From contig CAXWPL010000004.1 of the NCBI GenBank assembly GCA_963666215.2, positions 512,001 through 576,000 on the forward strand: a stretch of DNA of 64,000 bases. Direction: 5' to 3'. The translations under genes and the position numbers were made by a program. Below the pieces are notes generated by a model. The model had not been told where the DNA came from and searched no databases. It saw only the letters and a program-made list of their open reading frames with translations. Of the stretch, positions 1 through 64,000 are shown one piece after another (within the stretch, counting starts at the first letter, position 1; the number at the start of each line of letters is the position of its first letter). The DNA is from Acidobacteriota bacterium (GTDB lineage: Bacteria; Acidobacteriota; UBA890; WLXD01).

Positions 1-54
1 AATGTTCATGAGCTCGCGCTCGCGACGGCTGAGCTCGGCGGGCTGTTGATCCAT
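1..54 (-). CDS. BlaI/MecI/CopY-family transcriptional repressor, N-terminus only (runs off window)
   Basis: ATG at 54 gives MDQQPAELSRRERELMNI, matching the LSxRExxIM start typical of BlaI/CopY; two operator-like palindromes upstream. Confidence 0.6.
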   Translation of the reverse strand, partial: MDQQPAELSRRERELMNI

Positions 55-111
55 TTGGAAGAGCTCGAGTGAAAATCCAGGGAGCCGCTGAGCCCCCGTG
101 ATTTCGTTGGG

Positions 112-174
112 TCGGCAGGTTCGGTACGTTCAGTACGTTCGGCAGGCTCGGTAAATTCGGCAGGTTCGGTAGGC
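112..174. repeat. Seven degenerate 9-bp tandem repeats (TCGGYAGGT-like)
   Basis: tcggcaggt tcggtacgt tcagtacgt tcggcaggc tcggtaaat tcggcaggt tcggtaggc. Confidence 0.8.
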
Positions 175-199
175 TCGCGAGAAACCCTAACGTAATTGG

Positions 200-234
200 T
201 GTTGCAAAAGCAACAGTCCGTTGAAATTTCAACA
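200..234. promoter_or_regulatory. Twin palindromic operator boxes upstream of the BlaI-like gene
   Basis: TGTTGC-AAAA-GCAACA (200-215) and GTTGAAATTTCAAC (220-233), both GTTG-N6-CAAC, in an AT-rich patch. Confidence 0.6.
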
Positions 235-377
235 TCGAGGATGGCGCCTGAGCCATTCAACGGTGTCATGCGTTCCGCCCGGGCAACGGGCAGCGGGCGC
301 ACCGCGCAAGCCTCCATGTTGGTCCGAAGGCCGACGTGAGCTCGGAGGCTAGCCGGGGGCAGCGCAGCTCATCGGAC

Positions 378-3125
378 TCATTCGCTGCGTAGGGCGAGCA
401 CTGGATCGACGTGCGAGGCACGCATCGCCGGAACGATGGACGCAACAAACGCCATCGTCGCGAGAACCAGGGTCATGCCGACGAAGGTTGTCGCATCGGT
501 GGCGCTCACGCCGTGCAGGAGGCTCTGGATGGCGCCGCTGAGCCAGAAGCTCGCGAGCAGGCCGGGAACCAGGCCAGCGAGCAGAACGAGCAACGTTTCA
601 CGCAGGACCAGGCTCTGCACGGAAGTCCGGTTGGCGCCGAGCGCCATGCGAACTCCAATTTCCGGCGTGCGCTCCGACACGTTGAACCCGATCACGCCGT
701 AGATTCCCACGGCGCCCAGCAGCAACGCGACGACGGCGAATGAGGTGAGCAGAAGCGTGGCGAAACGGTCTTCCGCCACCGAGTCGGTAATCAGCTCGTC
801 GAACGCTCGAACCCGGTAGAGGACAACGTTCGGATCGAGCTCGCTGACAGCCGCGCGTAGGGGTTGCGCGAGCGCGTCGGGGTCGCCGCTCGTGCGCAAC
901 AGCACGTACATCGACTGGGTCGCGAACTGCCGCGCGGGCATGTAGATGGACGGTTCCGGCGACCTCTTGAGCGACCGGTGGCGCGAGTCCGCAACCACAC
1001 CCACGATCCGGCGTTCGCTCGGTGATTCCTGATCATCGAGCGAGACGCCTGAGCGGAACATCCGACCGACCGGGCTCTCGTCGGGCCAGTACAGCCGGGC
1101 GGTCGATTCGTTGATCACCGCGACGGGCTCAGAATCGGGTGTGTCGCTGGCGTCGAAGCCTCGCCCCGCGACAATCGGTAACCGCAGCAGGTCGAAGTAC
1201 TGGTGACTGACGCTTTGAATCGAAGCGCTCGGCTCCTCTCCGAGTGCGGGCTCAGGACGATCGTGGATCCGGAAAGAGCTCGACACGTTGCCGCCGCTGA
1301 ACGGCAGCAGAAAAACGGCAGCCGCCTCGTCGACACCGGGCAGAGCCTGAATACGCTCCAGGATGGTCGAGAAAAAACGCTCCTGCGGGTCGGTTCCCTC
1401 GTAGCGCTGGCCGAGCCGCACCCGCGCGGAGAGAACGCCATCGGCCTCGAAACCAGTCTCTTCGGTCAACAGCTGCGTCAGGCTTGTGATCAACAGGCCG
1501 GCGCCGATGAGCAGGGGCAACACGATCGCTAGCTGGGCAATCGCCAAGCCGCGGCGCAGGCTTCGTCCGGAGCCGCCCGTCGTGCCGCGCCCGGCGCGAA
1601 TCGCCGCGCTCAATCCAGATCGCACGGCGTGCAGCGCCGGCGCGACGCCGAACAGCAGGCCGGTGGCCATCGTCACGAGCGCGGTGAACCCGAGCACGCG
1701 GCCGTTCATCGTCACCGCATCGAGGCGCGGAATGTCGCCGGGCGCCACGGCGGTGAGAGCGCGCAGCCCAACCCAGCCAACGGCGAGCGCGGCGAGCCCA
1801 CCGAGCAACGCCAATACGATCGACTCGGTCAGCAGCTGTCGCGTCAGCCGGCCACGCGCCGCGCCCAGCGCGGAGCGCACCGCGATCTCGGTGCCGCGCG
1901 CACTGGCTCGAGCCACGAGAAGATTGGCAACGTTCGCGGTCGCGATGAGAAGCACGAATGCCACCGCCCCCATCAGTAGATACAGGCGAGAGGTCGTGTC
2001 GCCGATTGCCGCTCGGTGCAAAGGCTCGGCCCAGCCGAGAACCTCGTAATTCGAGTTGGGATAGTCGACAGCCAGCGCGTCGGAGATGCGGTCCATATCG
2101 ACGTTGGCGTGCTCGAGGTCGACACCGGGGCGAAGCCGGGCGACGACCGGACTCAGATTTCGACTACCGCGACTGCGCGACGCCAGATCGATTGCCATCG
2201 GAGTGAGGATCTCGGTCCTCGAGCGCAGCGGCATCCGGAACGACTCGTCAACAACACCAATCACCTGCCAAGACGAATCGTTGAGCTCGATCTGCCGGCC
2301 GATCACCGCCGGATCGCCGCCAAACTGTCGCTGCCACAGCGCGTGCGTGAGAAGCACGACTGCGGTCGCGCCTGGCGTATCGTCCTCGGGGGTGAAATCC
2401 CGCCCGAGCAATGGTCGAGCGCCGAGTGTGGCCAGCATTTCGTGGCTGACCAGCGAACCGGTGAGGCTCTCGGGCTGATCGACTCCCGTGAGGGTGGCCG
2501 TCCAACCGCGGGCTCCGGCGATGTTCTCGAAGGAGGAGCTCATTTGGCGCCAGTCCTCCAAGTCCACGGCCGAGACCGTTCCCTGCAGTGGTGCTTCCTT
2601 GCTCCCTTGCCAGAGCGCCACCAGGCGCTCGGGCTCGGAAAACGGCAGCGGGCGCAAGACGATCGAATCGAGCGCGGTGAAAATGGTGGTCACTGCGCCG
2701 ATCCCGAGTCCGAGGGTCAAGACGATGATTGCGCTCATCGCTGGCTGTCGCCGTAAGGCCCTCCAGGCGAACCCGACGTCTTGCAGGAGCGCATCGAAGT
2801 GCGCTCGGAGCGATCGCGTGCTGGCCGGCGATGGCGGACGTGTGGACGAGCCCCCCGGCCGATTGAGACTGCTCGTGGGGAGACGCTCGGCGACGCCCTG
2901 CGACACCAGATCGAGGCCGGTACGCAACAGAAAACGCGGCATGGCCGCGAGCCCGCGCTCCTGATAAACCGCGCGCACGTCGTCGGCGAACGTTGCCGCG
3001 AGGTCGAGGGCGAACCGGCGACGGAATGCAGCCGGGAAAACGAACAGCGCGCGCCGGTAGCCGTACGTCAGAGCCCGAATCGGTAGCGGGTCGTGAGGAT
3101 GGGGAGTATGCGATCTGGTGCCCAT
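378..3125 (-). CDS. ADOP-family duplicated ABC permease (MacB_PCD/FtsX x2)
   Basis: Motifs LQDVGFAWRALRRQP, TLGLGIGA, ANVANLL..EIAVRSALGA and C-terminal PAMRASHVDPVLALRSE; start overlaps PadR stop (TGATG). Confidence 0.92.
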   Translation of the reverse strand: MGTRSHTPHPHDPLPIRALTYGYRRALFVFPAAFRRRFALDLAATFADDVRAVYQERGLAAMPRFLLRTGLDLVSQGVAERLPTSSLNRPGGSSTRPPSPASTRSLRAHFDALLQDVGFAWRALRRQPAMSAIIVLTLGLGIGAVTTIFTALDSIVLRPLPFSEPERLVALWQGSKEAPLQGTVSAVDLEDWRQMSSSFENIAGARGWTATLTGVDQPESLTGSLVSHEMLATLGARPLLGRDFTPEDDTPGATAVVLLTHALWQRQFGGDPAVIGRQIELNDSSWQVIGVVDESFRMPLRSRTEILTPMAIDLASRSRGSRNLSPVVARLRPGVDLEHANVDMDRISDALAVDYPNSNYEVLGWAEPLHRAAIGDTTSRLYLLMGAVAFVLLIATANVANLLVARASARGTEIAVRSALGAARGRLTRQLLTESIVLALLGGLAALAVGWVGLRALTAVAPGDIPRLDAVTMNGRVLGFTALVTMATGLLFGVAPALHAVRSGLSAAIRAGRGTTGGSGRSLRRGLAIAQLAIVLPLLIGAGLLITSLTQLLTEETGFEADGVLSARVRLGQRYEGTDPQERFFSTILERIQALPGVDEAAAVFLLPFSGGNVSSSFRIHDRPEPALGEEPSASIQSVSHQYFDLLRLPIVAGRGFDASDTPDSEPVAVINESTARLYWPDESPVGRMFRSGVSLDDQESPSERRIVGVVADSRHRSLKRSPEPSIYMPARQFATQSMYVLLRTSGDPDALAQPLRAAVSELDPNVVLYRVRAFDELITDSVAEDRFATLLLTSFAVVALLLGAVGIYGVIGFNVSERTPEIGVRMALGANRTSVQSLVLRETLLVLLAGLVPGLLASFWLSGAIQSLLHGVSATDATTFVGMTLVLATMAFVASIVPAMRASHVDPVLALRSE

Positions 3126-3505
3126 CACGAGCCCGCCTTACGGAGCAGCCGGTGACCACGAGCCGCGGCCACCAGCGCATCCATCCGGCGAGCTTCGGCG
3201 GTGGCGACCTCGCGCCCGAAATCGGTTACCCGATACGTCCGTCGGCGCTCGTCGCGACTGCCCGCGGCGACGGCGTCGGGCTCGATCTCGATCTCTTGAA
3301 TGAGGCTATCGTCGAGCATCCGCTTGAGCACCCGGTACAAACCGCCCGGTTGGATCTGCCCGCGGTGGACGGAGCGCTCGCGGGCGCGCTGCATGATCGC
3401 GTAGCCGTGCGCGTCCCCCTCCAGGAGCACCAGCAGCACGGTGAAAACATCCGGCTTCAGCGGCAACAACGACTCGGGAGTGGAAACGAGGGTGGGCTTC
3501 GACAT
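3125..3505 (-). CDS. PadR-family transcriptional regulator
   Basis: LLVLLEGDAHGYAIM...PGGLYRVLKRM...RRRTYRVTDFG; GGAG RBS before ATG 3505. Confidence 0.9.
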   Translation of the reverse strand: MSKPTLVSTPESLLPLKPDVFTVLLVLLEGDAHGYAIMQRARERSVHRGQIQPGGLYRVLKRMLDDSLIQEIEIEPDAVAAGSRDERRRTYRVTDFGREVATAEARRMDALVAAARGHRLLRKAGS

Positions 3506-3532
3506 GGCTCGACTCCTGAAGGGTCGCGAACG

Positions 3533-3569
3533 CATTCTGATTATAAGCAAATTGATTATAGTCAGAATG
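3533..3569. promoter_or_regulatory. 37-bp imperfect palindrome, putative PadR operator
   Basis: CATTCTGATTATAAGCAAATTGATTATAGTCAGAATG, about 30 bp upstream of padR. Confidence 0.7.
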
Positions 3570-3771
3570 AGTTCCGGCGTGTCAAGCGGTGGATGGCACT
3601 CCGAGCGATCCATAAGGTGAGAAATCCAGCCAGCTCTGCTAGTTTTCCAGCAATTCGTAGAACCCAACTGTCGGGGGCAACGTCTATAACGGGACGCCGC
3701 AGAAAGAGCCCATAGAAAGCCCTCGTCCGCGCGTCCTCGACCTTCCCCCTCCCAGCGAGACGACTGCCCAT

Positions 3772-5941
3772 ATCCACGAGCTGCTACAAGACATCCGCTT
3801 CAGCGTCCGGACACTCACCCACGCGCCCGGCTTTGCCGTGGTTGCCGTGCTGACACTGGCACTGGGCATCGGCGCCAACAGCGCCATCTTCAGCGTCGTC
3901 AACGGCGTCGTCCTGCAGCCACTGCCGTACGGCTCGCCGGAGCGGCTGGTGTTCGTGACCACGGCGTTCCCCGGACTCGGCTTCGACGAGTTCTGGATGT
4001 CACAGCCGGAGTACCTCGAGTACGGAGCTTGGAACGAGTCGATCGAAGAGATGGGCGCCTACAACACCGGTGAGCGCAGCATCACGGTGGACTCCTCTGG
4101 CGATCGACGCCGCGAACCCACGGCCGCGCGGCAACCACTTCATGTTCGCCGTTGCCCGACTCGCTGCCGGCGTGACAATCGAGTCGGCGCGCGCCGAGCT
4201 CAATGGCCTCATCGACCAGTGGGGTGAACGCGTGCCCGACGGTCACAGCCCCCACCCTGAGTTTCACCGCTTGCAGCTCGAAGGATTGCGCGACCAGGTT
4301 ATCGGCGACGTGCGCGCCTCCCTACTCCTTTTGCTGGGAGCCGTGGGCTTCGTGCTGCTGATTGCCTGCGCCAACGTCGGCAACCTGCTGCTGGCGCGAG
4401 CCGAGACTCGCCAGAAGGAGATCGCCGTGCGAACGGCGCTGGGTGCGGGTCGCGGCCGGCTGATCCGCCAGTTCCTCACCGAGAGCCTGCTGCTTTCCGT
4501 GTTGGGCGGCGCCGCCGGGCTCCTGCTGGGAACGTGGGGCCTGCGTGCGCTGCTGGCCACCAGCCCCGACAGCCTGCCGCGCGTTGGCGACATACGGCTC
4601 GACGCGAGCGTGCTCGCCGTGACTCTGGGACTGTCGTTGCTCACGGGCGTGCTCTTCGAACTGACGCCGCTGCTGCACATGACAGCGCGTAACCTGGCCA
4701 CCTCGCTGCGCGATGGCGGTGGCCGCTCCACCAGCGGCTCGGCGAAGATGCGCCTGCGCAGCGTTCTCGTGGCCGCCGAGATCGCACTCGCAGTTGTGCT
4801 GGTCATTGGCGCCGGCCTGATGCTACGCAGCTTCTCCAGCCTGCAGCAGGTCGACCCCGGCTTCGATCCGGAGGGTCTACTCACCTTTCGACTCTTCCTG
4901 CCACCTTCGAGCTACCCCGACGGATTTGCCCAGCAAGCGTTCTTCGACGGGCTCCTCGAGGACATCGGCAACATCGGCGGCGTGACCTCGGTCACAGCCA
5001 TGAGCGGGCTGCCTCCGCAGCGAAGGGTCAACGCCAACGACATGGAGTTCGAAGGACTCGAGCGGAGCGAGGACGGGCCGCCGCACAACGTTGACTTCTG
5101 GCAGTTCGTCGGCCCCGGCTACTTCGAGACGATGGAAATCGAGCTCGTCGAAGGCAGATTCTTCGACGACCGCGAGCTTGGCGAGTCAGCGCAGCCGGCA
5201 GCCCTGGTGAACCAGGAACTGGCCGGTGTCTTCTACCCCGGCGAATCGCCGCTGGGTCGTCGTATGCGTCCCGGGGGTCCCAACACGCCGTGGCTTTCGA
5301 TCATCGGCGTGGTCGCCGATGTGAAGCAGGCGGGACTCGAGCAGGACACCGGCACAGAAACCTACTTCTACGCGCCGCAGGTGGCTCCCCTCGGGTTCGC
5401 GCCGCGGACGATGAACGTAATCGCGCGCACCAGCGTGCCGCCGGGATCGATCTCGGAGGCCGCGAGGCAAGCAGTGTGGCGCCTCGATCCCACGCTGCCG
5501 CTCGCCGACCTGCAAACCATGGGCGACGTCCTGTTCAAGTCGGTCGCCCAGCCGCGCTTTCTCACGCTGCTGCTGGCTATCTTCGGCGGAGTCGCACTGG
5601 CGCTGGCTACGGTAGGCACCTACGGCGTGATGTCGTACTCGGTGGCCGAGCGCAACCACGAGCTCGGTATCCGGATGGCGCTGGGTGCCGAGTCCGGTGG
5701 TGTTGTGCGCCTCGTCCTCGGCCAGGGGTTGGGTGTGGCGCTGATCGGATTGGTACTCGGCGTGGTGACTGCCTACGGACTGACCCGGTTCATGTCGTCG
5801 ATGCTCTTCACCGTTGGCACAACCGATCTGTTCACGTTTGTCGCGGTGCCGCTGCTGCTGATTGCCGTTGCGACGCTCGCGTGCCTCGTGCCCGCACGAC
5901 GCGCGACTCGCGTGGATCCAATGGTCGTGCTGCGCGAGTAG
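3772..5941 (+). pseudogene. ADOP permease with no evident start codon and an internal frameshifting deletion near 4086
   Basis: IHELLQDIRFSVRTLTHAPGF...GAYNTGERSIT jumps frame to WTPLAIDAANPR; the middle of the first periplasmic domain is missing; rest intact to DPMVVLRE. Confidence 0.8.
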
Positions 5942-6051
5942 CCACAGCCAGGCTCGCCGGCGGCGCTGCTACAACCGCGATCGGCAGAGCTCTTCGGTGG
6001 CCGAGGTGACTCGCGTGAGCCCGGCGGCGGCCAGAGGCCGGGTAGCGCGGC

Positions 6052-6759
6052 TTACGGAAAGGCCACCCTCAACCGCTGTCCTTGACTCGGTTGCACCTGC
6101 CGTTGGATCTCGGGCACCGCTTCGCCTTCGGTGTGGTGATAGATGACCAGCAGTTCCGTACCGACTTCTCGACCCTCCTCGGCGAGCGCGCGCACCAGCC
6201 AGGGAGAGACAAACGCCACATCGAGGTCGTGCTGAGCGAGGAGCTCGGCGGTGCTCTCGGTGTCGCCGGTAAAGTACAGACGCAGCCCGCGCCAGTGCAC
6301 GAGATACGACCGATGGCTCGGGGTGTGCTCGGTGGCGATCGGCTCGATTTCGATGCCGCCGTAAGAGATCCGCTCGTCCCAAGACAACACGCGCTCGCTG
6401 GGCACTCGGGCGGCGATGCTGGGGTGCGCGATGAGCTCGAGACGGGTCTGAGCGAACAGCTGCGCGTCCCAGTGGTCGGCGTGCTCGTGGGTGATGAGGC
6501 TGGCGCCGTCTCCAAGGCCAGCCAAGGGCAAATCGTACGTCATGTAGCCGAAAGCGCCGGAACGGTACGGAAAGTCCGAATACAGCGTGGTGGCACCGTC
6601 GCCTAGCCTGAACGCCATATTGCCAATGAACTCTATCTCGAGCTCATCCGCGCCAGTCTGCGGGAAGCGCGGCGCCAGGCTGGCGAAGGCCAGCACGAGA
6701 GTCGCTGCGGCGAACGCGAGAGTAGGCCCGCAACGGAGGCGATCGTTGGCAGGTAGCAT
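6052..6759 (-). CDS. Secreted MBL-fold metallo-hydrolase
   Basis: Signal-like N-terminus; THEHADH motif; LYFTGDT. Confidence 0.8.
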   Translation of the reverse strand: MLPANDRLRCGPTLAFAAATLVLAFASLAPRFPQTGADELEIEFIGNMAFRLGDGATTLYSDFPYRSGAFGYMTYDLPLAGLGDGASLITHEHADHWDAQLFAQTRLELIAHPSIAARVPSERVLSWDERISYGGIEIEPIATEHTPSHRSYLVHWRGLRLYFTGDTESTAELLAQHDLDVAFVSPWLVRALAEEGREVGTELLVIYHHTEGEAVPEIQRQVQPSQGQRLRVAFP

Positions 6760-6785
6760 CGGAGCCCTTCAAAGGGACGGAGGGG

Positions 6786-8030
6786 TTGATGTCGAAGATA
6801 CCAGCCTATGAGCGCGACCCGTATCTGGCCGAGCTTTCGGTGGTGATCGACAGAGTCGATCGCGACGAGCACGGTGACTACGCCCTGCTCGACGACACCG
6901 TGCTGTATCCCGAAGGCGGCGGCCAGCCGGCCGATACGGGATGGCTAGGGGCCGCTCGCGTGGTGGGTGTTCGCCAGGTCGAAGGCGAGGTGAGGCACTA
7001 CGTCGACCGCGCCGTGGCGTGTGGCGAGGTTGCCTCGAGGCTCGATTGGGAACGACGCTACGACCACATGCAGCAGCACACGGGTCAGCATCTGCTAACG
7101 GCGCTGGCCGATCGGCGATTCGGTTGGCGCACGACTTCCTTCCATCTGAGCACCGAGCGTTGTGACATCGAGCTCGAGCCCAGGGACGAAACTCGAGCCG
7201 CGCCGGACGAGGCGCGTCTACAAGAGCTCGAAGAGGAGGTCGCCAGGCAGATCCGCGCAGCGCTTCCAATCACCGCCGGGCGCGTGTCCGCCAACGAGTA
7301 CGCCGCTCTCGACGTGCGTAGCCGCGGCCTACCGGCGGGACACACGGGAGACGTTCGTCTTGTACGGATCAGCGACGCTTCCGAGTGTCTCGACTGCAAC
7401 ACCTGCGGTGGTACGCACGTACGATCCACCGCGGAGATCGAAGCGATCAAGCTGCTGGGTATCGAGCCGATGCGTGGCGGCTGGCGACTCTACTGGGTCG
7501 CTGGCGGACGGGTGCGATCGCGCCTCGCGGCCAGCGAGAAGCGCAATGCCGGATTACGCGGCCTGCTCGGGGCCGCCGACGAGGATCTGGTGGAGGCGAC
7601 CGCCGCCAAGCTCGAGCAGCTCGCCTGGCTCAGTCAACGCGTCAAGCGCACCGAGCAGCAGCTCGCCGATCTGATCGCCGACCAATTGCGTGTGGGCGAC
7701 GCGCGTGTGGTTGAAGCCCATTTCGACGACGTCGACGGAGCCTTTCTGCAGAGTGTTGGCCGGCGATTCCTATCGAGCCCACATGCCAAGCTCGCGCTGC
7801 TCACCGCGAGTGGCGGCAGCGGCGAGGTGTTCATGCTCGCCGTCGGCTCCGACGCTGACTGTGATCTGCGAAGCCTCGGTGGCGAAATCGCCGAGCTGTT
7901 CGAGGGTCGTGGCGGCGGTGCGCACGGGATCTATCAGGGCAAGGCAGCCACCCTGCTGCGACGAGACGCGGCTCTGCAGGCAATGCGCGAAGCCACGAGC
8001 GCTTCCGACGGCTCCGAGCACGCCAACTAG
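6786..8030 (+). CDS. AlaX-like alanyl-tRNA editing protein with C-terminal DHHA1 domain
   Basis: LYPEGGGQPADTG, MQQHTGQHLL, CGGTH and C-terminal GRGGG. Confidence 0.88.
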   Translation: MMSKIPAYERDPYLAELSVVIDRVDRDEHGDYALLDDTVLYPEGGGQPADTGWLGAARVVGVRQVEGEVRHYVDRAVACGEVASRLDWERRYDHMQQHTGQHLLTALADRRFGWRTTSFHLSTERCDIELEPRDETRAAPDEARLQELEEEVARQIRAALPITAGRVSANEYAALDVRSRGLPAGHTGDVRLVRISDASECLDCNTCGGTHVRSTAEIEAIKLLGIEPMRGGWRLYWVAGGRVRSRLAASEKRNAGLRGLLGAADEDLVEATAAKLEQLAWLSQRVKRTEQQLADLIADQLRVGDARVVEAHFDDVDGAFLQSVGRRFLSSPHAKLALLTASGGSGEVFMLAVGSDADCDLRSLGGEIAELFEGRGGGAHGIYQGKAATLLRRDAALQAMREATSASDGSEHAN

Positions 8031-8033
8031 AAG

Positions 8034-8064
8034 ACTAGCTGTGAGCTCTAGGGAGTTTGTTCAC
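8034..8064. mobile_element. Solo IS481-type terminal inverted repeat with NCTAGN target (scar)
   Basis: ACTAGC + TGTGAGCTCTAGGGAGTTTGTTCAC; 22/25 identical to the reverse complement of the IS481 right end at 30656-30680. Confidence 0.7.
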
Positions 8065-8099
8065 GACCTCGGCTTCAGACTTGCCGGGGGGGCCTCAGA

Positions 8100-8786
8100 T
8101 CAAAACGGAACGTCGAGCGCGTCGCAAAGGAAACCGATCATCGGTCCGCCCACTCGGCAAAGCGTGGCGAACTGCTTGATGAAGTCGGGACTGGTCACCG
8201 ACTTCTCGGTAAGCCGCCCGACTCCGATGAAGTCCTTGCGCTTGAGATCGTCGACCAGTGGATGCTCCGGATCGATGCCGCGCGGAGCCCTCTTGAGCTG
8301 CTCGCCCGCGAGCTCGAACGTGCGCGAAAACCTTCCGCTGGTCGCGCGCTTCCAGCGCTCGGGATCGGCCAGGAGCGCGCCGCGAATCTGATTCGTGGTG
8401 GCGGTGTCGGGGCGCCAGATCCCGACCCCGGCGAACAGTTCGCCCGGTTGCAGGTGCAAGTAGAAACCTGGGCAGTGAGCATCCTTGCCCAGCTCATGGC
8501 GAAACTGAATACCGGTGTGGGTCTTGTACGGGCTCTTGTCTTTGGAGAAGCGAACGTCGCGGTAAATCCGAAACATCGATCCACCCGACTTACGTGCGTC
8601 GGCACGAAAGTGGGGGCTCACTTTGTGTAGGTTCGATTCGAAGTCGCGAATGAAAGTCAGCGCCGGTTCGCGCAGCTTCTCCTCGAACCGCTCCTTGTTG
8701 TCGGCGAACCATTCGCGGTTGTTGTTGTTGGCCAGGTCGCGGAGGAACTTGAACGTTGCGGCGGTGAAGTATGGCGAGGCGGGCAC
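8100..8786 (-). CDS. DUF2461 / TIGR02453 family protein
   Basis: FLRDLANNNNREWF, FRIYRDVRFSKDKSPYKT, LKRAPRG, DLKRKDF. Confidence 0.9.
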   Translation of the reverse strand: MPASPYFTAATFKFLRDLANNNNREWFADNKERFEEKLREPALTFIRDFESNLHKVSPHFRADARKSGGSMFRIYRDVRFSKDKSPYKTHTGIQFRHELGKDAHCPGFYLHLQPGELFAGVGIWRPDTATTNQIRGALLADPERWKRATSGRFSRTFELAGEQLKRAPRGIDPEHPLVDDLKRKDFIGVGRLTEKSVTSPDFIKQFATLCRVGGPMIGFLCDALDVPF

Positions 8787-9005
8787 GGAGAGTTCCTCTT
8801 GATGGACGCAAGCGAGCGACTCGACTCATGGAACGGGGTCAGATGGTACATCCGAGCCGCCGACGCGGTGACGCTGGTGACCCTATCGGGGCTCGCCTTC
8901 GGTGCGCGCGACATCGCTTCAACACGAAAGGCCCCTGGCGAGGAACCTGAGCAACGAGGGGCAACCCCGACGAGCAACTTCGCCGGGCCGCATGGACCTC
9001 GGCAG

Positions 9006-10124
9006 CTAGCGCACTCGCTGGAACCACGCGCCGAGAATCGCCTCGGCCGGCTTGCCATGCGGCGTGAAGTCGGTGTTCTCGATCCCTCCCCAGCTCAGGT
9101 CGGCGTACCAAACCCAGAAGTAGACACCGGCCAGCCAGACCGGGGGTTCCGTAAGGTCCCCAGAGGGGGCGCCGAACACGCGAGCGATGCACGCATAGAT
9201 GCTTGCCTGCAAATCGGGGTCGGGCGTAGTCGTGTCGTCGTGCCATTCCCACGGCCGGTGCGCGGCACCCACCGCCGATCGGTAGCCGATCTCGGATAGA
9301 ACAACGGGGCGTCCTGTGCGCGCCGCTACCTCGCCGATCTTGTCCCGGATCGTGCCCATGCGGCCGTCACAGAGAGCGTCCGTCAGCGGTGCTCCGCCGT
9401 CGCTGTCGTCGAGCAAGGGCCAAAAAGCGTCGACGCCGACGAAGTCGAGCTCCTCCCACCACTCGATTCCAGTGAGCTCTCGATCCCAGTTCGCGGCGTA
9501 CGTCACAAAGCCGTGGAAGCGCTCGCGAACATCACTGGCAAGCTGGCGCCAGAACTCCGGGTGGGCGAGCGCGACAAGCGTGAGCTCGGAGCCAAGAGCG
9601 ATGCCGGCAACGTCGCTGGCAGCCGCGAGGTCCGCATATGCCAGCAGCGCACTCCGGTAGGCGGCGCTCCAGCTGGGCCACGCGGCGTCCGTCGGATTGA
9701 TAACTCCGCGCCAACTGCCGTCGGAACGATCGTCGAGCCAGAGGTGCGGCTTGAGCAGCACGCGGAGACCCCGCGCGTGTGCCAGTTCAATCACTCGGCG
9801 AGTGTCGTTGTCGACACGCTCGCGCGTGCCACGCCAGAAGAACTCGGTCTCACCAAGGCGTGACTGGAAGAAGCTCGGAATCACGGCAATGTGATCAACA
9901 CCGAGACCAACGAGCAGGTCGAGGCTTGTTTCCAGCCGCCGCAGGTTGATTGAGCTGTTGAAGCCGATCGGCTCGAGATTCATCCCGCGCTGGAACCCGG
10001 CGGGCAGGGCGGTCACTTCCTCGATGCTGGCCGCAAGCTCCGGATCTAGCTTTTCGATCGCGGGGCCCGCGCAGCCGACGATTACCAGGCCGGCCAACGC
10101 GGCAGGCACGTGAGCGCACCGCAT
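9006..10124 (-). CDS. Glycoside hydrolase family 113-like lipoprotein
   Basis: Lipobox-like IVGC; GLRVLLKPHLW, GSEL, TYAANWD, DFVGVDAFWPL, VLSEIGYRS. Confidence 0.78.
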   Translation of the reverse strand: MRCAHVPAALAGLVIVGCAGPAIEKLDPELAASIEEVTALPAGFQRGMNLEPIGFNSSINLRRLETSLDLLVGLGVDHIAVIPSFFQSRLGETEFFWRGTRERVDNDTRRVIELAHARGLRVLLKPHLWLDDRSDGSWRGVINPTDAAWPSWSAAYRSALLAYADLAAASDVAGIALGSELTLVALAHPEFWRQLASDVRERFHGFVTYAANWDRELTGIEWWEELDFVGVDAFWPLLDDSDGGAPLTDALCDGRMGTIRDKIGEVAARTGRPVVLSEIGYRSAVGAAHRPWEWHDDTTTPDPDLQASIYACIARVFGAPSGDLTEPPVWLAGVYFWVWYADLSWGGIENTDFTPHGKPAEAILGAWFQRVR

Positions 10125-10126
10125 GG

Positions 10127-11443
10127 CTACGGCTCGACGTAGATCGCGCCTGCCTTCATGACCAGGCGAACGTCACGCAGCACCGAGATGTCTCGCGTGG
10201 GATCGCCACCGACAGCGATCAGGTCGGCGGCGAGGCCCACTTGGACCGCGCCAAGCTCCTGGAGATCGAACATCCGCGCGTTCCCCGAGGTCGCGGCCAC
10301 CAATGCCTCGAGCGGTGTCATGCCGTAGTCCACCATGAGCTCGAGCTCACGCACGTTGTCGCCGTGTGGATAGACGCCCACGTCGCCGCCGAAACAAATC
10401 GAGACCCCAGCCGCCCGCGCGGCGGCGAAGCTCTCGCGCTTATTGCGGAGGCGTGCGGGCTCCGGGTCGACTCCCTTGCGCCAGCCGCCGTACTGCGCAA
10501 TCGCGTCGCCGGCGGCCAACGTCGGACAAAATCCCACGTTGTGCGACACCATCAGATTCCATGTGTCGCGATCACCGCCGTCGCCGTGCTCGATGGTTCG
10601 CACGCCGGCGAGCACGGCGCGTCGCATGCCCTCGGCGGTGCTCGCGTGAGCGACAACGTGGCGACCCGAGCTTCCCGCAACCGCGACGATGGTCTCGAGC
10701 TCCGCAAGGGTGTAGATCGGTCGGGCCTCGCCGTTGGGACCCCAACGGTAGTCGGCGTAGACCTTGATCCAGTCGGCACCGCGACCGATCTGATCGCGTG
10801 TGACGCGCACCAGGTCGTCGTACCCGTCGGCGACTTCGGCCCCCTTGTGGAAAGCGATCTCGGGGGCCCCCTTCGGGTTGTAGCTGCCGGTGGCGACCAG
10901 GGCCTTCGTCGTCGTCAACAGACGCGGCCCGGGGATAACACCCAGCTCGATCGCCTCCTTGATACCGACATCGGCATAGCCCGCGCCCTCCGTACCGAGG
11001 TCGCGTGTGGTCGTCACCCCCGCCATCAGCGTAGCGCGCGCGTGCACGACAGCCCGCGCCGTGCGCTGGCCGAGCGACTCCCGGAGCACCTGATCTATCC
11101 ACGGTGTCTCGTTGTAGGGGTGCAGCAGCAGGTGCGAATGCCCTTCGATGAGCCCGGGGAGCAAAACACTGCCGGCCAGGTCAACGCGGCGCGTCGTTTC
11201 GCCACCGGACATCGAGGCGGCGGGCCCCGCAGCAACGATTCGCTCGCCCTCGACGAGCACCGCCCAGCCGGCGTGCATCGTCGTGCCGTCGAAGACGGCG
11301 TCCGGCAGCAACAGGATCGGGGTCGTCGCCTGCTGAGCGCTGGCGTGCCCCGAAGCAAGTGTGGTGATGGCAACGCCCAGGACCGCCGCAGCGAACATGC
11401 TCGGCGCCTGGCGGCGATTTGATCCTGCAGCGTGCGACATCAT
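10127..11443 (-). CDS. Secreted amidohydrolase (prolidase/Xaa-Pro dipeptidase-like)
   Basis: [48 protein letters not shown]. Confidence 0.88.
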
Positions 11444-11577
11444 CGAGTATCTCCGTGCTGGGCCGAAACGAGAAGAGTCAATCTACACCGCGAGACATGC
11501 CGCGAGACTCGCCCAGACTGCCGCGAGATTCAGGCCCCGGTCTCGCGATCCCAACCGCTACGCCCGTGAGCCCGTCC

Positions 11578-11746
11578 AACTCGGGGTTAGGCTGATGCGA
11601 TCGGTGCTTTTCGAGACCCAGCCCATGGACCCGCTGACGCTCGGCAGCGCCCTCCTCGTGCTCGGTACGACCGCGCTGCTCGCGGCCTACATACCCGCCC
11701 GCCAGGCGCTCGGATCGACCCTCTCTGCGCCCTCCGATCCGAGTAG
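11578..11746 (+). pseudogene. C-terminal relic of an ADOP permease
   Basis: RLMRSVLFETQPMDPLTL...AAYIPARQA, then a frameshift into IDPLCALRSE-stop. Confidence 0.7.
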
Positions 11747-11989
11747 ATCGACGGGACGACCCCTCCCGGGGACACACGGCGAGAACCCCGCCAGCCTCTG
11801 GCGCAGGGTCCGCTCGACGCCCGCCACACGCACTCTCGACGTTCCGAGAAAGCGCGCGCAATCTCGCGAGACTTGAAACTTACCCCCCTGTTTGCGCGAA
11901 GGTAGAGGTAAGAGCGTGGTCCCGTTCCCCTGAACGGGTCGACGGGCTCCTTCCCTTTGGGGGGGCGCGGGCGACCAGGAGGTGCGGAC

Positions 11990-13003
11990 ATGAGCAACAA
12001 GAAGGCCAATTCAATGGAGGCCAGCGCGCTCGTCAGCACCCGCCGCGAACGCACCAACCGCGACGGCTCGAGGGAGCGCAAGATCGGAACCCGACGCACC
12101 GGCAAGGGGCCGCTTGCCTTGCCTGCGACGACCCGTCGCGCGTCGCATGCGACAGCCCCCGCCGAGGGCGCCCGCCGCACGCTCATGGAGGTTGGTCGCC
12201 GAATTCCGACAGCCGAACCGCTGCGCGATCATCTACGGCGCCGCGTGATTGGCCAGGACGACGCGATTGAAGCCATCGTCGCTTCGTACGCCCGATTGCT
12301 GTCCGGACTGCGCGATCCCTCGCGCCCGCTGATCACCGCCCTGCTCCTCGGGCCCACCGGGGTCGGCAAAACCGAGACCGGCCGCGCTCTCGCCGAGGCT
12401 CTGTTCGGCTCCGACCGGGCCATGACACGCATCTACTGCGAGGAATACGCCCACGGGCACGAGATCTCGAAGCTGCTGGGCTCTCCTCCCGGCTATGTCG
12501 GATCGGACATCGAGCCGCTCCTGTCGCAGGCACGCATCGATGCGCCGCATCGCGAGCTGCGTGAGACTCGTACCACAACCTCGGAGCCGCTAGGGCTCAT
12601 CGACCAGGTCAACGCCGCGTGCAGCGAGCACAGAGATCGCCTGAACGGTGAGGTCGAGGCGACCGCCAACACGGTGGAAACGCCGGCGGGGATCGCCAAC
12701 AAGAAAGAGCCCGCCGATAACTACTCGATCGTTCTGTTCGACGAGATCGAGAAGGCGCACCCGGTGCTGTGGAACTCACTGCTCGGCATCCTCGAGGATG
12801 GCGTGCTGACGCTCGGCAACAACTCGACCACCGACTTCACACGGTCGATCATTCTGATGACGTCAAACGTTGGCAGCCGTGAGATGGGCCTGGCGCTGCA
12901 GACGAAACCGGTGGGCTTCCTGTCGGCAGGCGGCCTGACGCAGGCGATGTCTCGTGCATCGTCGAGAAAGGCCAACACCGCAGACGGCCCCAACTCGCCG
13001 TAA
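11990..13003 (+). CDS. Stand-alone ClpB/ClpC NBD2-type AAA+ ATPase, C-terminally truncated
   Basis: AGGAGG RBS; VIGQDDAI, GPTGVGKT, GSPPGYVG, VLFDEIEKAHP, MTSN; lacks the PEFxNR and D2-small region. Confidence 0.75.
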   Translation: MSNKKANSMEASALVSTRRERTNRDGSRERKIGTRRTGKGPLALPATTRRASHATAPAEGARRTLMEVGRRIPTAEPLRDHLRRRVIGQDDAIEAIVASYARLLSGLRDPSRPLITALLLGPTGVGKTETGRALAEALFGSDRAMTRIYCEEYAHGHEISKLLGSPPGYVGSDIEPLLSQARIDAPHRELRETRTTTSEPLGLIDQVNAACSEHRDRLNGEVEATANTVETPAGIANKKEPADNYSIVLFDEIEKAHPVLWNSLLGILEDGVLTLGNNSTTDFTRSIILMTSNVGSREMGLALQTKPVGFLSAGGLTQAMSRASSRKANTADGPNSP

Positions 13004-13154
13004 CCCCCCCTATGCAAAGATCCGACAGGGGGTTGCGGTCGTATGCTTTGTCGTTCGTCGTCGACGATGCGTTCAAACATCGCCTCCTCCTCTCTCCGCG
13101 CCTCCGCCTCGCAAGACCCTGTCGCCAGGCCCACCACACTTCCACCACGGCCTG

Positions 13155-14804
13155 CTAGATCGGGCAGACCAGCTCGCCGAGCTGCTGGGTCAACTTCAGG
13201 TTCTCGCGGTAGTCGACCGGGCAATCGACGACGACCACGGTGTTGTCGGCAATGGCCTGCCTGAGCACGGGCTGCAGCTCGTCGGCGGCGCCGACGCGGT
13301 AGCCCTTGGCGCCAAAGCTCTCGGCGTACTTCACGAAGTCCGGGTTGCCGAAGTCGATGTGCGAGCTTCGCTCGAAGTGGCGCAGCTGGTGCCATTCGAT
13401 GAGACCGTACTTGGAGTCGGTCCACACCAGGATCACGATCGGGATATCGAAGCGAAGGGCGGTTTCGATTTCCTGCGAGTTCATCAGGAAGCCGGCGTCG
13501 CCGGTCACCGTGAGCGCAACGCGGTCGGGGTACGTGATCTTCGCCGCGATGGCCCCCGGCACGCCGATCCCCATCGATGCGAAGCCATTCGAGATGATGC
13601 AGGTGTTGGGCCGCTCGGCCTGGTACATCCGCGCCATCCACATCTTGTGGGCGCCAACGTCGGAGACAACGATGTCGTCGGGCGCGAGCACCTGGCGCAG
13701 ATCCCAGGCGATCTTCTGCGGCTTGATCGGAAAGCCCGTGTCGTCGGCGTGCTTGTTGAGCTCCTCGAGGATGGTTGCTCGCAAGCTTCCCGTATCGACT
13801 TCGTTTCTAGCGCCGGGGCTCGCCTCGACTGCCGCCGTGATGCGATCGAGCGCTGCACCGATCTCGCCGATAACGCCCGACGCCAAGATGTAGTGCTCGT
13901 CGACCTCGGCGGGCGAACGATCGATATGAATGATCTGGCGCGCCTTGTCGGGATGCCACAAGTAAGGGTGGTACTCGATCATGTCGAATCCCACGCAAAC
14001 GATGACGTCGGCGCGGTCGAAGCCACAGGCAACATAGTCGTGAGCCTGCAGTCCGACTGTGCCCAGAGAGTTCGCATGCGACACGGGGATCGCGCCCTTG
14101 GCCATGAACGTGGTCGCCACCGGCAGGCCGAGCTTTTCGGCGAACCGCACGAGCGCGCCCGAAGCCCCGCCGCGAACGACGCCGTTGCCGGCCATGACAA
14201 TCGGATAACGAGCCCCGGCGATGAGGGCAGCCGCCTGGTCGATCTTCTCCTGAGGCGGCTGCGACGCGGCGGCGCTCTGAACTCGCAGCGGCACGACGTC
14301 TGAGCCAACTTCCATCTTGCCGATGTTCTCGGGGAAATCGATGCAGGCTGCGCCCGGCTTCTCGGCCTCGGCGTCCTTGAACGCCTTGCGGACGATCTCC
14401 GGAATGATCTCGGGCTCGCGTGCCTGCGTGGAGTACTTGGTGATCGACGCGAACAGACTCACCAGGTCGAGATGCTGGTGGCTCTCCTTGTGCATCCGCG
14501 TCGTCGCGGCCTGCCCGGCGATAGCAACGAGCGGCGCGCGGTCCATGTTGGCGTCGGCCACGCCGGTCACGAGATTGGTCGCGCCGGGGCCGAGCGTCGA
14601 CATGCACACGCCCGCCTTTCCGGTGAGACGCCCACAGACGTCGGCCATGAAGGCGGCGCCCTGCTCGTGCCGCGTTGTCACGAACTCGATGGTGCTGTCG
14701 AGGAGAACGTCCATGACGTCGATGTTCTCCTCGCCGGGAATACCGAAGATGCGTTCCACACCTTCGTTCTCGAGACAACGCACGAGCAACTCGGCTCCGG
14801 TCAA
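13155..14804 (-). CDS. Acetolactate synthase large subunit (ThDP-dependent)
   Basis: FGIPGEEN, RHEQGAAFMA, TLGPGATN, GDAGFLMNSQE. Confidence 0.92.
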   Translation of the reverse strand: MTGAELLVRCLENEGVERIFGIPGEENIDVMDVLLDSTIEFVTTRHEQGAAFMADVCGRLTGKAGVCMSTLGPGATNLVTGVADANMDRAPLVAIAGQAATTRMHKESHQHLDLVSLFASITKYSTQAREPEIIPEIVRKAFKDAEAEKPGAACIDFPENIGKMEVGSDVVPLRVQSAAASQPPQEKIDQAAALIAGARYPIVMAGNGVVRGGASGALVRFAEKLGLPVATTFMAKGAIPVSHANSLGTVGLQAHDYVACGFDRADVIVCVGFDMIEYHPYLWHPDKARQIIHIDRSPAEVDEHYILASGVIGEIGAALDRITAAVEASPGARNEVDTGSLRATILEELNKHADDTGFPIKPQKIAWDLRQVLAPDDIVVSDVGAHKMWMARMYQAERPNTCIISNGFASMGIGVPGAIAAKITYPDRVALTVTGDAGFLMNSQEIETALRFDIPIVILVWTDSKYGLIEWHQLRHFERSSHIDFGNPDFVKYAESFGAKGYRVGAADELQPVLRQAIADNTVVVVDCPVDYRENLKLTQQLGELVCPI

Positions 14805-14888
14805 AGGGTCGACCTCCTGGTAGGGGCTCGCGGACTCTTGGCCGGAGCTTTCAGCTCTCGTCGGAAGCGACGCAAATGGCTCATCTCT

Positions 14889-16490
14889 TCAGGCGGTGAC
14901 AGCCCTGGAGACATCGGCCTGACTCCACTCGCCGTCGATCGTGCGCCACAGCGAGCCCGTGGGGTTGGCATCACGCAACTCAGCGGGAAGTCGGGCCTCG
15001 CGGACGTTGTCGTAGCACTCGAGCATGGCGAAGCGCGGAATGCTGGTGGGCATGCCAACGGCGGTGAACCCAGGGTGGCCGGTGGCTGGGAAGGGGCCCC
15101 CGTGGTTCATTGCGCCGGTAACAGCGACACCGGTAGGCATCTTGTCGTTGAGCAAACGGCCGACTCGGCGGCGCAGGTGCGGCGCGATTCGATCGTACAG
15201 GGCGTCGTCCGATCCGTGGGTGTCGGAATAGATGCAGCCTGTGAGGTTGCCCTCAAAGCTCCGGGCAATGCTCTCCAGCTCATCCTCGCTGTCGGCGACC
15301 ACGAACAGGTTGGCGTTGCCGAAAGCCTCCTCCTGAAAAGCCGCCCGGTCGCCAACGAACTCGGCGCCGCTAACACGCAGCAAGGTGTTCTCGAAGCGGC
15401 ACCCCTGATTCTCGATTGCGGAGCCGCCGGTGATCACCTCGGCACCAGCCTGCCGCAAAGCGCCGACGGCGTGAACCAGCCCCTCAACGCCGCCACTGCC
15501 GAGAAGCGTCCCGGCGGGCGCGCTCTCGAAGCCCGCGCGAACTCCGTCGATGAAGGCCTCGGTATCCTCCCCGGCCTGCAGAACGATGACACCGGGATTG
15601 GTGCAGAACTGGCCGGTGCCCATCAACGCCGACCCGTACAGCTCGGCCGACAACTCGGCACCGCGCTCGCGCAGCGCGCCCGGCAGCATGAACACCGGGT
15701 TGATGCTGCTCATCTCCAGATAGATCGGCTTGCCGGCGGCATCGGCCGCCTTCTTGAGGGCGAGTCCACCGCGCTGCGAACCCGTGTAGCCGGTGGCGGC
15801 AATCAGTGGGTGCGACACGAGGTAGGCGCCATCGTCGTAGGACATGTGGTAGATCGCCTGCACCGTCGCCGCTGGCAGTCCGACGTGCTGGAGGGCCTCG
15901 AACGCGGCTTCAAGCAGGCGCTGCGAAGTTCGTGGATGGCTCGGGTGCGCTTTGACGATGACCGGGTTGCCGGCGGCAATCGCGGAGGCGAAGTCGCCGC
16001 CGGCGGCACCGTTGAAAGCCAGCGGGAAATTGTTCGGTCCGAATACCGCCACCGGGCCACCGAGCGGCCCGAACATCGAACGGATGTTGTTGGCGGAGTC
16101 GATGGCTGGCTGCGTCCAGCTGCGATCGCGCGCGGCGCCGGCAGCCTGCCGCAATTGGTTGGTGGTGCGCGGCAGCTCCACGTCTTTCAGACGGGGCGAC
16201 ACGGGCAGAGCTGTCTCGAGGCTGGCGGTGGCGGCGAGCTCGGCGGCCCTTTCATCAATCAGGTCGGCGTAACGCTCGAGGAAGTCGGCAATCGCTCCGC
16301 GCTCAACGCCGGTGAGCGCTTCGGCCGCCTCGGCACCCGCGCGCAGCGCCGCGTCGACGTCGGCACGGCTGCTCACCGGATACTCGTGCTCGAGCTCTTC
16401 GCCGGTGTCGGGATTGATGGCACGGAACGAGTCGGTGGCGTCGGCTGCACGCCACTCGCCGCTGATCAGTACAGGCTCCAGGTTCTCCAC
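14889..16490 (-). CDS. NADP-dependent aldehyde dehydrogenase (alpha-ketoglutaric semialdehyde dehydrogenase-like)
   Basis: VFGPNNFPLAF, KAHPSHP, YTGS, EMSSINP, GQFCTNPG, HGGPFPAT. Confidence 0.9.
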   Translation of the reverse strand: MENLEPVLISGEWRAADATDSFRAINPDTGEELEHEYPVSSRADVDAALRAGAEAAEALTGVERGAIADFLERYADLIDERAAELAATASLETALPVSPRLKDVELPRTTNQLRQAAGAARDRSWTQPAIDSANNIRSMFGPLGGPVAVFGPNNFPLAFNGAAGGDFASAIAAGNPVIVKAHPSHPRTSQRLLEAAFEALQHVGLPAATVQAIYHMSYDDGAYLVSHPLIAATGYTGSQRGGLALKKAADAAGKPIYLEMSSINPVFMLPGALRERGAELSAELYGSALMGTGQFCTNPGVIVLQAGEDTEAFIDGVRAGFESAPAGTLLGSGGVEGLVHAVGALRQAGAEVITGGSAIENQGCRFENTLLRVSGAEFVGDRAAFQEEAFGNANLFVVADSEDELESIARSFEGNLTGCIYSDTHGSDDALYDRIAPHLRRRVGRLLNDKMPTGVAVTGAMNHGGPFPATGHPGFTAVGMPTSIPRFAMLECYDNVREARLPAELRDANPTGSLWRTIDGEWSQADVSRAVTA

Positions 16491-16647
16491 CTCGGTCTCC
16501 TCGTCGTCCGCGCCAGGCTGAATCGTCTTGAAATTGTGTTGGATTGTCTCGAGTGGGGGACATGGTAGCCGACCGTCCGACGCCCGCTTTCCGGTGGAGA
16601 TTCAACCCCGCCGGTATCGACGACCACCCGGGGCACGCGACAATACG

Positions 16648-17330
16648 CCCCCACAGCGCCATCGACGGTCGCGAGCGCGGTGAGATCGTCAACCTCACCG
16701 ATCGGCGCGCCCGGGCTTCGCGCTGCGCGCAGCGCGACCTCCTCGATCGTGGCCCCGACCCGATCGTCAACACGATCGACCAGCTGGAACAGGCGTCGGC
16801 ACCGCCCTCGCCGGCACCGCGGCAACCAATGCTTCCCCACCTCGTCATGCCGGCGCATCACGACGTGCGCCGGCGCGACGTGCGACTGCGCCGGCTACAC
16901 GGCGCTCTTGCTGCGACAGCCGACCGCGGACCGAAGGACTTTCCCGAGCTGCTGCTGACCCCGGGAGTTGGAACCCGCACCGTGGCCGCGCTGGCCCTCG
17001 CGAGCGAGGTGATCTACGGCGCCCCTACCGCTTCTCCGATCCGGCGCGCTACTCGCTGGCGCACGGCGGCGGCAAGGACGGGCATCCGTATCCGGTGCCG
17101 TTGAAGGTCTACGACCGAACGATCTCGACCCTGCGCAGCGCCGTCCAAGCGGCCAAGCTCGGCAACAACGACAAGCTCGCAGCCATTCGGCGGCTCGACG
17201 AGCAGGCCCGAGCGCTCGAGTCGGTGGCAGCCGGCCCGTCGCTGTCGCGCTTCATCGCGGACTGAGCGAATGGCCTCATGGAAATACGGCGGCCGCACGG
17301 TGTTCGGCGACGCTCCTCCTGGCGGCGCGG
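16648..17330 (+). pseudogene. DUF763 family protein, 5'-truncated, two frameshifts (~17025, ~17263)
   Basis: PHSAIDG..IVNLTD, PKDFPELLLTPGVG.RTV; next frame RFSDPARYSLAHGG..KDGHPYPVPLKVYD; third frame YGGRTVFG. Confidence 0.75.
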
Positions 17331-17376
17331 CGCACGGGCCTCGAACACCGCGAATGATGCCGGACACCGAGAACCT

Positions 17377-17408
17377 GTCGGAAAGTCGGAAAGTCGGAAA
17401 GTCGGACA
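17377..17408. repeat. 8-bp tandem repeat GTCGGAAA x4 (last unit GTCGGACA)
   Basis: Read directly; lies between convergent genes. Confidence 0.85.
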
Positions 17409-17438
17409 GTGCATGGTGTAAAGCCTCGCGAGGGCGGT

Positions 17439-20293
17439 TCACTCCGCCCGTAGCGACTCCACCGGATCGACGCTCAGGGCGCGGCGTGCCGGGACCCAGC
17501 TGGCAACGAGCGCCGTGGCCAGAACGATCGCGGACGCTGAGACGAGCGTAAGCGGATCGGTAGGTCGAACGCCGAACAGCAGCGACTGCAGCAGCCGACC
17601 TAGCAGTAGCGAAACCGCGATTCCGAGCGCCACGCCGCTGGCCACGTAGGTGAGTCCCGTCGCCAGCAGCCGGCGCAGCACACCTTGCGGTGCTGCGCCC
17701 AGCGCCAGCCGGATGCCGATCTCGCGCGTGCGCTGGGCGACGGCGTCGCGGCGATGACACCGTAGATGCCGACCGCGGCGAGCACCAGCGCCAGGACGGC
17801 GAAAGCCCCTATCAGCGTGGCGACGAAGCGCTGTTGCGAAACCGACCCCGACACCAGGCCGCTCAGCGTGACGATGTCTTCAATTGGCTGATCGGGATCG
17901 ACCTCCCAGACCGCAGCCTGGATCTGAGTGAGCAGGCTGGCGGGATCGCCGGCCGTGCGAACAATGAGACTTTGGCCGCTTCGAGTCCATTGCGACAACG
18001 GCGTGTAGACCACCGCCGCCGTGCTCTCGTCGAGGCTCGCCTGCCGCACATCGCCAACAACGCCGACCACCTCGAGCTCTCCGTTGCCGACGGTGATGCG
18101 CTCGCCAACGGGGTCGCTGCCGGGCCAATGGCGCTCGGCGAGTGTTCGGTTGACGATACCCACCGGGGAGCCGCCGCGGATGTCGAGCGTGTTGTCGAAG
18201 TCTCTGCCGGCAATCCATTCGATGCCCATCGCGTCGAAGAAGCCGGGCCCGATGAATCGAGCCACAGCCTGTGGCTCCTGTCCCTCAGGCGGAGCCTCTT
18301 GCCCCACGACCGTGAAGCGAAAGTCCTCGCCTTGGAAGGTGTCGGGCGCCAGCGGCAGCGGTCGGCCCACGGCCGCGGCGCGAACGCCCGGAACGGCGCG
18401 GACACTCGCCACCACCTCCTCGAAGAAGGGGATGATCTCCTCCGACGTGTCGTACTTGTAGCCGGGGGCCTGGATGCGCATCGTGACCGTCTGCTCCGTG
18501 TTGAAGCCGGGGTCGACCGCCATGAGCTCGTTCAGGCTGCGCAGCAGGAGTCCAGCGCCGACGACGAGAACCAGGACCAGAGTCGCCTCGGCGACCACCA
18601 GGAGGCCGCGTAGCCGACGACCCTCCGGGCCATCGCTGTTGCCGCGAGCCGACTGCCCGATCGCACCCGCGAGCCTGCTGCGCGAGGCCCGCCACGCCGG
18701 GGCGAGGCCGAAGAGCAGGCCCGTGAGCAACGAGATCGCCAGGGTGAAGCCGAGCACTCCGGAGTCGACCGACACTGTCTCGAGACGGGGAATATCAGCC
18801 GGCGCCAGCGCTACCAGCGCTCGTACGGCCAGCTGAGCGAGCCCGATGCCGAACAAGCCGCCCAGAACGGCCAGGGCCGTGCTTTCTGTCAAGAGCTGGC
18901 GTACGAGCCGCCCGCTGCTGGCCCCCAGGGCGCTGCGAATCGAGAACTCACGAGCTCTGTCTTGCGATCGCACCAGCATCAGGTTGGCGATGTTGACGCA
19001 GCAGATCAGCAGAACGGCGCCCACCGCACCGAGCAGCGTCAGCAGCGTCGTGCGGACGTCGTCCACCATGTTCGATTGCAGCGGCTCCACGGTGACCGCC
19101 GTAAGGCCTTCGTTCGCTTCGGGGAACTCCTGGGCCAATCCGGCGGCTACAACCGTGAGGTCGGCGCGCGCCTCTTCAATCGTGACACCCGGATTCAGTC
19201 GCCCCACGGCGCTGAGCCAACGCACGAAGCGTCGTCGAGGCACACCGTCGTCGGGAATCAGCGACAGCGAAGCCCAGAGCTCGCCGGTTTCCGCAGGGTA
19301 CGTGAAGCTCGGAGGCATCACTCCGACAATCACGAACGGCGACCCGCTGAGACTCACGGTGGTGCCGATAACAGCCGGATCGGCGTTGAACCGCCGCTGC
19401 CAAGCGCGATGACTGAGCACCACCACGGCGTTGTCACCTTCTACGTGATCGGCCGCCTGCAATGTCCGGCCGAGCGTCGCCTCAACGCCGAAGGTTGCGA
19501 AGAAGCCCTCCCAGACGTAGTTCACCTCGACCTCTTCGGGCCGCGCGCCACCGGTCATCACCAGGCCGCCGAGCGACACATTCGGAACCGCGGTCAGGTG
19601 CTCGAGCGTCGTCGTACGCTCGCGCCAGTCGGCCAGATCGATTGGCGAGGTCGTGCCATGCAGAGCGTCGCGATCGGGATAGGCCGACCACAAGCGCACC
19701 AGGCGCTCCGGCTCGGCGAACGGCAGCGGCCGCAGGAGCACTGCGTTGACGACGCTGAATATGGCCGAGTTGGCCCCGATTCCGAGCGCCAGCGTTGCGA
19801 TCACCATCGCGGCGAAGAGCGGTTGGTGAACCAGCGACCGCAAGCCGTAGCGGACATCCTTCATGAAGGGCTGCACGAGATTACCTCGACTGGGGAGACG
19901 AGAGGGGTTGGAACCATTGGACGAGAGACCGACGCGACCGCGACTCGGCGACCCCGAAGGGGGAGCAAGTGCACGACTCGAAGCGCCCGGGCGAGACCCG
20001 CGCCGGAGCTCACGCCAGCTTTCCTGCTGAACGTCCTGGCCGCCGCCTTCGCTCGCCGCCAACCACGAGGTCGCGAGCTCAGCGGCATCTCCAAATCGTT
20101 CGATCGCCTGCCGCGCCGCCAGGTCGGTGGAGATGCCTTCGCCTTCGAGGTCCCGCATGGAGTCGAGGAGGTGATCGGTGGCCTGCTGCAGCAGCAGCTC
20201 GCACGTCCCATCGGAGGAGTCCCCCGGCGGGCGCCGGAGCTCACGTTCGAGCCGGCCGACGTAGTTCGAGATGCTGGGGTGTTGTGCGCTCAT
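17439..20293 (-). pseudogene. ADOP permease with N-terminal permease-prefix domain, frameshifted near 17750
   Basis: [11 protein letters not shown] prefix; [11 protein letters not shown]; after GIYGVIA the sequence continues in another frame as [17 protein letters not shown]...DPVESLRAE. Confidence 0.85.
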
Positions 20294-20354
20294 CGGCGTC
20301 CGCCCCACAGTTGTAGATCTGCCGCGGGACGCCCCGCCTCGCCAGGGTCGCGCA

Positions 20355-20675
20355 CTATGTCTGCTCCACCACACTCGACATCGCGCCGGAGAAGGCCAGC
20401 CATTCGTCGCGGGCAGAGGCCAACTCGCGTTCGCCGGCCGGCGTCAGGGTGTACACGCGACGACGACGGCCACCGACCCGTGCCCAGTTGCTGGCGAGCG
20501 AACCGGCGACCTCCAAACGTCGGAGGGCCGGGTAGATGGTGCCTTCGGCGAGATCGAAGGTCCCGCCGCTACGGCGCCTCAATTCCTGGATGATGGCGTA
20601 GCCGTGACCCGGCACGCCTTCGAGAGACGCGAGCAACAGCAGATTGACATGGCCCTTCAGCTTTTCTTTGTTCAT
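20355..20675 (-). CDS. PadR-family transcriptional regulator
   Basis: [48 protein letters not shown]. Confidence 0.92.
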
Positions 20676-20688
20676 GCATCGCAACCCT

Positions 20689-20709
20689 ATACATCGTTTT
20701 ACAATGTAT
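20689..20709. promoter_or_regulatory. Putative PadR operator palindrome
   Basis: ATACATCGTTTTACAATGTAT, 13 bp upstream of the padR ATG. Confidence 0.65.
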
Positions 20710-20739
20710 CAAGTCATCGCCAACCTTTTGTCCGCCTGG

Positions 20740-20915
20740 CCTCGCGACGTGGTGTGCCACGCCAGTGCGTGGGATATAGGCGACGGTGAGGACTACCGCA
20801 TCAAGATGTGCATCGATCGCAACGCCTACGATTTCAGCACCATCCACCACGAGCTCGGCCACAACTTCTACCAGCGGGCCTACAAGGATCAGCCCTACCT
20901 GCTGCAGGGCGGCGT
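20740..20915 (+). pseudogene. Internal fragment of an M2 (ACE-like) metallopeptidase
   Basis: [16 protein letters not shown]...[19 protein letters not shown] (HEXXH); no start or end. Confidence 0.8.
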
Positions 20916-21037
20916 GGTAGAGACCCGCAAAGCGGGGCGCTACCAGAGAGGTGGGGGCTGGGGCCAAATGCCGAGCCGCAAGGCTCGGGATCTTGGCGGC
21001 CCTGGTAGGGGCTGTGCCGTGCAGAGCCCCGCAATCG

Positions 21038-21475
21038 CTACTTGGCGGCGAGCTCGCTGATCGGCCAGTAGAGCGAGATGCCTTGGCGCTGAAGTCGCCG
21101 GGCGAACGTTTTGTCGAAGGTCGCCACAGAGTCGTGAGCGCCGGTCTCGGCAACGGCGGCCAAGCATGCGTCGGTGAAGTCGGAGTAAATCCGCGGCCAG
21201 CCATCCAGAACGAGCGACCAGCGCAAATGGTCTTCAGGCAATAGACCACGCCAGGCCAACAAGCGGCGAAGCCTGTCGGCGATCTCGGCGCTCGGTCGGC
21301 GGTAGAGGGCACGCAATACGTAGACGAGCTCCGCGACGACGCACTGGTGCAGAACAAGCGTGCATCCCGAACGGGCGCTGGTGTCGAATAGATCCTTGGC
21401 GAGCCGCTGCTGCCGCAAGTCTCGCTTGATGAGGAACGAAACCAGCACGTTCGTATCGACAACGATCGACGTCAT
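21038..21475 (-). CDS. vapC: PIN-domain (VapC-type) toxin
   Basis: [21 protein letters not shown] acidic residues; ATGA overlap with the antitoxin. Confidence 0.85.
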
Positions 21476-21717
21476 GCCCCTTCGCGCCCTCGCAGCTCTC
21501 GCGCAAGACGCACGGCCTCGACCGGGTCGGGAGCGTCATCGGCTACCTGAATCGATCCCATCAAGCTCGATAACTCGGTGCTCGCCAGGTAGACGCGTAC
21601 GAACCCGTCTTCGAATTCCCACTTGAGCTCGTCGCCGTGGCTGAGTCCGAGCCTCTCGCGCACCGCTTTGGGCACGGTGGTCTGATACTTACTCGTGATC
21701 TTCGAGCTGACGATCAT
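21472..21717 (-). CDS. vapB: AbrB/MazE/SpoVT-family antitoxin
   Basis: SKITSKYQTTVPKAVRERLGLSHGDELKW; AGGAGG RBS. Confidence 0.85.
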   Translation of the reverse strand: MIVSSKITSKYQTTVPKAVRERLGLSHGDELKWEFEDGFVRVYLASTELSSLMGSIQVADDAPDPVEAVRLARELRGREGA

Positions 21718-21724
21718 CGCGTCC

Positions 21725-21753
21725 TCCTTACGAAATCGTAGCATTCGTAAGGA
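21725..21753. promoter_or_regulatory. Toxin-antitoxin operator inverted repeat
   Basis: TCCTTACGAA-N9-TTCGTAAGGA with perfect 10-bp arms, abutting the antitoxin RBS. Confidence 0.75.
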
Positions 21754-21862
21754 TTTCCAGTGACCATCGTCCAGCGCAGCGCCCATAACTGAATGAGACG
21801 GGTGCGGCCGTAGCGTTTCCTTCGGCCGGGATGGCTCACAGCCGCAGGATCGCTCCAGGACG

Positions 21863-22277
21863 TCAGCGAATGCTGGCATCCTCCTTGATTCGCGCCATGT
21901 TGAGGTCGATCGACGCGCCGCCCTGCGACCAGACGCCGTGGATGTTGTCGCCGTTTTCCTGGAGCGTGCCCTCGTAGCTGGCGGCCATGTTCGAAAGACC
22001 GAGCATCAGCTTGTCGGCTTCGAAGCTCGCGCTCGAGAAGGGGATGCCCATCGCACCCTGCCTGGGGCTGTCGAGACTCGCTGACAACGCTCCGTCGTCA
22101 GCGACCGATAACCGGCAGCGGCTGGCCGCCCGCGCTGATATCACCCTCCCAGTCGCCGGCGATGTGGTGGTCGGCGACGATTGCCGCCGGCTCGCCATAG
22201 ACGTTGTAGACCACTGAGACGATCAATCCGGTAACGAGAACGACGAGAAGGAAGGCTCGAGTCTTGCTGCAACACAT
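21863..22277 (-). pseudogene. Small exported protein, frameshifted near 22105
   Basis: Signal/TM then IAGDWEGDISAGGQPLPVI; continues in another frame as ADDGALSASLDSPRQGAMGIP...YEGTL..IHGVWSQGG. Confidence 0.6.
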
Positions 22278-22369
22278 GACGATGCACCTCGTGAGATCTG
22301 AAGAGAGCGGATCCGGAGCTTCAGGAAGCTCGTTGCTAGTCCGAGGTATGCCGGGCAGGCGAAGAGTAT

Positions 22370-23592
22370 TCAGGGTGCCGTCGCTAAAATCTGCAGGGCC
22401 GCGTCGATGTCGCCGTCGGTGTGGTCGGCGTTGATCTGAAAGCGGATCTCTTCGTCACCGCGCGGCACCACCGGATAGGCCAGGCCGGTGGCGAGCACAC
22501 CGTTGTCGTAGAGGTGCCGGACCAGCGCGTGGGTACGCTCCGTGTCGCGGAGGACCAGCGGTACAACGGGATGGTCTCCGGGAATCGTCTCGAAGCCGGC
22601 GTGGCGCAGTCCGCTGTCGAATCGCTGTGTCAGGGCTCGCAGGCGGGCGAGCAACGCCCGGCCCTCTTCGGAGTCGACCAGGTCCAGGGAGGCGATTGCC
22701 GCCTGAGTCTCGCCGACGGTGATCGGGTTGGAGTAGATGTACATCGGCGCGCTCTCGCGCAGGAAGCGCGTCAGCGACGCCGAGCCCACGACGTAGCCAC
22801 CGTTGACGCCGAACGCCTTGCCGAGCGTCCCCACCAGCACGTCGGCGGGCGGCGCTCCGGTGTACTCCTCGGTACCGCGGCCGGTTTCGCCGAACGCGCC
22901 CACACCATGCGAATCGTCGACGATAACAACCAGGTTCTGGTCGAAGTCGGAGTCGTGGCGCCGGCAAACCTCCATCAGCTCGGCGAGCGGCGCGTGGTCG
23001 CCTCGCATCGAGAAGATCCCGTCGGTGATGACGATGGCCCGCTTTGCCTTACCTTTCGCGTCTTCGATCGCGCGCTCCAGACCGGCCATATCGTTGTGCG
23101 AGTAGATGGCCTTGCTGAGCGGCCGGGCCATCCGCGCCGCCATGATGATGCAGTTGTGATTGAGCTCGTCGGAGATCAGAGCTGTCTCTTTGGTAACCAG
23201 TGGGCCGAGTGTTCCCATGACGGCGACGTAGGCCGCCGAGAAAATCATGCCGGCCTCGCGCGAGTGAAACGCCGCAAGTCGACGCTCGAGCTCGAGATGC
23301 GGTGCGTAGGTTCCGCTGATGAAACGCACTGCGCCCGGGCCGGCGCCAAATGCCACGGTCCCCTCCTCCTCGGCCTTGCGTATGCGCGATCGTAATCCCA
23401 GTCCGAGGTACGAGTTGGAGTTCATTCGAATGAAGCGGCGGTCGCCTTCGCCCAGCAGCTCGAAGCGCGGACCACGATCGCCCTCGGGCGGATGAACGGC
23501 GGTGACAACGGTCTCGGCACCCTTGCGGTGCCAGCCGCCTCGAGCCCGGCGACATGGGCAGCGAGCACGGGGTCGAGACGATCGATCGGCAT
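22370..23592 (-). CDS. kbl: 2-amino-3-ketobutyrate CoA ligase (glycine C-acetyltransferase), apparent 1-nt deletion near 23523
   Basis: NSNSYLGL, VRFISGT, SDELNHNCII, DGIFSMRGD, DDSHG, GTLGKA; N-terminus MPIDRLDPVLAAHVAGLEAAGT is out of frame. Confidence 0.8.
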
Positions 23593-23656
23593 GCCAAACC
23601 TCTCTTGGGTAATGAAACGTGCCGTCGTGCGGCGTCTCCGGAGTCTATCGAGCCGG

Positions 23657-25732
23657 TTACAACGCCGCGTTCTGCAACTCGTGGCGGCCCGCGAAATACT
23701 CCAACGCCTCGGGGTTGGCGAGTGCTTCCCGATTCTTCACCGGGCGACCGTGGACGACCTCCCGCACCGCCAGCTCGACAATCTTGCCGCTCTTGGTACG
23801 CGGAATGTCGGCAACCTCGACAACGACAGCCGGGACGTGGCGCGGGCTGCAACCGTCGCGAATCGCGCGCTTGATCTTGCCAACCAGCGCATCGTCGAGC
23901 GACGCGTCGGCAACAGCCAGCTTCACGAACAACACAATACGGACGTCGTCGTCCCACTCCTGTCCGATAGCGATTGCCTCTTCGACCTCGGGCAGAAGCT
24001 CGACCTGGCGGTAGATCTCGGCGGTTCCAATGCGCACGCCGCCGGGATTGAGGGTGGCGTCGGAACGCCCATAGATGATCACGCCGGCACCCGCGGCATG
24101 CTCTTCATGGGAAACCAGCTCGATGAAGTCGCCGTGATGCCAGATCCCGGGATAGCGCTCGAAGTAGGCGGCACGGTAGCGGCTGCCGTCCGGATCGTTC
24201 CAGAACTCGATGGGCATCGACGGAAACGGTCGCGTGCACACCAGCTCGCCCTTCTCACCGCGGAGAGAAGCGCCCTCGTCGTCGAATACGTCCACAGCCA
24301 TGCCGAGCGAGCGCGACTGGATCTCACCACGCCAAACAGGGCCGATCGGGTTGCCACCCACAAAACAGCCGACGATGTCGGTACCGCCGGCGATTGACGA
24401 CAAACAAACGTCCGACTTGATGTGCCCGTAGACGTAGTCGAACCCTTCCGGCGCAAGTGGCGAGCCCGTCGAGGCCATCGTCCGGAGCGTCTCGAGCCGA
24501 TGAGTCTCGCGTGGACCCGCTCCGGCGCCGAGCTGGTTGCCGAGCGCGTCGATGTACTTCGCCGAGGTGCCGAAGAACGTCATCCCTTCGGCGTCGGCGT
24601 AGTCAAAGAGAACGGTCGGCGTCGGCCAGAAGGGATTGCCGTCGTAGAGCAGCAGCGTCGCTCCGCTGGCCAACCCTGAAGCCAGCCAGTTCCACATCAT
24701 CCAACCGCAGGTGGTGAAGTAGAAAACGCGGTCTCCCGGGCGCATATCGCACATGAGCCGATGTTCGTAGAGATGCTTGAGCAGTGTGCCGCCGGCGCCG
24801 TGGACGATGCACTTCGGCGGCCCGGTGGTACCCGACGAGAACAGGATATAGAGCGGGTGGTTGAAGGGCAGTCGCGAGAAGGGCAGCGGCGCTGGGCCGA
24901 TGTCGTGGAGCATGCGCTCGAGCGAGCCCACTTCAACCCCCGGCAGCGCTTCCTGGAGCGCCCCGACGTCCACATCGTCGCCTGCGTAGCCGGCCACCAG
25001 AACAACATCGAGACTCGGCAGCCGCGCGGCGAACCGCGCCACACGCTCCAGCGAGTCGATCCACTTGGCCTTGTAGAAATAACCATCAGCGCACAGCAGA
25101 GCCTTAGGCTCGATCTGGCCGAATCGATCGAGCACACCGTCAACGCCGAAGTCGGGCGAGCTGGACGACCACACCGCCCCCAGCGACGCTGTCGCTAGCA
25201 TGCCGACGATGGCTTCGGGAATGTTCGGCAGGAAGGCGGCTACGCGGTCGCCCTCCCCGACACCGTGATCGGACAGCACACGCGCAAGGCGCGCTGTGCG
25301 ATCACGGAGCTGCTCCCAGCTGAGCCGACGACGGACAGCGTCCTCACCCCAGAACACGATCGCATCGCCATGCGCCTGATCGCCCTCGCCGGAGCCGCCA
25401 GAATCGGCAGAATCGGCAGAATCTTCGCGACGACTCCCGAGCGCCGCGCCCCGCAGCAGATTCTCGGCGAAGTTGAGGCGGCCGTCGGGAAAAAAGGTCG
25501 CGCCGGGCATCCGATCGCCATCCTGGAGAACGGTGCCGCCAGAATCGCCAATCACGTCACAGAAGTCCCAGATCGACGTCCAGAACGATTCGACATGGTC
25601 GCACGACCAACGATAGAGGGCCGAAGCGTTCCCGAGTGAAACGTTCCAGCGGTCTTCTACGTACTTCAAGAACGCCGTTAGATTGGCGCGCCGCACACGC
25701 TCGGCCGACGGTCGCCAGATGGGTTCGTTCAT
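23657..25732 (-). CDS. Acetoacetate--CoA ligase
   Basis: [64 protein letters not shown]. Confidence 0.92.
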
Positions 25733-25767
25733 GCCGGACTCGCCGCTCAGACAAGGACAGGACAAAA

Positions 25768-26174
25768 TGGGTACACGCAGCTGGTTCAGGAATTCTAAAC
25801 TTCTTGCTGCAGCACCTGCCGCAGTCGTGGCGACCACCCGGGCACCTAGAGCCTCCGGGCGGCCGAGCGGCTCGACGCCTCCATCCCCTACTTCGAGAAA
25901 CAACGTGTCTGACGCCCCGAATCTCCACCGAGGCCACGCCGCGCTGCTGCGCGTGGTCAACGAACAGAGCGGCAAGCTTGCCGTCATCAAGGGCGGCACG
26001 GTCCAGATCGGATCCGCCGCGCAAGACTTCCTGATTGGCTGGTACGAAGACCTCAAGCGCATCGGCCTCGTAGCCGCACAAGAAGAGCAAGGCCGCCACG
26101 GCGGCGTGGTGCTCGGCGAGCGAGTCTCGCTGACCGCGGCTGGCACCGAGCGTCTGGCGGCGATCCCCGGCTAG
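25768..26174 (+). CDS. Hypothetical protein (start uncertain, possibly GTG near 25905)
   Basis: Host-like codon usage in the 3' half; ends [10 protein letters not shown], which is winged-helix-like. Confidence 0.4.
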
Positions 26175-26343
26175 TCCCGGCAGTCCTGCCTGTCCCGGCG
26201 CTTCCGGCGCTGGCGCTCGTCACCGACGGGCGGGCTCTTGTTGTGCCCGCAAGCCCGCCTCAGTAGGCTCTCCGGCTGCCCAGATTGACTGGTGCCGCTG
26301 GTCCACCGCGACCCGCGTTTCGGCCGCAACAAGGAGAGTCTCG

Positions 26344-29300
26344 ATGCGTTGGTGTGCCCGCTCCCGTCCTGCCCTGTGCTCGTCGATCGCGTTGATCCTG
26401 CTCCCATTGCTGACGCTGTTGAGCAGCGTGCCACCGGCAATCGCGACCAGCGCGAGCGCTCAGACCCGATCCGACTCCAGCCTGGCCGCGGACGCACTCG
26501 GCGGACTGCGCTGGCGCTCGATAGGACCGGCGATCATGGGCGGACGTACGGTCGACATCGCGGGCATCCCGGGCGATCCGTCGACGGTCTACATGGCGAC
26601 GGCGTCCGGCGGCCTGTTCAAGACCAACAACAACGGCACGACGTGGCGTAGCGTCTTCGAGAGCGGCGGCACGCTGTCGCTCGGCGCTGTTGCCGTAGCG
26701 CCGTCGGACCCCAACGTCGTCTACATCGGCACCGGCGAGAACAACCCACGCAACAGCGCCTCGATTGGTAACGGTGTGTACCGCTCCGACGACGCCGGCG
26801 AGACCTGGCGTCACCTCGGGCTCGAGAACACCGAAAAAACGGGCCGCATCCGCGTCCATCCCACCGATCCCGACACGGTCTACGTGGCGGCCCTCGGCCA
26901 CGAGTGGGGAGCCAACGAGGAGCGCGGCGTTTACCGTAGCCGCGACGGCGGAGCATCGTGGGACCGGGTGCTGTTCGTCAACGCCGACACGGGCGCCGCC
27001 GACCTGGCGATGGATCCCGGCAACCCGCGGATTCTCTACGCCGGGATGTACGACTTCCGACGCCAGCCCTGGAGCTTCCGCTCGGGCGGCCCGGGCAGCG
27101 GGCTTTACCGCTCGAGTGACGGCGGCGACAGCTGGACCCGACTCACCGATGACGCCCTCGGCAATGGACTGCCGACCGGCGTTCTCGGGCGAATCGGTGT
27201 AGCGGTCGCGCCCTCAGATGCGAGCGTAGTCTACGCCATTATCGAGGCCGAGCGCGGCGTCATGTGGCGCTCCGACGATCGGGGCCGATCGTGGCGCATG
27301 GTCACCGAGGACAAGACGGTGCACTCGCGGCCGTTCTACTTCAGCGACATCCGCGTGGATCCGCAGAACGAGAATCGGGTTTACCTGCTGGAGGGGCGCC
27401 TGCAAGTAACGGAAGATGCCGGCGCCACATGGAGGCCGACAGCGCAGACCGTCCACGGTGACCATCAGTCGTTGTGGATCGATCCACAGGACCCGCGCCG
27501 GCTCATCAATGGCAACGACGGCGGTTGGGCCTTCTCCTACGACCGCGGCGCCACATGGGAGTTCGTCAACTCCATACCGATCGGCCAGTTCTACCAAATC
27601 TCGGCCGATATGCGCGATCCGTACGACGTCTGTGGCGGACTGCAGGACAACCATGTGTGGTGCGGCCCGAGCAACAGCCTGACGACGCTCGGCATTCTGA
27701 ACGGCCACTGGGAGCGCATCCATCCGGGCGGCGACGGCTACTACGTGCAGGCCGACCCCGACAACCCCGACCTCGTCTACACGAACTCGCACTACGGCAA
27801 CATCGTGACGTTCGACCGCTCCAACGGCCACACCCGCGCGATCCACCCCTATCCGGTCAACCTGCGCGGCGCCGCGGCCGGCGAGCATCCGTTTCGCTTC
27901 AACTGGAACTCGCCCATCCAGATGTCGCCGCACGACTCGCAGACCGTCTACTTCGGCTCCAATGTGCTCTTTGGCACGCGTGACGGCGGCCAGTCGTGGG
28001 CGGAGCTGAGTCCTGACCTCAGCACCAACGACCCGGAGAAGATCCAGACCTCCGGCGGCCCGATTACCCCCGACAACACGTCGGCCGAGTATCACAGCAC
28101 GATCATCACGATCGCCGAATCGCCGCTCACCCCAGGCGTGATCTGGACGGGTACCGACGACGGCAACGTGCAGATCACACGCGACGGCGGCTCGAGCTGG
28201 ACCAACGTCGCCGGCAACATCACGGGGCTGCCACAGGCTGCCTGGATCTCGCGCGTCGAAGCCTCGCACCACCAACCCGGCACGGCCTACATCTCGGTTG
28301 ACCAGCACCGACTCGACGACCGCACCCCCTACGTCTTCAAGACGGCCGACTACGGCCGCACGTGGACGAGTATCGCGGGCGACCTACCGCCGAAGCACTA
28401 CGTGCACGTGGTGCGTGAAGACCCCCGCAACCCGGAGCTGCTCTACGTCGGAACCGAGCTCGGCATCTTCGCCAGCTTCTCGGGAGGTGGCGAGTGGACC
28501 TCACTGCGACGCAACCTTCCGCCGGTGGCCGTGCGCGACATGTTGATTCACCCGCGCGACAACGACCTGATTATCGGAACTCATGGCAGGAGCGCATGGA
28601 TTCTCGATGATCTGACCCCGCTGCAGGACCTCACCGACGCCATGGCAGCCGACGCCTGGCTGTTCGAGCCGCCGCTGGCGACGCGCTGGGTGATTTGGAA
28701 CAAGGATCACTCCGGCTATCCGGGCCAGCGCTGGCTCGGCGACCAGACGTTCTATGGGGAAGATCCTCCCTACGGGGCTTCGATCAGCTACTACCTGAGC
28801 GCCGAGCAGGCAGCACGACTGGCAGTGCCAGAGCCCGCCAGCAGCGCCTCTCCGGCGACAGGCGGCGACGGCGAGAGCTACTCAGCGGGGATCCCGAAAG
28901 CGGAAATCAAGATCGCGATCCGAGATCTCGACGGCAACACCGTTCGCACCTTCAGTGGCCCCGCCGAGCCCGGGATCAACCGCGCCGTCTGGGATCTGCG
29001 TCACGATCCGCTGCCAGCACCCGAGGGCACGGCGGCGATCGGCTTCGGCGAGGCCGGCGCTCCTTTGGCGCTTGCCGGTACCTACAGCGTTGGGCTCGAG
29101 CTCGATGGCACGGGTCGGCGATCGGCGTCGTTCGAAGTTCGAATCGATCCTCGCGTCGAAGTTAGCGACGCCGACCTGCTGGAGCTGCACAACGCAGTGA
29201 CCCGCCTGACCCAGATGGAAGGTCGGGCGATGGACGCGCTGCAAACAATCGAGCTGCTGAGCGAACGACTGGCGACTGTGGGCGAGCGCTTGACCGACAA

Positions 29301-29625
29301 CAACAACCTGGCCACCGAGGCGGCAGCGCTGGCCGAGCCGCTGGCCGATCTGCGCGGACGCATTGTCCGCGCCACACCGAACTTCGGCTACCGCTCCGGA
29401 GCCAGGCTGCTGGAAAAGATCCGCCAGCTGCGCTCAGGTGGCGGCAACTTCCGGGGCATCGAGGGAGCGCTGATGCGACCGACCGACGCCCAGACGCACT
29501 GGATGGGTCGATACGACGAAGAGCTCACGACGATCGAGGCCGAGCTTGCGGCCCTTATCGACTCGCGCGTGATGCCACTCGACGTTCGCCTCAACGAGGC
29601 GGGATTGGGGCACCTCATCCGCTAG
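26344..29625 (+). CDS. Secreted VPS10/BNR (Asp-box) repeat glycosyl hydrolase-like protein
   Basis: LRWRSIGPAIMGGR; many S/T-x-D-G-G-x-T/S-W repeats; GGLQDN, FNWNSPI, GTHGRS. Confidence 0.9.
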   Translation: MRWCARSRPALCSSIALILLPLLTLLSSVPPAIATSASAQTRSDSSLAADALGGLRWRSIGPAIMGGRTVDIAGIPGDPSTVYMATASGGLFKTNNNGTTWRSVFESGGTLSLGAVAVAPSDPNVVYIGTGENNPRNSASIGNGVYRSDDAGETWRHLGLENTEKTGRIRVHPTDPDTVYVAALGHEWGANEERGVYRSRDGGASWDRVLFVNADTGAADLAMDPGNPRILYAGMYDFRRQPWSFRSGGPGSGLYRSSDGGDSWTRLTDDALGNGLPTGVLGRIGVAVAPSDASVVYAIIEAERGVMWRSDDRGRSWRMVTEDKTVHSRPFYFSDIRVDPQNENRVYLLEGRLQVTEDAGATWRPTAQTVHGDHQSLWIDPQDPRRLINGNDGGWAFSYDRGATWEFVNSIPIGQFYQISADMRDPYDVCGGLQDNHVWCGPSNSLTTLGILNGHWERIHPGGDGYYVQADPDNPDLVYTNSHYGNIVTFDRSNGHTRAIHPYPVNLRGAAAGEHPFRFNWNSPIQMSPHDSQTVYFGSNVLFGTRDGGQSWAELSPDLSTNDPEKIQTSGGPITPDNTSAEYHSTIITIAESPLTPGVIWTGTDDGNVQITRDGGSSWTNVAGNITGLPQAAWISRVEASHHQPGTAYISVDQHRLDDRTPYVFKTADYGRTWTSIAGDLPPKHYVHVVREDPRNPELLYVGTELGIFASFSGGGEWTSLRRNLPPVAVRDMLIHPRDNDLIIGTHGRSAWILDDLTPLQDLTDAMAADAWLFEPPLATRWVIWNKDHSGYPGQRWLGDQTFYGEDPPYGASISYYLSAEQAARLAVPEPASSASPATGGDGESYSAGIPKAEIKIAIRDLDGNTVRTFSGPAEPGINRAVWDLRHDPLPAPEGTAAIGFGEAGAPLALAGTYSVGLELDGTGRRSASFEVRIDPRVEVSDADLLELHNAVTRLTQMEGRAMDALQTIELLSERLATVGERLTDNNNLATEAAALAEPLADLRGRIVRATPNFGYRSGARLLEKIRQLRSGGGNFRGIEGALMRPTDAQTHWMGRYDEELTTIEAELAALIDSRVMPLDVRLNEAGLGHLIR

Positions 29626-29637
29626 ACAGCGCCTAGT

Positions 29638-30680
29638 TGTGTTTTCTAAGTAGGTTGTTCACATCGGGGCTCACTTCTGAGATCAATGGGGTTGTTCAAA
29701 AGACTCCACGACCTCAGAAGGAGCGCCCGATGCAGCTGCATGGTAACGCCCGCACGACGCCGTATATACGCCGAGAGATGGTCCGCCGAGTCCGGGAGCG
29801 GGCGGAGCCCGTGACGGAAACGGCGGCGGCGCTCGGCGTGTCGGCTCGAACGGTTTACAAGTGGCTGGATAGATACGAGCGAGAAGGTGAGGCCGGGCTG
29901 CTCGATCGATCAAGCCGGCCGACGTGCTGTCCGCACGCAACAAGCGCTGGAGTTGTGAGGCAGATCGACAAGCTACGTCGGCGGCGACTGACGGCCTGGC
30001 AGATCAGCCGAAGGTTGGCTGTGCCGCGCTCGACCGTCTCGGCGTGGCTGAAGCGGCTCGGACTCGCCAAGCTTGATGCGCTCGAGCCCAAGCCCGAGAT
30101 CGTTCGCTACGAGTACGAGCACCCCGGTGACCTACTGCACCTGGATACGAAGAAACTGGCCCGTATCCGGCGACCTGGACACCGCATCCACGGCGACCGC
30201 TCCAAGCGGGCCTACGGCGTCGGCTGGGAGAACGCCCACGTCGCTATCGACGATCACTCTCGGGTGGCGTACGTCGAAGTGCTGCCCGCCGAAGACCAAC
30301 ACACCTGCACAGCGTTCCTGCAGCGAGCCGTCGAGCACTTCGCTTCGATGGGAGTAGCGGTGCGCCGAGTGATGACAGACAACGGGCCTGGCTACGTCTC
30401 GAAGCGCTTCAATCGCCTATGCCATCAACTCGAGATCCGGCACATTTACACCCGGCCCTACACCCCCAGAACCAACGGCAAAGCCGAACGCTTCATCCGC
30501 ACACTCAAGGAGCAGTGGGCCTACGGCACCTGCTACCAGACCTCAGCTCGACGTACTCGAGCTCTACGGCCCTGGCTCAACCACTACAATCGTCACCGTC
30601 CCCACGCCGGCATCGGCATGACACCGCCGATCGCTCGGCTCTCAGGGGTGAGTTCGTGAACAACCTACCTAGAACTCACA
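29638..30680 (+). mobile_element. IS481-family insertion sequence
   Basis: TGT...ACA ends; 25-bp imperfect IRs TGTGTTTTCTAAGTAGGTTGTTCAC / GTGAACAACCTACCTAGAACTCACA; flanks CCTAGT and ACTAGT. Confidence 0.92.
29730..30659 (+). CDS. IS481 DDE transposase
   Basis: HGNARTT, LLDRSSRP, LHLDTKKL, AIDDHSR, MTDNG, PRTNGKAERF. Confidence 0.95.
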   Translation: MQLHGNARTTPYIRREMVRRVRERAEPVTETAAALGVSARTVYKWLDRYEREGEAGLLDRSSRPTCCPHATSAGVVRQIDKLRRRRLTAWQISRRLAVPRSTVSAWLKRLGLAKLDALEPKPEIVRYEYEHPGDLLHLDTKKLARIRRPGHRIHGDRSKRAYGVGWENAHVAIDDHSRVAYVEVLPAEDQHTCTAFLQRAVEHFASMGVAVRRVMTDNGPGYVSKRFNRLCHQLEIRHIYTRPYTPRTNGKAERFIRTLKEQWAYGTCYQTSARRTRALRPWLNHYNRHRPHAGIGMTPPIARLSGVSS

Positions 30681-30681
30681 A

Positions 30682-33465
30682 CTAGTCGGCCCGCATCGTT
30701 GTGACGGGATCGGTGCGCGCGGCGCAGCAGGCCGGCACCAGGCAAGCAGACATCGCGACGACAACCAGCAGACTCGCGCCTCCGAGGTACACCAGCGGGT
30801 CGGCGGCGGAAACTCCGTAGAGCAACGACGAGAGCACGCGCATCAGCCCGAGCGCCGCGCCGCCGCCGAGCAGCAAGCCAAGACCCACCAGCACCATGCC
30901 GCGACGCATCACCATCGCCAGCACGTCAACGCCTCGGGCGCCGAGAGCCATGCGAATGCCCAGGTCGCGGGCCTGCCGAGTAACGGTGAAGTTCATCACC
31001 CCGAAGACGCCGATGGCCGCGATGACCATCGCCATACCCGAAAACAGGGCGAGCAACCGTACGTTCGAGCGTGGCTGCTCCACCGACGCCGACATGATCT
31101 CGGCCAACGGATCGGCACTGTAGACCGTCTGCTCGGGATCGACGGCGAAGACCGCCTGGCGCATCGCGCTCGCCAGTCCGTCGAGCCCGTCGGCCGCGGT
31201 CGCAGACCGCTCGCCGCGAACCACGAAGGCGGTAAACGCGAAGGTAGCCTGGTGGTAGGACATGTAGATCTCGGGGAAGGGCTCACGCTCGTAGCCATAG
31301 TGACGAACGTCGCCGACAACTCCGACGATCGTGATCCAGTCCTCCTCCTCCGTCTCGTCGGGAGCGTCGAAGCTGATCCGGCGGCCAAGCGGATCGCCGT
31401 CGAAGTAGCGTTCCGCGAAGGTCTCGTTGACGACGCCGACCTGCGCGCTGTCGTGTGTGTCGGTGGTGGCGATGGTGCGGCCCGTGTGCAACGGAATGCC
31501 CATCGTGCGGAAGTAATCCGCGCTCGCCGCCTGAAAGATCATGCGGTTCTCTTCGTTGGGCGCAGGCAGGGGTTCTCCTTCCTTGTAGAAGGAGAATCGT
31601 GCTGTGGTGCCGCTGAACGGCACTCCGAGGACCGCACCCACCGATGTCACGCCCGGAATCGCGGCGGCCCCCTCGAGAACCGCGTCGTAGAAGGCCACCT
31701 TGCTGGCGTCGTCGGGGTACTTCGTTTCGGGGAGCGCCAGCGTGACTGCCAGCACGCCGGCGGGCTCGAAGCCGGCCTCGTTGCTCATCAGGGCGACAAA
31801 GCTACGGGTCATGAGGCCCGCTCCTACCACGAGCACGAGGGCGAGCGCCAACTCCACGACCACGAGCGCGTCGCGGGTGCGGCCGCTACGGTCGCCACCT
31901 CGGGTGCCCTTCAACGAAGCTACCGGATCCCGGCTCGACCGCAGAGCGGGCGCCAGGCCGAACAGCAGCCCCGTAGTCATCGTCGCGAGCAGTGTGAACC
32001 CGACGACGCGCAGATCGAGACCCACCTGCGACAGGCGCGGCAGCGTGGATGGCAACAGCGCCACCAGAGCGGTGTGGCTCGCCGCGGCCAGGAGCAAGCC
32101 GAGCCCACCGCCAGCGATCGCCAGCAGCAAGCTCTCGGCGACGAGCTGACGAACAAGACGGCCGCGGCTGGCGCCCAGCGCGCTGCGCACGGCGATCTCC
32201 CGTTGCCTGCCCGTGGCCTGCGCCAGCAACAGGTTGGCGATGTTGGCGCAGGCGATAAGAAGAACGAACCCGACGGCGCCGAGCAGCGCCAGTAACGCCG
32301 GTCGCACGCCGCCAACGATCGACTCTTGCAGAGGTAGCACGACGATCTCGCGGCCGGCCTCGTCGTCCGGGTACTGCTCCTCGAGCGCGGCGTGGATCGC
32401 GTTCATCTCCTCCTGCGCCCGCTCGACGGTGGTCGTCGATCCCAATCGACCCACCGCGTCGAGGTAGTGCAGGCCACGCACCTCGCGGTAGTCCTGTCCC
32501 AGGTCCATCGGCGGCGGCGGAATGACGAGAGGCGCCACGGCCCAAAGCTGGGCAGGCCGAACGAACTCGAACTGCGGGTTCATCACGCCAACGACGTGGA
32601 AAGGGTCGCCGTTGAGCAGACTCGACTCGCCGACAATCCCCGGATCGGCGCCGAAGCTCTCGCGCCAGTAGCCGTCGCTGAGCATGACCTGCCGTGGTGC
32701 TTCTCCACCCTCACCACTGGCGAACGACACGCCGAGCTGCGGCGCACCACCGAGCACGTCGAAGAAGGTCGGCGACACCCACATCGCTCGCACGCGTTCA
32801 GGATCGCCGCGCCCGGTCAGGTTGAAGGTCGTCGCGATGAATGCCGCGATCTGCTCGACCTCGCTGACCTGCTCTTGCCAGTCGCGGAACGAGGCGGCGC
32901 TGATGTTGGCCGATTCCTCGTCGGAGCGCTCGTTGATCAGCACCACGCGTCCGGCGTTGTCGAGCACCAGCGGCTCCAGGAGCACGCCGTTGACCACCGA
33001 GAACATCGCACTGTTGGCGCCGATACCCAGCGCCAGCAACAGCACGACGAGCGCCGAGAACCCCGGGCGCGCGCTGATCGCGCGAGCAGCGTACCGCAAG
33101 TCTTGTAGATACAACGACATCTTTCGATTTCCTTGATGACCCTTCCGGTGGCCGGGCTCGAGCCCGCCGCCATAGCGCGCGGTTCGATCGGCCAGGCTCG
33201 GTCGACCGAGGAACGCGCGCGCCCACTCGAGCAAGCCCACGGCCAGGCTTTGTAAGAACGTCAGACCCACCGCCAGCGTCAGACGGGCGGTGGCGGGAAA
33301 GCGAATTCCGACGGTTTGGGCCGTGTGCGCATCGAAATCGGCCACGATGTCGGCAACCGCCGGCGCGAACACACGGGCTTGTAGCCAGTCGGGCAGCAGC
33401 CGTTCGAGGCCCTGCGCCAGCGCCAGCGAAAGCGCGCCATGATTCGAGCTCGGCGCCTCAGGCAT
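30682..33465 (-). CDS. ADOP-family duplicated ABC permease
   Basis: [44 protein letters not shown]; its TAG stop lies in the IS481 CTAG target. Confidence 0.9.
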   Translation of the reverse strand: MPEAPSSNHGALSLALAQGLERLLPDWLQARVFAPAVADIVADFDAHTAQTVGIRFPATARLTLAVGLTFLQSLAVGLLEWARAFLGRPSLADRTARYGGGLEPGHRKGHQGNRKMSLYLQDLRYAARAISARPGFSALVVLLLALGIGANSAMFSVVNGVLLEPLVLDNAGRVVLINERSDEESANISAASFRDWQEQVSEVEQIAAFIATTFNLTGRGDPERVRAMWVSPTFFDVLGGAPQLGVSFASGEGGEAPRQVMLSDGYWRESFGADPGIVGESSLLNGDPFHVVGVMNPQFEFVRPAQLWAVAPLVIPPPPMDLGQDYREVRGLHYLDAVGRLGSTTTVERAQEEMNAIHAALEEQYPDDEAGREIVVLPLQESIVGGVRPALLALLGAVGFVLLIACANIANLLLAQATGRQREIAVRSALGASRGRLVRQLVAESLLLAIAGGGLGLLLAAASHTALVALLPSTLPRLSQVGLDLRVVGFTLLATMTTGLLFGLAPALRSSRDPVASLKGTRGGDRSGRTRDALVVVELALALVLVVGAGLMTRSFVALMSNEAGFEPAGVLAVTLALPETKYPDDASKVAFYDAVLEGAAAIPGVTSVGAVLGVPFSGTTARFSFYKEGEPLPAPNEENRMIFQAASADYFRTMGIPLHTGRTIATTDTHDSAQVGVVNETFAERYFDGDPLGRRISFDAPDETEEEDWITIVGVVGDVRHYGYEREPFPEIYMSYHQATFAFTAFVVRGERSATAADGLDGLASAMRQAVFAVDPEQTVYSADPLAEIMSASVEQPRSNVRLLALFSGMAMVIAAIGVFGVMNFTVTRQARDLGIRMALGARGVDVLAMVMRRGMVLVGLGLLLGGGAALGLMRVLSSLLYGVSAADPLVYLGGASLLVVVAMSACLVPACCAARTDPVTTMRAD

Positions 33466-33796
33466 TGGGGCGGCCCGCAATCCCGGCATCTTCGAGTGCT
33501 ACGGCGTAGATCTCCCGCGTCCGTTCCCACATCCGCGTGCCCGCGGGCGTGATCTGATAGCGGCGCTCCTTGACCGGCCGCGTCGGTCCCTCCGTGCGTT
33601 CGTAGCGCCCAGAAAGGAGCCCTGCGTCCTCGAGGCGACCCATCAACTGGTAGAAACCCGGGCCGCTCCGGCGCACGCCGCGCTCGGCAAGGTAACCCCG
33701 TAGCTCACGCCCCGAAGCATCCCCGCCTCGCACCGCAGTCAACACGAGGAACTGAAGGTGCGTGATGTCGGGCAGCTGTTCCTTTTCCTTGGCCAT
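33458..33796 (-). CDS. PadR-family transcriptional regulator
   Basis: LQFLVL..SGRELR..GFYQLMGRLEDAGL..RRYQITPAG; coupled to the ADOP start. Confidence 0.85.
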   Translation of the reverse strand: MAKEKEQLPDITHLQFLVLTAVRGGDASGRELRGYLAERGVRRSGPGFYQLMGRLEDAGLLSGRYERTEGPTRPVKERRYQITPAGTRMWERTREIYAVALEDAGIAGRPNA

Positions 33797-33824
33797 GGGT
33801 GAGGCTCCTCTGTCGATCAATCTC

Positions 33825-33843
33825 ATATTACATAACGTGACAT
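33825..33843. promoter_or_regulatory. Putative PadR operator (imperfect palindrome)
   Basis: ATATTAC-ATAAC-GTGACAT in an AT-rich patch upstream of padR. Confidence 0.5.
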
Positions 33844-33926
33844 TAGGTCATACGAGGTTATCGTCTATCTACGGAGCCGAACAAGGGCGAGTTTCACCCT
33901 CTTTTCGATTGCCGCTGAGCGGCCCC

Positions 33927-34532
33927 ATCATTCAGCTCTACGCTCGTGCCGGCACCGTCTACACGCCAACGCTCATCGTCGCCTACGGCGGGCCCGACTA
34001 CGAGAAGTGGTTTCACACCAACGAATCACTGCACAACGACGCCAAGCTGCGCCGCTTCACACCGCACGTCGACGTCGACGCGATCAGCCGCCGACAGCCG
34101 TGGAACCACGACGACGAGTACATCGTCGATCGTCACGCCGCGGTAGCGGCGCGCATCGTTGCCGCCGGCGGCAAGGTTGGCGTGGGTGGGCACGGACAAC
34201 GCCAGGGACTCGGCACCCACTGGGAAGTCTGGTCGATGGCGAGCGGCGGCATGCCGCCGCACGACGTTCTGCGCACCGCGACTCTCTTCGGAGCCCAGGC
34301 AATCGGCCTCGGCAACGAGCTCGGCTCACTCGAGCCTGGCAAGCTGGCCGACATCCTCGTGCTCGACGCCGACCCGCTCGAGAACATCCGCAACACGGCG
34401 GCACTGCGCTACGTGATCAAGGACGGCCAGCTGTTCGAGGCCGAGACCCTCGACCAGGTGTGGCCCGAGCAACGTCCGCTGCCAACGCAGTACTGGCAAA
34501 CTTTCGACCCCGATCGTCGCGCCGGCTCCTGA
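33927..34532 (+). pseudogene. C-terminal fragment of an amidohydrolase
   Basis: YTPTLIVAYGGP, GHGQRQGLGTHWE, LGSLEPGKLADILVLDADPLENIRNT; N-terminal metal-binding part absent. Confidence 0.8.
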
Positions 34533-34627
34533 GCTGGCCCACGAGCTTCCGGCGCGCTTCGGTGGACAGCGCCAGGACGAGTTGGCACAGTTTCAGTCGT
34601 CCTTCCAAAAAATCCAGGAGAGAGCCG

Positions 34628-35422
34628 ATGACGGCCAATCTTTCACTTGCAGCGAAACCCATCAATCTCGACACCGACGTCCTGCGCGAGGCCATCAAGG
34701 GCGAGTACAAGGTTGTTGCCGAAGACCCTGGCAAGGGGTTTCACTTCCATACCGGCCGCCGGCTGACCGGGATCGTCGGCTATCGAGACGAATGGTTCGA
34801 TGGTGTGGCGGAGTCGGCCATCGAGTCGTTCGCGGGCACCGGCAACCCCTTTGCCATGGGCGAGCTGGTTGCCGGCGAGAAGGTTGTTGATATCGGCTCG
34901 GGCGGCGGCATCGATTCACTCGTCGCGGCTCGCATGGTCGGCCCCGACGGCGAGGTCGTTGGCATCGACATGACGCCGGCGATGCTCGAGAAGGCCCGCG
35001 CCGCGGCGGCCGAGTCGGGAGTCCGTAACGTCGAGTTCCGCGAAGCCTTCATGGAGGAGATCCCTGTCGCCGACGGATGGGCGGACGTGGTGATCTCGAA
35101 CGGCGTGCTCAACCTGACCCCCGACAAGCCGAAGGTCATGGGCGAGATGTTTCGAGTGCTGCGCCCCGGAGGGCGGCTGCAGCTCGCCGACATCCTGGTG
35201 ACCCGGGAGGTCTCGAACGAGGCGAAACAAAAGATCGACCTGCGGACCGGTTGAATCGCCGGCGCTCTGCTGGAAGCAGAGCTCGAGGCGACGGTCGTCG
35301 CAGCCGGTTTCACCGATTTCGAAATCACCTGGAGGGCCGAGGTCTTTGACGGCGCCCCGCAGGCGTCGAGCGCCAGCAAGTTCGGCACGGTCGGCATCAA
35401 CTTCCGCGCCAACAAGCCGTGA
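34628..35422 (+). CDS. ArsM-like SAM-dependent methyltransferase, probable selenoprotein (in-frame TGA 35252-35254 read as Sec)
   Basis: SFAGTGNP, VDIGSGGGID, GIDMT, DVVISNGV; G-U-IAGAL aligns with ArsM GCIAGAL; frame continues 55 codons; SECIS-like hairpin follows. Confidence 0.8.
35257..35290 (+). promoter_or_regulatory. Putative bacterial SECIS element
   Basis: GCTCTGCT-GGA-AGCAGAGC perfect 8-bp stem; loop starts with G 17 nt after the UGA; lower CGCC/GGCG pairing. Confidence 0.75.
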
Positions 35423-35460
35423 CCTGGCCTCGGTGAGGAGCGATCGGACGACACCAGGGC

Positions 35461-35520
35461 GAGCCTGTCGGTCCTAGGGCAGCCTGTCGAGTCGATCCTA
35501 GCGGAGTCTGTCGGTGCTAG
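35461..35520. repeat. Three degenerate AGYCTGTCG...CTAG repeats between convergent genes
   Basis: agcctgtcggtcctag / agcctgtcgagtcgatcctag / agtctgtcggtgctag. Confidence 0.6.
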
Positions 35521-36245
35521 CGGAGCGAGGGGTCCGCCCGCAGATAGAGCGCCTCTGCGCGCACCTCGACATGGTTGAGCGACAGGAGCAACAGGTCGAT
35601 CAACAACGCCTTGCGAAGCTCATCGTCGAACCCGAACATGCGGCCCAGCCATGAGGGCAGCGGCAGGCTGCCGATACGGATGACGACGTCCGACCCGATG
35701 TCGAGATCGCCGTCGCGCACCGCGGGTGCGGAGTCGAGGGCAATCCAGATCGGTCGTCCGATGAGGAACGAGGCGTAGCGCCGGAGCCTGGTGATGAGCT
35801 GGCGCGTGTCGGCGCTGAGCTCATCAAGCGGCACCTCGCGCAGATCGATAACCGTGCCGGCCCGAAGCCGGTCACCGGCGAACGTCACACGGATCGGCTC
35901 CGCGTGGCGCAACAGCACGCGCCCATCAGGGTCGGCACTGGTGGCCGCGGTGATGACGTCGGCAACCTCCTCAGCGGTGGCCTCGACTTCGCCATTTTCC
36001 ACCACCTCCTGGAACAGCCTGTAGGTGGTATCGGCGGCGCCTGAGTCGATGCCGAAGAGCCCGGCGATCGCTCCGACGAGGGACTCGCCCTCCGAGTCCG
36101 CAGACTTGGCGTCGTCAGCTGCGACGGCGGCCGGGGGAATGCGCCCGGCGAGCAGATAGCTGGCGCTCAGTACGAACAACAGCGCCGCGATCAGCACGAC
36201 GGTGGCACCCACGATCTTCTTGCTCAAGGCCTGTCCCGGTGGCAC
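35517..36245 (-). CDS. Hypothetical membrane-anchored protein
   Basis: 242-aa ORF with one N-terminal hydrophobic helix and host-like codon usage. Confidence 0.6.
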   Translation of the reverse strand: MPPGQALSKKIVGATVVLIAALLFVLSASYLLAGRIPPAAVAADDAKSADSEGESLVGAIAGLFGIDSGAADTTYRLFQEVVENGEVEATAEEVADVITAATSADPDGRVLLRHAEPIRVTFAGDRLRAGTVIDLREVPLDELSADTRQLITRLRRYASFLIGRPIWIALDSAPAVRDGDLDIGSDVVIRIGSLPLPSWLGRMFGFDDELRKALLIDLLLLSLNHVEVRAEALYLRADPSLR

Positions 36246-36344
36246 TGACTAGAGTCCCGGGATGGTAGGCCGCCGCCTGAACACGCTCAACCGGTTTTGC
36301 GCCCGACATCCCGGCCGAGCGCCGATGATGCCGTCCTGGACGTC

Positions 36345-37430
36345 TCACTCGTTGCGTAGCGTGGTGATCGGATCGATGCGTGTGGCTCGTCGCGCCGGTA
36401 GGTAGGCAGCGGTGGTCCCGGCAATCGCGAGCGCGGCGGCGACTCCGATAAAGACCAGGGCGTCTCGAGGCTGAACCCCCACCAGCTTGCTTTCGAGCAG
36501 TCCGCCGACGAACCACGCGAACACCATCCCGAGCAGCAAGCCGAAGGCGAGCTGCAGCAGGCCTTGGCGGACCACCATGCCACGCACGTCGGCAATCTTG
36601 GCCCCGAGTGCCATACGCACAGCCACCTCGCGACCGCGACGATTAACCGCAAACGACATCACCCCGTACAGGCCCGTGCCGGCGAGAAAGAGCGCACCGG
36701 CACCCATGATCGCGAACAGCGTGCTCAGAACGTCGGCCACCCAAGCCTCCTCCTCGATCACGCCGCGCATCGTCTTGGCCCAGTAGATGGGAACATCTCG
36801 ATCCACCGAGGCGACCGCCGCCCGGATCGCCGGCACGAGCGTCAGCGAGTCGCCGGTGGTCCTGACCGCCAGGCTCAAGAAGCTGAGATCCCATTGCGAC
36901 ACCGGCACGTAGAGCCCGTACGGCATGTCGTTCTCGAGTCCATCCATATACAGATCCGGCACGACACCGACGATCGTGCGCCAGGCATGCGTGGACTCGG
37001 TCGAATCGGCAGCTTCCGACCCGCCGAACCGGACGCGACGCCCGATAGCAAGCGCTCCCATGTCAGCTGGGGAGTCGCCTGCGTCGGGGCTCTTCAGAAA
37101 GAATTGCTCGACGAAGCTGGTATTCACCACCACAACCGGCTCGCTCTCGTTGACGTCGAGCGCACCGAACAGTCGGCCTGACAACAGGCTCGTCTCGAAC
37201 GTATCGAAGTAGCCGGGGCTGATGAACTGCAGATTGGTGATCGGGTACTCGCTGTCGGCGGTGTACGCCTCACCGTCAAGCGCGAAGCGGGTGCCCCACA
37301 CGTATCCCGTGGTTGGCAGCCCCGAGGTCAGCGAGGCCGCCGTCGCGCCGGGCAGCGCCTCGAGTGCTGTCAGCGTTTCCTCGAAGAAGCGTCGGCGGCT
37401 CTCGGCATCGGGGTAGTCGGCTTCCATCAC
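36345..37430 (-). pseudogene. C-terminal half of an ADOP permease (5'-truncated)
   Basis: Starts inside the second periplasmic domain; GLYGVMSFAVNRRGREVAVRMALGA, PARRATRIDP. Confidence 0.8.
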
Positions 37431-37463
37431 GCCGAATCTCGCAGTCGAGCGCCGGCGTGGCGG

Positions 37464-38486
37464 ATGGTTTCGGATGAGGGTCCGTACCTCAACGGCACCG
37501 ACCTGGCGCTTTTTCCACTTGCCTTCTTCACCGCCGGCATGCAGTTCAGCTTGCTGTCGGAGCTGCTGACCGCGGCACGCGCCGCGGACGTCCGACTGCG
37601 ATCGGTGACGATCGACTGCGACAACCGTTATTCAATGGAAGGATCCTTCCTCCGCGGCGACGCGATTGGCGGGGCGATGCCGGCCGACATCGCGGTGCGA
37701 CTCGACGGTGATCTCGATGCCACCCAAGGCCAACGGCTGATCGCCACGGCCGAGCGCGGCTGTCCGGCACAGGGTCTGATACGAGCGGCGTTGAGTAACC
37801 GATTCGCCTTGCGGCTCGACGGTCGGCCGATCGAGCTCGCCGAATTTTCAGCCTGCGATCCAGTAACACCAACGCTCTTCGAGGAAGTCTTCGCCGTGGC
37901 GGCTCCACAACCCGGAGATCCCGCCATCATCAAGAAGCTGCGCGCCGCCGAGGCCATCGCAGGCGTCGAGGGAGGCGCCGGAAGCAGCCTTCAGGCCGTA
38001 CAGAAACGGACCCTGCACGTACGCGGCCGCGCGCACTGGCTTGGCGGCTTTCGAGCCGAGACGAAGATTCAGCTCCTGCACCCGATCGGCAGCACCTTCC
38101 GTTTCGTCAGCGACGAATCCGCCGAGCGCGGCGGTGACGAAACGGCGCCGCCGCCGCTCGCGTATCTCAACGCTGGCGTCGGCTTCTGCTATATGACCCA
38201 GCTCGGACGCCTCGCTCACATCCGCAGGCAACCGCTGGAGAGCTACGCCATCGGGCAGGACAGCGGCTTCGCTCGGGCGGCCGACACCGATGCGTCGTCA
38301 CGGGTTGCCGTAGGTCCGTTCAACACCACCGTCGATCTCAGAAACCCTGCCGTCGAGATGCCGCAGCAAGGCCTCGACGAGCCGCACGCCGCCGACCTCG
38401 TGCGTATGGGCCAGCGCACCTGCTTCCTCCACGCAGCCATGCGCGGCTCCTATCCCAGCAAGCTCGAGCTGACCGACCGCAACTGA
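37464..38486 (+). CDS. Two-domain OsmC-like protein, probably 5'-truncated
   Basis: Two SDE...P(L/P)A repeats; GFCYMTQ and RTCFLHA cysteine pair; back to back with the ADOP fragment with only ~33 bp between. Confidence 0.65.
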   Translation: MVSDEGPYLNGTDLALFPLAFFTAGMQFSLLSELLTAARAADVRLRSVTIDCDNRYSMEGSFLRGDAIGGAMPADIAVRLDGDLDATQGQRLIATAERGCPAQGLIRAALSNRFALRLDGRPIELAEFSACDPVTPTLFEEVFAVAAPQPGDPAIIKKLRAAEAIAGVEGGAGSSLQAVQKRTLHVRGRAHWLGGFRAETKIQLLHPIGSTFRFVSDESAERGGDETAPPPLAYLNAGVGFCYMTQLGRLAHIRRQPLESYAIGQDSGFARAADTDASSRVAVGPFNTTVDLRNPAVEMPQQGLDEPHAADLVRMGQRTCFLHAAMRGSYPSKLELTDRN

Positions 38487-38775
38487 GGGTTTCCGGACAC
38501 GAGCCTCGGGTCTCCTGACGGCGGTTCCGCTGCAGTAGTCTCCGGCCTGCCGATATCTTGTACGCAACGGCGGAGAGCCGAGGGGCACACATGCCTCGGG
38601 TCCGGGCACGCCTTGCGTCTGCGTTCGTCTTGCGCCCTCGGAAGCTCTCCTTCAGGCTTGACGATCCGTGCTCGAATCTACCTGATCCTCGAACGCCGAG
38701 ACAGAACGTGATGCGCTCGCGTTCGCTGGCACGGGATGCCTTTCTGCTGCCCACGCTCGACCTCGTCGGAGGCTA

Positions 38776-40041
38776 GTGATTATCGATCGTCTCGTCACCT
38801 ACTTCGCGCTCGCGCTCACGATCAGCCTGTCGGTGACGCGACCGCGGATTCTGAATGGGCACCGGCTGGATCCGGCGATCGCCGCGACGTGCAGTGTGGT
38901 TCTGCTGCTGCTGGCCGGTGTGGTGCGCCCCGCCGACGTGATCAGCACGGCGCTGGAGCTCTGGCGCCCCATGGTGACGATCGTCTCGATCATGGTGAGC
39001 GCCGCGGTTGCCCATCGTCTCGGGGTCTTGAGGCAACTCGGAGCGATGCTCTTCGCCGATCCTTCCGCCCCAGCCGGGCGGGTGTTTCTCCGTGTCTTTG
39101 TGCTGACCGCGGTCACGTCGACTGTGCTCAACAATGACGCGGCGGTGCTGCTGCTCACGCCGCTCGTGCTGTCGCTGGTCAAGGAGCGGTTTCCCGGCGA
39201 GGACAGGCTGGCCACCGCGTTCGCCTTCGCCGTGTTCACCGCCGTCGGCGTCGCGCCCTTCGTGATCTCGAACCCGATGAACATGATCGTGGCCGCCTAC
39301 GCCAACCTCGATTTCAACCACTACGCGGCGTGGATGCTGCCCATCACGGTGATCGGCTGGTTGATCGCGTTCCCGATCTTGCGGCGCCTCTTCGCGCGTG
39401 ATCTGAATCGCGCCCCGGCGGCAGCGGCCATGGTCAACACGGGCAAGATCGATGTGACGCAGAAGATCATGCTCGGCCTGCTCGTGGGGGCGATTGGGGC
39501 CTATCCGTTGATTGCGATCGTCGACAGCTCGCTGATCTGGGTCGTTGCGGCAATCGGCGCCATCGCCGCGTTGCTCTTGGCCTGGTCACGAGCCGGACAC
39601 AACCCTGTGACTCTGCTCAGGCAAGGAGTCGCCTGGAACGTGCTGATTTTTCTGGGCGCGGTGTTCGTACTGGCGATCGGCCTGCGCAACGTCGGCGTCG
39701 TCGATGCGCTGGCGCGCGTTTACGCCGACGGCAACGTTCTTCGTATCGGTACCACGGCTGCCCTCGGCTCGGCGGTGCTCAACAACCATCCAATGGCCAT
39801 CATCAACATGATGGCTCTCGAGACGACCTCGACCAGCGGCCTGCGGCAGATTCTGGCGGCGCTCATTGGCGGTGATCTGGGCCCGCGGCTGCTGCCCATC
39901 GGCTCACTCGCGGGCCTGCTCTGGATGGAAGCGTGCCGGCGCGAGGGCGTCGAGATTCGCGTGGTGCAGTTCATCAAGGTCGGCGTCGCGGTTACCGTGC
40001 CCACACTGCTGGCGTCGCTGCTCATCCTGCAGCTTCGCTGA
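38776..40041 (+). CDS. ArsB/NhaD-family (ion transporter superfamily) permease
   Basis: LNNDAAVLLLTP, ISNPMN, LNNHP, LGPRLLPIGSLAGLLW; many TM helices. Confidence 0.85.
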   Translation: MIIDRLVTYFALALTISLSVTRPRILNGHRLDPAIAATCSVVLLLLAGVVRPADVISTALELWRPMVTIVSIMVSAAVAHRLGVLRQLGAMLFADPSAPAGRVFLRVFVLTAVTSTVLNNDAAVLLLTPLVLSLVKERFPGEDRLATAFAFAVFTAVGVAPFVISNPMNMIVAAYANLDFNHYAAWMLPITVIGWLIAFPILRRLFARDLNRAPAAAAMVNTGKIDVTQKIMLGLLVGAIGAYPLIAIVDSSLIWVVAAIGAIAALLLAWSRAGHNPVTLLRQGVAWNVLIFLGAVFVLAIGLRNVGVVDALARVYADGNVLRIGTTAALGSAVLNNHPMAIINMMALETTSTSGLRQILAALIGGDLGPRLLPIGSLAGLLWMEACRREGVEIRVVQFIKVGVAVTVPTLLASLLILQLR

Positions 40042-40070
40042 CCCCCCCCCCCCCCCCCCCCCGGGGGGGG
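40042..40070. repeat. C21-G8 homopolymer run right after the permease stop codon
   Basis: Read directly; could fold as a GC hairpin. Confidence 0.8.
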
Positions 40071-40151
40071 CGTCGGACCGCCGAAGCCGCGGTGGCCAGC
40101 GGCGACGAAGGTCGCGGCTGGGTTTCAGGCTGGCGTGGCTCAGCGCGTGCG

Positions 40152-41015
40152 CTAGCTCTGGGATGCGAGCCAGCGATACATGCCGCGGACGTTCAGCGGG
40201 AAGTACTCTTCGTAACGGCCCCAGCTCTCGTACTGCGGCAGGCGCACCGTCGCGGCGGCCTCGTCCTCCGATTTGCCCTCGGCCAGGGCCTGTCCCACGG
40301 CGTCGCGAAGGGCATCGTAGTAGACGATCTGATCGTCGATCGACTGACGGTTCCCCGGCCTGTCGTGCGCGAACAGCATGGTCTCGTAGTCGAGCTCCTG
40401 CACCGCTGCCAACGTATCGAAGAAGTCCGGGAACTCGTGCGCATAGAGGTCGCGGTACGGGGTCGTGCCGTTGGTGACGAAATCAACCGCGAAGGCGATC
40501 TTGTCCTGCCGTAGGAGTGCCACGAGCATGTTGTCGGTGTGGCTCTTGCCCAGGTAGTGCAGGTCCAGAGTCCGGCCGCCGAAGTGCAGGGTCATCCTGT
40601 CGGTGAACGTGATCCCAGGGGGCGGCAGGTTCGGGTCGCCTGCCTCGAGGATCGGTGCGACGGCGTTGGCGTGCGCGATGATCGGTGCGTCCCCGAGCGC
40701 CGCTGTCAGGACGGCGGCACCCGTGGCGTGATCATCGTGGCTGTGGCTGTAGACGATGGCGAGCAGCGGCGACCCTGGAGCCAGTCGCTGGATCTCCTCG
40801 GCGTAGACTGCCGCAGCCTCGACCGACAACGGATCAAAGGCCACGACGCCCTCCGAGGTCACGAAGAAGAAGTTGTAGTGCCCCTCGTAGCGAAACTGAT
40901 AGACACCGTCAACGATGGTGATGGTCTCCCAATCGGCCTGCGACCCCGCACACGCCAGGCCCGATGCCGAGATCATGGCCAGCGCTACTGCTCCAATGCT
41001 GTGCATCCGTCGCAT
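40152..41015 (-). CDS. MBL-fold metallo-hydrolase lipoprotein
   Basis: Lipobox GLAC; YSHSHDDH; GKSHTDN; RBS AAGGAG. Confidence 0.85.
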   Translation of the reverse strand: MRRMHSIGAVALAMISASGLACAGSQADWETITIVDGVYQFRYEGHYNFFFVTSEGVVAFDPLSVEAAAVYAEEIQRLAPGSPLLAIVYSHSHDDHATGAAVLTAALGDAPIIAHANAVAPILEAGDPNLPPPGITFTDRMTLHFGGRTLDLHYLGKSHTDNMLVALLRQDKIAFAVDFVTNGTTPYRDLYAHEFPDFFDTLAAVQELDYETMLFAHDRPGNRQSIDDQIVYYDALRDAVGQALAEGKSEDEAAATVRLPQYESWGRYEEYFPLNVRGMYRWLASQS

Positions 41016-41257
41016 ATCGATCTCCTTCGGTGAGCTGAGCTTCCCGGGTGACCGTGGTGCGGCCACATGTTGCTGTCTGCGGCTTCCCCAACGGCAGAAC
41101 TGTACCCAGGACTCCGAATCCGGACAACAGTTGGCCTGGCCAGCGAACCGCAAGCCTCGACTCGAGGGATGGAACTCGGGTGTCGCTCGGCGAGCCACCG
41201 TGATCAAGTCGGGCCGTCCAACAGCGCTCTTGTGGATGGCTCGTTGCTTCGACTAGG

Positions 41258-44003
41258 GTGGCGACGTTCCCGCGCGGAAGGGAGGGGGCTGCAGAATTGC
41301 ACGAAGAGCCAACGCTTCGACCAGGGAAGTTAGGCCCGGGCACCCGGATCGGCAGCTACGAGATCGTCTCGGCTCTCGGGGCCGGCGGCATGGGCGAGGT
41401 ATGGCGAGCCCGCGATACCGAGCTCCAGCGCGACGTCGCGATCAAGGTGGTTCCTCACGAGCTGGCCGACGACGAAGCCGTTCTGCGCCGCTTCCGGCGC
41501 GAGGCGCGCATGTTGGCGGCGGTCAACCATCCCCATATCGCGACGATACACGCCGTCGAGGAGGCCGACGCCGTGCGCTTCATCGTCATGGAGCTGCTCG
41601 AGGGAGAGACGCTCCAGGCTCGACTCGAGCGCGGCGCGCTGCCGATGGACGAAGCGCTCGAGATCGCCAGGCAGACGGCCGAGGCACTCGAGGCGGCACA
41701 CGACCGCGGACTCGTACACCGCGATCTCAAGCCGGCGAACGTGTTCCTCACCACCGGTAGTCGGGTGAAGGTGCTCGATTTCGGCATCGCGAAGGACGTC
41801 GCAGCGAAGCGTGGCAAGGACGAGGTGACCAGAGCTTCCACCAGCCTGACGATGAGCGGCACGTTGCTCGGCACCGCTCCGTACATGAGCCCCGAGCAGA
41901 CACGCGGCATGTCGATCGACGTGCGCACCGACATCTGGGCCTTCGGGTGCGTCCTGTACGAGATGCTGACCGGCCGCAGGGCGTTCGCTGGCAGGCACGT
42001 ATCGGAAACGATGGCGGCCATCCTCAAAGAGGAACCCGACTGGAGCTTGTTGCCGCCGGAAACCCCCGCGCTCGTCACGTCGCTCCTTCGTCGATGTCTT
42101 CGCAAGGACCCCGATCGGCGCCTGCATCACATCGCGGACGCGCGTATCGAGATCGACGAAGCGACAGCACCCGACCCCCGGGAACCGGACGTTCTGGCAG
42201 CCGCGGCCAGCGAAGATCGCGCCGCTCCACTCTGGAGGAATGTGGCTCTTGCGCTGGGTGCGGTTGTGCTCGTTCTTGGCGGCTACCTGCTGGGCAGAAC
42301 CCGGACGCCGGCGGCCCCGGAGGTCTGGAACACGCGACAGATAACCCGTGGTCCGGCGATTGAAAGTCAGGCGAGCCTCGACCCGGCCGGCCAGTTCATC
42401 GTCTATACGAGCAACGAGCACGGCAACCTCGACATCTACTGGCAGCTCGTCGAGGGGGAGAACGTACAAAACCTGACCGACGATTCGGAAGCCGACGACC
42501 TCCAGCCAGCGATCTCGCCTGATGGATCAACCATTGCCTTCCGTTCGGAGCGCAGCGGAGGCGGCCTCTAGCGGAGGCGGCCTCTATCTGATGGGCGCGT
42601 TTGGCGAGAACCCGCACCGGCTGACACCTCGAGGCTACGATCCGGCTTGGACGCCCGACGGCGAATGGGTCGTTTTTGCCGACCGCGGGATCTTTCACCC
42701 CGGAAACCTGACGCTCAGCGGCCTCGCGATGGTCGAGGTCGACGACCCGACCCACATCGTGGAGATTCACGACAGCGGCTACCTACCCGTCGTCTCGCCC
42801 AACGGGCACCGGATCGCCTACTTCGACAGCACCGAGGGCGGTCAGCGAGACATCTACACGATACCGACGCGTGGGGGCGAGCCGGTGAAGGTGACCGACG
42901 ACGTCGCGCTCGACTGGGCGCCAGCGTGGGCACCCGATGGGCGGCGACTCTACTACTCGAGCGACCGGGGCGGAGTGGAGAACATCTGGTATGTCGAGAT
43001 CGACGAACGCTCCGGCGAGCCACGGGGCGAGCCGCAGCGGGCCGGGGCCAGCGAGGTCGACCAGGGGTGGCCATCGCTCTCTCGAAACGGTCAGTTGATC
43101 GCCTACACGTCGCGCCGACAGCAGATGAACCTGCATCGTGTGGCCTTCGACCCGCAGTCGCGCACCGTAGTCGGTGAGCCGCAGGCGATCACGCGCGGCG
43201 CAAATACGGTGATTCGATTCGACCTTTCTCCCGACGGCGAGTGGTTGGTGTACGGCAACCGCACCGGCCAACTCGACATTTTCCTCGTACGCGCCGACGG
43301 AAGCGGCGAGATCCAGCGACTGACCGATGACGAGCATCGCGACACGGGTCCCAGGTTCTCGCCGGACGGGCGCCAGATCGCTCTGGACTCCGACCGCGGA
43401 GGCTCGGCCGAGCTCTGGCTCATGGATGTCGAGTCTCGAAACCTGACCCAGCTCACCGCAGCCGGCGGCAGGTTTGTCCAGGACCCGGTGTTCTCGCCCG
43501 ACGGCTCCAAGCTGATGTACCGCGTTGGCGAGGGCGACGCCTACAACAACTACCTGATGTCACTGGATCAGGCATGGGACGCCCAGACGCCCGTGAAGCT
43601 CCCGACTCCGGAAAACGATTCCTTCCAACCGAGCTACTGGTCGCCGAACGGTTCGTGGGTAGTCGGGTGGACCTACGCTTTCTTGGATCCTCGCCTTTTG
43701 CTGTTCGACGTGGAGCGGCAAACCTACGAAGATCTCAGCGACTTTCGTGGCCATGCCCATCCCGCCTGGCTGGGCGACGATTACCTCGTCTTCGTCTCCA
43801 CAGCGGAGACCCGCGGCGTGACGACACGACGAGACGAGATGCTCGTGATGGATCGGCGCACCGGCACCACCGAGCGGCTTCTTGGTGATGGCGTGGACTG
43901 GACCTTCGAAGAGCAGATGGTCGCGTCTCCTGATGGTCGGTGGCTTTACTACATCCGTGCAGCCCTGGACTCGGATATCTGGCTGTTGACCCGGGCACAC
44001 TGA
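41258..44003 (+). pseudogene. Hanks-type Ser/Thr kinase-TM-TolB/PD40 propeller protein, split by a 16-bp duplication
   Basis: LGAGGMGEV, VAIK, HRDLKPAN, DFG, YMSPE; SPDG repeats; AGCGGAGGCGGCCTCT at 42554-42569 and 42570-42585 creates TAG. Confidence 0.88.
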
Positions 44004-44117
44004 GGCTGCACGTCGGCGTACCGCCTGGATGGCGGAACCACGACCGGCAACGTCGTACCGACGGCCCCTCTCTTGCTCGCCCAGTACGGCCTCTTCGTGC
44101 CTCACGGATTTCAAAGG

Positions 44118-44191
44118 CGCGCCCGGCAGGATTCGAACCTGCGACCTGCGGATTAGAAGTCCGCTACTCTATCCAGCTGAGCTACGGGCGC
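44118..44191 (-). tRNA. tRNA-Arg (anticodon TCT)
   Basis: GCGCCCG/CGGGCGC acceptor stem, GCTC D-stem, GCGGA-CTTCTAA-TCCGC anticodon arm, GGTTCGAATCC; followed by CCT, not CCA. Confidence 0.95.
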
Positions 44192-44206
44192 GTGAAGCGT
44201 AACTAC

Positions 44207-45382
44207 CTATTTATCAGAGGCTTGGGAAGAATCGGCGAAGTCCAAGACGCGGCCTGATTCGGCTGACCTTCCCTTTCCCTTCCCCGTCAGCTTCCCGAGC
44301 GCGCTCCTCAGATCGGCCTCGTTTGCGACGGCATACCTGTCGAACACGGAGCGCGTCGTGTGACCGCTGATCTTCATTGCGACCGTGTCGGGCACCCCGG
44401 CCCTGACCATGTTGCGGATCGCCGTCCGGCGAAAGTCATGCAGCAGCTTGCCCGGGCAGCCCGCAGCTTTGCAAGCCGACTTCCACGCCTTGCGGAAGCC
44501 CTTGATCTCGGCCCCGTCGCGGTGAAAGACATGAGGGCAGAGCACGCCCTCGGCGGCCAGGCGCCGGTGCTCCTCCCATTGCCGCTCGATGACGTCGACG
44601 AGCTCGGGCAATAGATCGTAGGGCAGGTTGCGACCCTCTTTGTTCTTGGTGGTGCCAGGCTCGAGGCGGATCGTCCGGGACCGACGATCTACCTGTCCCC
44701 AGGTCAGCGGAAGGACCTCCGACGGAATCCTCCATCCCGTGAAATACGCAAAGGTGATGATGGACTGTAGCGGCGCCGGCAGATGCTCCTGCACGGCCTC
44801 GAATTCCTCCCGCTCGAAGAAGCCGGTGCGGACATTGTCCTCTTTCAACATCGGGATGTGCGGCACGTGCAGGAGTGTGCCGGCCTGTAGGGCGAGCGTG
44901 AAGGCTCTCTTGAGCGCAGCGAGCTCACGGTTGATCGTTGCTGCTGCGGCGCCGGGCTTCTCGGTTCCGTCTTCGAGCCTGATCGGTGCTTGGCGGCTGG
45001 CGACGTACCTACGAACGTCCGCGGTCGCAATGGACGCCATCCGTCGACCGCCGAAGAACGGTTTCAGGTGGAGCCGAATCCGGGTTTCGACGTCACCGAG
45101 CGACCGCTTGCCGTTGACCCGGTAGTCGGTGATGACGTCGGCCGCGGCTTCGTCGAATCGAAGCCGACCGACCTTTGCGGAGACGGGAACGCCCTCCGCA
45201 ACCTTGCCCTCCCGGATCTTCAACAGACGTTGAGCTTCGCCCTTTCTCGTGGTGTGGGAGCTCTCCTCGTGGCGGCGGCCGTCGCGGTAATAACGTAGCC
45301 ACCAGATGCTCGACGTTCGCCGTACCTTCTTGCCAGTCTCCGAGTCGGTGACATAGTAGTACGGTCTGCGGACTTCGCCCAT
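44207..45382 (-). CDS. int: Tyrosine recombinase / phage integrase
   Basis: TINRELAAL, TGWR (R), TTKN (K), HDFRR (HxxR), SGH, FDRY (Y); ends 15 bp from the tRNA 5' end. Confidence 0.95.
   Translation of the reverse strand: MGEVRRPYYYVTDSETGKKVRRTSSIWWLRYYRDGRRHEESSHTTRKGEAQRLLKIREGKVAEGVPVSAKVGRLRFDEAAADVITDYRVNGKRSLGDVETRIRLHLKPFFGGRRMASIATADVRRYVASRQAPIRLEDGTEKPGAAAATINRELAALKRAFTLALQAGTLLHVPHIPMLKEDNVRTGFFEREEFEAVQEHLPAPLQSIITFAYFTGWRIPSEVLPLTWGQVDRRSRTIRLEPGTTKNKEGRNLPYDLLPELVDVIERQWEEHRRLAAEGVLCPHVFHRDGAEIKGFRKAWKSACKAAGCPGKLLHDFRRTAIRNMVRAGVPDTVAMKISGHTTRSVFDRYAVANEADLRSALGKLTGKGKGRSAESGRVLDFADSSQASDK
44212..44224 (+). promoter_or_regulatory. IHF consensus site next to the putative att
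   Basis: TATCAGAGGCTTG matches WATCARNNNNTTR. Confidence 0.5.
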
Positions 45383-45404
45383 TTACTTCCTTCCTTTCGA
45401 TTCC

Positions 45405-45983
45405 CTAACGGAGCCCAATGTTGACGATAGTGTTGATCGCGGAAAGCAGTTCTGGGTCTGCATCGAGAATCTGACCTTCACCGGCGAGACGCACAATGAT
45501 TCGCCAACGTTTCGACTTCCTGAACGCGGCAAGCTGGCCCTCCCAAAAGTCACGGTCGCCAAGATCATCTTCTGGCGAATCCGCGTCTGATCCGGCTCGC
45601 GTTCTCCTCAACCCCAGATTCGCGAGCGTGCTCTCGATCCATGCGCGTTCGGCGAGAGAAATGGAACCGCCGCGCTCGGCGAAGACTTCCTTCAAGGTAT
45701 CCGGCCAGTCGCCCAAGCTGTGATACTCGACCGTCTCGCCGAGCAGTTCGCAGAGGGAGCAATCTAGGGCGACCGCGAGGGCCTCGAGCGTTTCCACCTT
45801 CGGCGATTCTGCAGTCTTTGGGTTCTCGAGCCGGGACAACGTCGACGGCCCGACCTTCGATTTCTTTGCCAGCTTGCGAAGCGACAAGCCGTGCTCCTCG
45901 CGCGCTCTTTTCAGAGCCTTGGCAATCAGTTGAGCCCTGCTCTGCATCCGCCCTTCTGCTGAGATTTGTTTGTTGTGTGCCAT
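45405..45983 (-). CDS. XRE-family HTH repressor (CI-like); start may be 45947
   Basis: LKRAREEHGLSLRKLAKKSKVGPSTLSRLEN..PKVETLEALAVAL. Confidence 0.85.
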   Translation of the reverse strand: MAHNKQISAEGRMQSRAQLIAKALKRAREEHGLSLRKLAKKSKVGPSTLSRLENPKTAESPKVETLEALAVALDCSLCELLGETVEYHSLGDWPDTLKEVFAERGGSISLAERAWIESTLANLGLRRTRAGSDADSPEDDLGDRDFWEGQLAAFRKSKRWRIIVRLAGEGQILDADPELLSAINTIVNIGLR

Positions 45984-46106
45984 AAACAGTAGCGTCTTAC
46001 GTGCTACGAACGGTTGCACCATCGCTACGTCCGTGTATTACTAACGATAGCAGGAATCGTGCCATGTGTAAACACGGACCTGAGAGCAGAACGAGGCGCA
46101 AGGGGA

Positions 46107-46340
46107 ATGACGGCGACTGAGGCGGTAATAGTCCGAGCCCGACACCGTCTCCGCGCGACCCCGGCGACGGCCCGCGTGATGCGACAGGAAGCGGGCCTAA
46201 GCCAGCAAGACGTTGCCGACGTGCTCAGCGTAACCCGTGCCGCTGTGTCGCGATGGGAGCGGGGGTCACGACTTCCCAGCGGCCCACGAGCTGTTGACTA
46301 CATCCGTTTCTTTAAGCGCGCCTGCGGGGGCACACCATGA
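46107..46340 (+). CDS. Cro-like XRE HTH protein
   Basis: RQEAGLSQQDVADVLSVTRAAVSRWERGSRLPS; divergent from the repressor. Confidence 0.85.
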   Translation: MTATEAVIVRARHRLRATPATARVMRQEAGLSQQDVADVLSVTRAAVSRWERGSRLPSGPRAVDYIRFFKRACGGTP

Positions 46341-46531
46341 GCGCCTCGCCAAAACGCCTCCTCCGGCTTCTGACCGTCCGCGCCATTGCTTCGGCGAGCA
46401 CGATCCCGCCGTCGACGATTTATCGCTACGTGGCTTCGGGGGATCTCGTTCACTACCGGCTGGGTAAAAGCGTGCGCATCGCTGAGGAAGATTGGGACAA
46501 GTTCATCCAGGCGCGGCGCGAGGCCTCATGA
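46337..46531 (+). CDS. Excisionase-like HTH_17 protein
   Basis: LLTVRAIA..IPPSTIYRYVASGDLVHYRLGKSVRI; ATGA-coupled on both sides. Confidence 0.85.
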   Translation: MSASPKRLLRLLTVRAIASASTIPPSTIYRYVASGDLVHYRLGKSVRIAEEDWDKFIQARREAS

Positions 46532-48222
46532 CATCGACGGTCGACACCCGCTCGATGCCCGCGGACCTCGAGGCCGAGCGGGCGATTCTCGGCGCGGTGC
46601 TACTGGCGCCGAGTTCGATCGACGAGATTGCCAGAATTGTGGTCTCGGAGGTGTTCTCCTCGGATGCCAACCGCATCATCTTCGAGACGATGCTCGTCCT
46701 TCATCGGAACGGCAGTCCGATTGAACTGACCACGCTCCGCAGCGAGCTCGCGGACCGTGACGCGCTCGAGCTCGCCGGCGGCGCCGCCTACATTTCCAGC
46801 CTGATCGATGGCTTGCCGTCTGCGGTGAACGTCCAGCACTATGCCGACATCATCAAGAGCAAGGCGAGGCTGCGTACCATCGCCAATGCCGCCAACGCGG
46901 TGCTCTCCTCGGCGATGAACGGCGTCAAGGATCTCGACGATCGCCTGGCGCAGTTGGCTGTCAGTGCCTGGGCCGAGACGGAACACTCCGCCGAGTTCGA
47001 GCGTCTCGAGGAGGGTCGCTACCGCTTGACCGAGTCGCGCTTCGGAATCGGGATCGAGGCCGACCACCTGCGTCGCGAGCGCGGCCAGCTGTACGGTGAG
47101 GTGACTACCAAGTGCGCGATCGGGGGGGGGGCTCGGACTACCGGCGATGGCATTTTGTCGAGTGGCAATGTGAACCTCTCGAGCCAGCAGGTCCGCGACA
47201 CTCAAGGCAAGTACCTCGCGGCGCGTGCCCGGATAGGGACCGAACTCGACTGGACTGGGCTGCTCGAGGAGTTCTGTCATCGTGTCCTAACGGCAGAGCG
47301 TCAAGGTGACCCGGCGGTTTCGCTGCGTGACGTTCAGCTGCCCTCGACCGCTGACGAGATGGTGGTCGATATCGACGGACTTGCCGTCTTGCTGCGGCAC
47401 CCGGCCATCATCTACGGCGATGGGGGCGTGCTGAAGTCCATGCTCGTGCTCTACATCCTGGGCCGCCTGGCGCAGCGTGGTATCCGCGTTCTGTTCTGCG
47501 ATTGGGAGCTCGATGCTGCCGACCATCGCAGTCGCCTCGAGCAGCTGTTCGGTGACGCGATGCCGGACGTTGCGTACCTACGGTGTGACCGTCCTCTAGT
47601 GCAGATGGTGGACCAAGTACGTCGGACAGTGCGTGACCAGGGCATGCAGTTCGTCGCCTTCGATTCGATCGGCATGGCGTGCGACGGGCCGCCAGAAAGC
47701 GCCGAGACAGCCATGCGCTACATGCAGTCGGTACGGCGACTCGGGGAGATTGGCAGCCTGCATGTCGGACACGTCAGCAAAGGTGAGGATGCCCATCGCA
47801 AACCATTCGGCTCCGTGTACTGGCACAACACTGCGAGAGCAACATGGAACGCCAAGCTTGCTGAGGGTGGCTTTGATGAGGGGCGGGTCACGATCGGGCT
47901 GTACAACAAGAAGGCAAATCTCGGACCGAGGCAACAAGCAGTGGGATTCGAGTTCGCCTTCGGCGCAGACGGCACACAGGTTCGTCGTGTGGACCTGGCT
48001 GAAGTAGACGACCTGGCTGCGGAGCTCCCCCTACACCAGCGTCTCCGCACGTACCTGAAACACGGGGCAAGGACCCGCGACCAGATTTCGGCACACTTCG
48101 AGGACGTCAAATCCTCGACGCTTAGATCGGCGCTGCATAGGGGTACGAAGCGAGGGCAGCTCGTCCAATTCCCAGCTCCCGATGGCGACAAAATCGGCCT
48201 CTCCAAGGAGCCTCAATCATGA
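46528..48222 (+). CDS. DnaB N-terminal domain fused to a RepA/AAA_25-like ATPase-helicase with a C-terminal HTH-like tail
   Basis: PADLEAERAILGAVLL...AGGAAYISSL..PSAVNVQHYADII; IYGDGGVLKS, LFCDWE, VAFDS, HVSK, PFGS. Confidence 0.75.
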   Translation: MTSTVDTRSMPADLEAERAILGAVLLAPSSIDEIARIVVSEVFSSDANRIIFETMLVLHRNGSPIELTTLRSELADRDALELAGGAAYISSLIDGLPSAVNVQHYADIIKSKARLRTIANAANAVLSSAMNGVKDLDDRLAQLAVSAWAETEHSAEFERLEEGRYRLTESRFGIGIEADHLRRERGQLYGEVTTKCAIGGGARTTGDGILSSGNVNLSSQQVRDTQGKYLAARARIGTELDWTGLLEEFCHRVLTAERQGDPAVSLRDVQLPSTADEMVVDIDGLAVLLRHPAIIYGDGGVLKSMLVLYILGRLAQRGIRVLFCDWELDAADHRSRLEQLFGDAMPDVAYLRCDRPLVQMVDQVRRTVRDQGMQFVAFDSIGMACDGPPESAETAMRYMQSVRRLGEIGSLHVGHVSKGEDAHRKPFGSVYWHNTARATWNAKLAEGGFDEGRVTIGLYNKKANLGPRQQAVGFEFAFGADGTQVRRVDLAEVDDLAAELPLHQRLRTYLKHGARTRDQISAHFEDVKSSTLRSALHRGTKRGQLVQFPAPDGDKIGLSKEPQS

Positions 48223-48224
48223 GT

Positions 48225-48429
48225 GTTGCACGCTGCAACGCCCCTGCAACGCGCATGAGCGTTGCAATTGGGGACGGGGTGCAACGCTTGAGCACACGAG
48301 AGCCGAGAAGCGCCCTAGCGGCGGGGACTTTCTTGGGCGTTGCAGTTGCAACAGAAGAGCGTTGCAGCTTTTCCGTATTGCAACGCGTTTGCACACCCAC
48401 CCCCTTTAGGGGGTGGTGCAACGCGCAAC
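48225..48429. repeat. Iteron array (TGCAAC/GTTGCA, about 11 copies, both orientations); putative replication origin
   Basis: Copies at 48225, 48234, 48245, 48261, 48280, 48339, 48345, 48361, 48379, 48417; hairpin CACCCCCT-TT-AGGGGGTG. Confidence 0.75.
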
Positions 48430-48605
48430 GGGGACAGAAACCGAACAGACCCTCAAACGAGCCGAGATTCGCGTGGAGGCTTGGACTCGTCGTAAGTCCT
48501 TACGTGTCAATAATTGACAAGCGACACACGGCCTCTTTTGCTCGGATCTCACGCTCCCCGGAAAGGGAAGGTTTCGGGGAAGGTGGGAGAGAGTAGCGGC
48601 TGTAA

Positions 48606-49172
48606 ATGGTTGAGCATAAATATATTCCAGATGCCGACGCAACGGATTCACAATCCTCTGCGCCCGCTATCGAGCGTCCTAATCCACCGTCTGACACAGC
48701 CGAAACCTCCGGTCCGGAGACGGTCCGTTGCCGCAGCCGCAGCTGCGGCTGGGAGGGCGACCCTTCCGAAGCCGGCAAGGGCAGCTGCCCGAAGTGTGGA
48801 TGTTTCCTCCCGACGAACACCGTTGCGCTGATCCATGGTGGTCGGAGTCTTGCGGCACGGAGCGGGACGGCGCTCGACCCGGCTGAGTATGTCGCCATCC
48901 GCGACGCCGTGCTCGATGACCTCGGCGGCGAGGCCGAAGTGTCGACGGCCATGTACGAGCTCGTCTGCCTCTTTGCTGCCGCGTGTGTGCTGTGCAAGGT
49001 CATGTGGCGGCACATCGAAGCGACGGGCCCTCTGACCAAGGTCGGTCGCAAGCGAGCTTGCGTCGATCTCTACTTGGCCGCCAGCACACGAGCCGATCGC
49101 CTCGCGAAGCAGATCGGGACAGATCGCCGGGCCGTGAGGGCGACGCTGGCGGAGGTCATGGCCGATGAGTAG
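48606..49172 (+). CDS. Putative terminase small subunit with Zn-ribbon
   Basis: CRSRSC...CPKC then FLPTNTVALIHGGRS (NxxAxxHG motif); overlaps the terL start. Confidence 0.6.
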   Translation: MVEHKYIPDADATDSQSSAPAIERPNPPSDTAETSGPETVRCRSRSCGWEGDPSEAGKGSCPKCGCFLPTNTVALIHGGRSLAARSGTALDPAEYVAIRDAVLDDLGGEAEVSTAMYELVCLFAAACVLCKVMWRHIEATGPLTKVGRKRACVDLYLAASTRADRLAKQIGTDRRAVRATLAEVMADE

Positions 49173-50763
49173 CCGCCCGATCCTGACGCTGATGTCGAAG
49201 GTGCTCGGCAACCAGTTCGCCGGCGAGACGTGGGACGGCTGGCGTGTGCTGTTGAAAGCCATGTTCGCTCTGCCCCTCACCGACGCCGAGCTCGAGGCAT
49301 TCGAGGAGCTCACGGGCAGGTCGACGGCGCCGACCGTTCCGGCCCGCGAGGTGTGGGCGATCGCCGGTCGGCGCGGTGGCAAGAGCATCATCGCGGCGCT
49401 GGTGGCCGTGTACCTGACCACGTGCCGGACGTACAAGCTCGCTCGAGGTGAGGTAGGCACCTTCATGGTGATCGCCGCCGACCGCCGACAGGCGCGTGTC
49501 GTAGCTCGATACATCAAGGGTCTGCTCCACTCGACGCCGGTGCTCGAGCAGCTCATCGCACACGAGACGAAGACGGAGATCCAACTCGCCAACGGCCTGT
49601 CGATCGAGATCCATTCGGCAAGTTTCAGAAGCGTGCGCGGCTACACGGTTGTCGGCGCCATCCTCGACGAGATCGCGTTTTGGCCGACGGACGACGCAGC
49701 GAATCCGGACCGCGAGATCCTCGCCGCGTTGCGTCCCGCGATGGCCACCGTGCCGGGGGCGATGTTGCTATGCGTGTCGAGCCCCTACGCCCGCAAAGGC
49801 GAGCTCTACCGGGCACACCGTCATCACTACGGAGTCGACGGTGACGTGCTGGTGGTACAGGCCGAGACACGTCTGCTGAATCCAGCCGTTCCCCAGGAGA
49901 TCATCGACCGGGCTTATGAGGCGGATCCGGTTGCCGCCGCGGCCGAATACGGGGCGCAGTTCCGCAGTGACGTCTCTGAGTTCATTTCCCGCGAGGTCGT
50001 CGATGGCTGCACAGTGCCCGGGCGGCACGAGCTACCGCCCGTGCGCGGCGTGTCATATGTCGCCTTCATCGATTTCGCCGGAGGCTCCGGGCAGGACTCC
50101 GCCACGCTGGCCATCGCGCACCTTGAGAAGCGGGACGGACGCAGCGTAGCGGTACTGGACCTGGTGCGAGAGGTCCGGCCGCCGTTCTCTCCGGAGCAGG
50201 TGTGTCGCGACTTCGCCGGCGATCTGAAGCGCTACCGGGTCACCCGCGCGACAGCCGATCGCTACGCTGCCGACTTCGCGACAGAGGCGATGAGACGGCA
50301 GGGGATCGACCTCAAGGCGGCAGACAAGGCGAAGGCCGATCTGTACCGTGAGTTCTTGCCTGCGCTCAACAGTGGCGGCATCGAGCTGCTAGATCTGCCG
50401 CGACTAGCAGCCCAGCTCGGTGGCCTCGAGAGGCGTGTGGCCCGTGGTGGCCGCGACAGCATAGATCATGCTCCCGGCGGCCACGATGACGTCGCCAACG
50501 CTGTCGCCGGTGCGCTGGTTGCGATAGCGGAAGGGAAGCGCCGGCGCTGGGGCATCGTCCTGAGCGCAAGAGAGACCGCCGCGACGGGTTGCGCCGATAC
50601 GAGCTCGCTCGCCGAGCGCGCACGACAACTCGGCGTCAGTGGCAGTTGGGATGAAATGTTCCGCGCCGTGGCACGTGCCCACGGGGGCGAGCAACAGCAG
50701 GCCGGAAGCTCGGCAGAAGAAGAATTCATCCCCGGCGGACCGCAGCGCATCGGGATGCTCTGA
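49165..50763 (+). CDS. terL: Phage terminase large subunit
   Basis: Walker A GRRGGKS, Walker B ILDE, coupling motif VSSP, nuclease FIDFAGGSGQDS and HDDVANA. Confidence 0.85.
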   Translation: MSSRPILTLMSKVLGNQFAGETWDGWRVLLKAMFALPLTDAELEAFEELTGRSTAPTVPAREVWAIAGRRGGKSIIAALVAVYLTTCRTYKLARGEVGTFMVIAADRRQARVVARYIKGLLHSTPVLEQLIAHETKTEIQLANGLSIEIHSASFRSVRGYTVVGAILDEIAFWPTDDAANPDREILAALRPAMATVPGAMLLCVSSPYARKGELYRAHRHHYGVDGDVLVVQAETRLLNPAVPQEIIDRAYEADPVAAAAEYGAQFRSDVSEFISREVVDGCTVPGRHELPPVRGVSYVAFIDFAGGSGQDSATLAIAHLEKRDGRSVAVLDLVREVRPPFSPEQVCRDFAGDLKRYRVTRATADRYAADFATEAMRRQGIDLKAADKAKADLYREFLPALNSGGIELLDLPRLAAQLGGLERRVARGGRDSIDHAPGGHDDVANAVAGALVAIAEGKRRRWGIVLSARETAATGCADTSSLAERARQLGVSGSWDEMFRAVARAHGGEQQQAGSSAEEEFIPGGPQRIGML

Positions 50764-50764
50764 A

Positions 50765-51133
50765 ATGACGAAGGCGCATGCAACGCTGTCGGCCAGCATA
50801 GGCTCACCGGCGAAGAAGTCGCCGCACGTGTTGAAAGCGGCGTTGAAGGGCATTCTGTCGCGACCCACGCGCTGGCACCTGCGCCGAGTCGGCAAGTTCC
50901 CGGAGCCGATCAAGGCGACTGCCGAGCGCTCCCTGCACTGGGCCACAGACATCAACGCCTGGATGGATGACCCGCGGGAGTGGGGCGCGGAAACACGGGC
51001 GGGGGACTTCGTGAGTCGCCCTCGTCGCGGCGGATGGTTGGTAACTTGCCCGTGCTGCGGGGCGAACGAGGGGGCGGAGTTCGCGGACATTTGGGCAGGC
51101 GCAGAACTGAGCTCTTCTGCGAGGACGCAATGA
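50765..51133 (+). CDS. alpA: AlpA-like DNA-binding regulator with a Cys-containing tail
   Basis: LSRPTRWHLRRVGKFPEPIK...WATDINAWM resembles AlpA LSRSTIYR..GKFPKPIK..W..SEI..W. Confidence 0.65.
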   Translation: MTKAHATLSASIGSPAKKSPHVLKAALKGILSRPTRWHLRRVGKFPEPIKATAERSLHWATDINAWMDDPREWGAETRAGDFVSRPRRGGWLVTCPCCGANEGAEFADIWAGAELSSSARTQ

Positions 51134-53508
51134 GCTTCACGTGCGTCGACGTCGCTCGGGCCGCGGGATTGGAGAAGGGCCGTCGCGTCGGCGCGGAGAG
51201 ATTGTTCCGGTGTTGCCAGCATGACGACACTCGGCCCTCTCTGTCGATCAATGAGCGCAAGAACCGGTGGATTTGCGGGCCGTGTGAGGCTGGTGGCGGG
51301 GCCTGGAAACTGGCGGCGTTCCTTGGTGGCTTCGATCCGGACGACAAGCAGGCCGTACTCTCGTGGCTCCGCGACCACGATCTGCTTGATGGCGAGCGGG
51401 TCTCGTCGAAGTTCGTTGCCACTCACGACTACACGGACCACGCCGGTGAGCTGCTGTTCCAGGTCGTGCGCCTGCGGCCCAAGTCCTTCCGACAACGGCG
51501 TCCGGACGGCAACGGCGGGTGGGTGTGGAACGTCGACGGTGTGCGCCGCGTGTTGTACCGGCTGCCCGAGCTTGGCACGGCCACGGTCGTGCACATCACC
51601 GAGGGAGAAAAGGACGCCGACGCACTTCACGGCATCGGTCTCACGGCCACATGTAACCCCGGGGGTGCGGGGAAGTGGCGGGACGAGTACACGGAGTCCT
51701 TCACTGCCGAGCACCAGGTCGTTGTCTTGCCGGACAACGACGACGCCGGTCGCCGGCACGCCGAGACGGTGGCCGCATCACTGCACGGTCAGGTCGCGTC
51801 GGTGAAGGTGCTCCAGCTGCCGGACCTAGCTCCCAAGGGGGATGTCACGGACTTCATCAACGCGTGCAGAGACGCGGAGGAAGCTGCCGAGCGGCTTGCC
51901 ACCATAGCGAATGGGGCGGATCAATGGGAGCCGCAGGCTGCCGACGAACCGACTGTGGAGGACCGCTGCACAACCATCGAGATCCGGCCCGACCTGACTG
52001 GCGTAACCGATGAGGCCATCGACGCGATAGCCGCGCAGCCGAGCCTCGGAGTCTACGTCCGCGGCCGCCAACTCGTGCGCGTCGCGCGGGACGGGTCTCC
52101 GCCGGAGTGCTGGCTGGAGCGATGGCCCGGGTCTCCGGTGATCGTTCCCATGGCGAGCGCACAGGTACTCGACGTCCTCGACCGAGCCGCCGCGTGGGTG
52201 AAGTGCGACGGCCGCCGCAAGGAGTATGTTGCCGCGATACCGCCATCGTGGGTCGCGCAGCAGGTGGGTGCAAGGCTGGAGTGGCCGCTGCCGTACCTGG
52301 AGGCGGTTACCGAGACGCCGACCATCCGGTCTGACGGGTCGATCCTGGAGACGCCGGGGTGGGACCAGGCGTCCCGTCTCCTATACGAGCCGATCCCGGG
52401 AGCAGCGACGTGGCCGCCGGTGCCGGAGCAACCGACTGGGGAGGACGTACGCCGTGGCATCGCGATGCTGCGGGACCCATTGGAAGACTTCCCTTTCAAA
52501 GCGGAATCGGACGGTGCGGCCGCCATCGCGGTCATTCTGACTCTGTTGGCGCGGCACCTCATTCACGGGCCGGTTCCGTTGATGGCCATTCGGGCGCCGA
52601 CGCCGGCGACCGGCAAAACGCTGTTGGCCGACGTTATCGGGATCATGGGCACAGGGCGTGTCCCGCCCGTTATGACGATGACCTTCGAGTCGGAGGAGCT
52701 GCGGAAGCGGGTTACCTCCCTTGCGGTCGAGGGTGCTGCGCTAATCCTCCTCGACAATGTGTCGGGCACCCTTGGGTCCGACACCCTAGCCGCCGCGCTG
52801 ACGGCGACCGACTGGGAGGACCGCATCCTCGGGACGAACACGGTTGTCCGCGTGCCGCTGCGCGTGGTGTGGATGGTGACCGGCAACAATCTCGGCTTTC
52901 GTCGCACGCTCGGACGGCGTGTGATCCCGATCGACCTGGACGCGGGGGTGGAGCAGCCGGAGGACCGGGTCGGATTCCGCCACGCGGACCTGAGGGGGCA
53001 CGTCCGCGAGCGCCGGCCGCACCTGGTGACCGCGGCCCTGACGATCCTGCGAGCGTTTCACCTAGCAGGTCGGCCGGCGCACGGGGGACCACGCATGGGC
53101 AGCTTCGAGGCCTGGGATGACCTGATCCGATCCGCGGTCATCTGGGCCAGTTTGGCCGACCCTGCGTCCGCGGATCCGGAGCACGGACGGGGGCGAGTAC
53201 GGTCGCAAGCGGATGACGATACGGAGACGCTGCGGCTGCTGCTGCGCGCGTTGGCCGACGCCTTTCCCCACGGCGGGGGCTTTACGGCCGCGGACGTGGT
53301 GACCCGCTCGCGCAGTGACGAGGATCTAGCCGCTGCGCTGGACGTAGCGGCTGCGCCGAGACGTGGTGGGAAGCCGACCGGCCGATCGTTGGGGTACGCG
53401 TTCCGGAATGCAGTTGACCGACCGGTCAGAGGCCTCGTGCTGCGCCGGTGGATGCAAGAGCGATCTGGGGTTGTCTGGCTGGTCGAGAGCCCGGAGGAGA
53501 CGCGGTGA
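51130..53508 (+). CDS. Primase-helicase (Zn-binding + TOPRIM + C-terminal P-loop ATPase)
   Basis: CCQHDDTRPSLSI..WICGPC; EGEKDAD, VLPDND; PTPATGKT, LILLDN, VTGNN. Confidence 0.85.
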   Translation: MSFTCVDVARAAGLEKGRRVGAERLFRCCQHDDTRPSLSINERKNRWICGPCEAGGGAWKLAAFLGGFDPDDKQAVLSWLRDHDLLDGERVSSKFVATHDYTDHAGELLFQVVRLRPKSFRQRRPDGNGGWVWNVDGVRRVLYRLPELGTATVVHITEGEKDADALHGIGLTATCNPGGAGKWRDEYTESFTAEHQVVVLPDNDDAGRRHAETVAASLHGQVASVKVLQLPDLAPKGDVTDFINACRDAEEAAERLATIANGADQWEPQAADEPTVEDRCTTIEIRPDLTGVTDEAIDAIAAQPSLGVYVRGRQLVRVARDGSPPECWLERWPGSPVIVPMASAQVLDVLDRAAAWVKCDGRRKEYVAAIPPSWVAQQVGARLEWPLPYLEAVTETPTIRSDGSILETPGWDQASRLLYEPIPGAATWPPVPEQPTGEDVRRGIAMLRDPLEDFPFKAESDGAAAIAVILTLLARHLIHGPVPLMAIRAPTPATGKTLLADVIGIMGTGRVPPVMTMTFESEELRKRVTSLAVEGAALILLDNVSGTLGSDTLAAALTATDWEDRILGTNTVVRVPLRVVWMVTGNNLGFRRTLGRRVIPIDLDAGVEQPEDRVGFRHADLRGHVRERRPHLVTAALTILRAFHLAGRPAHGGPRMGSFEAWDDLIRSAVIWASLADPASADPEHGRGRVRSQADDDTETLRLLLRALADAFPHGGGFTAADVVTRSRSDEDLAAALDVAAAPRRGGKPTGRSLGYAFRNAVDRPVRGLVLRRWMQERSGVVWLVESPEETR

Positions 53509-53630
53509 TGACGTTGATCGCGGTGATGGATCCTCCGTACGCGCGGGGAAGTGGCGGCTACAGGGCGGTTTCCGGTGTGCGAATCGGGGTCCTGGGGCGG
53601 TATCCATCGCCACCATCGCCGCCATCACCA
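53501..53630. repeat. Second iteron set (GGTGATG / CCATCRCC); putative origin
   Basis: CGCGGTGATG at 53501 and 53519; inverted tandem CCATCGCCA CCATCGCCG CCATCACCA at 53604-53630. Confidence 0.6.
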
Positions 53631-53655
53631 CCGGCAGCGGCCTGCTGACGGGACA

Positions 53656-53739
53656 GGCCATGACGACGTCGCCAATGCCGTGGCCGGGGCGCTGGTAGCG
53701 GTGGCGAGGGAACGTCGACCACGCTGGGGCTTTGCCTGA
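53656..53739 (+). pseudogene. C-terminal relic of a second terminase large subunit
   Basis: GHDDVANAVAGALVAVARERRPRWG versus GHDDVANAVAGALVAIAEGKRRRWG in terL (from 50479). Confidence 0.8.
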
Positions 53740-53882
53740 GCGCAGAGGAGGAAGAAAGTCGTTCACGTCGCCAGCCGCGCTCGTCTTGTTGACATTGCCG
53801 GCTTGGAACCGGACACGGAGGTCCAGCCCCCTCCGGGGCCGCCGGGTTGGCGTGAACAGGTTCAATTAGGTTCAGGACCTAG

Positions 53883-55207
53883 CAGGCTGCTGAAAAACTC
53901 CTAGCGTTCATGTAGCTTGACCCATGCAGCCCCGTGCCAACCGGAAGCATCGACGAGGTGAGCAGATGCGTGGTGAAGACGCGGGTCAAGTGGCAGCGTT
54001 CAGCTATATCTCGCCCGAGCAGAGGGTACCGAAGGACCATCCGCTGCGGCGGCTGCTGAAGATCGTCAACAACGTGCTGGAACAGATGTCGCCACTGTTC
54101 GCCGGCATGTACTCGCACACGGGGCGGCCGTCGATCCCGCCGGAGAAGCTGTTGCGGGCATTGCTGCTGCAGGTGCTGTATACGATCCGCTCCGAGCGCA
54201 TGCTGATGGAGCAGCTCGACTACAACCTGCTATTCCGCTGGTTCGTGGGCTTGAACATGGACGATGCGGTGTGGGATGCGACGGTGTTCACCAAGAACCG
54301 AGACCGGGTGCTCGGTGGTGAGGTCGCCGAAGTGTTCTTCGAGCAAGTCGTGGAGCAAGCGCGCAGGCGCGGACTGCTATCGGACGAGCACTTCACCGTT
54401 GATGGAACGCTGATCGAAGCGTGGGCATCGCACAAGAGCTACCAGCCCAAAGACCCGAGCGGGCGGCAGGATCCACCCAGTGGTGGCGGCCGGAACCCGG
54501 ACGTCGATTTCCGCAAACAGCGGCGCAAGAGCGATACACACGCCTCGAGAACCGATCCTGACGCCCGCCTGTATAGGAAGAGCAAGGGATCCGAGGCGAA
54601 GCTCTGCTACATGGGCCACCTGGTAGTCGACAACCGCCACGGGCTGCCGACCAACGCGATGGTAACGAAGGCTTCAGGCACAGCGGAACGAGATGCGGCA
54701 GTGGCGATGGCCGGCGAGATCCCCGGGACAGATCGCGTGACTATGGGTGGCGACAAGAACTACGACACCAAGGAGTGCGTCGGCAAGCTGAGAGATCGGA
54801 ACGTAACGCCGTATGTGGCGCAGAACGACACCAACAGACGCAGCGCGATCGATGGCCGCACCACGAGGCACGCCGGGTACAAGCAAAGCCAGGTCAAACG
54901 CAAGCTCGTCGAGCAGGTCTTTGGCTGGGGCAAGACAGTAGGACTGATCCGCCAGACGAAGCACCGAGGGGTCGACCGCGTCGGCTGGATGTTCGTCTTC
55001 ACCGCGGCAGCGTTCACCTTGGTGAGAATGCGCAATCTCGAGGCGCTGACGTGAAGGTAGTGGGACCCGGGAGCGCCAAACCGCCTCTCGAGGTGACGAG
55101 CGAAGGGTCGTTTGCGATCGCCCCCCTTCAACGGTGCGCGCCATGCCTACTCCACGCTGCCGCTCGGGGACCGGATCGACACTCGTGAGCCGTTTTTCAG
55201 CAGCCTG
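53883..55207 (+). mobile_element. IS5-family insertion sequence
   Basis: Perfect 16-bp IRs CAGGCTGCTGAAAAAC / GTTTTTCAGCAGCCTG; CTAG duplicated at 53879-53882 and 55208-55211. Confidence 0.95.
53966..55054 (+). CDS. IS5-family transposase
   Basis: GRPSIPPEKLLRALLLQ, SERMLMEQLDYNLLFRWFVGL, VDGTLIEAWAS, GGDKNYD, VEQVFGW. Confidence 0.95.
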   Translation: MRGEDAGQVAAFSYISPEQRVPKDHPLRRLLKIVNNVLEQMSPLFAGMYSHTGRPSIPPEKLLRALLLQVLYTIRSERMLMEQLDYNLLFRWFVGLNMDDAVWDATVFTKNRDRVLGGEVAEVFFEQVVEQARRRGLLSDEHFTVDGTLIEAWASHKSYQPKDPSGRQDPPSGGGRNPDVDFRKQRRKSDTHASRTDPDARLYRKSKGSEAKLCYMGHLVVDNRHGLPTNAMVTKASGTAERDAAVAMAGEIPGTDRVTMGGDKNYDTKECVGKLRDRNVTPYVAQNDTNRRSAIDGRTTRHAGYKQSQVKRKLVEQVFGWGKTVGLIRQTKHRGVDRVGWMFVFTAAAFTLVRMRNLEALT

Positions 55208-55258
55208 CTAGTGGGTGCAAGCCCGTGGGGGTTCAAGTCCCTCCTTGGGCACTCGGTT

Positions 55259-55271
55259 CAAGTCATTGATA
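55259..55271 (-). promoter_or_regulatory. IHF consensus site next to the tRNA-Leu att core
   Basis: CAAGTCATTGATA is the reverse complement of TATCAATGACTTG (WATCARNNNNTTR). Confidence 0.55.
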
Positions 55272-55368
55272 TAAAAGCCTCGGAGATTCCGGGTGTGTTC
55301 ATTGGCGGCTACGCAAGTCCGGGCGGAATCCGTCGGGCGCGTTACAGGGACTCAGAGGTCAGAACAAC

Positions 55369-56202
55369 TCATTGGCCGACAACCCGAAGGGAGAGCTGCT
55401 TCGCCGGCAGTTCGAGAACGCCCGCCAGTTGCTCGGCGAACGCAGTTAGTTGCTTTCGCAGGGCGTCAGTGTCCCCAGAGCCTTTCCCTTCACCCAACCA
55501 GTGTGCGGCCAGTACGACATCTGCGTGGAATCTCGATTCGCCCTTGACCCCGGTGTGCTTCAGCGGGGGGCAAGTCAGGCGCCAAGCGCCCGGTAGATGC
55601 TCCTTCAGTAGCTTGTCGAATCGCTGGCCGACCCGATTTCCTGGATCCAGGTTCAGCGCGAACAACAGCACTGCGGCACGCTTGGCCATCTTGGCCATCA
55701 GCGGTACGATCGTCGGTGCTCGACGAAGTAGGAACTCGGAATAGGGATCAATGAGCACCAAGTCGCCGTCCTTTGCGTTGGGGATCACGTCGTTCTCGAA
55801 CGCCGCGTAGCCGTCGGACAGATCAGCGTTCGGGAAATCCTCTGTGATCAAGGACAAACCGGAATCGCGGAGCAGCTCGCGGTGCCCCTGATCCCGATCG
55901 GTGGTCAAGACGCGCACAGTGCCGCACTCGGTTGCCTTGCCCACGTTCCGGACCACCCAGCCACTGCCATAGTAGCGGCCGTGCTCGATGCTGGTTTGGG
56001 CCGCACGAAGTACGCATGCCGACCCGAGGCCCCGAACGCGCCTCGCAACTTTGCAGCAAACGGGTTCCTCCCAAGGCTTGCCACCGAACAGGTCAATGAA
56101 ACGTAGCGCGACGCCCTGTTCGCATTGCCAACGGACAACCTCCGCGAGGACGCCGTGCTTCAACAGATCGCCGGCATTCCCCATGTCGTACAGAAAAGTC
56201 AT
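55369..56202 (-). CDS. RlmJ-like putative adenine-N6 methyltransferase, divergent
   Basis: MGNAGDLLKHGVL (cf. RlmJ AGNHADVLKH), FIDLFGG, YYGS (cf. YPGS), LVLIDPY (cf. IDPPY). Confidence 0.6.
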   Translation of the reverse strand: MTFLYDMGNAGDLLKHGVLAEVVRWQCEQGVALRFIDLFGGKPWEEPVCCKVARRVRGLGSACVLRAAQTSIEHGRYYGSGWVVRNVGKATECGTVRVLTTDRDQGHRELLRDSGLSLITEDFPNADLSDGYAAFENDVIPNAKDGDLVLIDPYSEFLLRRAPTIVPLMAKMAKRAAVLLFALNLDPGNRVGQRFDKLLKEHLPGAWRLTCPPLKHTGVKGESRFHADVVLAAHWLGEGKGSGDTDALRKQLTAFAEQLAGVLELPAKQLSLRVVGQ

Positions 56203-56456
56203 TGGCGGTTGGGCAGGTGGCGCGTTAGCGCCATCGTAGGGGCAGCGGCAACAACGGAATCGTAACCGTGTGCGACCAAGAACTGCACTACTAGACCCCC
56301 TATTCGGCTTTGATCATCTTGGATTCTTCCCTATGGTCGTGCCTGGCAAAAGGTAGCGACCGGGTCTTGTATCGCAACCGCACCAGCACGTGACCGTTGC
56401 TGGAGCGAGGGACGAGCTCCTCTTGGCTAGCGAGCTCAACCACAGGAGAGGCAAGC

Positions 56457-57209
56457 GTGAACGACACGGGGGGCGCGGCCCCTGGCTCCATCCATTCGTT
56501 GGTTCCCGACCCGGAGGCCATGCTCGCGCTTGAGCCCGAGGAGCTCGCCGGTGTCCTGATGGAACACCTCAACTCTCTCCCTGCCTCCGAACAGAGAAGC
56601 CTAAACCGATACAACTTCAGTCTCCGGCACACAGTTCGAGACTATCCAGAGGACGCGCAGGACGAGCTGAGTCTGGCCCTTATGGAGGCGTGGGTCTGGC
56701 TTGAACGTGAGGGGCTCCTGGTGCCGAAGCCTGGGTCCGCGGGTGAGTCGGTAGTCATCTCGCGACGCGGTCAACGGCTGCGGACACGCGATCAGGTGCG
56801 CTCTTACCGTTGTGCGAACCTGCTTCCGCGTGGCCAGCTTCATCCGAGAATCGCGCAGAAGGTGTGGGCGTTGTTCCTCAGGGGCGACTACGATACGGCG
56901 GTGTTTCAGGCATTCAAAGAGGTCGAAGTGCGGGTCCGGGAGGCCGCGGAATGTGCAGACACGGACATCGGAGTCGCTTTGATGCGGAAGGCGTTCGTGA
57001 CAGGCGGTGCTCTGGCGGACGCTGAGGCGCCGAAGGCGGAGCAGGATGCGCTCGCTCATCTTTTTGCCGGCGCCATCGGGTCCTACAAGAACCCCCATAG
57101 CCACCGTAGCGTGACCATCGAACGAGCCGAGGCCGTGGAGATGATAGTGCTAGCCAGTCACCTACTCGGCATTGTGGACAAGCGTTCAGCCGACGATTCG
57201 GATGCTTAG
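56457..57209 (+). CDS. TIGR02391 / Ymh-family (HEPN-like) protein
   Basis: LHPRI..LFLRGDYDTAVFQAFKEVEVRVRE..GVALMRKAF..LFAGAIGSYKNPHSHR. Confidence 0.85.
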   Translation: MNDTGGAAPGSIHSLVPDPEAMLALEPEELAGVLMEHLNSLPASEQRSLNRYNFSLRHTVRDYPEDAQDELSLALMEAWVWLEREGLLVPKPGSAGESVVISRRGQRLRTRDQVRSYRCANLLPRGQLHPRIAQKVWALFLRGDYDTAVFQAFKEVEVRVREAAECADTDIGVALMRKAFVTGGALADAEAPKAEQDALAHLFAGAIGSYKNPHSHRSVTIERAEAVEMIVLASHLLGIVDKRSADDSDA

Positions 57210-57317
57210 CCAAGCCGCGCACCTGGCGGCACCGGGGGCCTGCGCTGAACTGTCGCGAAGGATGATGCTGATCCCCGACACGAATCCCTTAGCCGCAGCC
57301 GAGGTCTTGGACACGAC

Positions 57318-59447
57318 ATGAACCACAGCGAGATCACGAGCTTCATCTGGGGCGTGGCGGACCTGATCCGTGACACCTTCAAGCGAGGCAAGTACCAGGA
57401 CGTGATCCTGCCGCTCACCGTGCTGCGGCGCCTCGACTGCGTGCTGGCCCCCACCAAAGGGCAGGTGCTGGCGGTCCAGGCCAAGTACCGGGGCAGGATC
57501 GAGAACCTCGAGCCGCAGCTTCGACGCGCCTCCGGCTTCGCGTTCTACAACACCTCCCGCTACGACTTCGATAAGCTCCTCGCCGACGCGTCCCACATCG
57601 CTCAGAACCTGCGTAACTACATCGCAGGGTTCAGCTCCAACATGCGTGAGGTGCTGGAGAAGTTCGACTTCGACAACACCATCGCCAAGCTCGACGAGGC
57701 GGGACTCCTGTTCCAGGTCGTGCAGCGGTTCGGCGATCCGAAGGTGAATCTGCACCCGGACCTGGTCGACAACTTCACGATGGGCACGATCTTCGAGGAG
57801 CTCATCCGGAAGTTCAACGAGGCGCTGAACGAAAACCCAGGGGAGCACTTCACTCCCCGCGACGTTGTCCATCTCATGGTGGACCTGTTGCTGGCTGGCG
57901 ACGAGCAACGGCTGCGCACCAAAGGGGTCGTGCTGAGCGTCTACGACCCGTGCTGTGGGTCGGGCGGCATGCTCACCATCGCCAAGGAGCACATCAACGT
58001 CGGAGAAAGGCGCGAGGGCGAACTCTGCGGCAGCGCCGTGAACCCTGATGCCGACATTCACCTGTTCGGCCAGGAGGTGAACCCGGAGACCTTCGGCATC
58101 TGCAAGTCCGACCTGTTCATGAAGTCGGAAGACGGCCGCGACGCGGACAACGTCCTGTTCGGCAGCACGCTCTCCAACGACCGGCACGCCAGCACAACGT
58201 TCGACTACATGATCGCCAATCCACCCTACGGCAAGGACTGGAAGCGCGACCAGGACGCGGTGCGAGCCGAGCACGACCGGGGAGACGCCGGCCGCTTCGG
58301 TGCGGGGTTGCCGCGGATAAGCGATGGCCAGCTGCTGTTCCTGCTGCACATGCTCGCGCACTCCAAGGAGCAAGCTCAGGGCGGCTCGCGGGTCGCGATC
58401 ATCATGAACGGCTCGCCGCTCTTCACCGGCGATGCGGGCAGCGGTGAGAGCGAGATCCGCCGCTGGATCCTCGAGAACGATCTGCTGGAAGCGCTGATCG
58501 CACTGCCCGAGCAGCTGTTCTACAACACGGGCATCGCGACCTACGTCTGGGTGCTCACGAACCGGAAACGGCCTGAGCGACGCGGCAGAGTCCAGATCAT
58601 CGACGCCACCTCGTTCTGGGTCCCACTGCGCAAGAGTCTGGGTGCGAAGCGTCGCGAGGTTCCGGTCGAGCGAAAGGAGGAGGTCCTGGGGCTGCTGGCG
58701 GAGTTCGAGGATGGCGCGACCCGCAAGGTCTCCCAGGACGGCGAAGAGCACGAGGTTGTCGTCAGCCGCGTCTATCCGACCACGCACTTCGGCTTCCGCA
58801 AGATCACGGTGGAGCGTCCGCTGCGGCTCGACTTCCAGGCCAGCCCCGAACGGATCGCACGGCTCGAAGAGGAGCGCGCTTTCGTGAGCCTGGCGGTGTC
58901 ACGCAAGAAGGGCGAAGCGAAAGCGAAGGACGAGGAGGCGGGCCGGAAGCAGCAGGCCGAGATCCGGGCCCTGCTGAAGAATCTATCGGCCAAGCTGTTC
59001 CTGGAGCGTGCGGTCTTCGAGGACGAGTTTTCCCAGGCGGCCCAAGAAGCGAAGCTCAAGCTAGCTGCTCCCATCAAGAAGGCAATTTTCTCCGCGTTGT
59101 CTGAGCGCAACGACGAGGCAGAGATCTGCCGGGACCGGGAGGGTCGCCCTGAGCCTGATCCCCAGCTTCGCGACACGGAGAGCGTGCCCCTCCTGGAGGA
59201 TGTTGAGTCGTTCTTCGAGCGGGAGGTGAAGCCGCACGTTCCCGACGCCTGGATCGACACGAAACGCCGGGATGCGCGGGATGGACAGGTCGGGCTCGTG
59301 GGCTACGAGATCAACTTCAACCGGTACTTCTACGAGTACCGACCACCCCGCCCGCTGGAGGAGGTACAAGCCGACATCCGCGCCATCGAGAGAGAAATCG
59401 TCGAGGCTCTGGGTACCTTGACGAAGTCATCGGGGACAACGATGTGA
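57318..59447 (+). CDS. hsdM: Type I restriction-modification methyltransferase subunit
   Basis: ILPLTVLRRLDC, GEHFTPR, YDPCCGSGGML, ANPPY, FYNTGI, VGYEINFNRYFY. Confidence 0.95.
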   Translation: MNHSEITSFIWGVADLIRDTFKRGKYQDVILPLTVLRRLDCVLAPTKGQVLAVQAKYRGRIENLEPQLRRASGFAFYNTSRYDFDKLLADASHIAQNLRNYIAGFSSNMREVLEKFDFDNTIAKLDEAGLLFQVVQRFGDPKVNLHPDLVDNFTMGTIFEELIRKFNEALNENPGEHFTPRDVVHLMVDLLLAGDEQRLRTKGVVLSVYDPCCGSGGMLTIAKEHINVGERREGELCGSAVNPDADIHLFGQEVNPETFGICKSDLFMKSEDGRDADNVLFGSTLSNDRHASTTFDYMIANPPYGKDWKRDQDAVRAEHDRGDAGRFGAGLPRISDGQLLFLLHMLAHSKEQAQGGSRVAIIMNGSPLFTGDAGSGESEIRRWILENDLLEALIALPEQLFYNTGIATYVWVLTNRKRPERRGRVQIIDATSFWVPLRKSLGAKRREVPVERKEEVLGLLAEFEDGATRKVSQDGEEHEVVVSRVYPTTHFGFRKITVERPLRLDFQASPERIARLEEERAFVSLAVSRKKGEAKAKDEEAGRKQQAEIRALLKNLSAKLFLERAVFEDEFSQAAQEAKLKLAAPIKKAIFSALSERNDEAEICRDREGRPEPDPQLRDTESVPLLEDVESFFEREVKPHVPDAWIDTKRRDARDGQVGLVGYEINFNRYFYEYRPPRPLEEVQADIRAIEREIVEALGTLTKSSGTTM

Positions 59448-60700
59448 TCAGCGAGTCTCCAGCAACACCTCGCTACCCGAAGTACCGCAGCGCGGGCATC
59501 GAGTGGTTAGAAGAAATCCCCAGCCACTGGGATGTGAGCCCTTTGTTCTTGGTCTCTAAGGAGAACGACGCCCGTAACCACCAACAGGTCGAGAGCAATG
59601 TACTTTCCCTGTCGTATGGTCGAATCGTGCGCCGAGATGTGAGCCTCCATCACGGTCTCCTACCGGAGTCTTTCGAGACGTACCAGGTATTGCAGCCTGG
59701 CGATATTGTCCTGCGCTTGACGGATCTTCAGAACGACAAGCGGAGCCTGCGCGTTGGGCTTGTTCCCGAGCCGGGGATCATCACGTCCGCATACGTTGGG
59801 TTAAGTCTCCGCGATTCACTGGAGTCGCGGTTCGCCTACTATCTGCTGCACTCCTACGACGTGACGAAGGTCTTCTACCGGCTGGGCGGAGGTGTCCGGC
59901 AAACGATGAAGTTCGCGGATCTAAGACGCCTCCCTATCGTTCTTCCGCCAGCCCAGGAACAGCACGCCATCGCCGATTTCCTGGACCGCGAGACGGCGAA
60001 GATCGATGGGTTGGTGGCGAGCAAGGAGCGGCTGATCGAGCTACTTCAGGAGAAACGCACCGCCCTGATCACCTCTGCCGTCACCCGAGGCCTGGACCCG
60101 AACGTCCCCATGAAGGATTCCGGCATCGAGTGGCTGGGGGAGATCCCGGCGCATTGGGAGGTAATCCGCACAAGATTCCTCTGCGACATGACCACAGGGG
60201 ACAAGGACACGCAGGACGCGATGGAGGAAGGGGAGTATCCCTTTTTTGTCAGATCCGACAACGTCGAACGTCTACCCACCTATACATTCGACGGTGAAGG
60301 GGTCCTTACGTCGGGTGACGGCGCTGGCGTGGGCAAGATATTCCATCACTACATTGGCAAGTTTGATTTCCATCAACGAGTCTACTTGTTCTGTCATTTT
60401 CGGCGCGTTGTAGGGCGCTTCTTCTACTATTTCGTCAAAGCCAATCTCTGCAAAGTCGTTCTGGCCCTCTCGGCTAAATCCACCGTTGACTCGTTAAGGC
60501 GACCAATGCTCCAGGACTTCCCGGTCGCGGTCGGGCCCGAGCAAGCAGAGATCGTCGCGTTCCTCGATAGAGAGACGGAGAACATCGACGCCCTCACCGC
60601 CAAAGCCCACCAAGCCATCGCCCTGCTCAAAGAATTCCGCACCGCGCTGATCTCCGCAGCGGTCACCGGCAAGATCGACGTCCGGGGACAAGCGGCATGA
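59444..60700 (+). CDS. hsdS: Type I restriction-modification specificity subunit
   Basis: Two (S/A)GIEWL.EIP.HW repeats, EQ..I..FLDRET..ID, ALISAAVTGKIDV; TRDs have lower GC. Confidence 0.95.
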   Translation: MISESPATPRYPKYRSAGIEWLEEIPSHWDVSPLFLVSKENDARNHQQVESNVLSLSYGRIVRRDVSLHHGLLPESFETYQVLQPGDIVLRLTDLQNDKRSLRVGLVPEPGIITSAYVGLSLRDSLESRFAYYLLHSYDVTKVFYRLGGGVRQTMKFADLRRLPIVLPPAQEQHAIADFLDRETAKIDGLVASKERLIELLQEKRTALITSAVTRGLDPNVPMKDSGIEWLGEIPAHWEVIRTRFLCDMTTGDKDTQDAMEEGEYPFFVRSDNVERLPTYTFDGEGVLTSGDGAGVGKIFHHYIGKFDFHQRVYLFCHFRRVVGRFFYYFVKANLCKVVLALSAKSTVDSLRRPMLQDFPVAVGPEQAEIVAFLDRETENIDALTAKAHQAIALLKEFRTALISAAVTGKIDVRGQAA

Positions 60701-63700
60701 GCCCGGAGGTCTCCGAGCAGGCCTTCGAGGAGGCGATCGAATGCGCGCTGCTGCGAGACGGACTCGACGCGCGCCCGCACGATGCGACGGCAGTGAGCGA
60801 GTCGCCGCCCGAACACGACGATGAGCCGGTGCCGGGCGGCTACCGCAAGCGTCGGCCGGAGGACTACGACCGCGGCCTCTGCCTGATTCCGACCGACGTC
60901 GTCGACTTCCTCCTGGCCACCCAGCCCAAGGAGTGGGACAAGCTCAAGCAGCACCACGGCGCTCACGTGAAGGTGCGCTTCCTGAGCCGGCTGTCGCGCG
61001 AGATCGGCCGGCGGGGGGCACTCGATGTACTCCGCAATGGCGTCAAGGACTCAGGCTGCAGGTTCCGGCTCGCTTACTTCCGGCCCGCGAGCGGGCTCAA
61101 CGAACAGCTGCAGCGCCTTCACGCGGCCAACCTCTTTTCCGTATCCCGCCAGCTTCGCTTCAGCGAGCAGAGCGAGGAGAGCCTCGATCTCGCGCTGTTT
61201 TTGAACGGCATCCCCATCTTCACGGCCGAGCTCAAGAACCCGCTCAACGGCCAGGACGTGCAGGATGCCATCCGGCAGTATCGGCACGACCGTGACCCGC
61301 GGGAGCCGCTCCTGTCCTACGGGCGCTGCCTTGCCCACTTCGCCGTGGACCCGGAGCTGGTGTTCGTGACGACGCAGCTGTCCGGGCCCGGGACTCGTTT
61401 TCTACCCTTCAACCAGGGGCGCTTCGGCGGCGCGGGGAACCCACCGGTCCCGCCCACCCGTCCGGGCTTTCCGACCGACTACCTGTGGGAGCAGATCTGG
61501 GCCCGGGACAGTGTCCTGGACCTGCTCCGTCAGTTCATTCACGAGGTGCAGGAGGAGGACGATGCCGGACGCAAGACCGGCAAGCGCTTCCTGATCTTCC
61601 CGCGCTACCAGCAGCTGGACTGCGTGCGCCGCCTTGTGCGCCATGCGCGAGAGCACGGCACCGGCGAGCGCTATCTGATCCAGCACTCTGCGGGCAGCGG
61701 CAAGAGCTTCACGATCGCCTGGCTCGCCCACCAGCTCTCGGTGCTGCATGACCGAGAGGACCGGCGTGTGTTCGACTCGGTCATCGTGGTGACCGATCGG
61801 CGGGTGCTCGATCGCCAGTTGCAGCGCACCATCCGGCAGTTCGAGCAGACCCTCGGCGTGGTGGAAAACATCGACCAGACCTCCCGCCAGCTGCGCGAGG
61901 CTCTCGAGGCTGGCCGGACGATCATCGTCACCACGCTGCAGAAGTTTCCGGTGATCGCCGAGCAGATCGGCCAGCTCCCCGGCCAGCGCTTCGGAGTCAT
62001 CGTGGACGAGGCACATTCGTCGCAGTCTGGCGAAAGCACCAAGAGCCTCAAGGCGGTGCTCAGAGCAGGGAGCTCTGGAGCAGGCCGAACAAGAGGAAGT
62101 GGGTGCGCAGACCCCCGAAGAGGAGATCGACAACCGGGTCCTCGATGAGATCCAAAGCCGCGGACGGCAGCCGAACCTCTCGACGTTCGCCTTCACGGCG
62201 ACCCCGAAGCCCAAGACGCTGGAGCTGTTCGGCCACAAGCGGCCGGACGGGAAGTTCGAGCCCTTCCACCTTTACAGCATGCGCCAGGCGATCCAGGAGA
62301 GGTTCATCCTCGATGTGCTCGCCAACTACACCACCTACAAGGCCTACTGGCGCCTGCTGAAGAAGATCGAGCAGGATCCGCGGTACGACAAGAGCCAAGC
62401 GGAGTACCTGCTCAAGTCCTTCGTTGAGCTGCACCCGCATGCCATCCGCGACAAGATCGCCATCTGCGTGGAGCATTTCGCCGCGCAGGTCGCACGTGAG
62501 ATCCGCGGGCGGGCCAAGGCGATGATCGTGACGCGCTCGCGCCTCCATGCAGTGCGCACCAAGCTCGCTCTGGATCAGTATCTGGCCGACAAGGGCCATC
62601 CGTACAAGGCGCTCGTCGCCTTTTCCGGAACGGTGAAGGACCGTGGCGCCTCCTACACGGAATCGGGCATGAACTCCGCCGGGCAGGAGCGAGTGATCGG
62701 CGAGCGGCAGACGGCAGCCGAGTTTGACACGCCTCAGTGCCGCTTCCTGGTGGTCGCCAACAAGTTCCAGACCGGATTCGATCAGCCACTGCTGCACACG
62801 ATGTACGTGGACAAGAAGCTCGGTGGCGTGAACGCGGTCCAGACGCTGTCCCGCCTGAACCGCACCCACCCCGGCAAGAAGGGTGCGATGGTGCTCGACT
62901 TCGCCAACGAGGCCGAGGAGATCCGGAAAGCCTTCGAGCCGTACTACGAGACCACCCTGCTTTCCGAGGAGACCGACCCCAACCTGCTGTACGAGGTCCA
63001 GGGCAGACTATTCAACTACGGTGTGTTCGCGGCCGACGACGTCGATGCCTTCGGGCGGGTGTACTTCGACCCCAAGGGCACCCAGGACCGGCTGTACGCG
63101 GCACTGGAGCCGGCGCGACAGCGGTTTAACTGAGCTTGGTCCCGAGGAAGGAAGCGACTTCCGCGGCCAGCTCACCGACTACGCACGCCTGTACGCGTTC
63201 CTGTCCCAGGTGCTGACATTCGCCGACCCCGACCTCGAGAAGCTCTACGTCTTTGCCCGGCACCTCAGGCGCCTGCTGCCGGCCAGCCGTGAGGAGTTAC
63301 CTCTCGAGGTGCAGCAGAACATCGACATGGAGTCCTTCCGCATCCAGCAGACGAGCCAGGGACCGATCGCGCTGGAGCGGCAGGCCTGGCCGCTCGACCC
63401 TGCCGGGAGCAAGCCGCACAGTGGGGCCGGCGCGCAGGAGTTGGAGGCGCTCTCGCGCATCATCGAGGCGCTCAACGAGCGTTTCGGCCTGGACCTCGGC
63501 CCCGAGCACCGCGTCGCGCTCGAGCGCATCCGGTTGGCCCTGGACGAGGACGACGGGCTGGAGGCCAGCGCCCGGGTGAACACGCGCGAGAACGTGCGGC
63601 TGACCTTCGACCCCAAGGTTGAGGACAAGTTCCAGGAGTTCGTCGAGACCAACTTCGAGCTGTACAAGCGCATCACCGACGATGCGGACTTCGGCGGGGC

Positions 63701-64000
63701 GCTCAAGAACTTCCTGTTTGACGACTACATCCAGCGGCACCGACGAGCAGAGGAACTGCTCAAGCTCCAGGAGTCCAAGACGCTCGAGTTCAAGTCGAGC
63801 CTGCGCTGGAACCTGAAACAAGACCGCAAGGACGACAAGCACGTCACCCACGCGGCGCTCAAGAGTATCGCCGCGTTCCTCAACACCGAGGGCGGCGACC
63901 TGCTGATCGGCGTGGACGACGACCGCAAGGTTGTCGGCATCGAGCATGACCGCCTCGACAGCGACGATAAGTTCATGCGGCACTTGGCCCAGGTCGTGCG
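60697..64000 (+). pseudogene. hsdR: Type I restriction endonuclease subunit R, two +1 frameshifts (~62070, ~63128), C-terminal Schlafen/AlbA_2 domain; runs off window
   Basis: ELKN, QHSAGSGKS, DEAHSSQ, FTATPK, KFQTGFDQP, QTLSRLNR; frame from 63129 reads ..ESKTLEFKSSLRW..SIAAFLNTEGGDLLIGVDDD. Confidence 0.88.

Follow-up and report, generated by a model that had tools for sequence, protein, structure and literature searches.

Satellite families such as PICI, P4, PLE and PICMI are described as borrowing the large terminase of a helper phage, and cf-PICI as bringing a whole capsid. P4-like satellites have psu/delta/sid, alpA and an alpha primase as hallmarks, and P4 controls capsid size via Sid/Psu; we know of no terminase in P4. 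The PICI core, as defined for SatelliteFinder, comprises an integrase, a regulation module of alpA, merR or stl homologues, a primase-replicase and a small terminase, and as a rule no structural or packaging genes are carried besides the small terminase (PMC10085698). Classical PICIs are described there as encoding TerS only and using the helper TerL, and terL serves as the marker dividing cfPICI from PICI (PMC10085698). As described, the marine, PICI-like tycheposons carry terS or a major capsid protein, and VEIMEs carry terS together with "motor-like ATPases" (10.1101/2020.12.28.424599; PMC9618062).

The locus analysed here lies in a window of 64,000 nucleotides, meaning the whole stretch of DNA under analysis, from the genome of an Acidobacteriota bacterium. 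It begins at a tRNA-Arg(TCT) gene (44116-44191, minus strand; ARAGORN), the 5′ end of which faces a tyrosine integrase of 391 aa (44207-45382, minus strand; PF00589, 3.2e-16; phrog_1, 8.8e-50). A CI-like HTH_3 repressor of 205 aa (45405-46022, minus strand; PF01381, 3.4e-13) is followed by a divergent Cro-like HTH_3 regulator (46014-46340, plus strand; PF01381, 1.1e-12), and beside this pair stands an excisionase-like HTH_17 protein of 64 aa with a MerR-like fold (46337-46531, plus strand; PF12728, 7.9e-9, over the curated cut-off). A DnaB-like replicative helicase of 576 aa was identified by its DnaB N-terminal domain (1.4e-28), AAA_25 and phrog_19 (46492-48222, plus strand). Between the helicase and terS, eight iterons of the sequence TGCAACGC are spread over both strands (48234-48424); eight of the nine TGCAACGC sites of the window fall inside this 190-bp cluster, against an expectation of 3.35 for all 64 kb. 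The cluster is a candidate origin and/or terminase recognition site, and it is overlain by an ORF of 125 aa (48219-48596) with no family match. A TerS-like protein of 188 aa (48606-49172, plus strand) and an intact TerL of 532 aa (49165-50763, plus strand; phrog_2, 1.2e-27) complete the core, the 3′ end of the former gene overlapping the start of terL. The gene order proposed by the first-pass annotation (integrase, repressor, cro, xis, helicase, iterons, terS-like and terL) was thereby recovered; the gene that it had named xis is the HTH_17 protein, and the iterons are real, with a clustering far over expectation.

The TerL Walker A (GRRGGKS), Walker B (DE) and nuclease acidic residues were invariant in 21 relatives, in agreement with the earlier reading of the ATPase and nuclease motifs as intact, and the TerL profile matched the solved terminases T4 gp17 (3.7e-7) and HK97 TerL (5.4e-5) in PDB. 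The TerS-like protein had no Pfam or PHROG match. Its AF2 model (pLDDT 76.8) matched nothing in PDB, and its best matches in BFVD were phage proteins predicted to be P27/COG3747-type small terminases (E 0.013-0.1, TM 0.3-0.6); the majority of the best 30 BFVD matches were named small terminase, P27 family or COG3747. Position and these weak fold matches suggest that the 188-aa protein is TerS-like.

No ORF between the tRNA and window-equivalent position 77665 matched a portal, capsid, protease or tail family (Pfam, PHROG), confirming the earlier statement that no such ORF lies between the tRNA and the defence genes; of the portal, major capsid, tail and lysis genes of a temperate tailed prophage, none was found from 44116 to 77665. 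The element could be a complete minimal virus if its capsid and portal were encoded by unannotated ORFs, and ORFs without a family match do exist (125 aa and 277 aa in the window; proteins of ~240 aa and ~280-350 aa, conserved directly after terL, in other loci). We consider this very improbable. The unannotated coding space from the integrase to the att fragment described below amounts to the one 125-aa ORF over the iterons, which is far too small, and the HK97-type capsid (PF05065), HK97-type portal (PF04860) and SPP1-type portal (PF05133) families had no match anywhere in the genome, which is 91.7% complete. No helper phage was identified, the element's own genome having no match to these three families.

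Compared with classical PICI/SaPI, the locus is alike in its size of ~10-15 kb and its integrase, apparently also in its regulation module and its own replication with iterons, as well as in a putatively packaging-redirecting terS followed by accessory cargo after the packaging genes, as far as the published survey describes them (PMC10085698). The locus has the integrase expected of a PICI (PF00589, phrog_1); the candidate counterpart of the regulation module is the HTH_3 CI/Cro pair with the HTH_17 MerR-like-fold protein (Pfam), and that of the replication module is the DnaB-like helicase with iterons plus a second gene, a CHC2-Toprim primase (Pfam, PHROG). A PICI would have the small terminase alone, whereas here a TerS-like protein is accompanied by a full-length TerL with conserved catalytic motifs as a core gene. 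The published cf-PICI are likewise tRNA- or chromosome-integrated and carry terS and terL alongside integrase and regulatory genes and a gene for a primase or for replication (10.1101/2022.09.08.507074; PMC10085698). The present element shares terL with them, as they are described (PMC10085698), but no head or connector family was matched in any island ORF; unlike cf-PICI, it would need a helper procapsid with portal, and a helper tail. Tycheposons and VEIMEs are similar in being small, tRNA-integrating elements with a tyrosine recombinase, helicase/primase, excisionase and a single packaging gene, and comparable too are their tandem arrays at a single tRNA, where incomplete copies of the tRNA occur, but the descriptions compared here mention no TerS+TerL pair (10.1101/2020.12.28.424599; PMC9618062).

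Downstream of terL, a small AlpA-like ORF (50765-51133, plus strand) without a Pfam family at E ≤ 0.01, the C-terminal motif of which we take by eye to resemble AlpA, is nested with an 842-aa primase ORF (50980-53508, plus strand) containing a CHC2 zinc finger, Toprim and a C-terminal phrog_29234 domain; the true primase start is probably downstream of the ORF start. The earlier gene list had left out both ORFs (50765-53508). Their arrangement resembles the P4 alpA/alpha module, and this pair is what was seen of the P4-like hallmarks, but TerS and TerL set this element apart from the P4-like family. The first-pass annotation had also reported a second terL 3′ end followed by an att core. The remnant is real (53656-53739, plus strand): its GHDDVANA region (53656-53706) is 82% identical to the left copy in the intact gene (50479-50529), a motif duplication found in the window copy and relative L011 alone, and the remnant with the downstream att aligned with the 3′ end of an intact terL, that of relative L012, at 99.6% identity over 227 nt and at 100% over a further 46 nt. 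The terL of L012 abuts the att fragment, and the proposal that terL was the final gene of a sister element is upheld. The att core itself proved to be the 3′ part of a tRNA-Leu(CAG), beginning at position 29 and interrupted by an IS element of 1333 bp: the anticodon stem-loop (53867-53882, plus strand) is cut by the IS (53879-55211, plus strand; perfect 20-nt inverted repeats, CTAG target; DUF772 and DDE_Tnp_1 transposase at 53924-55054), which has many copies in the genome, and the variable arm, T arm and acceptor end follow (55212-55251, plus strand). At three loci the flanks part company directly after the tRNA-Leu(CAG) fragment.

This fragment is not paired with the left end of the locus. 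Since it has no match there and does not pair with the tRNA-Arg end, the stretch 44207-55251 is not one att-bounded unit. The repeat at the tRNA-Arg end is 47 nt long (44149-44195; tRNA nucleotides 1-43 plus 4 upstream bases), and its sole other copy was found by blastn and pairwise alignment 32 kb away, past the window edge, adjoining a second integrase (G000:C4:588371-588417, window-equivalent 76371-76417; 44 of 47 positions identical). The distance between these repeats indicates that the window copy is a chimera within a larger defence-laden island, and that the unit excisable today, if any, would be the 32-kb island rather than the 11-kb stretch. Judged from its sequence, the window copy is a recombinant with mismatched ends: TerL is a mosaic, residues 331-532 being 99-100% identical to L011 and residues 1-164 only 28-39%, the primase is 99% identical to that of L011, and a second genome has the whole block from the terL nuclease half to the att fragment at about 99% identity. 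The terL nuclease half, AlpA-like ORF, primase, terL remnant and tRNA-Leu att fragment thus appear to have arrived as one block. The island cargo in the window (55369-64000) comprises a 277-aa gene without a family, Hypoth_Ymh and the type I R-M genes hsdM, hsdS and a piece of hsdR (Pfam); GmrSD-Schlafen, a DEAD helicase and an IS3 transposase lie past the window (Pfam). The terL lineage is present in this genome as four copies or remnants, none adjoining structural genes, and the sister copy on contig C2 has a terL frameshifted at residue 431, followed by a DUF1156/SNF2/DUF499 cargo set.

Such rearrangement by IS, terL remnant and mismatched ends, together with the frameshifted C2 terL, is what a decayed prophage might look like, with the early region and terminase of a temperate phage retained and the structural genes deleted and replaced. 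The order int-cI/cro-replication-terS-terL is indeed the left part of a lambdoid map, and a TerL 41.5% identical belongs to a real phage: on an IMG/VR contig, used as positive control, terL is directly followed by a portal gene (phrog_113, 1.3e-50) and by genes for head morphogenesis. The wider family makes this origin improbable. At least 5570 TerL relatives were counted. The family occurs in Acidobacteriota, Alpha- and Gammaproteobacteria, Binatia, Rokubacteria and Myxococcota, its culturable soil and plant-associated carriers include Bradyrhizobium, Methylobacterium, Mesorhizobium, Nitrobacter and Sphingomonas, and dozens of independent loci in different phyla share this truncated layout. 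The TerS-like family was found directly 5′ of terL in 16 further loci, and in 61 of 99 loci it lay no more than 1 kb upstream of TerL. Of the 81 loci with enough flank, 49 had a tyrosine integrase within 8 kb upstream of TerL (median 4.5 kb), and none was detected by a home-made profile in 25. For the other phyla, a tRNA was located within 10 kb downstream of terL in 31 of 55 loci, and in 27 of these 31 the 3′ end of the tRNA recurs upstream of the integrase as an exact repeat of 14-60 nt. The resulting 27 units span 9.5-18.3 kb, too small for a virion module; the predicted recurrence of att-bounded int-rep-terS-terL units without portal and capsid was observed.

The dN/dS values in unsaturated pairs were 0.145 (L011-L012) and 0.166 (L045-L046) for terL, and 0.29 and 0.22 for terS, indicating that both genes are under purifying selection, which, like the L012 terL that abuts its att fragment, argues against decay. 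The genes after terL are also unrelated between loci. Cargo at 19 further same-phylum TerL loci was variable (transposases, recombinases, GmrSD, Prim-Pol), and the 106 ORFs downstream of terL at same-phylum loci yielded transposases and integrases and did not cluster between loci. No portal or capsid was among the best 25 of the 73 PHROG families listed for these 106 ORFs, and rarer portal matches may sit below those 25. One of 24 metagenome loci had a portal, as did the IMG/VR phage, and single morphogenesis genes were added in a few others: a scaffold (L065), tail-fibre-like genes (L064, L100, L102) and a major head protein without portal (L104). Portal and capsid genes were not a consistent feature of close homologues. 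Genes for a capsid, tape measure or hub, and rarely for a portal, do occur in a minority of the more distant relatives, so that the wider family shades into phages.

The core at 44207-50763 is best explained as a member of a widespread tRNA-integrating family of about 9-18 kb. Members have in common an integrase and a lysogeny-type switch, a DnaB-like helicase or primase-helicase that serves replication from an origin, and a terminase made up of a P27-like small subunit and TerL; on this explanation the family lacks a portal, and the window copy's lineage lacks capsid and tail genes as well. By published descriptions, this large family fits none of the satellite families compared (PICI, cfPICI, P4-like, PLE, PICMI, VEIME and tycheposon) and is apparently undescribed.

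A helper-dependent satellite with its own terminase is our preferred reading, with a probability of roughly 0.55, and the element probably spreads by taking capsids from helper phages. The CI-like repressor would hold the integrated state until helper infection or induction leads to excision via the integrase and HTH_17 protein. Replication would proceed from the iteron region by the element's own helicase, and its TerS-TerL holoenzyme would recognise and cut element DNA, the iterons just upstream of terS being the candidate site. Docking on helper procapsids through the helper portal would then package element DNA alone and starve the helper of capsids. The variable region after terL would be cargo, here anti-phage defence genes. 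More tentatively, at somewhat less than even odds, the family may be a phylum-spanning satellite class with thousands of members that brings a complete TerS+TerL along and needs nothing from the helper but empty procapsids and tails. The satellite alone would then encode packaging specificity, TerL-portal docking would be the sole helper interface, and the mosaic terL would mark an interface swap, its N-terminal part travelling with terS and its nuclease half being exchanged between genomes at about 99% identity.

An unlikely alternative is that TerS-TerL is retained chiefly for interference with phage packaging, in which invader DNA would be cut or mis-packaged or phage procapsids titrated, and that the island is a defence island with another way of moving. 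Several copies do carry defence genes after terL (R-M, GmrSD and Ymh in the window island, the C2 set and GmrSD in L050), and an excised or packaged form was not seen: contigs of four metagenome runs had no joints consistent with excision, and neither a single IMG/VR contig nor the metagenome contigs of at least 5.5 kb were circular or terminally redundant. The conserved link to an integrase, to replication genes of the element's own and to att repeats that close 9.5-18-kb units nevertheless suits a self-transmitting element better than a static defence gene. In known satellites, interference does not preclude transfer.

If the satellite reading is true, carrying the full packaging motor alone would be a third satellite strategy, beside the borrowed TerL and the whole capsid, and the docking of a foreign TerL on a helper portal would become a directly testable question. 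The family could also be a source of "orphan" terminase genes, which may be scored as prophages by virus-detection tools. With its abundance in bacteria of soil and plants and its cargo of defence systems, it could be a major, overlooked route for moving defence islands.

The element lies in a 4.65-Mb genome of five contigs with a G+C content of about 65%, and sequence comparison matched parts of the region, at 95-99% identity, with a MAG titled 'Acidobacteriota bacterium'; a search at phylum level placed the genome with the same relatives, which points to Acidobacteriota. Next to a tRNA-Arg(TCT) gene (44116-44191, minus strand), a tyrosine integrase gene (44207-45382, minus strand) is followed by an HTH_3 repressor gene (45405-46022, minus strand), which is divergent from an HTH_3 Cro-like gene (46014-46340, plus strand). 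Genes for an HTH_17 excisionase-like protein (46337-46531) and a DnaB-like helicase (46492-48222) come next, and a gap of 384 bp separates the helicase gene from a 188-aa TerS-like ORF (48606-49172) without a Pfam or PHROG match. The gap carries a cluster of TGCAACGC sites, holding eight of the nine in the window, with 3.35 expected per 64 kb. The start of terL (49165-50763; phrog_2, 1.2e-27) overlaps the 3' end of the 188-aa ORF. After terL are found a 122-aa ORF (50765-51133), a gene for an 842-aa CHC2-Toprim primase, an 84-nt remnant of a terL 3' end (53656-53739) and a 1333-bp IS (53879-55211) with DUF772/DDE_Tnp_1 domains and perfect 20-nt inverted repeats, inserted at CTAG. Contigs C4 and C5 of the genome carry at least eight further copies of this IS, full or partial and 94-100% identical. 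Pfam and PHROG assignments thus bear out the gene order of the first-pass annotation, with its content and boundaries corrected: it had listed the terL remnant after terL but missed the 122-aa ORF, the primase gene and the IS. An AlpA identity for the 122-aa ORF was considered and set aside, as the resemblance lies in a C-terminal motif judged by eye and has no Pfam support; the ORF is referred to below as AlpA-like.

The terminase genes were analyzed for signs of function. TerL residues of Walker A (G68, R69 and K73) and Walker B (E169), as well as the acidic residues D303, D365 and D442 of the nuclease domain, are invariant across 21 relatives including a real phage, in agreement with the earlier reading that both motif sets are intact. 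In both of its domains, the TerL profile matched terminases of solved structure (T4 gp17, the P74-26 and D6E nuclease domains, and HK97 TerL). The dN/dS values of unsaturated pairs were 0.145 and 0.166 for terL and 0.29 and 0.22 for terS. A Polyangiaceae locus (L013) was left out of the alignments because its terL match has nine stops. In the first locus set, a member of the TerS-like family immediately precedes terL in 16 further loci. The AlphaFold model of the TerS-like protein, built with 15 homologues, had a mean pLDDT of 76.8 and a confident helical core at residues 90-170. Of its 30 best BFVD matches, most bear the names small terminase, P27 family or COG3747, with weak scores (E 0.013-0.4, target-normalised TM about 0.5), and a fold search of the PDB returned nothing at E<=0.001. 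The predicted TerL-TerS complex scored 0.26 against a mark of 0.32, a value given no weight for or against the pairing. The 188-aa protein is accepted here as TerS-like on its modelled fold and conserved position, not on sequence.

The ends of the window copy were examined next to both tRNA sequences. No repeat of at least 14 nt involving the tRNA-Arg region was found within the window, and a search of the whole genome identified a single 47-nt copy, 44/47 identical, 32 kb to the right. The two copies, at 44149-44195 and at C4:588371-588417 (window-equivalent 76371-76417; L007:12371-12417), comprise tRNA-Arg nucleotides 1-43 and 4 bases upstream. As this is the sole copy in the genome, the repeat-bounded unit is about 32 kb long, and the extent of 44207-55251 initially drawn for the element was abandoned, the matching repeat lying outside the window. 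Within the 32-kb unit lie type I R-M genes, GmrSD-Schlafen, a DEAD helicase, an IS3 and others, and no virion gene was found among its ORFs. The type I restriction R subunit looks split or truncated (60697-62148 and 62883-64142): the first ORF, of 483 aa, has only HSDR_N and ResIII/SNF2 ATPase domains; small ORFs come after it, and then a separate 419-aa ORF running past the window edge.

The distant repeat copy adjoins a second integrase, 71% identical in protein to the first. Here the 5' half of tRNA-Arg is repeated and the intact tRNA stands at the integrase end, a layout that is the mirror image of that in other family members, 27 of which have the tRNA 3' end repeated and the integrase distal to the intact tRNA. 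The integrase lineage of the window, with its two tandem copies, appears to restore the 5' half of the tRNA that it targets. On the right, a tRNA-Leu(CAG) 3' fragment that starts at tRNA position 29 and reaches the 3' end lies in two pieces (53867-53882 and 55212-55251), and alignment with two IS-free loci placed the IS at a CTAG within it; the flanks of all three loci diverge right after the fragment. Neither the full tRNA-Leu(CAG) gene nor its 5' part is present in the window, in L011, a locus of another genome, or in L012; both loci share near-identical blocks with the window. The att core proposed earlier at this site is thus a genuine tRNA-derived fragment, but it is split by the IS and, ending at 55251, is unpaired with the left end of the element.

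No joint that would fit excision at the tRNA-Arg or tRNA-Leu site was found in Logan contigs of four runs from four studies. Of the 23 runs listed, none provided RNA evidence. The listed joints are short-sided (21-34 nt), most of them involving the IS; one contig, from run X4, joins 53882 to 55221 and represents an IS-free allele. Terminal repeats were absent from the 10.1-kb IMG/VR contig L064 and from the metagenome contigs of at least 5.5 kb among 80 loci, so the circular junctions sought as a check were not seen in the contigs searched.

Comparison with L011 and L012 indicated a mosaic terL. Window and L011 TerL share 28-39% identity in residues 1-164, 58-76% in residues 165-330 and 99-100% in residues 331-532, and the high identity persists past terL through the AlpA-like ORF, the 99%-identical primase and the terL remnant as far as the IS insertion point. 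The remnant and att region share 99.6% identity with the terminal part of the intact L012 terL (547 aa), which is the last gene and stands 128 nt before the tRNA-Leu fragment, as had been predicted for a sister element. The left edges of the 51-nt terL repeat (50479 and 53656) coincide with the edge of L012 homology, and the GHDDVANA motif is duplicated in only the window and L011 among about 140 loci. A 3.2-kb block with the AlpA-like ORF and the primase gene (window 50479-53739; L011:11282-14544) is flanked by the two terL 3' end copies, 82% identical over 51 nt; it is about 99% identical between the two genomes, while their terL 5' parts are only 28-39% identical. It has the look of a small cassette or replicon that uses the terminase gene as a site of insertion or as a route of recombination. 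We infer that, by Campbell-type insertion or recombination, the block entered an L012-like element at the conserved 3' end of terL, and later spread through recombination inside terL.

The same genome holds a sister island at C2:~1-23350 (L008 and L009), with the order integrase, primase-helicase (764 aa), TerS-like (178 aa), terL, AlpA-like ORF and Ymh gene. Its terL is 95% identical to that of the window and frameshifted at residue 431; its integrase, primase-helicase and TerS-like proteins match L011 (98%, 90% and 36%), not the window. After the AlpA-like ORF the sequence jumps directly to the Ymh gene, window 51055-56380 being missing. The Ymh gene is interrupted by an IS3 and followed by a defence-like set of a DUF1156 methylase, an SNF2 helicase with NOV_C and a DUF499 protein, and a tRNA T-arm-like fragment lies immediately past the integrase. 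Family remnants elsewhere in the genome are a terL fragment 70% identical over residues 39-155 (C5:1390329-1390679) and two TerS-like fragments (C3:177729-177917 and C5:1423035-1423334).

TerL relatives are numerous, with at least 5570 proteins at E<=1e-10 among 8000 candidates scored, and carry the name 'hypothetical protein' where the source gives one. A profile scan of species-representative genomes recovered 277, of which the best 80 are 48-71% identical and come mostly from Alphaproteobacteria, the others being from Acidobacteriota, Binatia, Rokubacteria, Myxococcota and Gammaproteobacteria. Cultivable strains with a family member are Methylobacterium platani PMB02 (L089), Bradyrhizobium japonicum SZCCT0148 (L096), Nitrobacter vulgaris DSM 10236 (L079), Shinella fusca DSM 21319 (L088), Rhizobium cremeum S302 (L103) and Sphingobium ummariense RL-3 (L100). 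Within the same phylum, 22/401 genomes matched the TerL profile at E<=1e-20, including the source genome itself and one unpublished genome (G152). Of the 20 neighbourhoods taken, 19 contain a TerL ORF. In these loci, terL is preceded by TerS-like genes, by genes for DnaB-like or primase-helicase proteins and by integrases. Within 6 kb downstream, 106 ORFs of at least 100 aa matched 73 PHROG families; none of the 25 listed is a head or tail family, and they comprise transposases, integrases, an invertase, polymerases and a kinase. These ORFs cluster between loci in just seven small groups, and the ten largest co-directional ones encode a serine recombinase, a DDE transposase, Prim-Pol+AAA_25, GmrSD, DUF4268 or unknown proteins.

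The wider census covered 104 loci, 99 with a TerL ORF. A TerS-like gene lies within 1 kb upstream of TerL in 61/99. Of the 81 loci whose upstream flank reaches at least 8 kb, 49 have the integrase upstream (median 4.5 kb) and 7 have it only downstream, and in 25 it was undetected. A tRNA on the opposite strand follows terL within 10 kb in 31/55 loci with at least 8 kb of downstream flank, and in 27 of these 31 the tRNA 3' end is repeated exactly upstream of the integrase, over 14-60 nt and mostly over at least 44 nt, giving units of 9.5-18.3 kb. The recurrence of att-bounded int-rep-terS-terL units, put forward in the first-pass annotation as the test of its proposal, was thus observed.

Structural genes were sought in 120 co-directional ORFs of 200-999 aa starting within 5 kb downstream of terL at 74 loci, leaving out five ORFs longer than 999 aa. 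Among the 25 of 149 PHROG families listed are baseplate hub and tape measure with seven members each, lytic tail protein with six, tail fibre with five and three, and major head protein with four, three and three; no portal family is among them. Among 39 ORFs of 24 metagenome loci, three hub, two major head, two tape measure, one protease and one portal match were recorded. In alpha- and gammaproteobacterial relatives, a major head protein, tape-measure-like or hub gene stands right after terL, with no portal detected. Such genes lie in att-bounded units of 9.6-16 kb (L104:11685-15707; L094:11532-15042; L095:13946-14950; L133:11485-12618); L104 has the order TerL, 221-aa protein, major head protein (3.8e-85), 124-aa protein and tape-measure-like protein, and L095 has a baseplate hub protein after terL. 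These units may be other satellite designs, comparable to the tape-measure-carrying EPIPs as described in the available text of PMC12822802. A 650-720-aa protein of a 'tail fiber' family (phrog_5616, 6e-56) also recurs near terL, in the IMG/VR contig (L064:7870-10023) and in Sphingobium (L100:12718-14685) and Sphingomonas (L102:13046-15196) loci (phmmer E = 0 and 4e-303). Two further conserved families with five members apiece, one of about 240 aa and the other of about 280-350 aa, occur immediately after terL in differing alphaproteobacterial loci and have no PHROG match (representatives L110:11440-12216 and L096:11567-12619). One clear phage relative was found, the IMG/VR locus L066, with a TerL 41.5% identical and a portal (phrog_113, 1.3e-50) that has a homologue in no other locus. 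Given this phage and the morphogenesis genes of some relatives, the TerL lineage grades from real phages, via elements with few morphogenesis genes, to the minimal int-rep-terS-terL form.

The source genome contains no match to PF05065, PF04860 or PF05133 and no relative of the L066 portal or MuF protein. No helper lineage can be named, because the closest TerL among isolated phages is merely 31% identical, over half of the protein.

Descriptions of known satellites set the window element apart. In the available text of the SatelliteFinder paper (PMC10085698), PICIs carry terS only, and terL with capsid, adaptor and connector defines cfPICI, whereas the window element has terS and terL without capsid. 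It also differs from PICI-like tycheposons, described as bearing terS or a major capsid protein, and from VEIMEs, described as bearing terS homologues and 'motor-like ATPases', in the accessible portions of 10.1101/2020.12.28.424599 and PMC9618062. The satellite list of a 2024 essay, as far as its available text goes, names P4-like, PICI, cfPICI, PLE, PICMI, VEIMEs, tycheposons and soil satellites. No satellite family with TerS and TerL and without capsid was described in the texts retrieved by literature search; the supplementary gene lists for VEIMEs and tycheposons might name TerL-like 'motor ATPases'. On the comparative test set beforehand, the genomic evidence supports the window element as a candidate new satellite type, one whose own terminase would package element DNA into helper procapsids.

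Follow-up and report, generated by a model that had tools for sequence, protein, structure and literature searches.

We found that the 3′ end of a predicted type I restriction-modification (R-M) operon, hsdM-hsdS-hsdR, encodes an HsdR subunit to which a Schlafen/AlbA_2 nuclease domain is covalently attached. With its homologues, HsdR-Schlafen forms a widespread family of ~1178 aa that is common in environmental bacteria. The window, that is, the whole 64,000-nucleotide stretch analyzed, corresponds to positions 512,001-576,000 of the forward strand of contig CAXWPL010000004.1 (Acidobacteriota bacterium, GCA_963666215.2), numbered here 1-64,000. The window copy is probably non-functional as assembled, because insertions disrupt its reading frame at three places, the last of which lies within the Schlafen domain.

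The hsdMSR operon and its neighbors

The features of the operon are shown in Table 1. The hsdS gene has 4-base overlaps with the hsdM stop and with the hsdR start. Both hsdM and hsdS lie directly upstream of hsdR in the window, and they were present in 58 and 63, respectively, of 79 related loci taken from species genomes of many phyla. For the region beyond the window end we used the sequence L002, in which position 8143 equals window position 64142.

Table 1. Features of the operon, the hsdR pieces and the frame breaks (window positions)
Feature	Position	Strand	Evidence
hsdM, type I methyltransferase, 709 aa, intact	57318..59447	+	Pfam N6_Mtase E 9.4e-54, HsdM_N E 3.7e-25; PADLOC MTase_I E 2.8e-267
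hsdS, specificity subunit, 418 aa, intact	59444..60700	+	Pfam Methylase_S, two stretches, E 7.7e-14
hsdR piece 1: PD-(D/E)xK nuclease and first half of SF2 motor (P0004 residues 1 to ~459)	60697..62073	+	Pfam HSDR_N, SWI2_SNF2, ResIII, DEAD
Frame break 1: extra T in AGC-T-CTG	62072..62075	+	Three-frame reading vs P0004, P0001; alignment to L003, L004 puts inserted base at 62072-62074
hsdR piece 2: second motor half and T1R_D3-like domain (P0004 residues ~460-810)	62075..63130	+	Pfam T1R_D3-like E 1.8e-11
Frame break 2: extra T in AAC-T-GAG, creating the TGA that ends piece 2	63131	+	Reading vs P0004/P0001; alignment to L003, L004
hsdR piece 3a: C-terminal helical region and linker (P0004 residues ~812-1024)	63132..63770	+	tblastn
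Schlafen/AlbA_2 nuclease domain, first 76 residues	63771..64000	+	Pfam PF04326; ESKTLEFK (Ex4ExK), AAFLNTEGG, GVDDD
Frame break 3: extra G in TGG-G-AAG	~64117-64119, outside window	+	Three-frame reading; alignment to L003, L004

The PADLOC search identified a type I MTase, HEC-05/GmrSD-Schlafen, PDC-S18 and a DruE-like fragment as defence genes around hsdR. As defined in PMC13056530, HsdR-Schlafen is a pSlfn, with a motif-bearing Slfn domain, a fused partner and known defence genes at <10 kb.

The GmrSD(DUF262)-Schlafen gene (702 aa, intact) adjoins hsdR in the same island and is transcribed convergently; its Schlafen domain and that of hsdR share only ~35% identity. The window has a broken hsdR and an intact GmrSD-Schlafen gene, and the related locus L003 has the converse, with a 693-bp deletion. 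Mutual exclusion of the two Schlafen-bearing nucleases was rejected as a rule, since L008 and L051 hold both intact. Hypoth_Ymh, upstream of hsdM, was also rejected as a conserved partner; it was present in one of the 79 related loci (L003).

Identity of HsdR and of the fused domain

A tblastn search with the intact homologue P0004 matched residues 1-473 to the first hsdR piece (93.9% identity), residues 458-810 to the second (96.0%) and residues 812-1142 to the third, which comprises the helical region and the start of the Schlafen domain (96.1%). The DNA nuclease was recognized by a match to HSDR_N (PF04313, E 1.3e-14) on 60697-62148, and the first piece shows SLDLALFLNGIPIFTAELK, GSGKS and DEAH. 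The nuclease residues D164, E178 and K180 were kept in 59 of 59 full-length family members. Pfam matches to SWI2_SNF2, ResIII, DEAD and T1R_D3-like identified the SF2 translocase, whose Walker A, DEAH, III and VI motifs, GSGK, DEAH, FTATP and QTLSRxNR, were conserved in 58-59 of the 59 members (GSGK and DEAH in all).

The sequence-only reading had claimed that HsdR continues in frame from 63129, without a stop, into an AlbA_2 domain by ~63771. This was correct for the last hsdR piece: the plus-strand frame is open from 63129 to the window end (ORF 62883..63998, 3′ open), reads ...LLKLQ-ESKTLEFKSSLRWNLKQDRKDDKHVTHAALKSIAAFLNTEGGDLLIGVDDDRKVVGIEHD... and has ESK at 63771-63779. It did not hold upstream, where hsdR occupies two other frames (60697-62148 and then 62099-63133).

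The proposed Schlafen/AlbA_2 identity was confirmed by a Pfam search with the translation of 63129-63998, which matched PF04326 (SLFN_AlbA_2) with an E value of 2.8e-14 and 54.1 bits (curated cut-off 25.3), far beyond chance. The match covered residues 215-283 and profile positions 1-60 of 118, being clipped by the window end; in the genome sequence past this point the domain extends to ~64235. The catalytic motif Ex4(E/D)xK is present as ESKTLEFK at 63771-63794, with the third acidic residue in GVDDD, and E20, E25, K27 and D69 were each conserved in 57 of 58 sequences; one member (1/58) had substituted motif residues. The Schlafen box reads IAAFLNTEGG in the window, and its F55, N57, G60 and G61 were invariant across the family.

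Comparison of the domain profile with solved structures gave matches to SLFN11, SLFN13, SLFN12, SLFN5, SLFN14 and CbCash (chain 9ylu, E 7e-4). In the profile alignment, ESKTLEFK and GVxDD stood against ExxxxEFK and GVDD of SLFN13 (5yd0) and SLFN11 (7fex). The domain of P0001, which is 99% identical to the query L002:7130-8140, was modelled with AF2 in place of the window copy (pLDDT 90.4, pTM 0.87). With this model Foldseek found 30 matches with E<=0.001; AlbA_2/Schlafen-type entries were at the top (3lmm, 2kyy, SAMD9, SLFN13/11/14/5/12), and the probability was 1.0 to SAMD9 tRNase, SLFN13, SLFN14 and SLFN11. The domain in this model has the Schlafen C-lobe fold. A two-copy homodimer prediction of the Schlafen domain (alignment A1) had a score of 0.00 and a mark of 0.42, which is uninformative on pairing.

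Frame breaks in the window copy

Read against P0004, P0001, L003 and L004, the window hsdR is not a single frame but shows three +1 shifts (Table 1). Past the window, the frame that carries the Schlafen start ends 142 bases on (64142), and the remaining domain follows in the next frame. Insertion 3 leaves the window copy with an incomplete domain, swapping the last ~38 residues for nine unrelated ones and a stop; among the residues lost is R149, which is invariant in the (F/Y)VRxGP strand.

The odds are about even between a recent pseudogene and a mis-assembled gene. We give an even chance to the explanation that the assembly consensus is wrong at all three insertions and that the organism has an intact, working hsdR-Schlafen gene, a question that concerns the window copy only. 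The extra base was absent from every public contig spanning break 1 (L002 6073-6075) and break 2 (L002 7125-7132), among them near-identical pieces with 2-3 differing letters in 144-169 bases. At the third site some public contigs lacked the extra base, and many others broke off, with loose ends reading the in-frame version. All three insertions fall in codons that are variable among relatives, the dN/dS of ~0.2 between the window copy and L003 and L004 argues against prolonged decay, and further genes of the window likewise appear split.

However, the public contigs come from four runs containing related strains (best word share 0.55), none of which is demonstrably the window's own strain. 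Five IS copies of 1333 bases showed zero indel differences among them, the gyrA, secA, two dnaE-like and two uvrA genes (~18.8 kb) were all uninterrupted in the assembly, and the adjacent hsdM, hsdS and GmrSD-Schlafen genes were intact; therefore, three breaks in 3.5 kb far exceed the assembly background. Neither rpoB nor rpoC, which were also looked for in the assembly as intactness controls, was found (completeness 91.74%).

Distribution and evolution of the family

A single intact HsdR-Schlafen ORF was found in 55 of the 79 related loci, so the covalent HsdR-AlbA_2 architecture, for which the sequence-only reading had called for a survey, is abundant in intact form. Among the best 120 database proteins, all carried PF04326 and 98 were 1164-1186 aa long (count from table). 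Both catalytic centres, that of the DNA nuclease and motor and that of the Schlafen domain, are under selection, because their motifs are kept (59/59 and 57/58) and dN/dS is ~0.2.

Two natural orthologues, L074 and L076, end at approximately residue 1015 and have no Schlafen domain, which indicates that HsdR does not need it. More distant plasmid HsdR homologues stop at approximately residue 1006-1039. The Schlafen domain is thus an add-on to HsdR. The FastTree tree can be explained by a single gain of the domain followed by two losses, with a tentative rooting, as its two outgroups are long branches. A rare variant, P0173, has an HsdR-Schlafen-LexA-like (S24) arrangement.

Possible role of the Schlafen domain

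We propose, tentatively and at slightly less than an even chance, that the Schlafen domain gives HsdR a second, RNA-directed arm that would be licensed by foreign DNA. In intact relatives, the R subunit consists of the PD-(D/E)xK DNA nuclease, the SF2 translocase and the helical C-terminal region, followed by one single-lobe Schlafen domain. An M2S1R2 enzyme would engage unmodified (foreign) DNA and then translocate, stall or cut; this engagement would license the Schlafen domains for tRNA cutting, possibly through the pairing of two single-lobe domains, as in other prokaryotic Schlafens. Translation would then stop, and the infected cell would be arrested where DNA cleavage alone fails against the phage.

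Several observations count against this proposal: the domain-less orthologues, the one motif-substituted member and the broken window copy. In addition, some Schlafen-fold domains bind nucleic acid without cutting it (the SAMD9 DNA-binding domain 7ksp and SLFN5 entries).

A more specific form of the proposal, which we regard as rather unlikely, is a built-in abortive-infection switch. Here, as R subunits powered by ATP translocate, stall or collide on unmodified DNA, two Schlafen domains would pair and tRNA cleavage would be turned on, and the S24 domain of P0173 would add a DNA-damage-responsive layer. If this is true, one complex would both cut foreign DNA and halt translation, and classical R-M would have its own covalent, DNA-sensing equivalent of SLFN11 and SLFN-pAgo.

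The sequence-only reading had suggested a tRNase covalently attached to HsdR as an analogue of PrrC, triggered by inhibition of the restriction enzyme. In such a guard, the working restriction complex would keep the Schlafen tRNase silent, and an anti-restriction protein (Ocr/ArdA/Stp-like) would release it. In the type I enzymes studied, the C-terminal helical region of HsdR contacts the methylase core, which is the binding place of DNA mimics. The Schlafen domain lies directly after this helical region, and there is a precedent in PrrC, which stays latent in its complex with EcoprrI, a type Ic enzyme, until a T4 inhibitor of EcoprrI activates it, according to the available text of PMC1484252.

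The fused Schlafen nuclease domain of that suggestion was recovered, but it does not belong to the PrrC family. As described in the available text of PMC1484252 and PMC3025547, PrrC/RloC proteins have an ABC-ATPase N-domain and a PrrC-type C-terminal nuclease in a polypeptide of their own. Neither Pfam nor PADLOC gave a match to this architecture on any hsdR piece or on P0004; by Pfam the ABC-ATPase regulatory module is absent, and the Schlafen domain is not homologous to PrrC. Nothing was found that supports inhibition as the trigger, nor was any anti-restriction-sensing feature found, and the prokaryotic Schlafen systems of known trigger, in the available accounts, all fire when a fused sensor detects the invader and not upon inhibition of a partner. 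We therefore consider the guard improbable. Activation by engagement of foreign DNA is no less consistent with the known Schlafen systems than a PrrC-like trigger.

It is quite improbable that the AlbA_2 domain is a non-catalytic module that binds DNA or RNA or aids complex assembly and has no nuclease activity of its own: Schlafen-fold binders (SAMD9 DNA-binding domain 7ksp, SLFN5) are among the Foldseek matches and the family has long been annotated as "putative DNA binding domain" (the name on P0120), but 57 of 58 sequences from many phyla retain the acidic residues and the lysine of the nuclease motif, which is hard to square with pure binding, and the persistence of domain-less orthologues indicates that the domain is dispensable for assembly.

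Novelty and meaning

Prokaryotic Schlafen tRNases were established as antiviral effectors only in 2025-26. According to the discussion of PMC13462974, more than half of the defence-linked Schlafen homologues sit with R-M and other nuclease systems, and their mode of activation is unknown. HsdR-Schlafen offers the most straightforward case in which to study the signal from a restriction enzyme to a Schlafen nuclease, because the sensor, motor, DNA nuclease and predicted RNase share one polypeptide, the domain-less orthologues provide controls, and the methylation state turns the sensor on or off. Should the proposed coupling exist, many soil and sediment phyla would have in type I R-M both a DNA-cutting barrier and an abortive-infection system, and the understanding of leaky restriction would change. 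Since it is broken in the assembly, the window copy contributes little of its own.

The searchable literature text, which excludes bioRxiv supplements and most supplementary files of PMC13056530, contained no published description of an HsdR-Schlafen fusion, and family members surface only in a supplementary table of 2026. Supplementary Data 3 of PMC13462974 contains the family member GIW53030.1, which is 1192 aa long and has RM_Type_I as its closest system, and a further four proteins (1140-1177 aa) located near type I R-M; the main text, in its available portion, mentions methyltransferase fusions and R-M association and does not name an HsdR fusion. Supplementary file 21 of PMC13056530 has one row with T1R_D3-like+SLFN_AlbA_2 (ORF ~516 aa) and no row naming HsdR, ResIII, SNF2, helicase or restriction (files 13-20 and 22-26 lie outside this search).

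Comparison with known systems

In other architectures, prokaryotic Schlafen domains cut tRNA and cause abortive infection, according to the available texts (PMC13056530; PMC13462974; bioRxiv 10.64898/2026.05.29.728809). EcoSlfn7/pSlfn7, a DUF262-Schlafen protein of E. coli UC4224 (Perez Taboada et al., Nat Microbiol 2026, PMC13056530), likewise joins a restriction-type DNA nuclease to a single-lobe Schlafen domain with Ex4(E/D)xK. It protects against phages including T7 by a mechanism that the available text leaves unsolved. Its partner is a GmrSD/DUF262 type IV-like enzyme, whereas in HsdR-Schlafen the partner is a type I HsdR that works alongside a methylase and a specificity subunit; the GmrSD-Schlafen neighbor of hsdR shares the EcoSlfn7 architecture.

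In SLFN-pAgo (RzAgo), as in HsdR-Schlafen, a DNA-sensing module is covalently joined to a single-lobe Schlafen tRNase. The available text (bioRxiv 10.64898/2026.05.29.728809) reports that RzAgo cuts tRNA only upon recognition of a DNA target, leading to abortive infection, and that two single-lobe Schlafen domains pair and rebuild the two-lobe mammalian-type nuclease. SLFN-pAgo differs in its N-terminal Schlafen domain, in the GHKL ATPase that drives tetramerisation and in its sensor, an RNA-guided Argonaute. The same text reports a Schlafen-ATPase module on the type I specificity subunit and not on HsdR. CbCash is also a prokaryotic Schlafen tRNase switched on by a fused sensor, but the sensor is a Csx15 cA4-binding domain and cA4 is the activator (PMC13462974, available text).

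PrrC/EcoprrI, in the available text of PMC1484252, resembles HsdR-Schlafen as a tRNA nuclease tied functionally to a type I enzyme as a second line of defence. It differs in that PrrC is not fused to the restriction enzyme, combines an ABC-ATPase with a nuclease domain unrelated to Schlafen, and is switched on when a phage factor inhibits the restriction enzyme. Classical plasmid HsdR proteins such as those of Ketogulonicigenium pYP1 (WP_013368424.1) and Meiothermus (WP_027888418.1) have the same domain order and motifs from residue 1 to ~1006-1039 (42-46% identity), but they end at the point where the Schlafen domain of the HsdR-Schlafen family starts.

Human SLFN11, rat SLFN13 and the SAMD9 tRNase share the fold and the catalytic motif in the C-lobe. 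In SLFN11, a DNA-binding helicase domain is coupled to the tRNase (PMC13462974; PMC13056530), and binding of ssDNA activates it (PMC13056530), according to the available text of these sources. The mammalian SLFN proteins differ from HsdR-Schlafen in that the nuclease is N-terminal with two lobes per chain and the helicase is an unrelated SF1-type NTPase.

The HsdR–Schlafen fusion

A type I restriction-modification operon occupies the final 6.7 kb of the window (contig C4, 512001–576000). The sequence-only reading held that its HsdR runs on into a Schlafen/AlbA_2 nuclease domain, and this was confirmed by a PF04326 match in the translated third piece of hsdR (E 2.8e-14) and by intact fused relatives. 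The residues had been read exactly: ESKTLEFK starts at 63771 and is followed by AAFLNTEGGDLLIGVDDD. The third frame stops at 64142 (position 8143 of L002, which covers 568000–587000 of the same contig, reaches past the window end and is numbered as window position minus 55999), and the conserved domain end (...GDLYVRSGPGTVRLGKEDADKYVATRFGAT) resumes in the next frame, up to approximately L002 8236. The window genome has no second hsdR-Schlafen copy.

Features of the operon, its frame breaks and its neighbourhood (window positions unless marked L002)
Feature	Position	Strand	Remarks
tRNA-Arg(TCT)	44116-44191
Tyrosine integrase	44207-45382		directly after tRNA-Arg(TCT)
842-aa protein	50980-53508	+	between DnaB-like helicase and IS element
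IS5-type transposase	53924-55054		DUF772 + DDE_Tnp_1
Hypoth_Ymh gene	56397-57209	+	PF09509, E 8e-26; just upstream of hsdM
hsdM	57318-59447		709 aa, intact
hsdS	59444-60700		418 aa, intact
hsdR	starts 60697		split gene, not a single ORF
hsdR piece 1	60697-62148		HSDR_N, SWI2_SNF2, ResIII, DEAD
Insertion 1	~62074		T in AGC-T-CTG
hsdR piece 2	62099-63133		T1R_D3-like
Insertion 2	63131		T in AAC-T-GAG, creating TGA
hsdR piece 3	~63129 to window end		SLFN_AlbA_2 (PF04326) at its end, 54.1 bits against a cut-off of 25.3
Insertion 3	64117-64119		G in TGG-G-AAG
GmrSD_N-Schlafen gene, 702 aa	L002 8577-10685 (577-2685 bases past window end)	-	PADLOC HEC-05, E 1e-46
PDC-S18 candidate defence gene	L002 13834-14820	-	intact, E 1.5e-100
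DruE-like helicase (Druantia)	L002 16122-17771	-	549-aa N-terminal fragment

The fused proteins form a large family. The last 337 residues were used as the query of a database search restricted to longer proteins, and 2992 of the 8000 proteins scored matched at E<=0.001. PF04326 was present in all 120 of these matches that were listed, and 98 of the 120 were 1164–1186 aa long; at source they go under the names "DEAD/DEAH box helicase" or "putative DNA binding domain-containing protein". With one genome per species, at least 590 stretches match and at least 580 encode a relative. The best 79 of these loci (63–96% identity) come from Acidobacteriota, Gemmatimonadota, Planctomycetota, Pseudomonadota, Actinomycetota, Chloroflexota, Nitrospirota, Spirochaetota, Latescibacterota, and others. 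A single intact ORF with the Schlafen domain was found in 55 of the 79; in four the gene is split into two or more ORFs, and 16 are incomplete, either cut by a contig end or lacking part of the N-terminus. In the other four, HsdR stops short of the domain or within it: L074 and L076 have a clean stop at approximately residue 1015, L045 is truncated within the domain, and L060 ends at approximately 980.

Both catalytic centres are conserved. All 59 full-length sequences have D164/E178/K180 (the triad of the DNA nuclease), GSGK, and DEAH. Each of E20, E25, and K27 (Ex4ExK) and D69 is present in 57 of 58 HsdR-borne Schlafen domains, whereas F55, N57, G60, and G61 never vary. It is shown that one polypeptide unites a complete HsdR with a Schlafen domain whose active-site residues are intact and conserved.

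Searched against solved structures, the domain profile matched SLFN11 (7fex, E 6e-7), SLFN13 (5yd0, 5e-6), and CbCash (9ylu, 7e-4), as well as SLFN12, SLFN5, and SLFN14, with ESKTLEFK aligned over ESQSIEFK/ESASIEFK and GVxDD over GVDD. The AF2 model of the domain of P0001, a homologue, had a pLDDT of 90.4 and a pTM of 0.87; in Foldseek it matched best to 3lmm and 2kyy, two bacterial AlbA_2 structures, and next to the SAMD9 tRNase, SLFN13, SLFN14, SLFN11, SLFN5, and SLFN12. The HsdR-borne domain is a single lobe, the counterpart of the catalytic C-lobe in the mammalian nuclease.

Possible gain of the add-on domain, and its other partners

HsdR homologues on PLSDB plasmids are at most 46% identical and end at approximately residue 1006–1039; two that were inspected are annotated as 1006 and 1012 aa. 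In a FastTree phylogeny of residues 1–1015 (62 rows), the "no Schlafen" label changes three times. A single gain at the clade base and two later losses would fit this pattern, the rooting being tentative owing to two long-branch outgroups. L074 and L076 nest together beside Schlafen-bearing rows with 99% local support; L045 stands apart from them.

When the domain profile was searched against 1.84 billion representatives, 12,762 proteins matched at E<=0.001; at E<=1e-30 there were 2,142. Pfam annotation of 18 proteins picked from the best 150 matches gave, as partners of the same Schlafen subtype, an SNF2 helicase, a STAND NTPase, TPR repeats, S1 domains, S24 peptidases, and a weak PLD-like match; in eight of the 18 (384–816 aa in all) the remainder of the protein is unannotated. 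A rare variant carries a LexA-like Peptidase_S24 domain after the Schlafen domain, for example in P0173 (1329 aa; Acanthopleuribacter pedis according to its source) and in the fragment P0131 (396 aa), both with an AAAG stretch and then a GRSMEP segment. Among the proteins P0271–P0285, an S24 tail is also borne by HsdR proteins from another subfamily (with PF11867) and by large DEAD-box helicases, ~2000 aa long (with PF09369). These variants hint that DNA-damage-type signals might control such C-terminal modules.

Three frame breaks

The hsdR-Schlafen copy of the window is broken as assembled. By tblastn, residues 1–473 of the intact homologue P0004 (1178 aa) fall in frame 3, 458–810 in frame 1, 812–1142 in frame 2, and 1141–1178 in frame 3. 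When the DNA was read against P0004 and P0001, the three +1 shifts proved to be three single inserted bases, the third of which costs the Schlafen domain its last ~38 residues, one invariant arginine among them.

Real mutations and an assembly artefact are about equally probable as the origin of the insertions. For real mutations speak the five 1333-base IS5-type copies on C4, which are 99.9–100% identical with no indels between them (C5 has others, diverged or incomplete), the unbroken frames of gyrA (846 aa), secA (890), two dnaE-like genes (1229 and 1264), and two uvrA genes (992 and 1035), and the intact neighbours hsdM, hsdS, and the 702-aa gene. An artefact is favoured by the contigs of four public sequencing runs, compared over L002 5900–8300. 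The extra base of site 1 is absent from every spanning contig (X7, 26.8/26.8 depth units; X8, 18.4/18.4), as is that of site 2 (X7, 20.3/20.3; X8, 6.5/6.5; X11, 39.3/39.3; X1, 6.8/6.8); at site 3 some contigs are without it, and many others stop there with loose ends reading the in-frame version. These runs represent related strains (best word share 0.55) and therefore cannot decide the matter. On the same side, the insertions fall at codons variable among relatives, dN/dS is 0.19–0.20 against the relatives L003 and L004, so that decay has not been long, and further window genes look split (a kinase/PD40 gene, 41258–44003, and a MacB-type permease, 3838–5941).

The Ser/Thr kinase with PD40 repeats is present as two overlapping same-strand ORFs (41258–42571 and 42522–44003), as is the MacB/FtsX-type permease (3838–4227 and 4070–5941), each possibly with a frame break. 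The window also holds small gene fragments of Peptidase_M2 (20644–21060), DUF763 (16544–17104), and AAA_2 (11957–13003). Neither rpoB nor rpoC had a match in the genome assembly (completeness 91.74%). Contig C5 has, at ~1567911–1570038 and 1583204–1584331, a third uvrA-like copy that is spread across two frames and, close to the contig end, a fragment of secA (385-aa frame).

Genomic island and neighbours

The succession of tRNA-Arg(TCT) and a tyrosine integrase places the restriction-modification system in a tRNA-integrated island, and this pair (44116–45382) is likely the left border of an island with restriction-modification and other defence genes. A DnaB-like helicase, the IS5-type element, and the Hypoth_Ymh gene also belong to this island, as do, beyond the window end, the convergent 702-aa gene, the PDC-S18 gene, the DruE-like fragment, and an IS3 transposase. 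The 842-aa protein had no Pfam match at E<=1e-5; its residues 185–299 match the PADLOC model "RTasDnaG-like" (E 3e-19), and its gene perhaps serves the island in replication, as a primase-like one. The Hypoth_Ymh protein had weak PADLOC matches to two models, Aga_HEPN (of HEPN type) and PD-Lambda-3_B; it was rejected as a conserved partner, since among 79 related loci only L003 shares the gene.

Convergent to hsdR, and intact in the window genome, lies a gene encoding, in order, GmrSD_N (DUF262), a His-Me-like HHIFPQ segment, and a C-terminal Schlafen/AlbA_2 domain (ESLSREFK, GVEDDG). L003, the closest relative, has the same gene order with an intact hsdR but lacks 693 bp of the GmrSD-Schlafen gene through a deletion, and L008 and L051 carry a gene of this type together with an intact hsdR-Schlafen. 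An IS3-type transposase follows the DruE-like fragment. In the relatives L005–L080, passenger genes are usual between hsdM, hsdS, and hsdR (AbiEi/AbiEii pairs, Fic/DOC, GmrSD enzymes, M78 peptidase, subtilase); the operon of the window has none.

Proposed working and comparison with known systems

Characterised prokaryotic Schlafen proteins are described as tRNases that arrest the infected cell after a fused sensor detects phage (PMC13056530; PMC13462974; bioRxiv 10.64898/2026.05.29.728809), the sensor being an Ig-like domain in RorSlfn5, Argonaute with target DNA in RzAgo, and cA4 in CbCash. There, single-lobe Schlafen domains are said to need pairing to build an active cleft, and the SLFN11 tRNase to be switched on by ssDNA at its helicase domain (PMC13056530). 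By analogy, HsdR, with M2S, would sense unmodified DNA and, on engaging it, would license the Schlafen RNase. A PrrC-like trigger, in which the Schlafen domain is activated once restriction is blocked, is possible; of the interpretation that proposed it, the fusion and the conserved active site stood, and the trigger found no specific support.

No description of an HsdR–Schlafen fusion was found in the searchable text, and supplements to PMC13056530 and to the bioRxiv preprint may name one. Supplementary file 21 of PMC13056530 has one fragmentary T1R_D3-like+SLFN row, and Supplementary Data 3 of PMC13462974 includes one protein that clearly belongs to the family (GIW53030.1, 1192 aa, RM_Type_I), together with four others, 1140–1177 aa long, near type I systems; the text passes over all five. 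The 702-aa neighbour has the same architecture as EcoSlfn7, which is experimentally protective. Schlafen tRNase effectors fused to sensors are a known kind in prokaryotic defence (PMC13056530; PMC13462974; bioRxiv 10.64898/2026.05.29.728809), and HsdR–Schlafen is a new, unstudied architecture of that kind.
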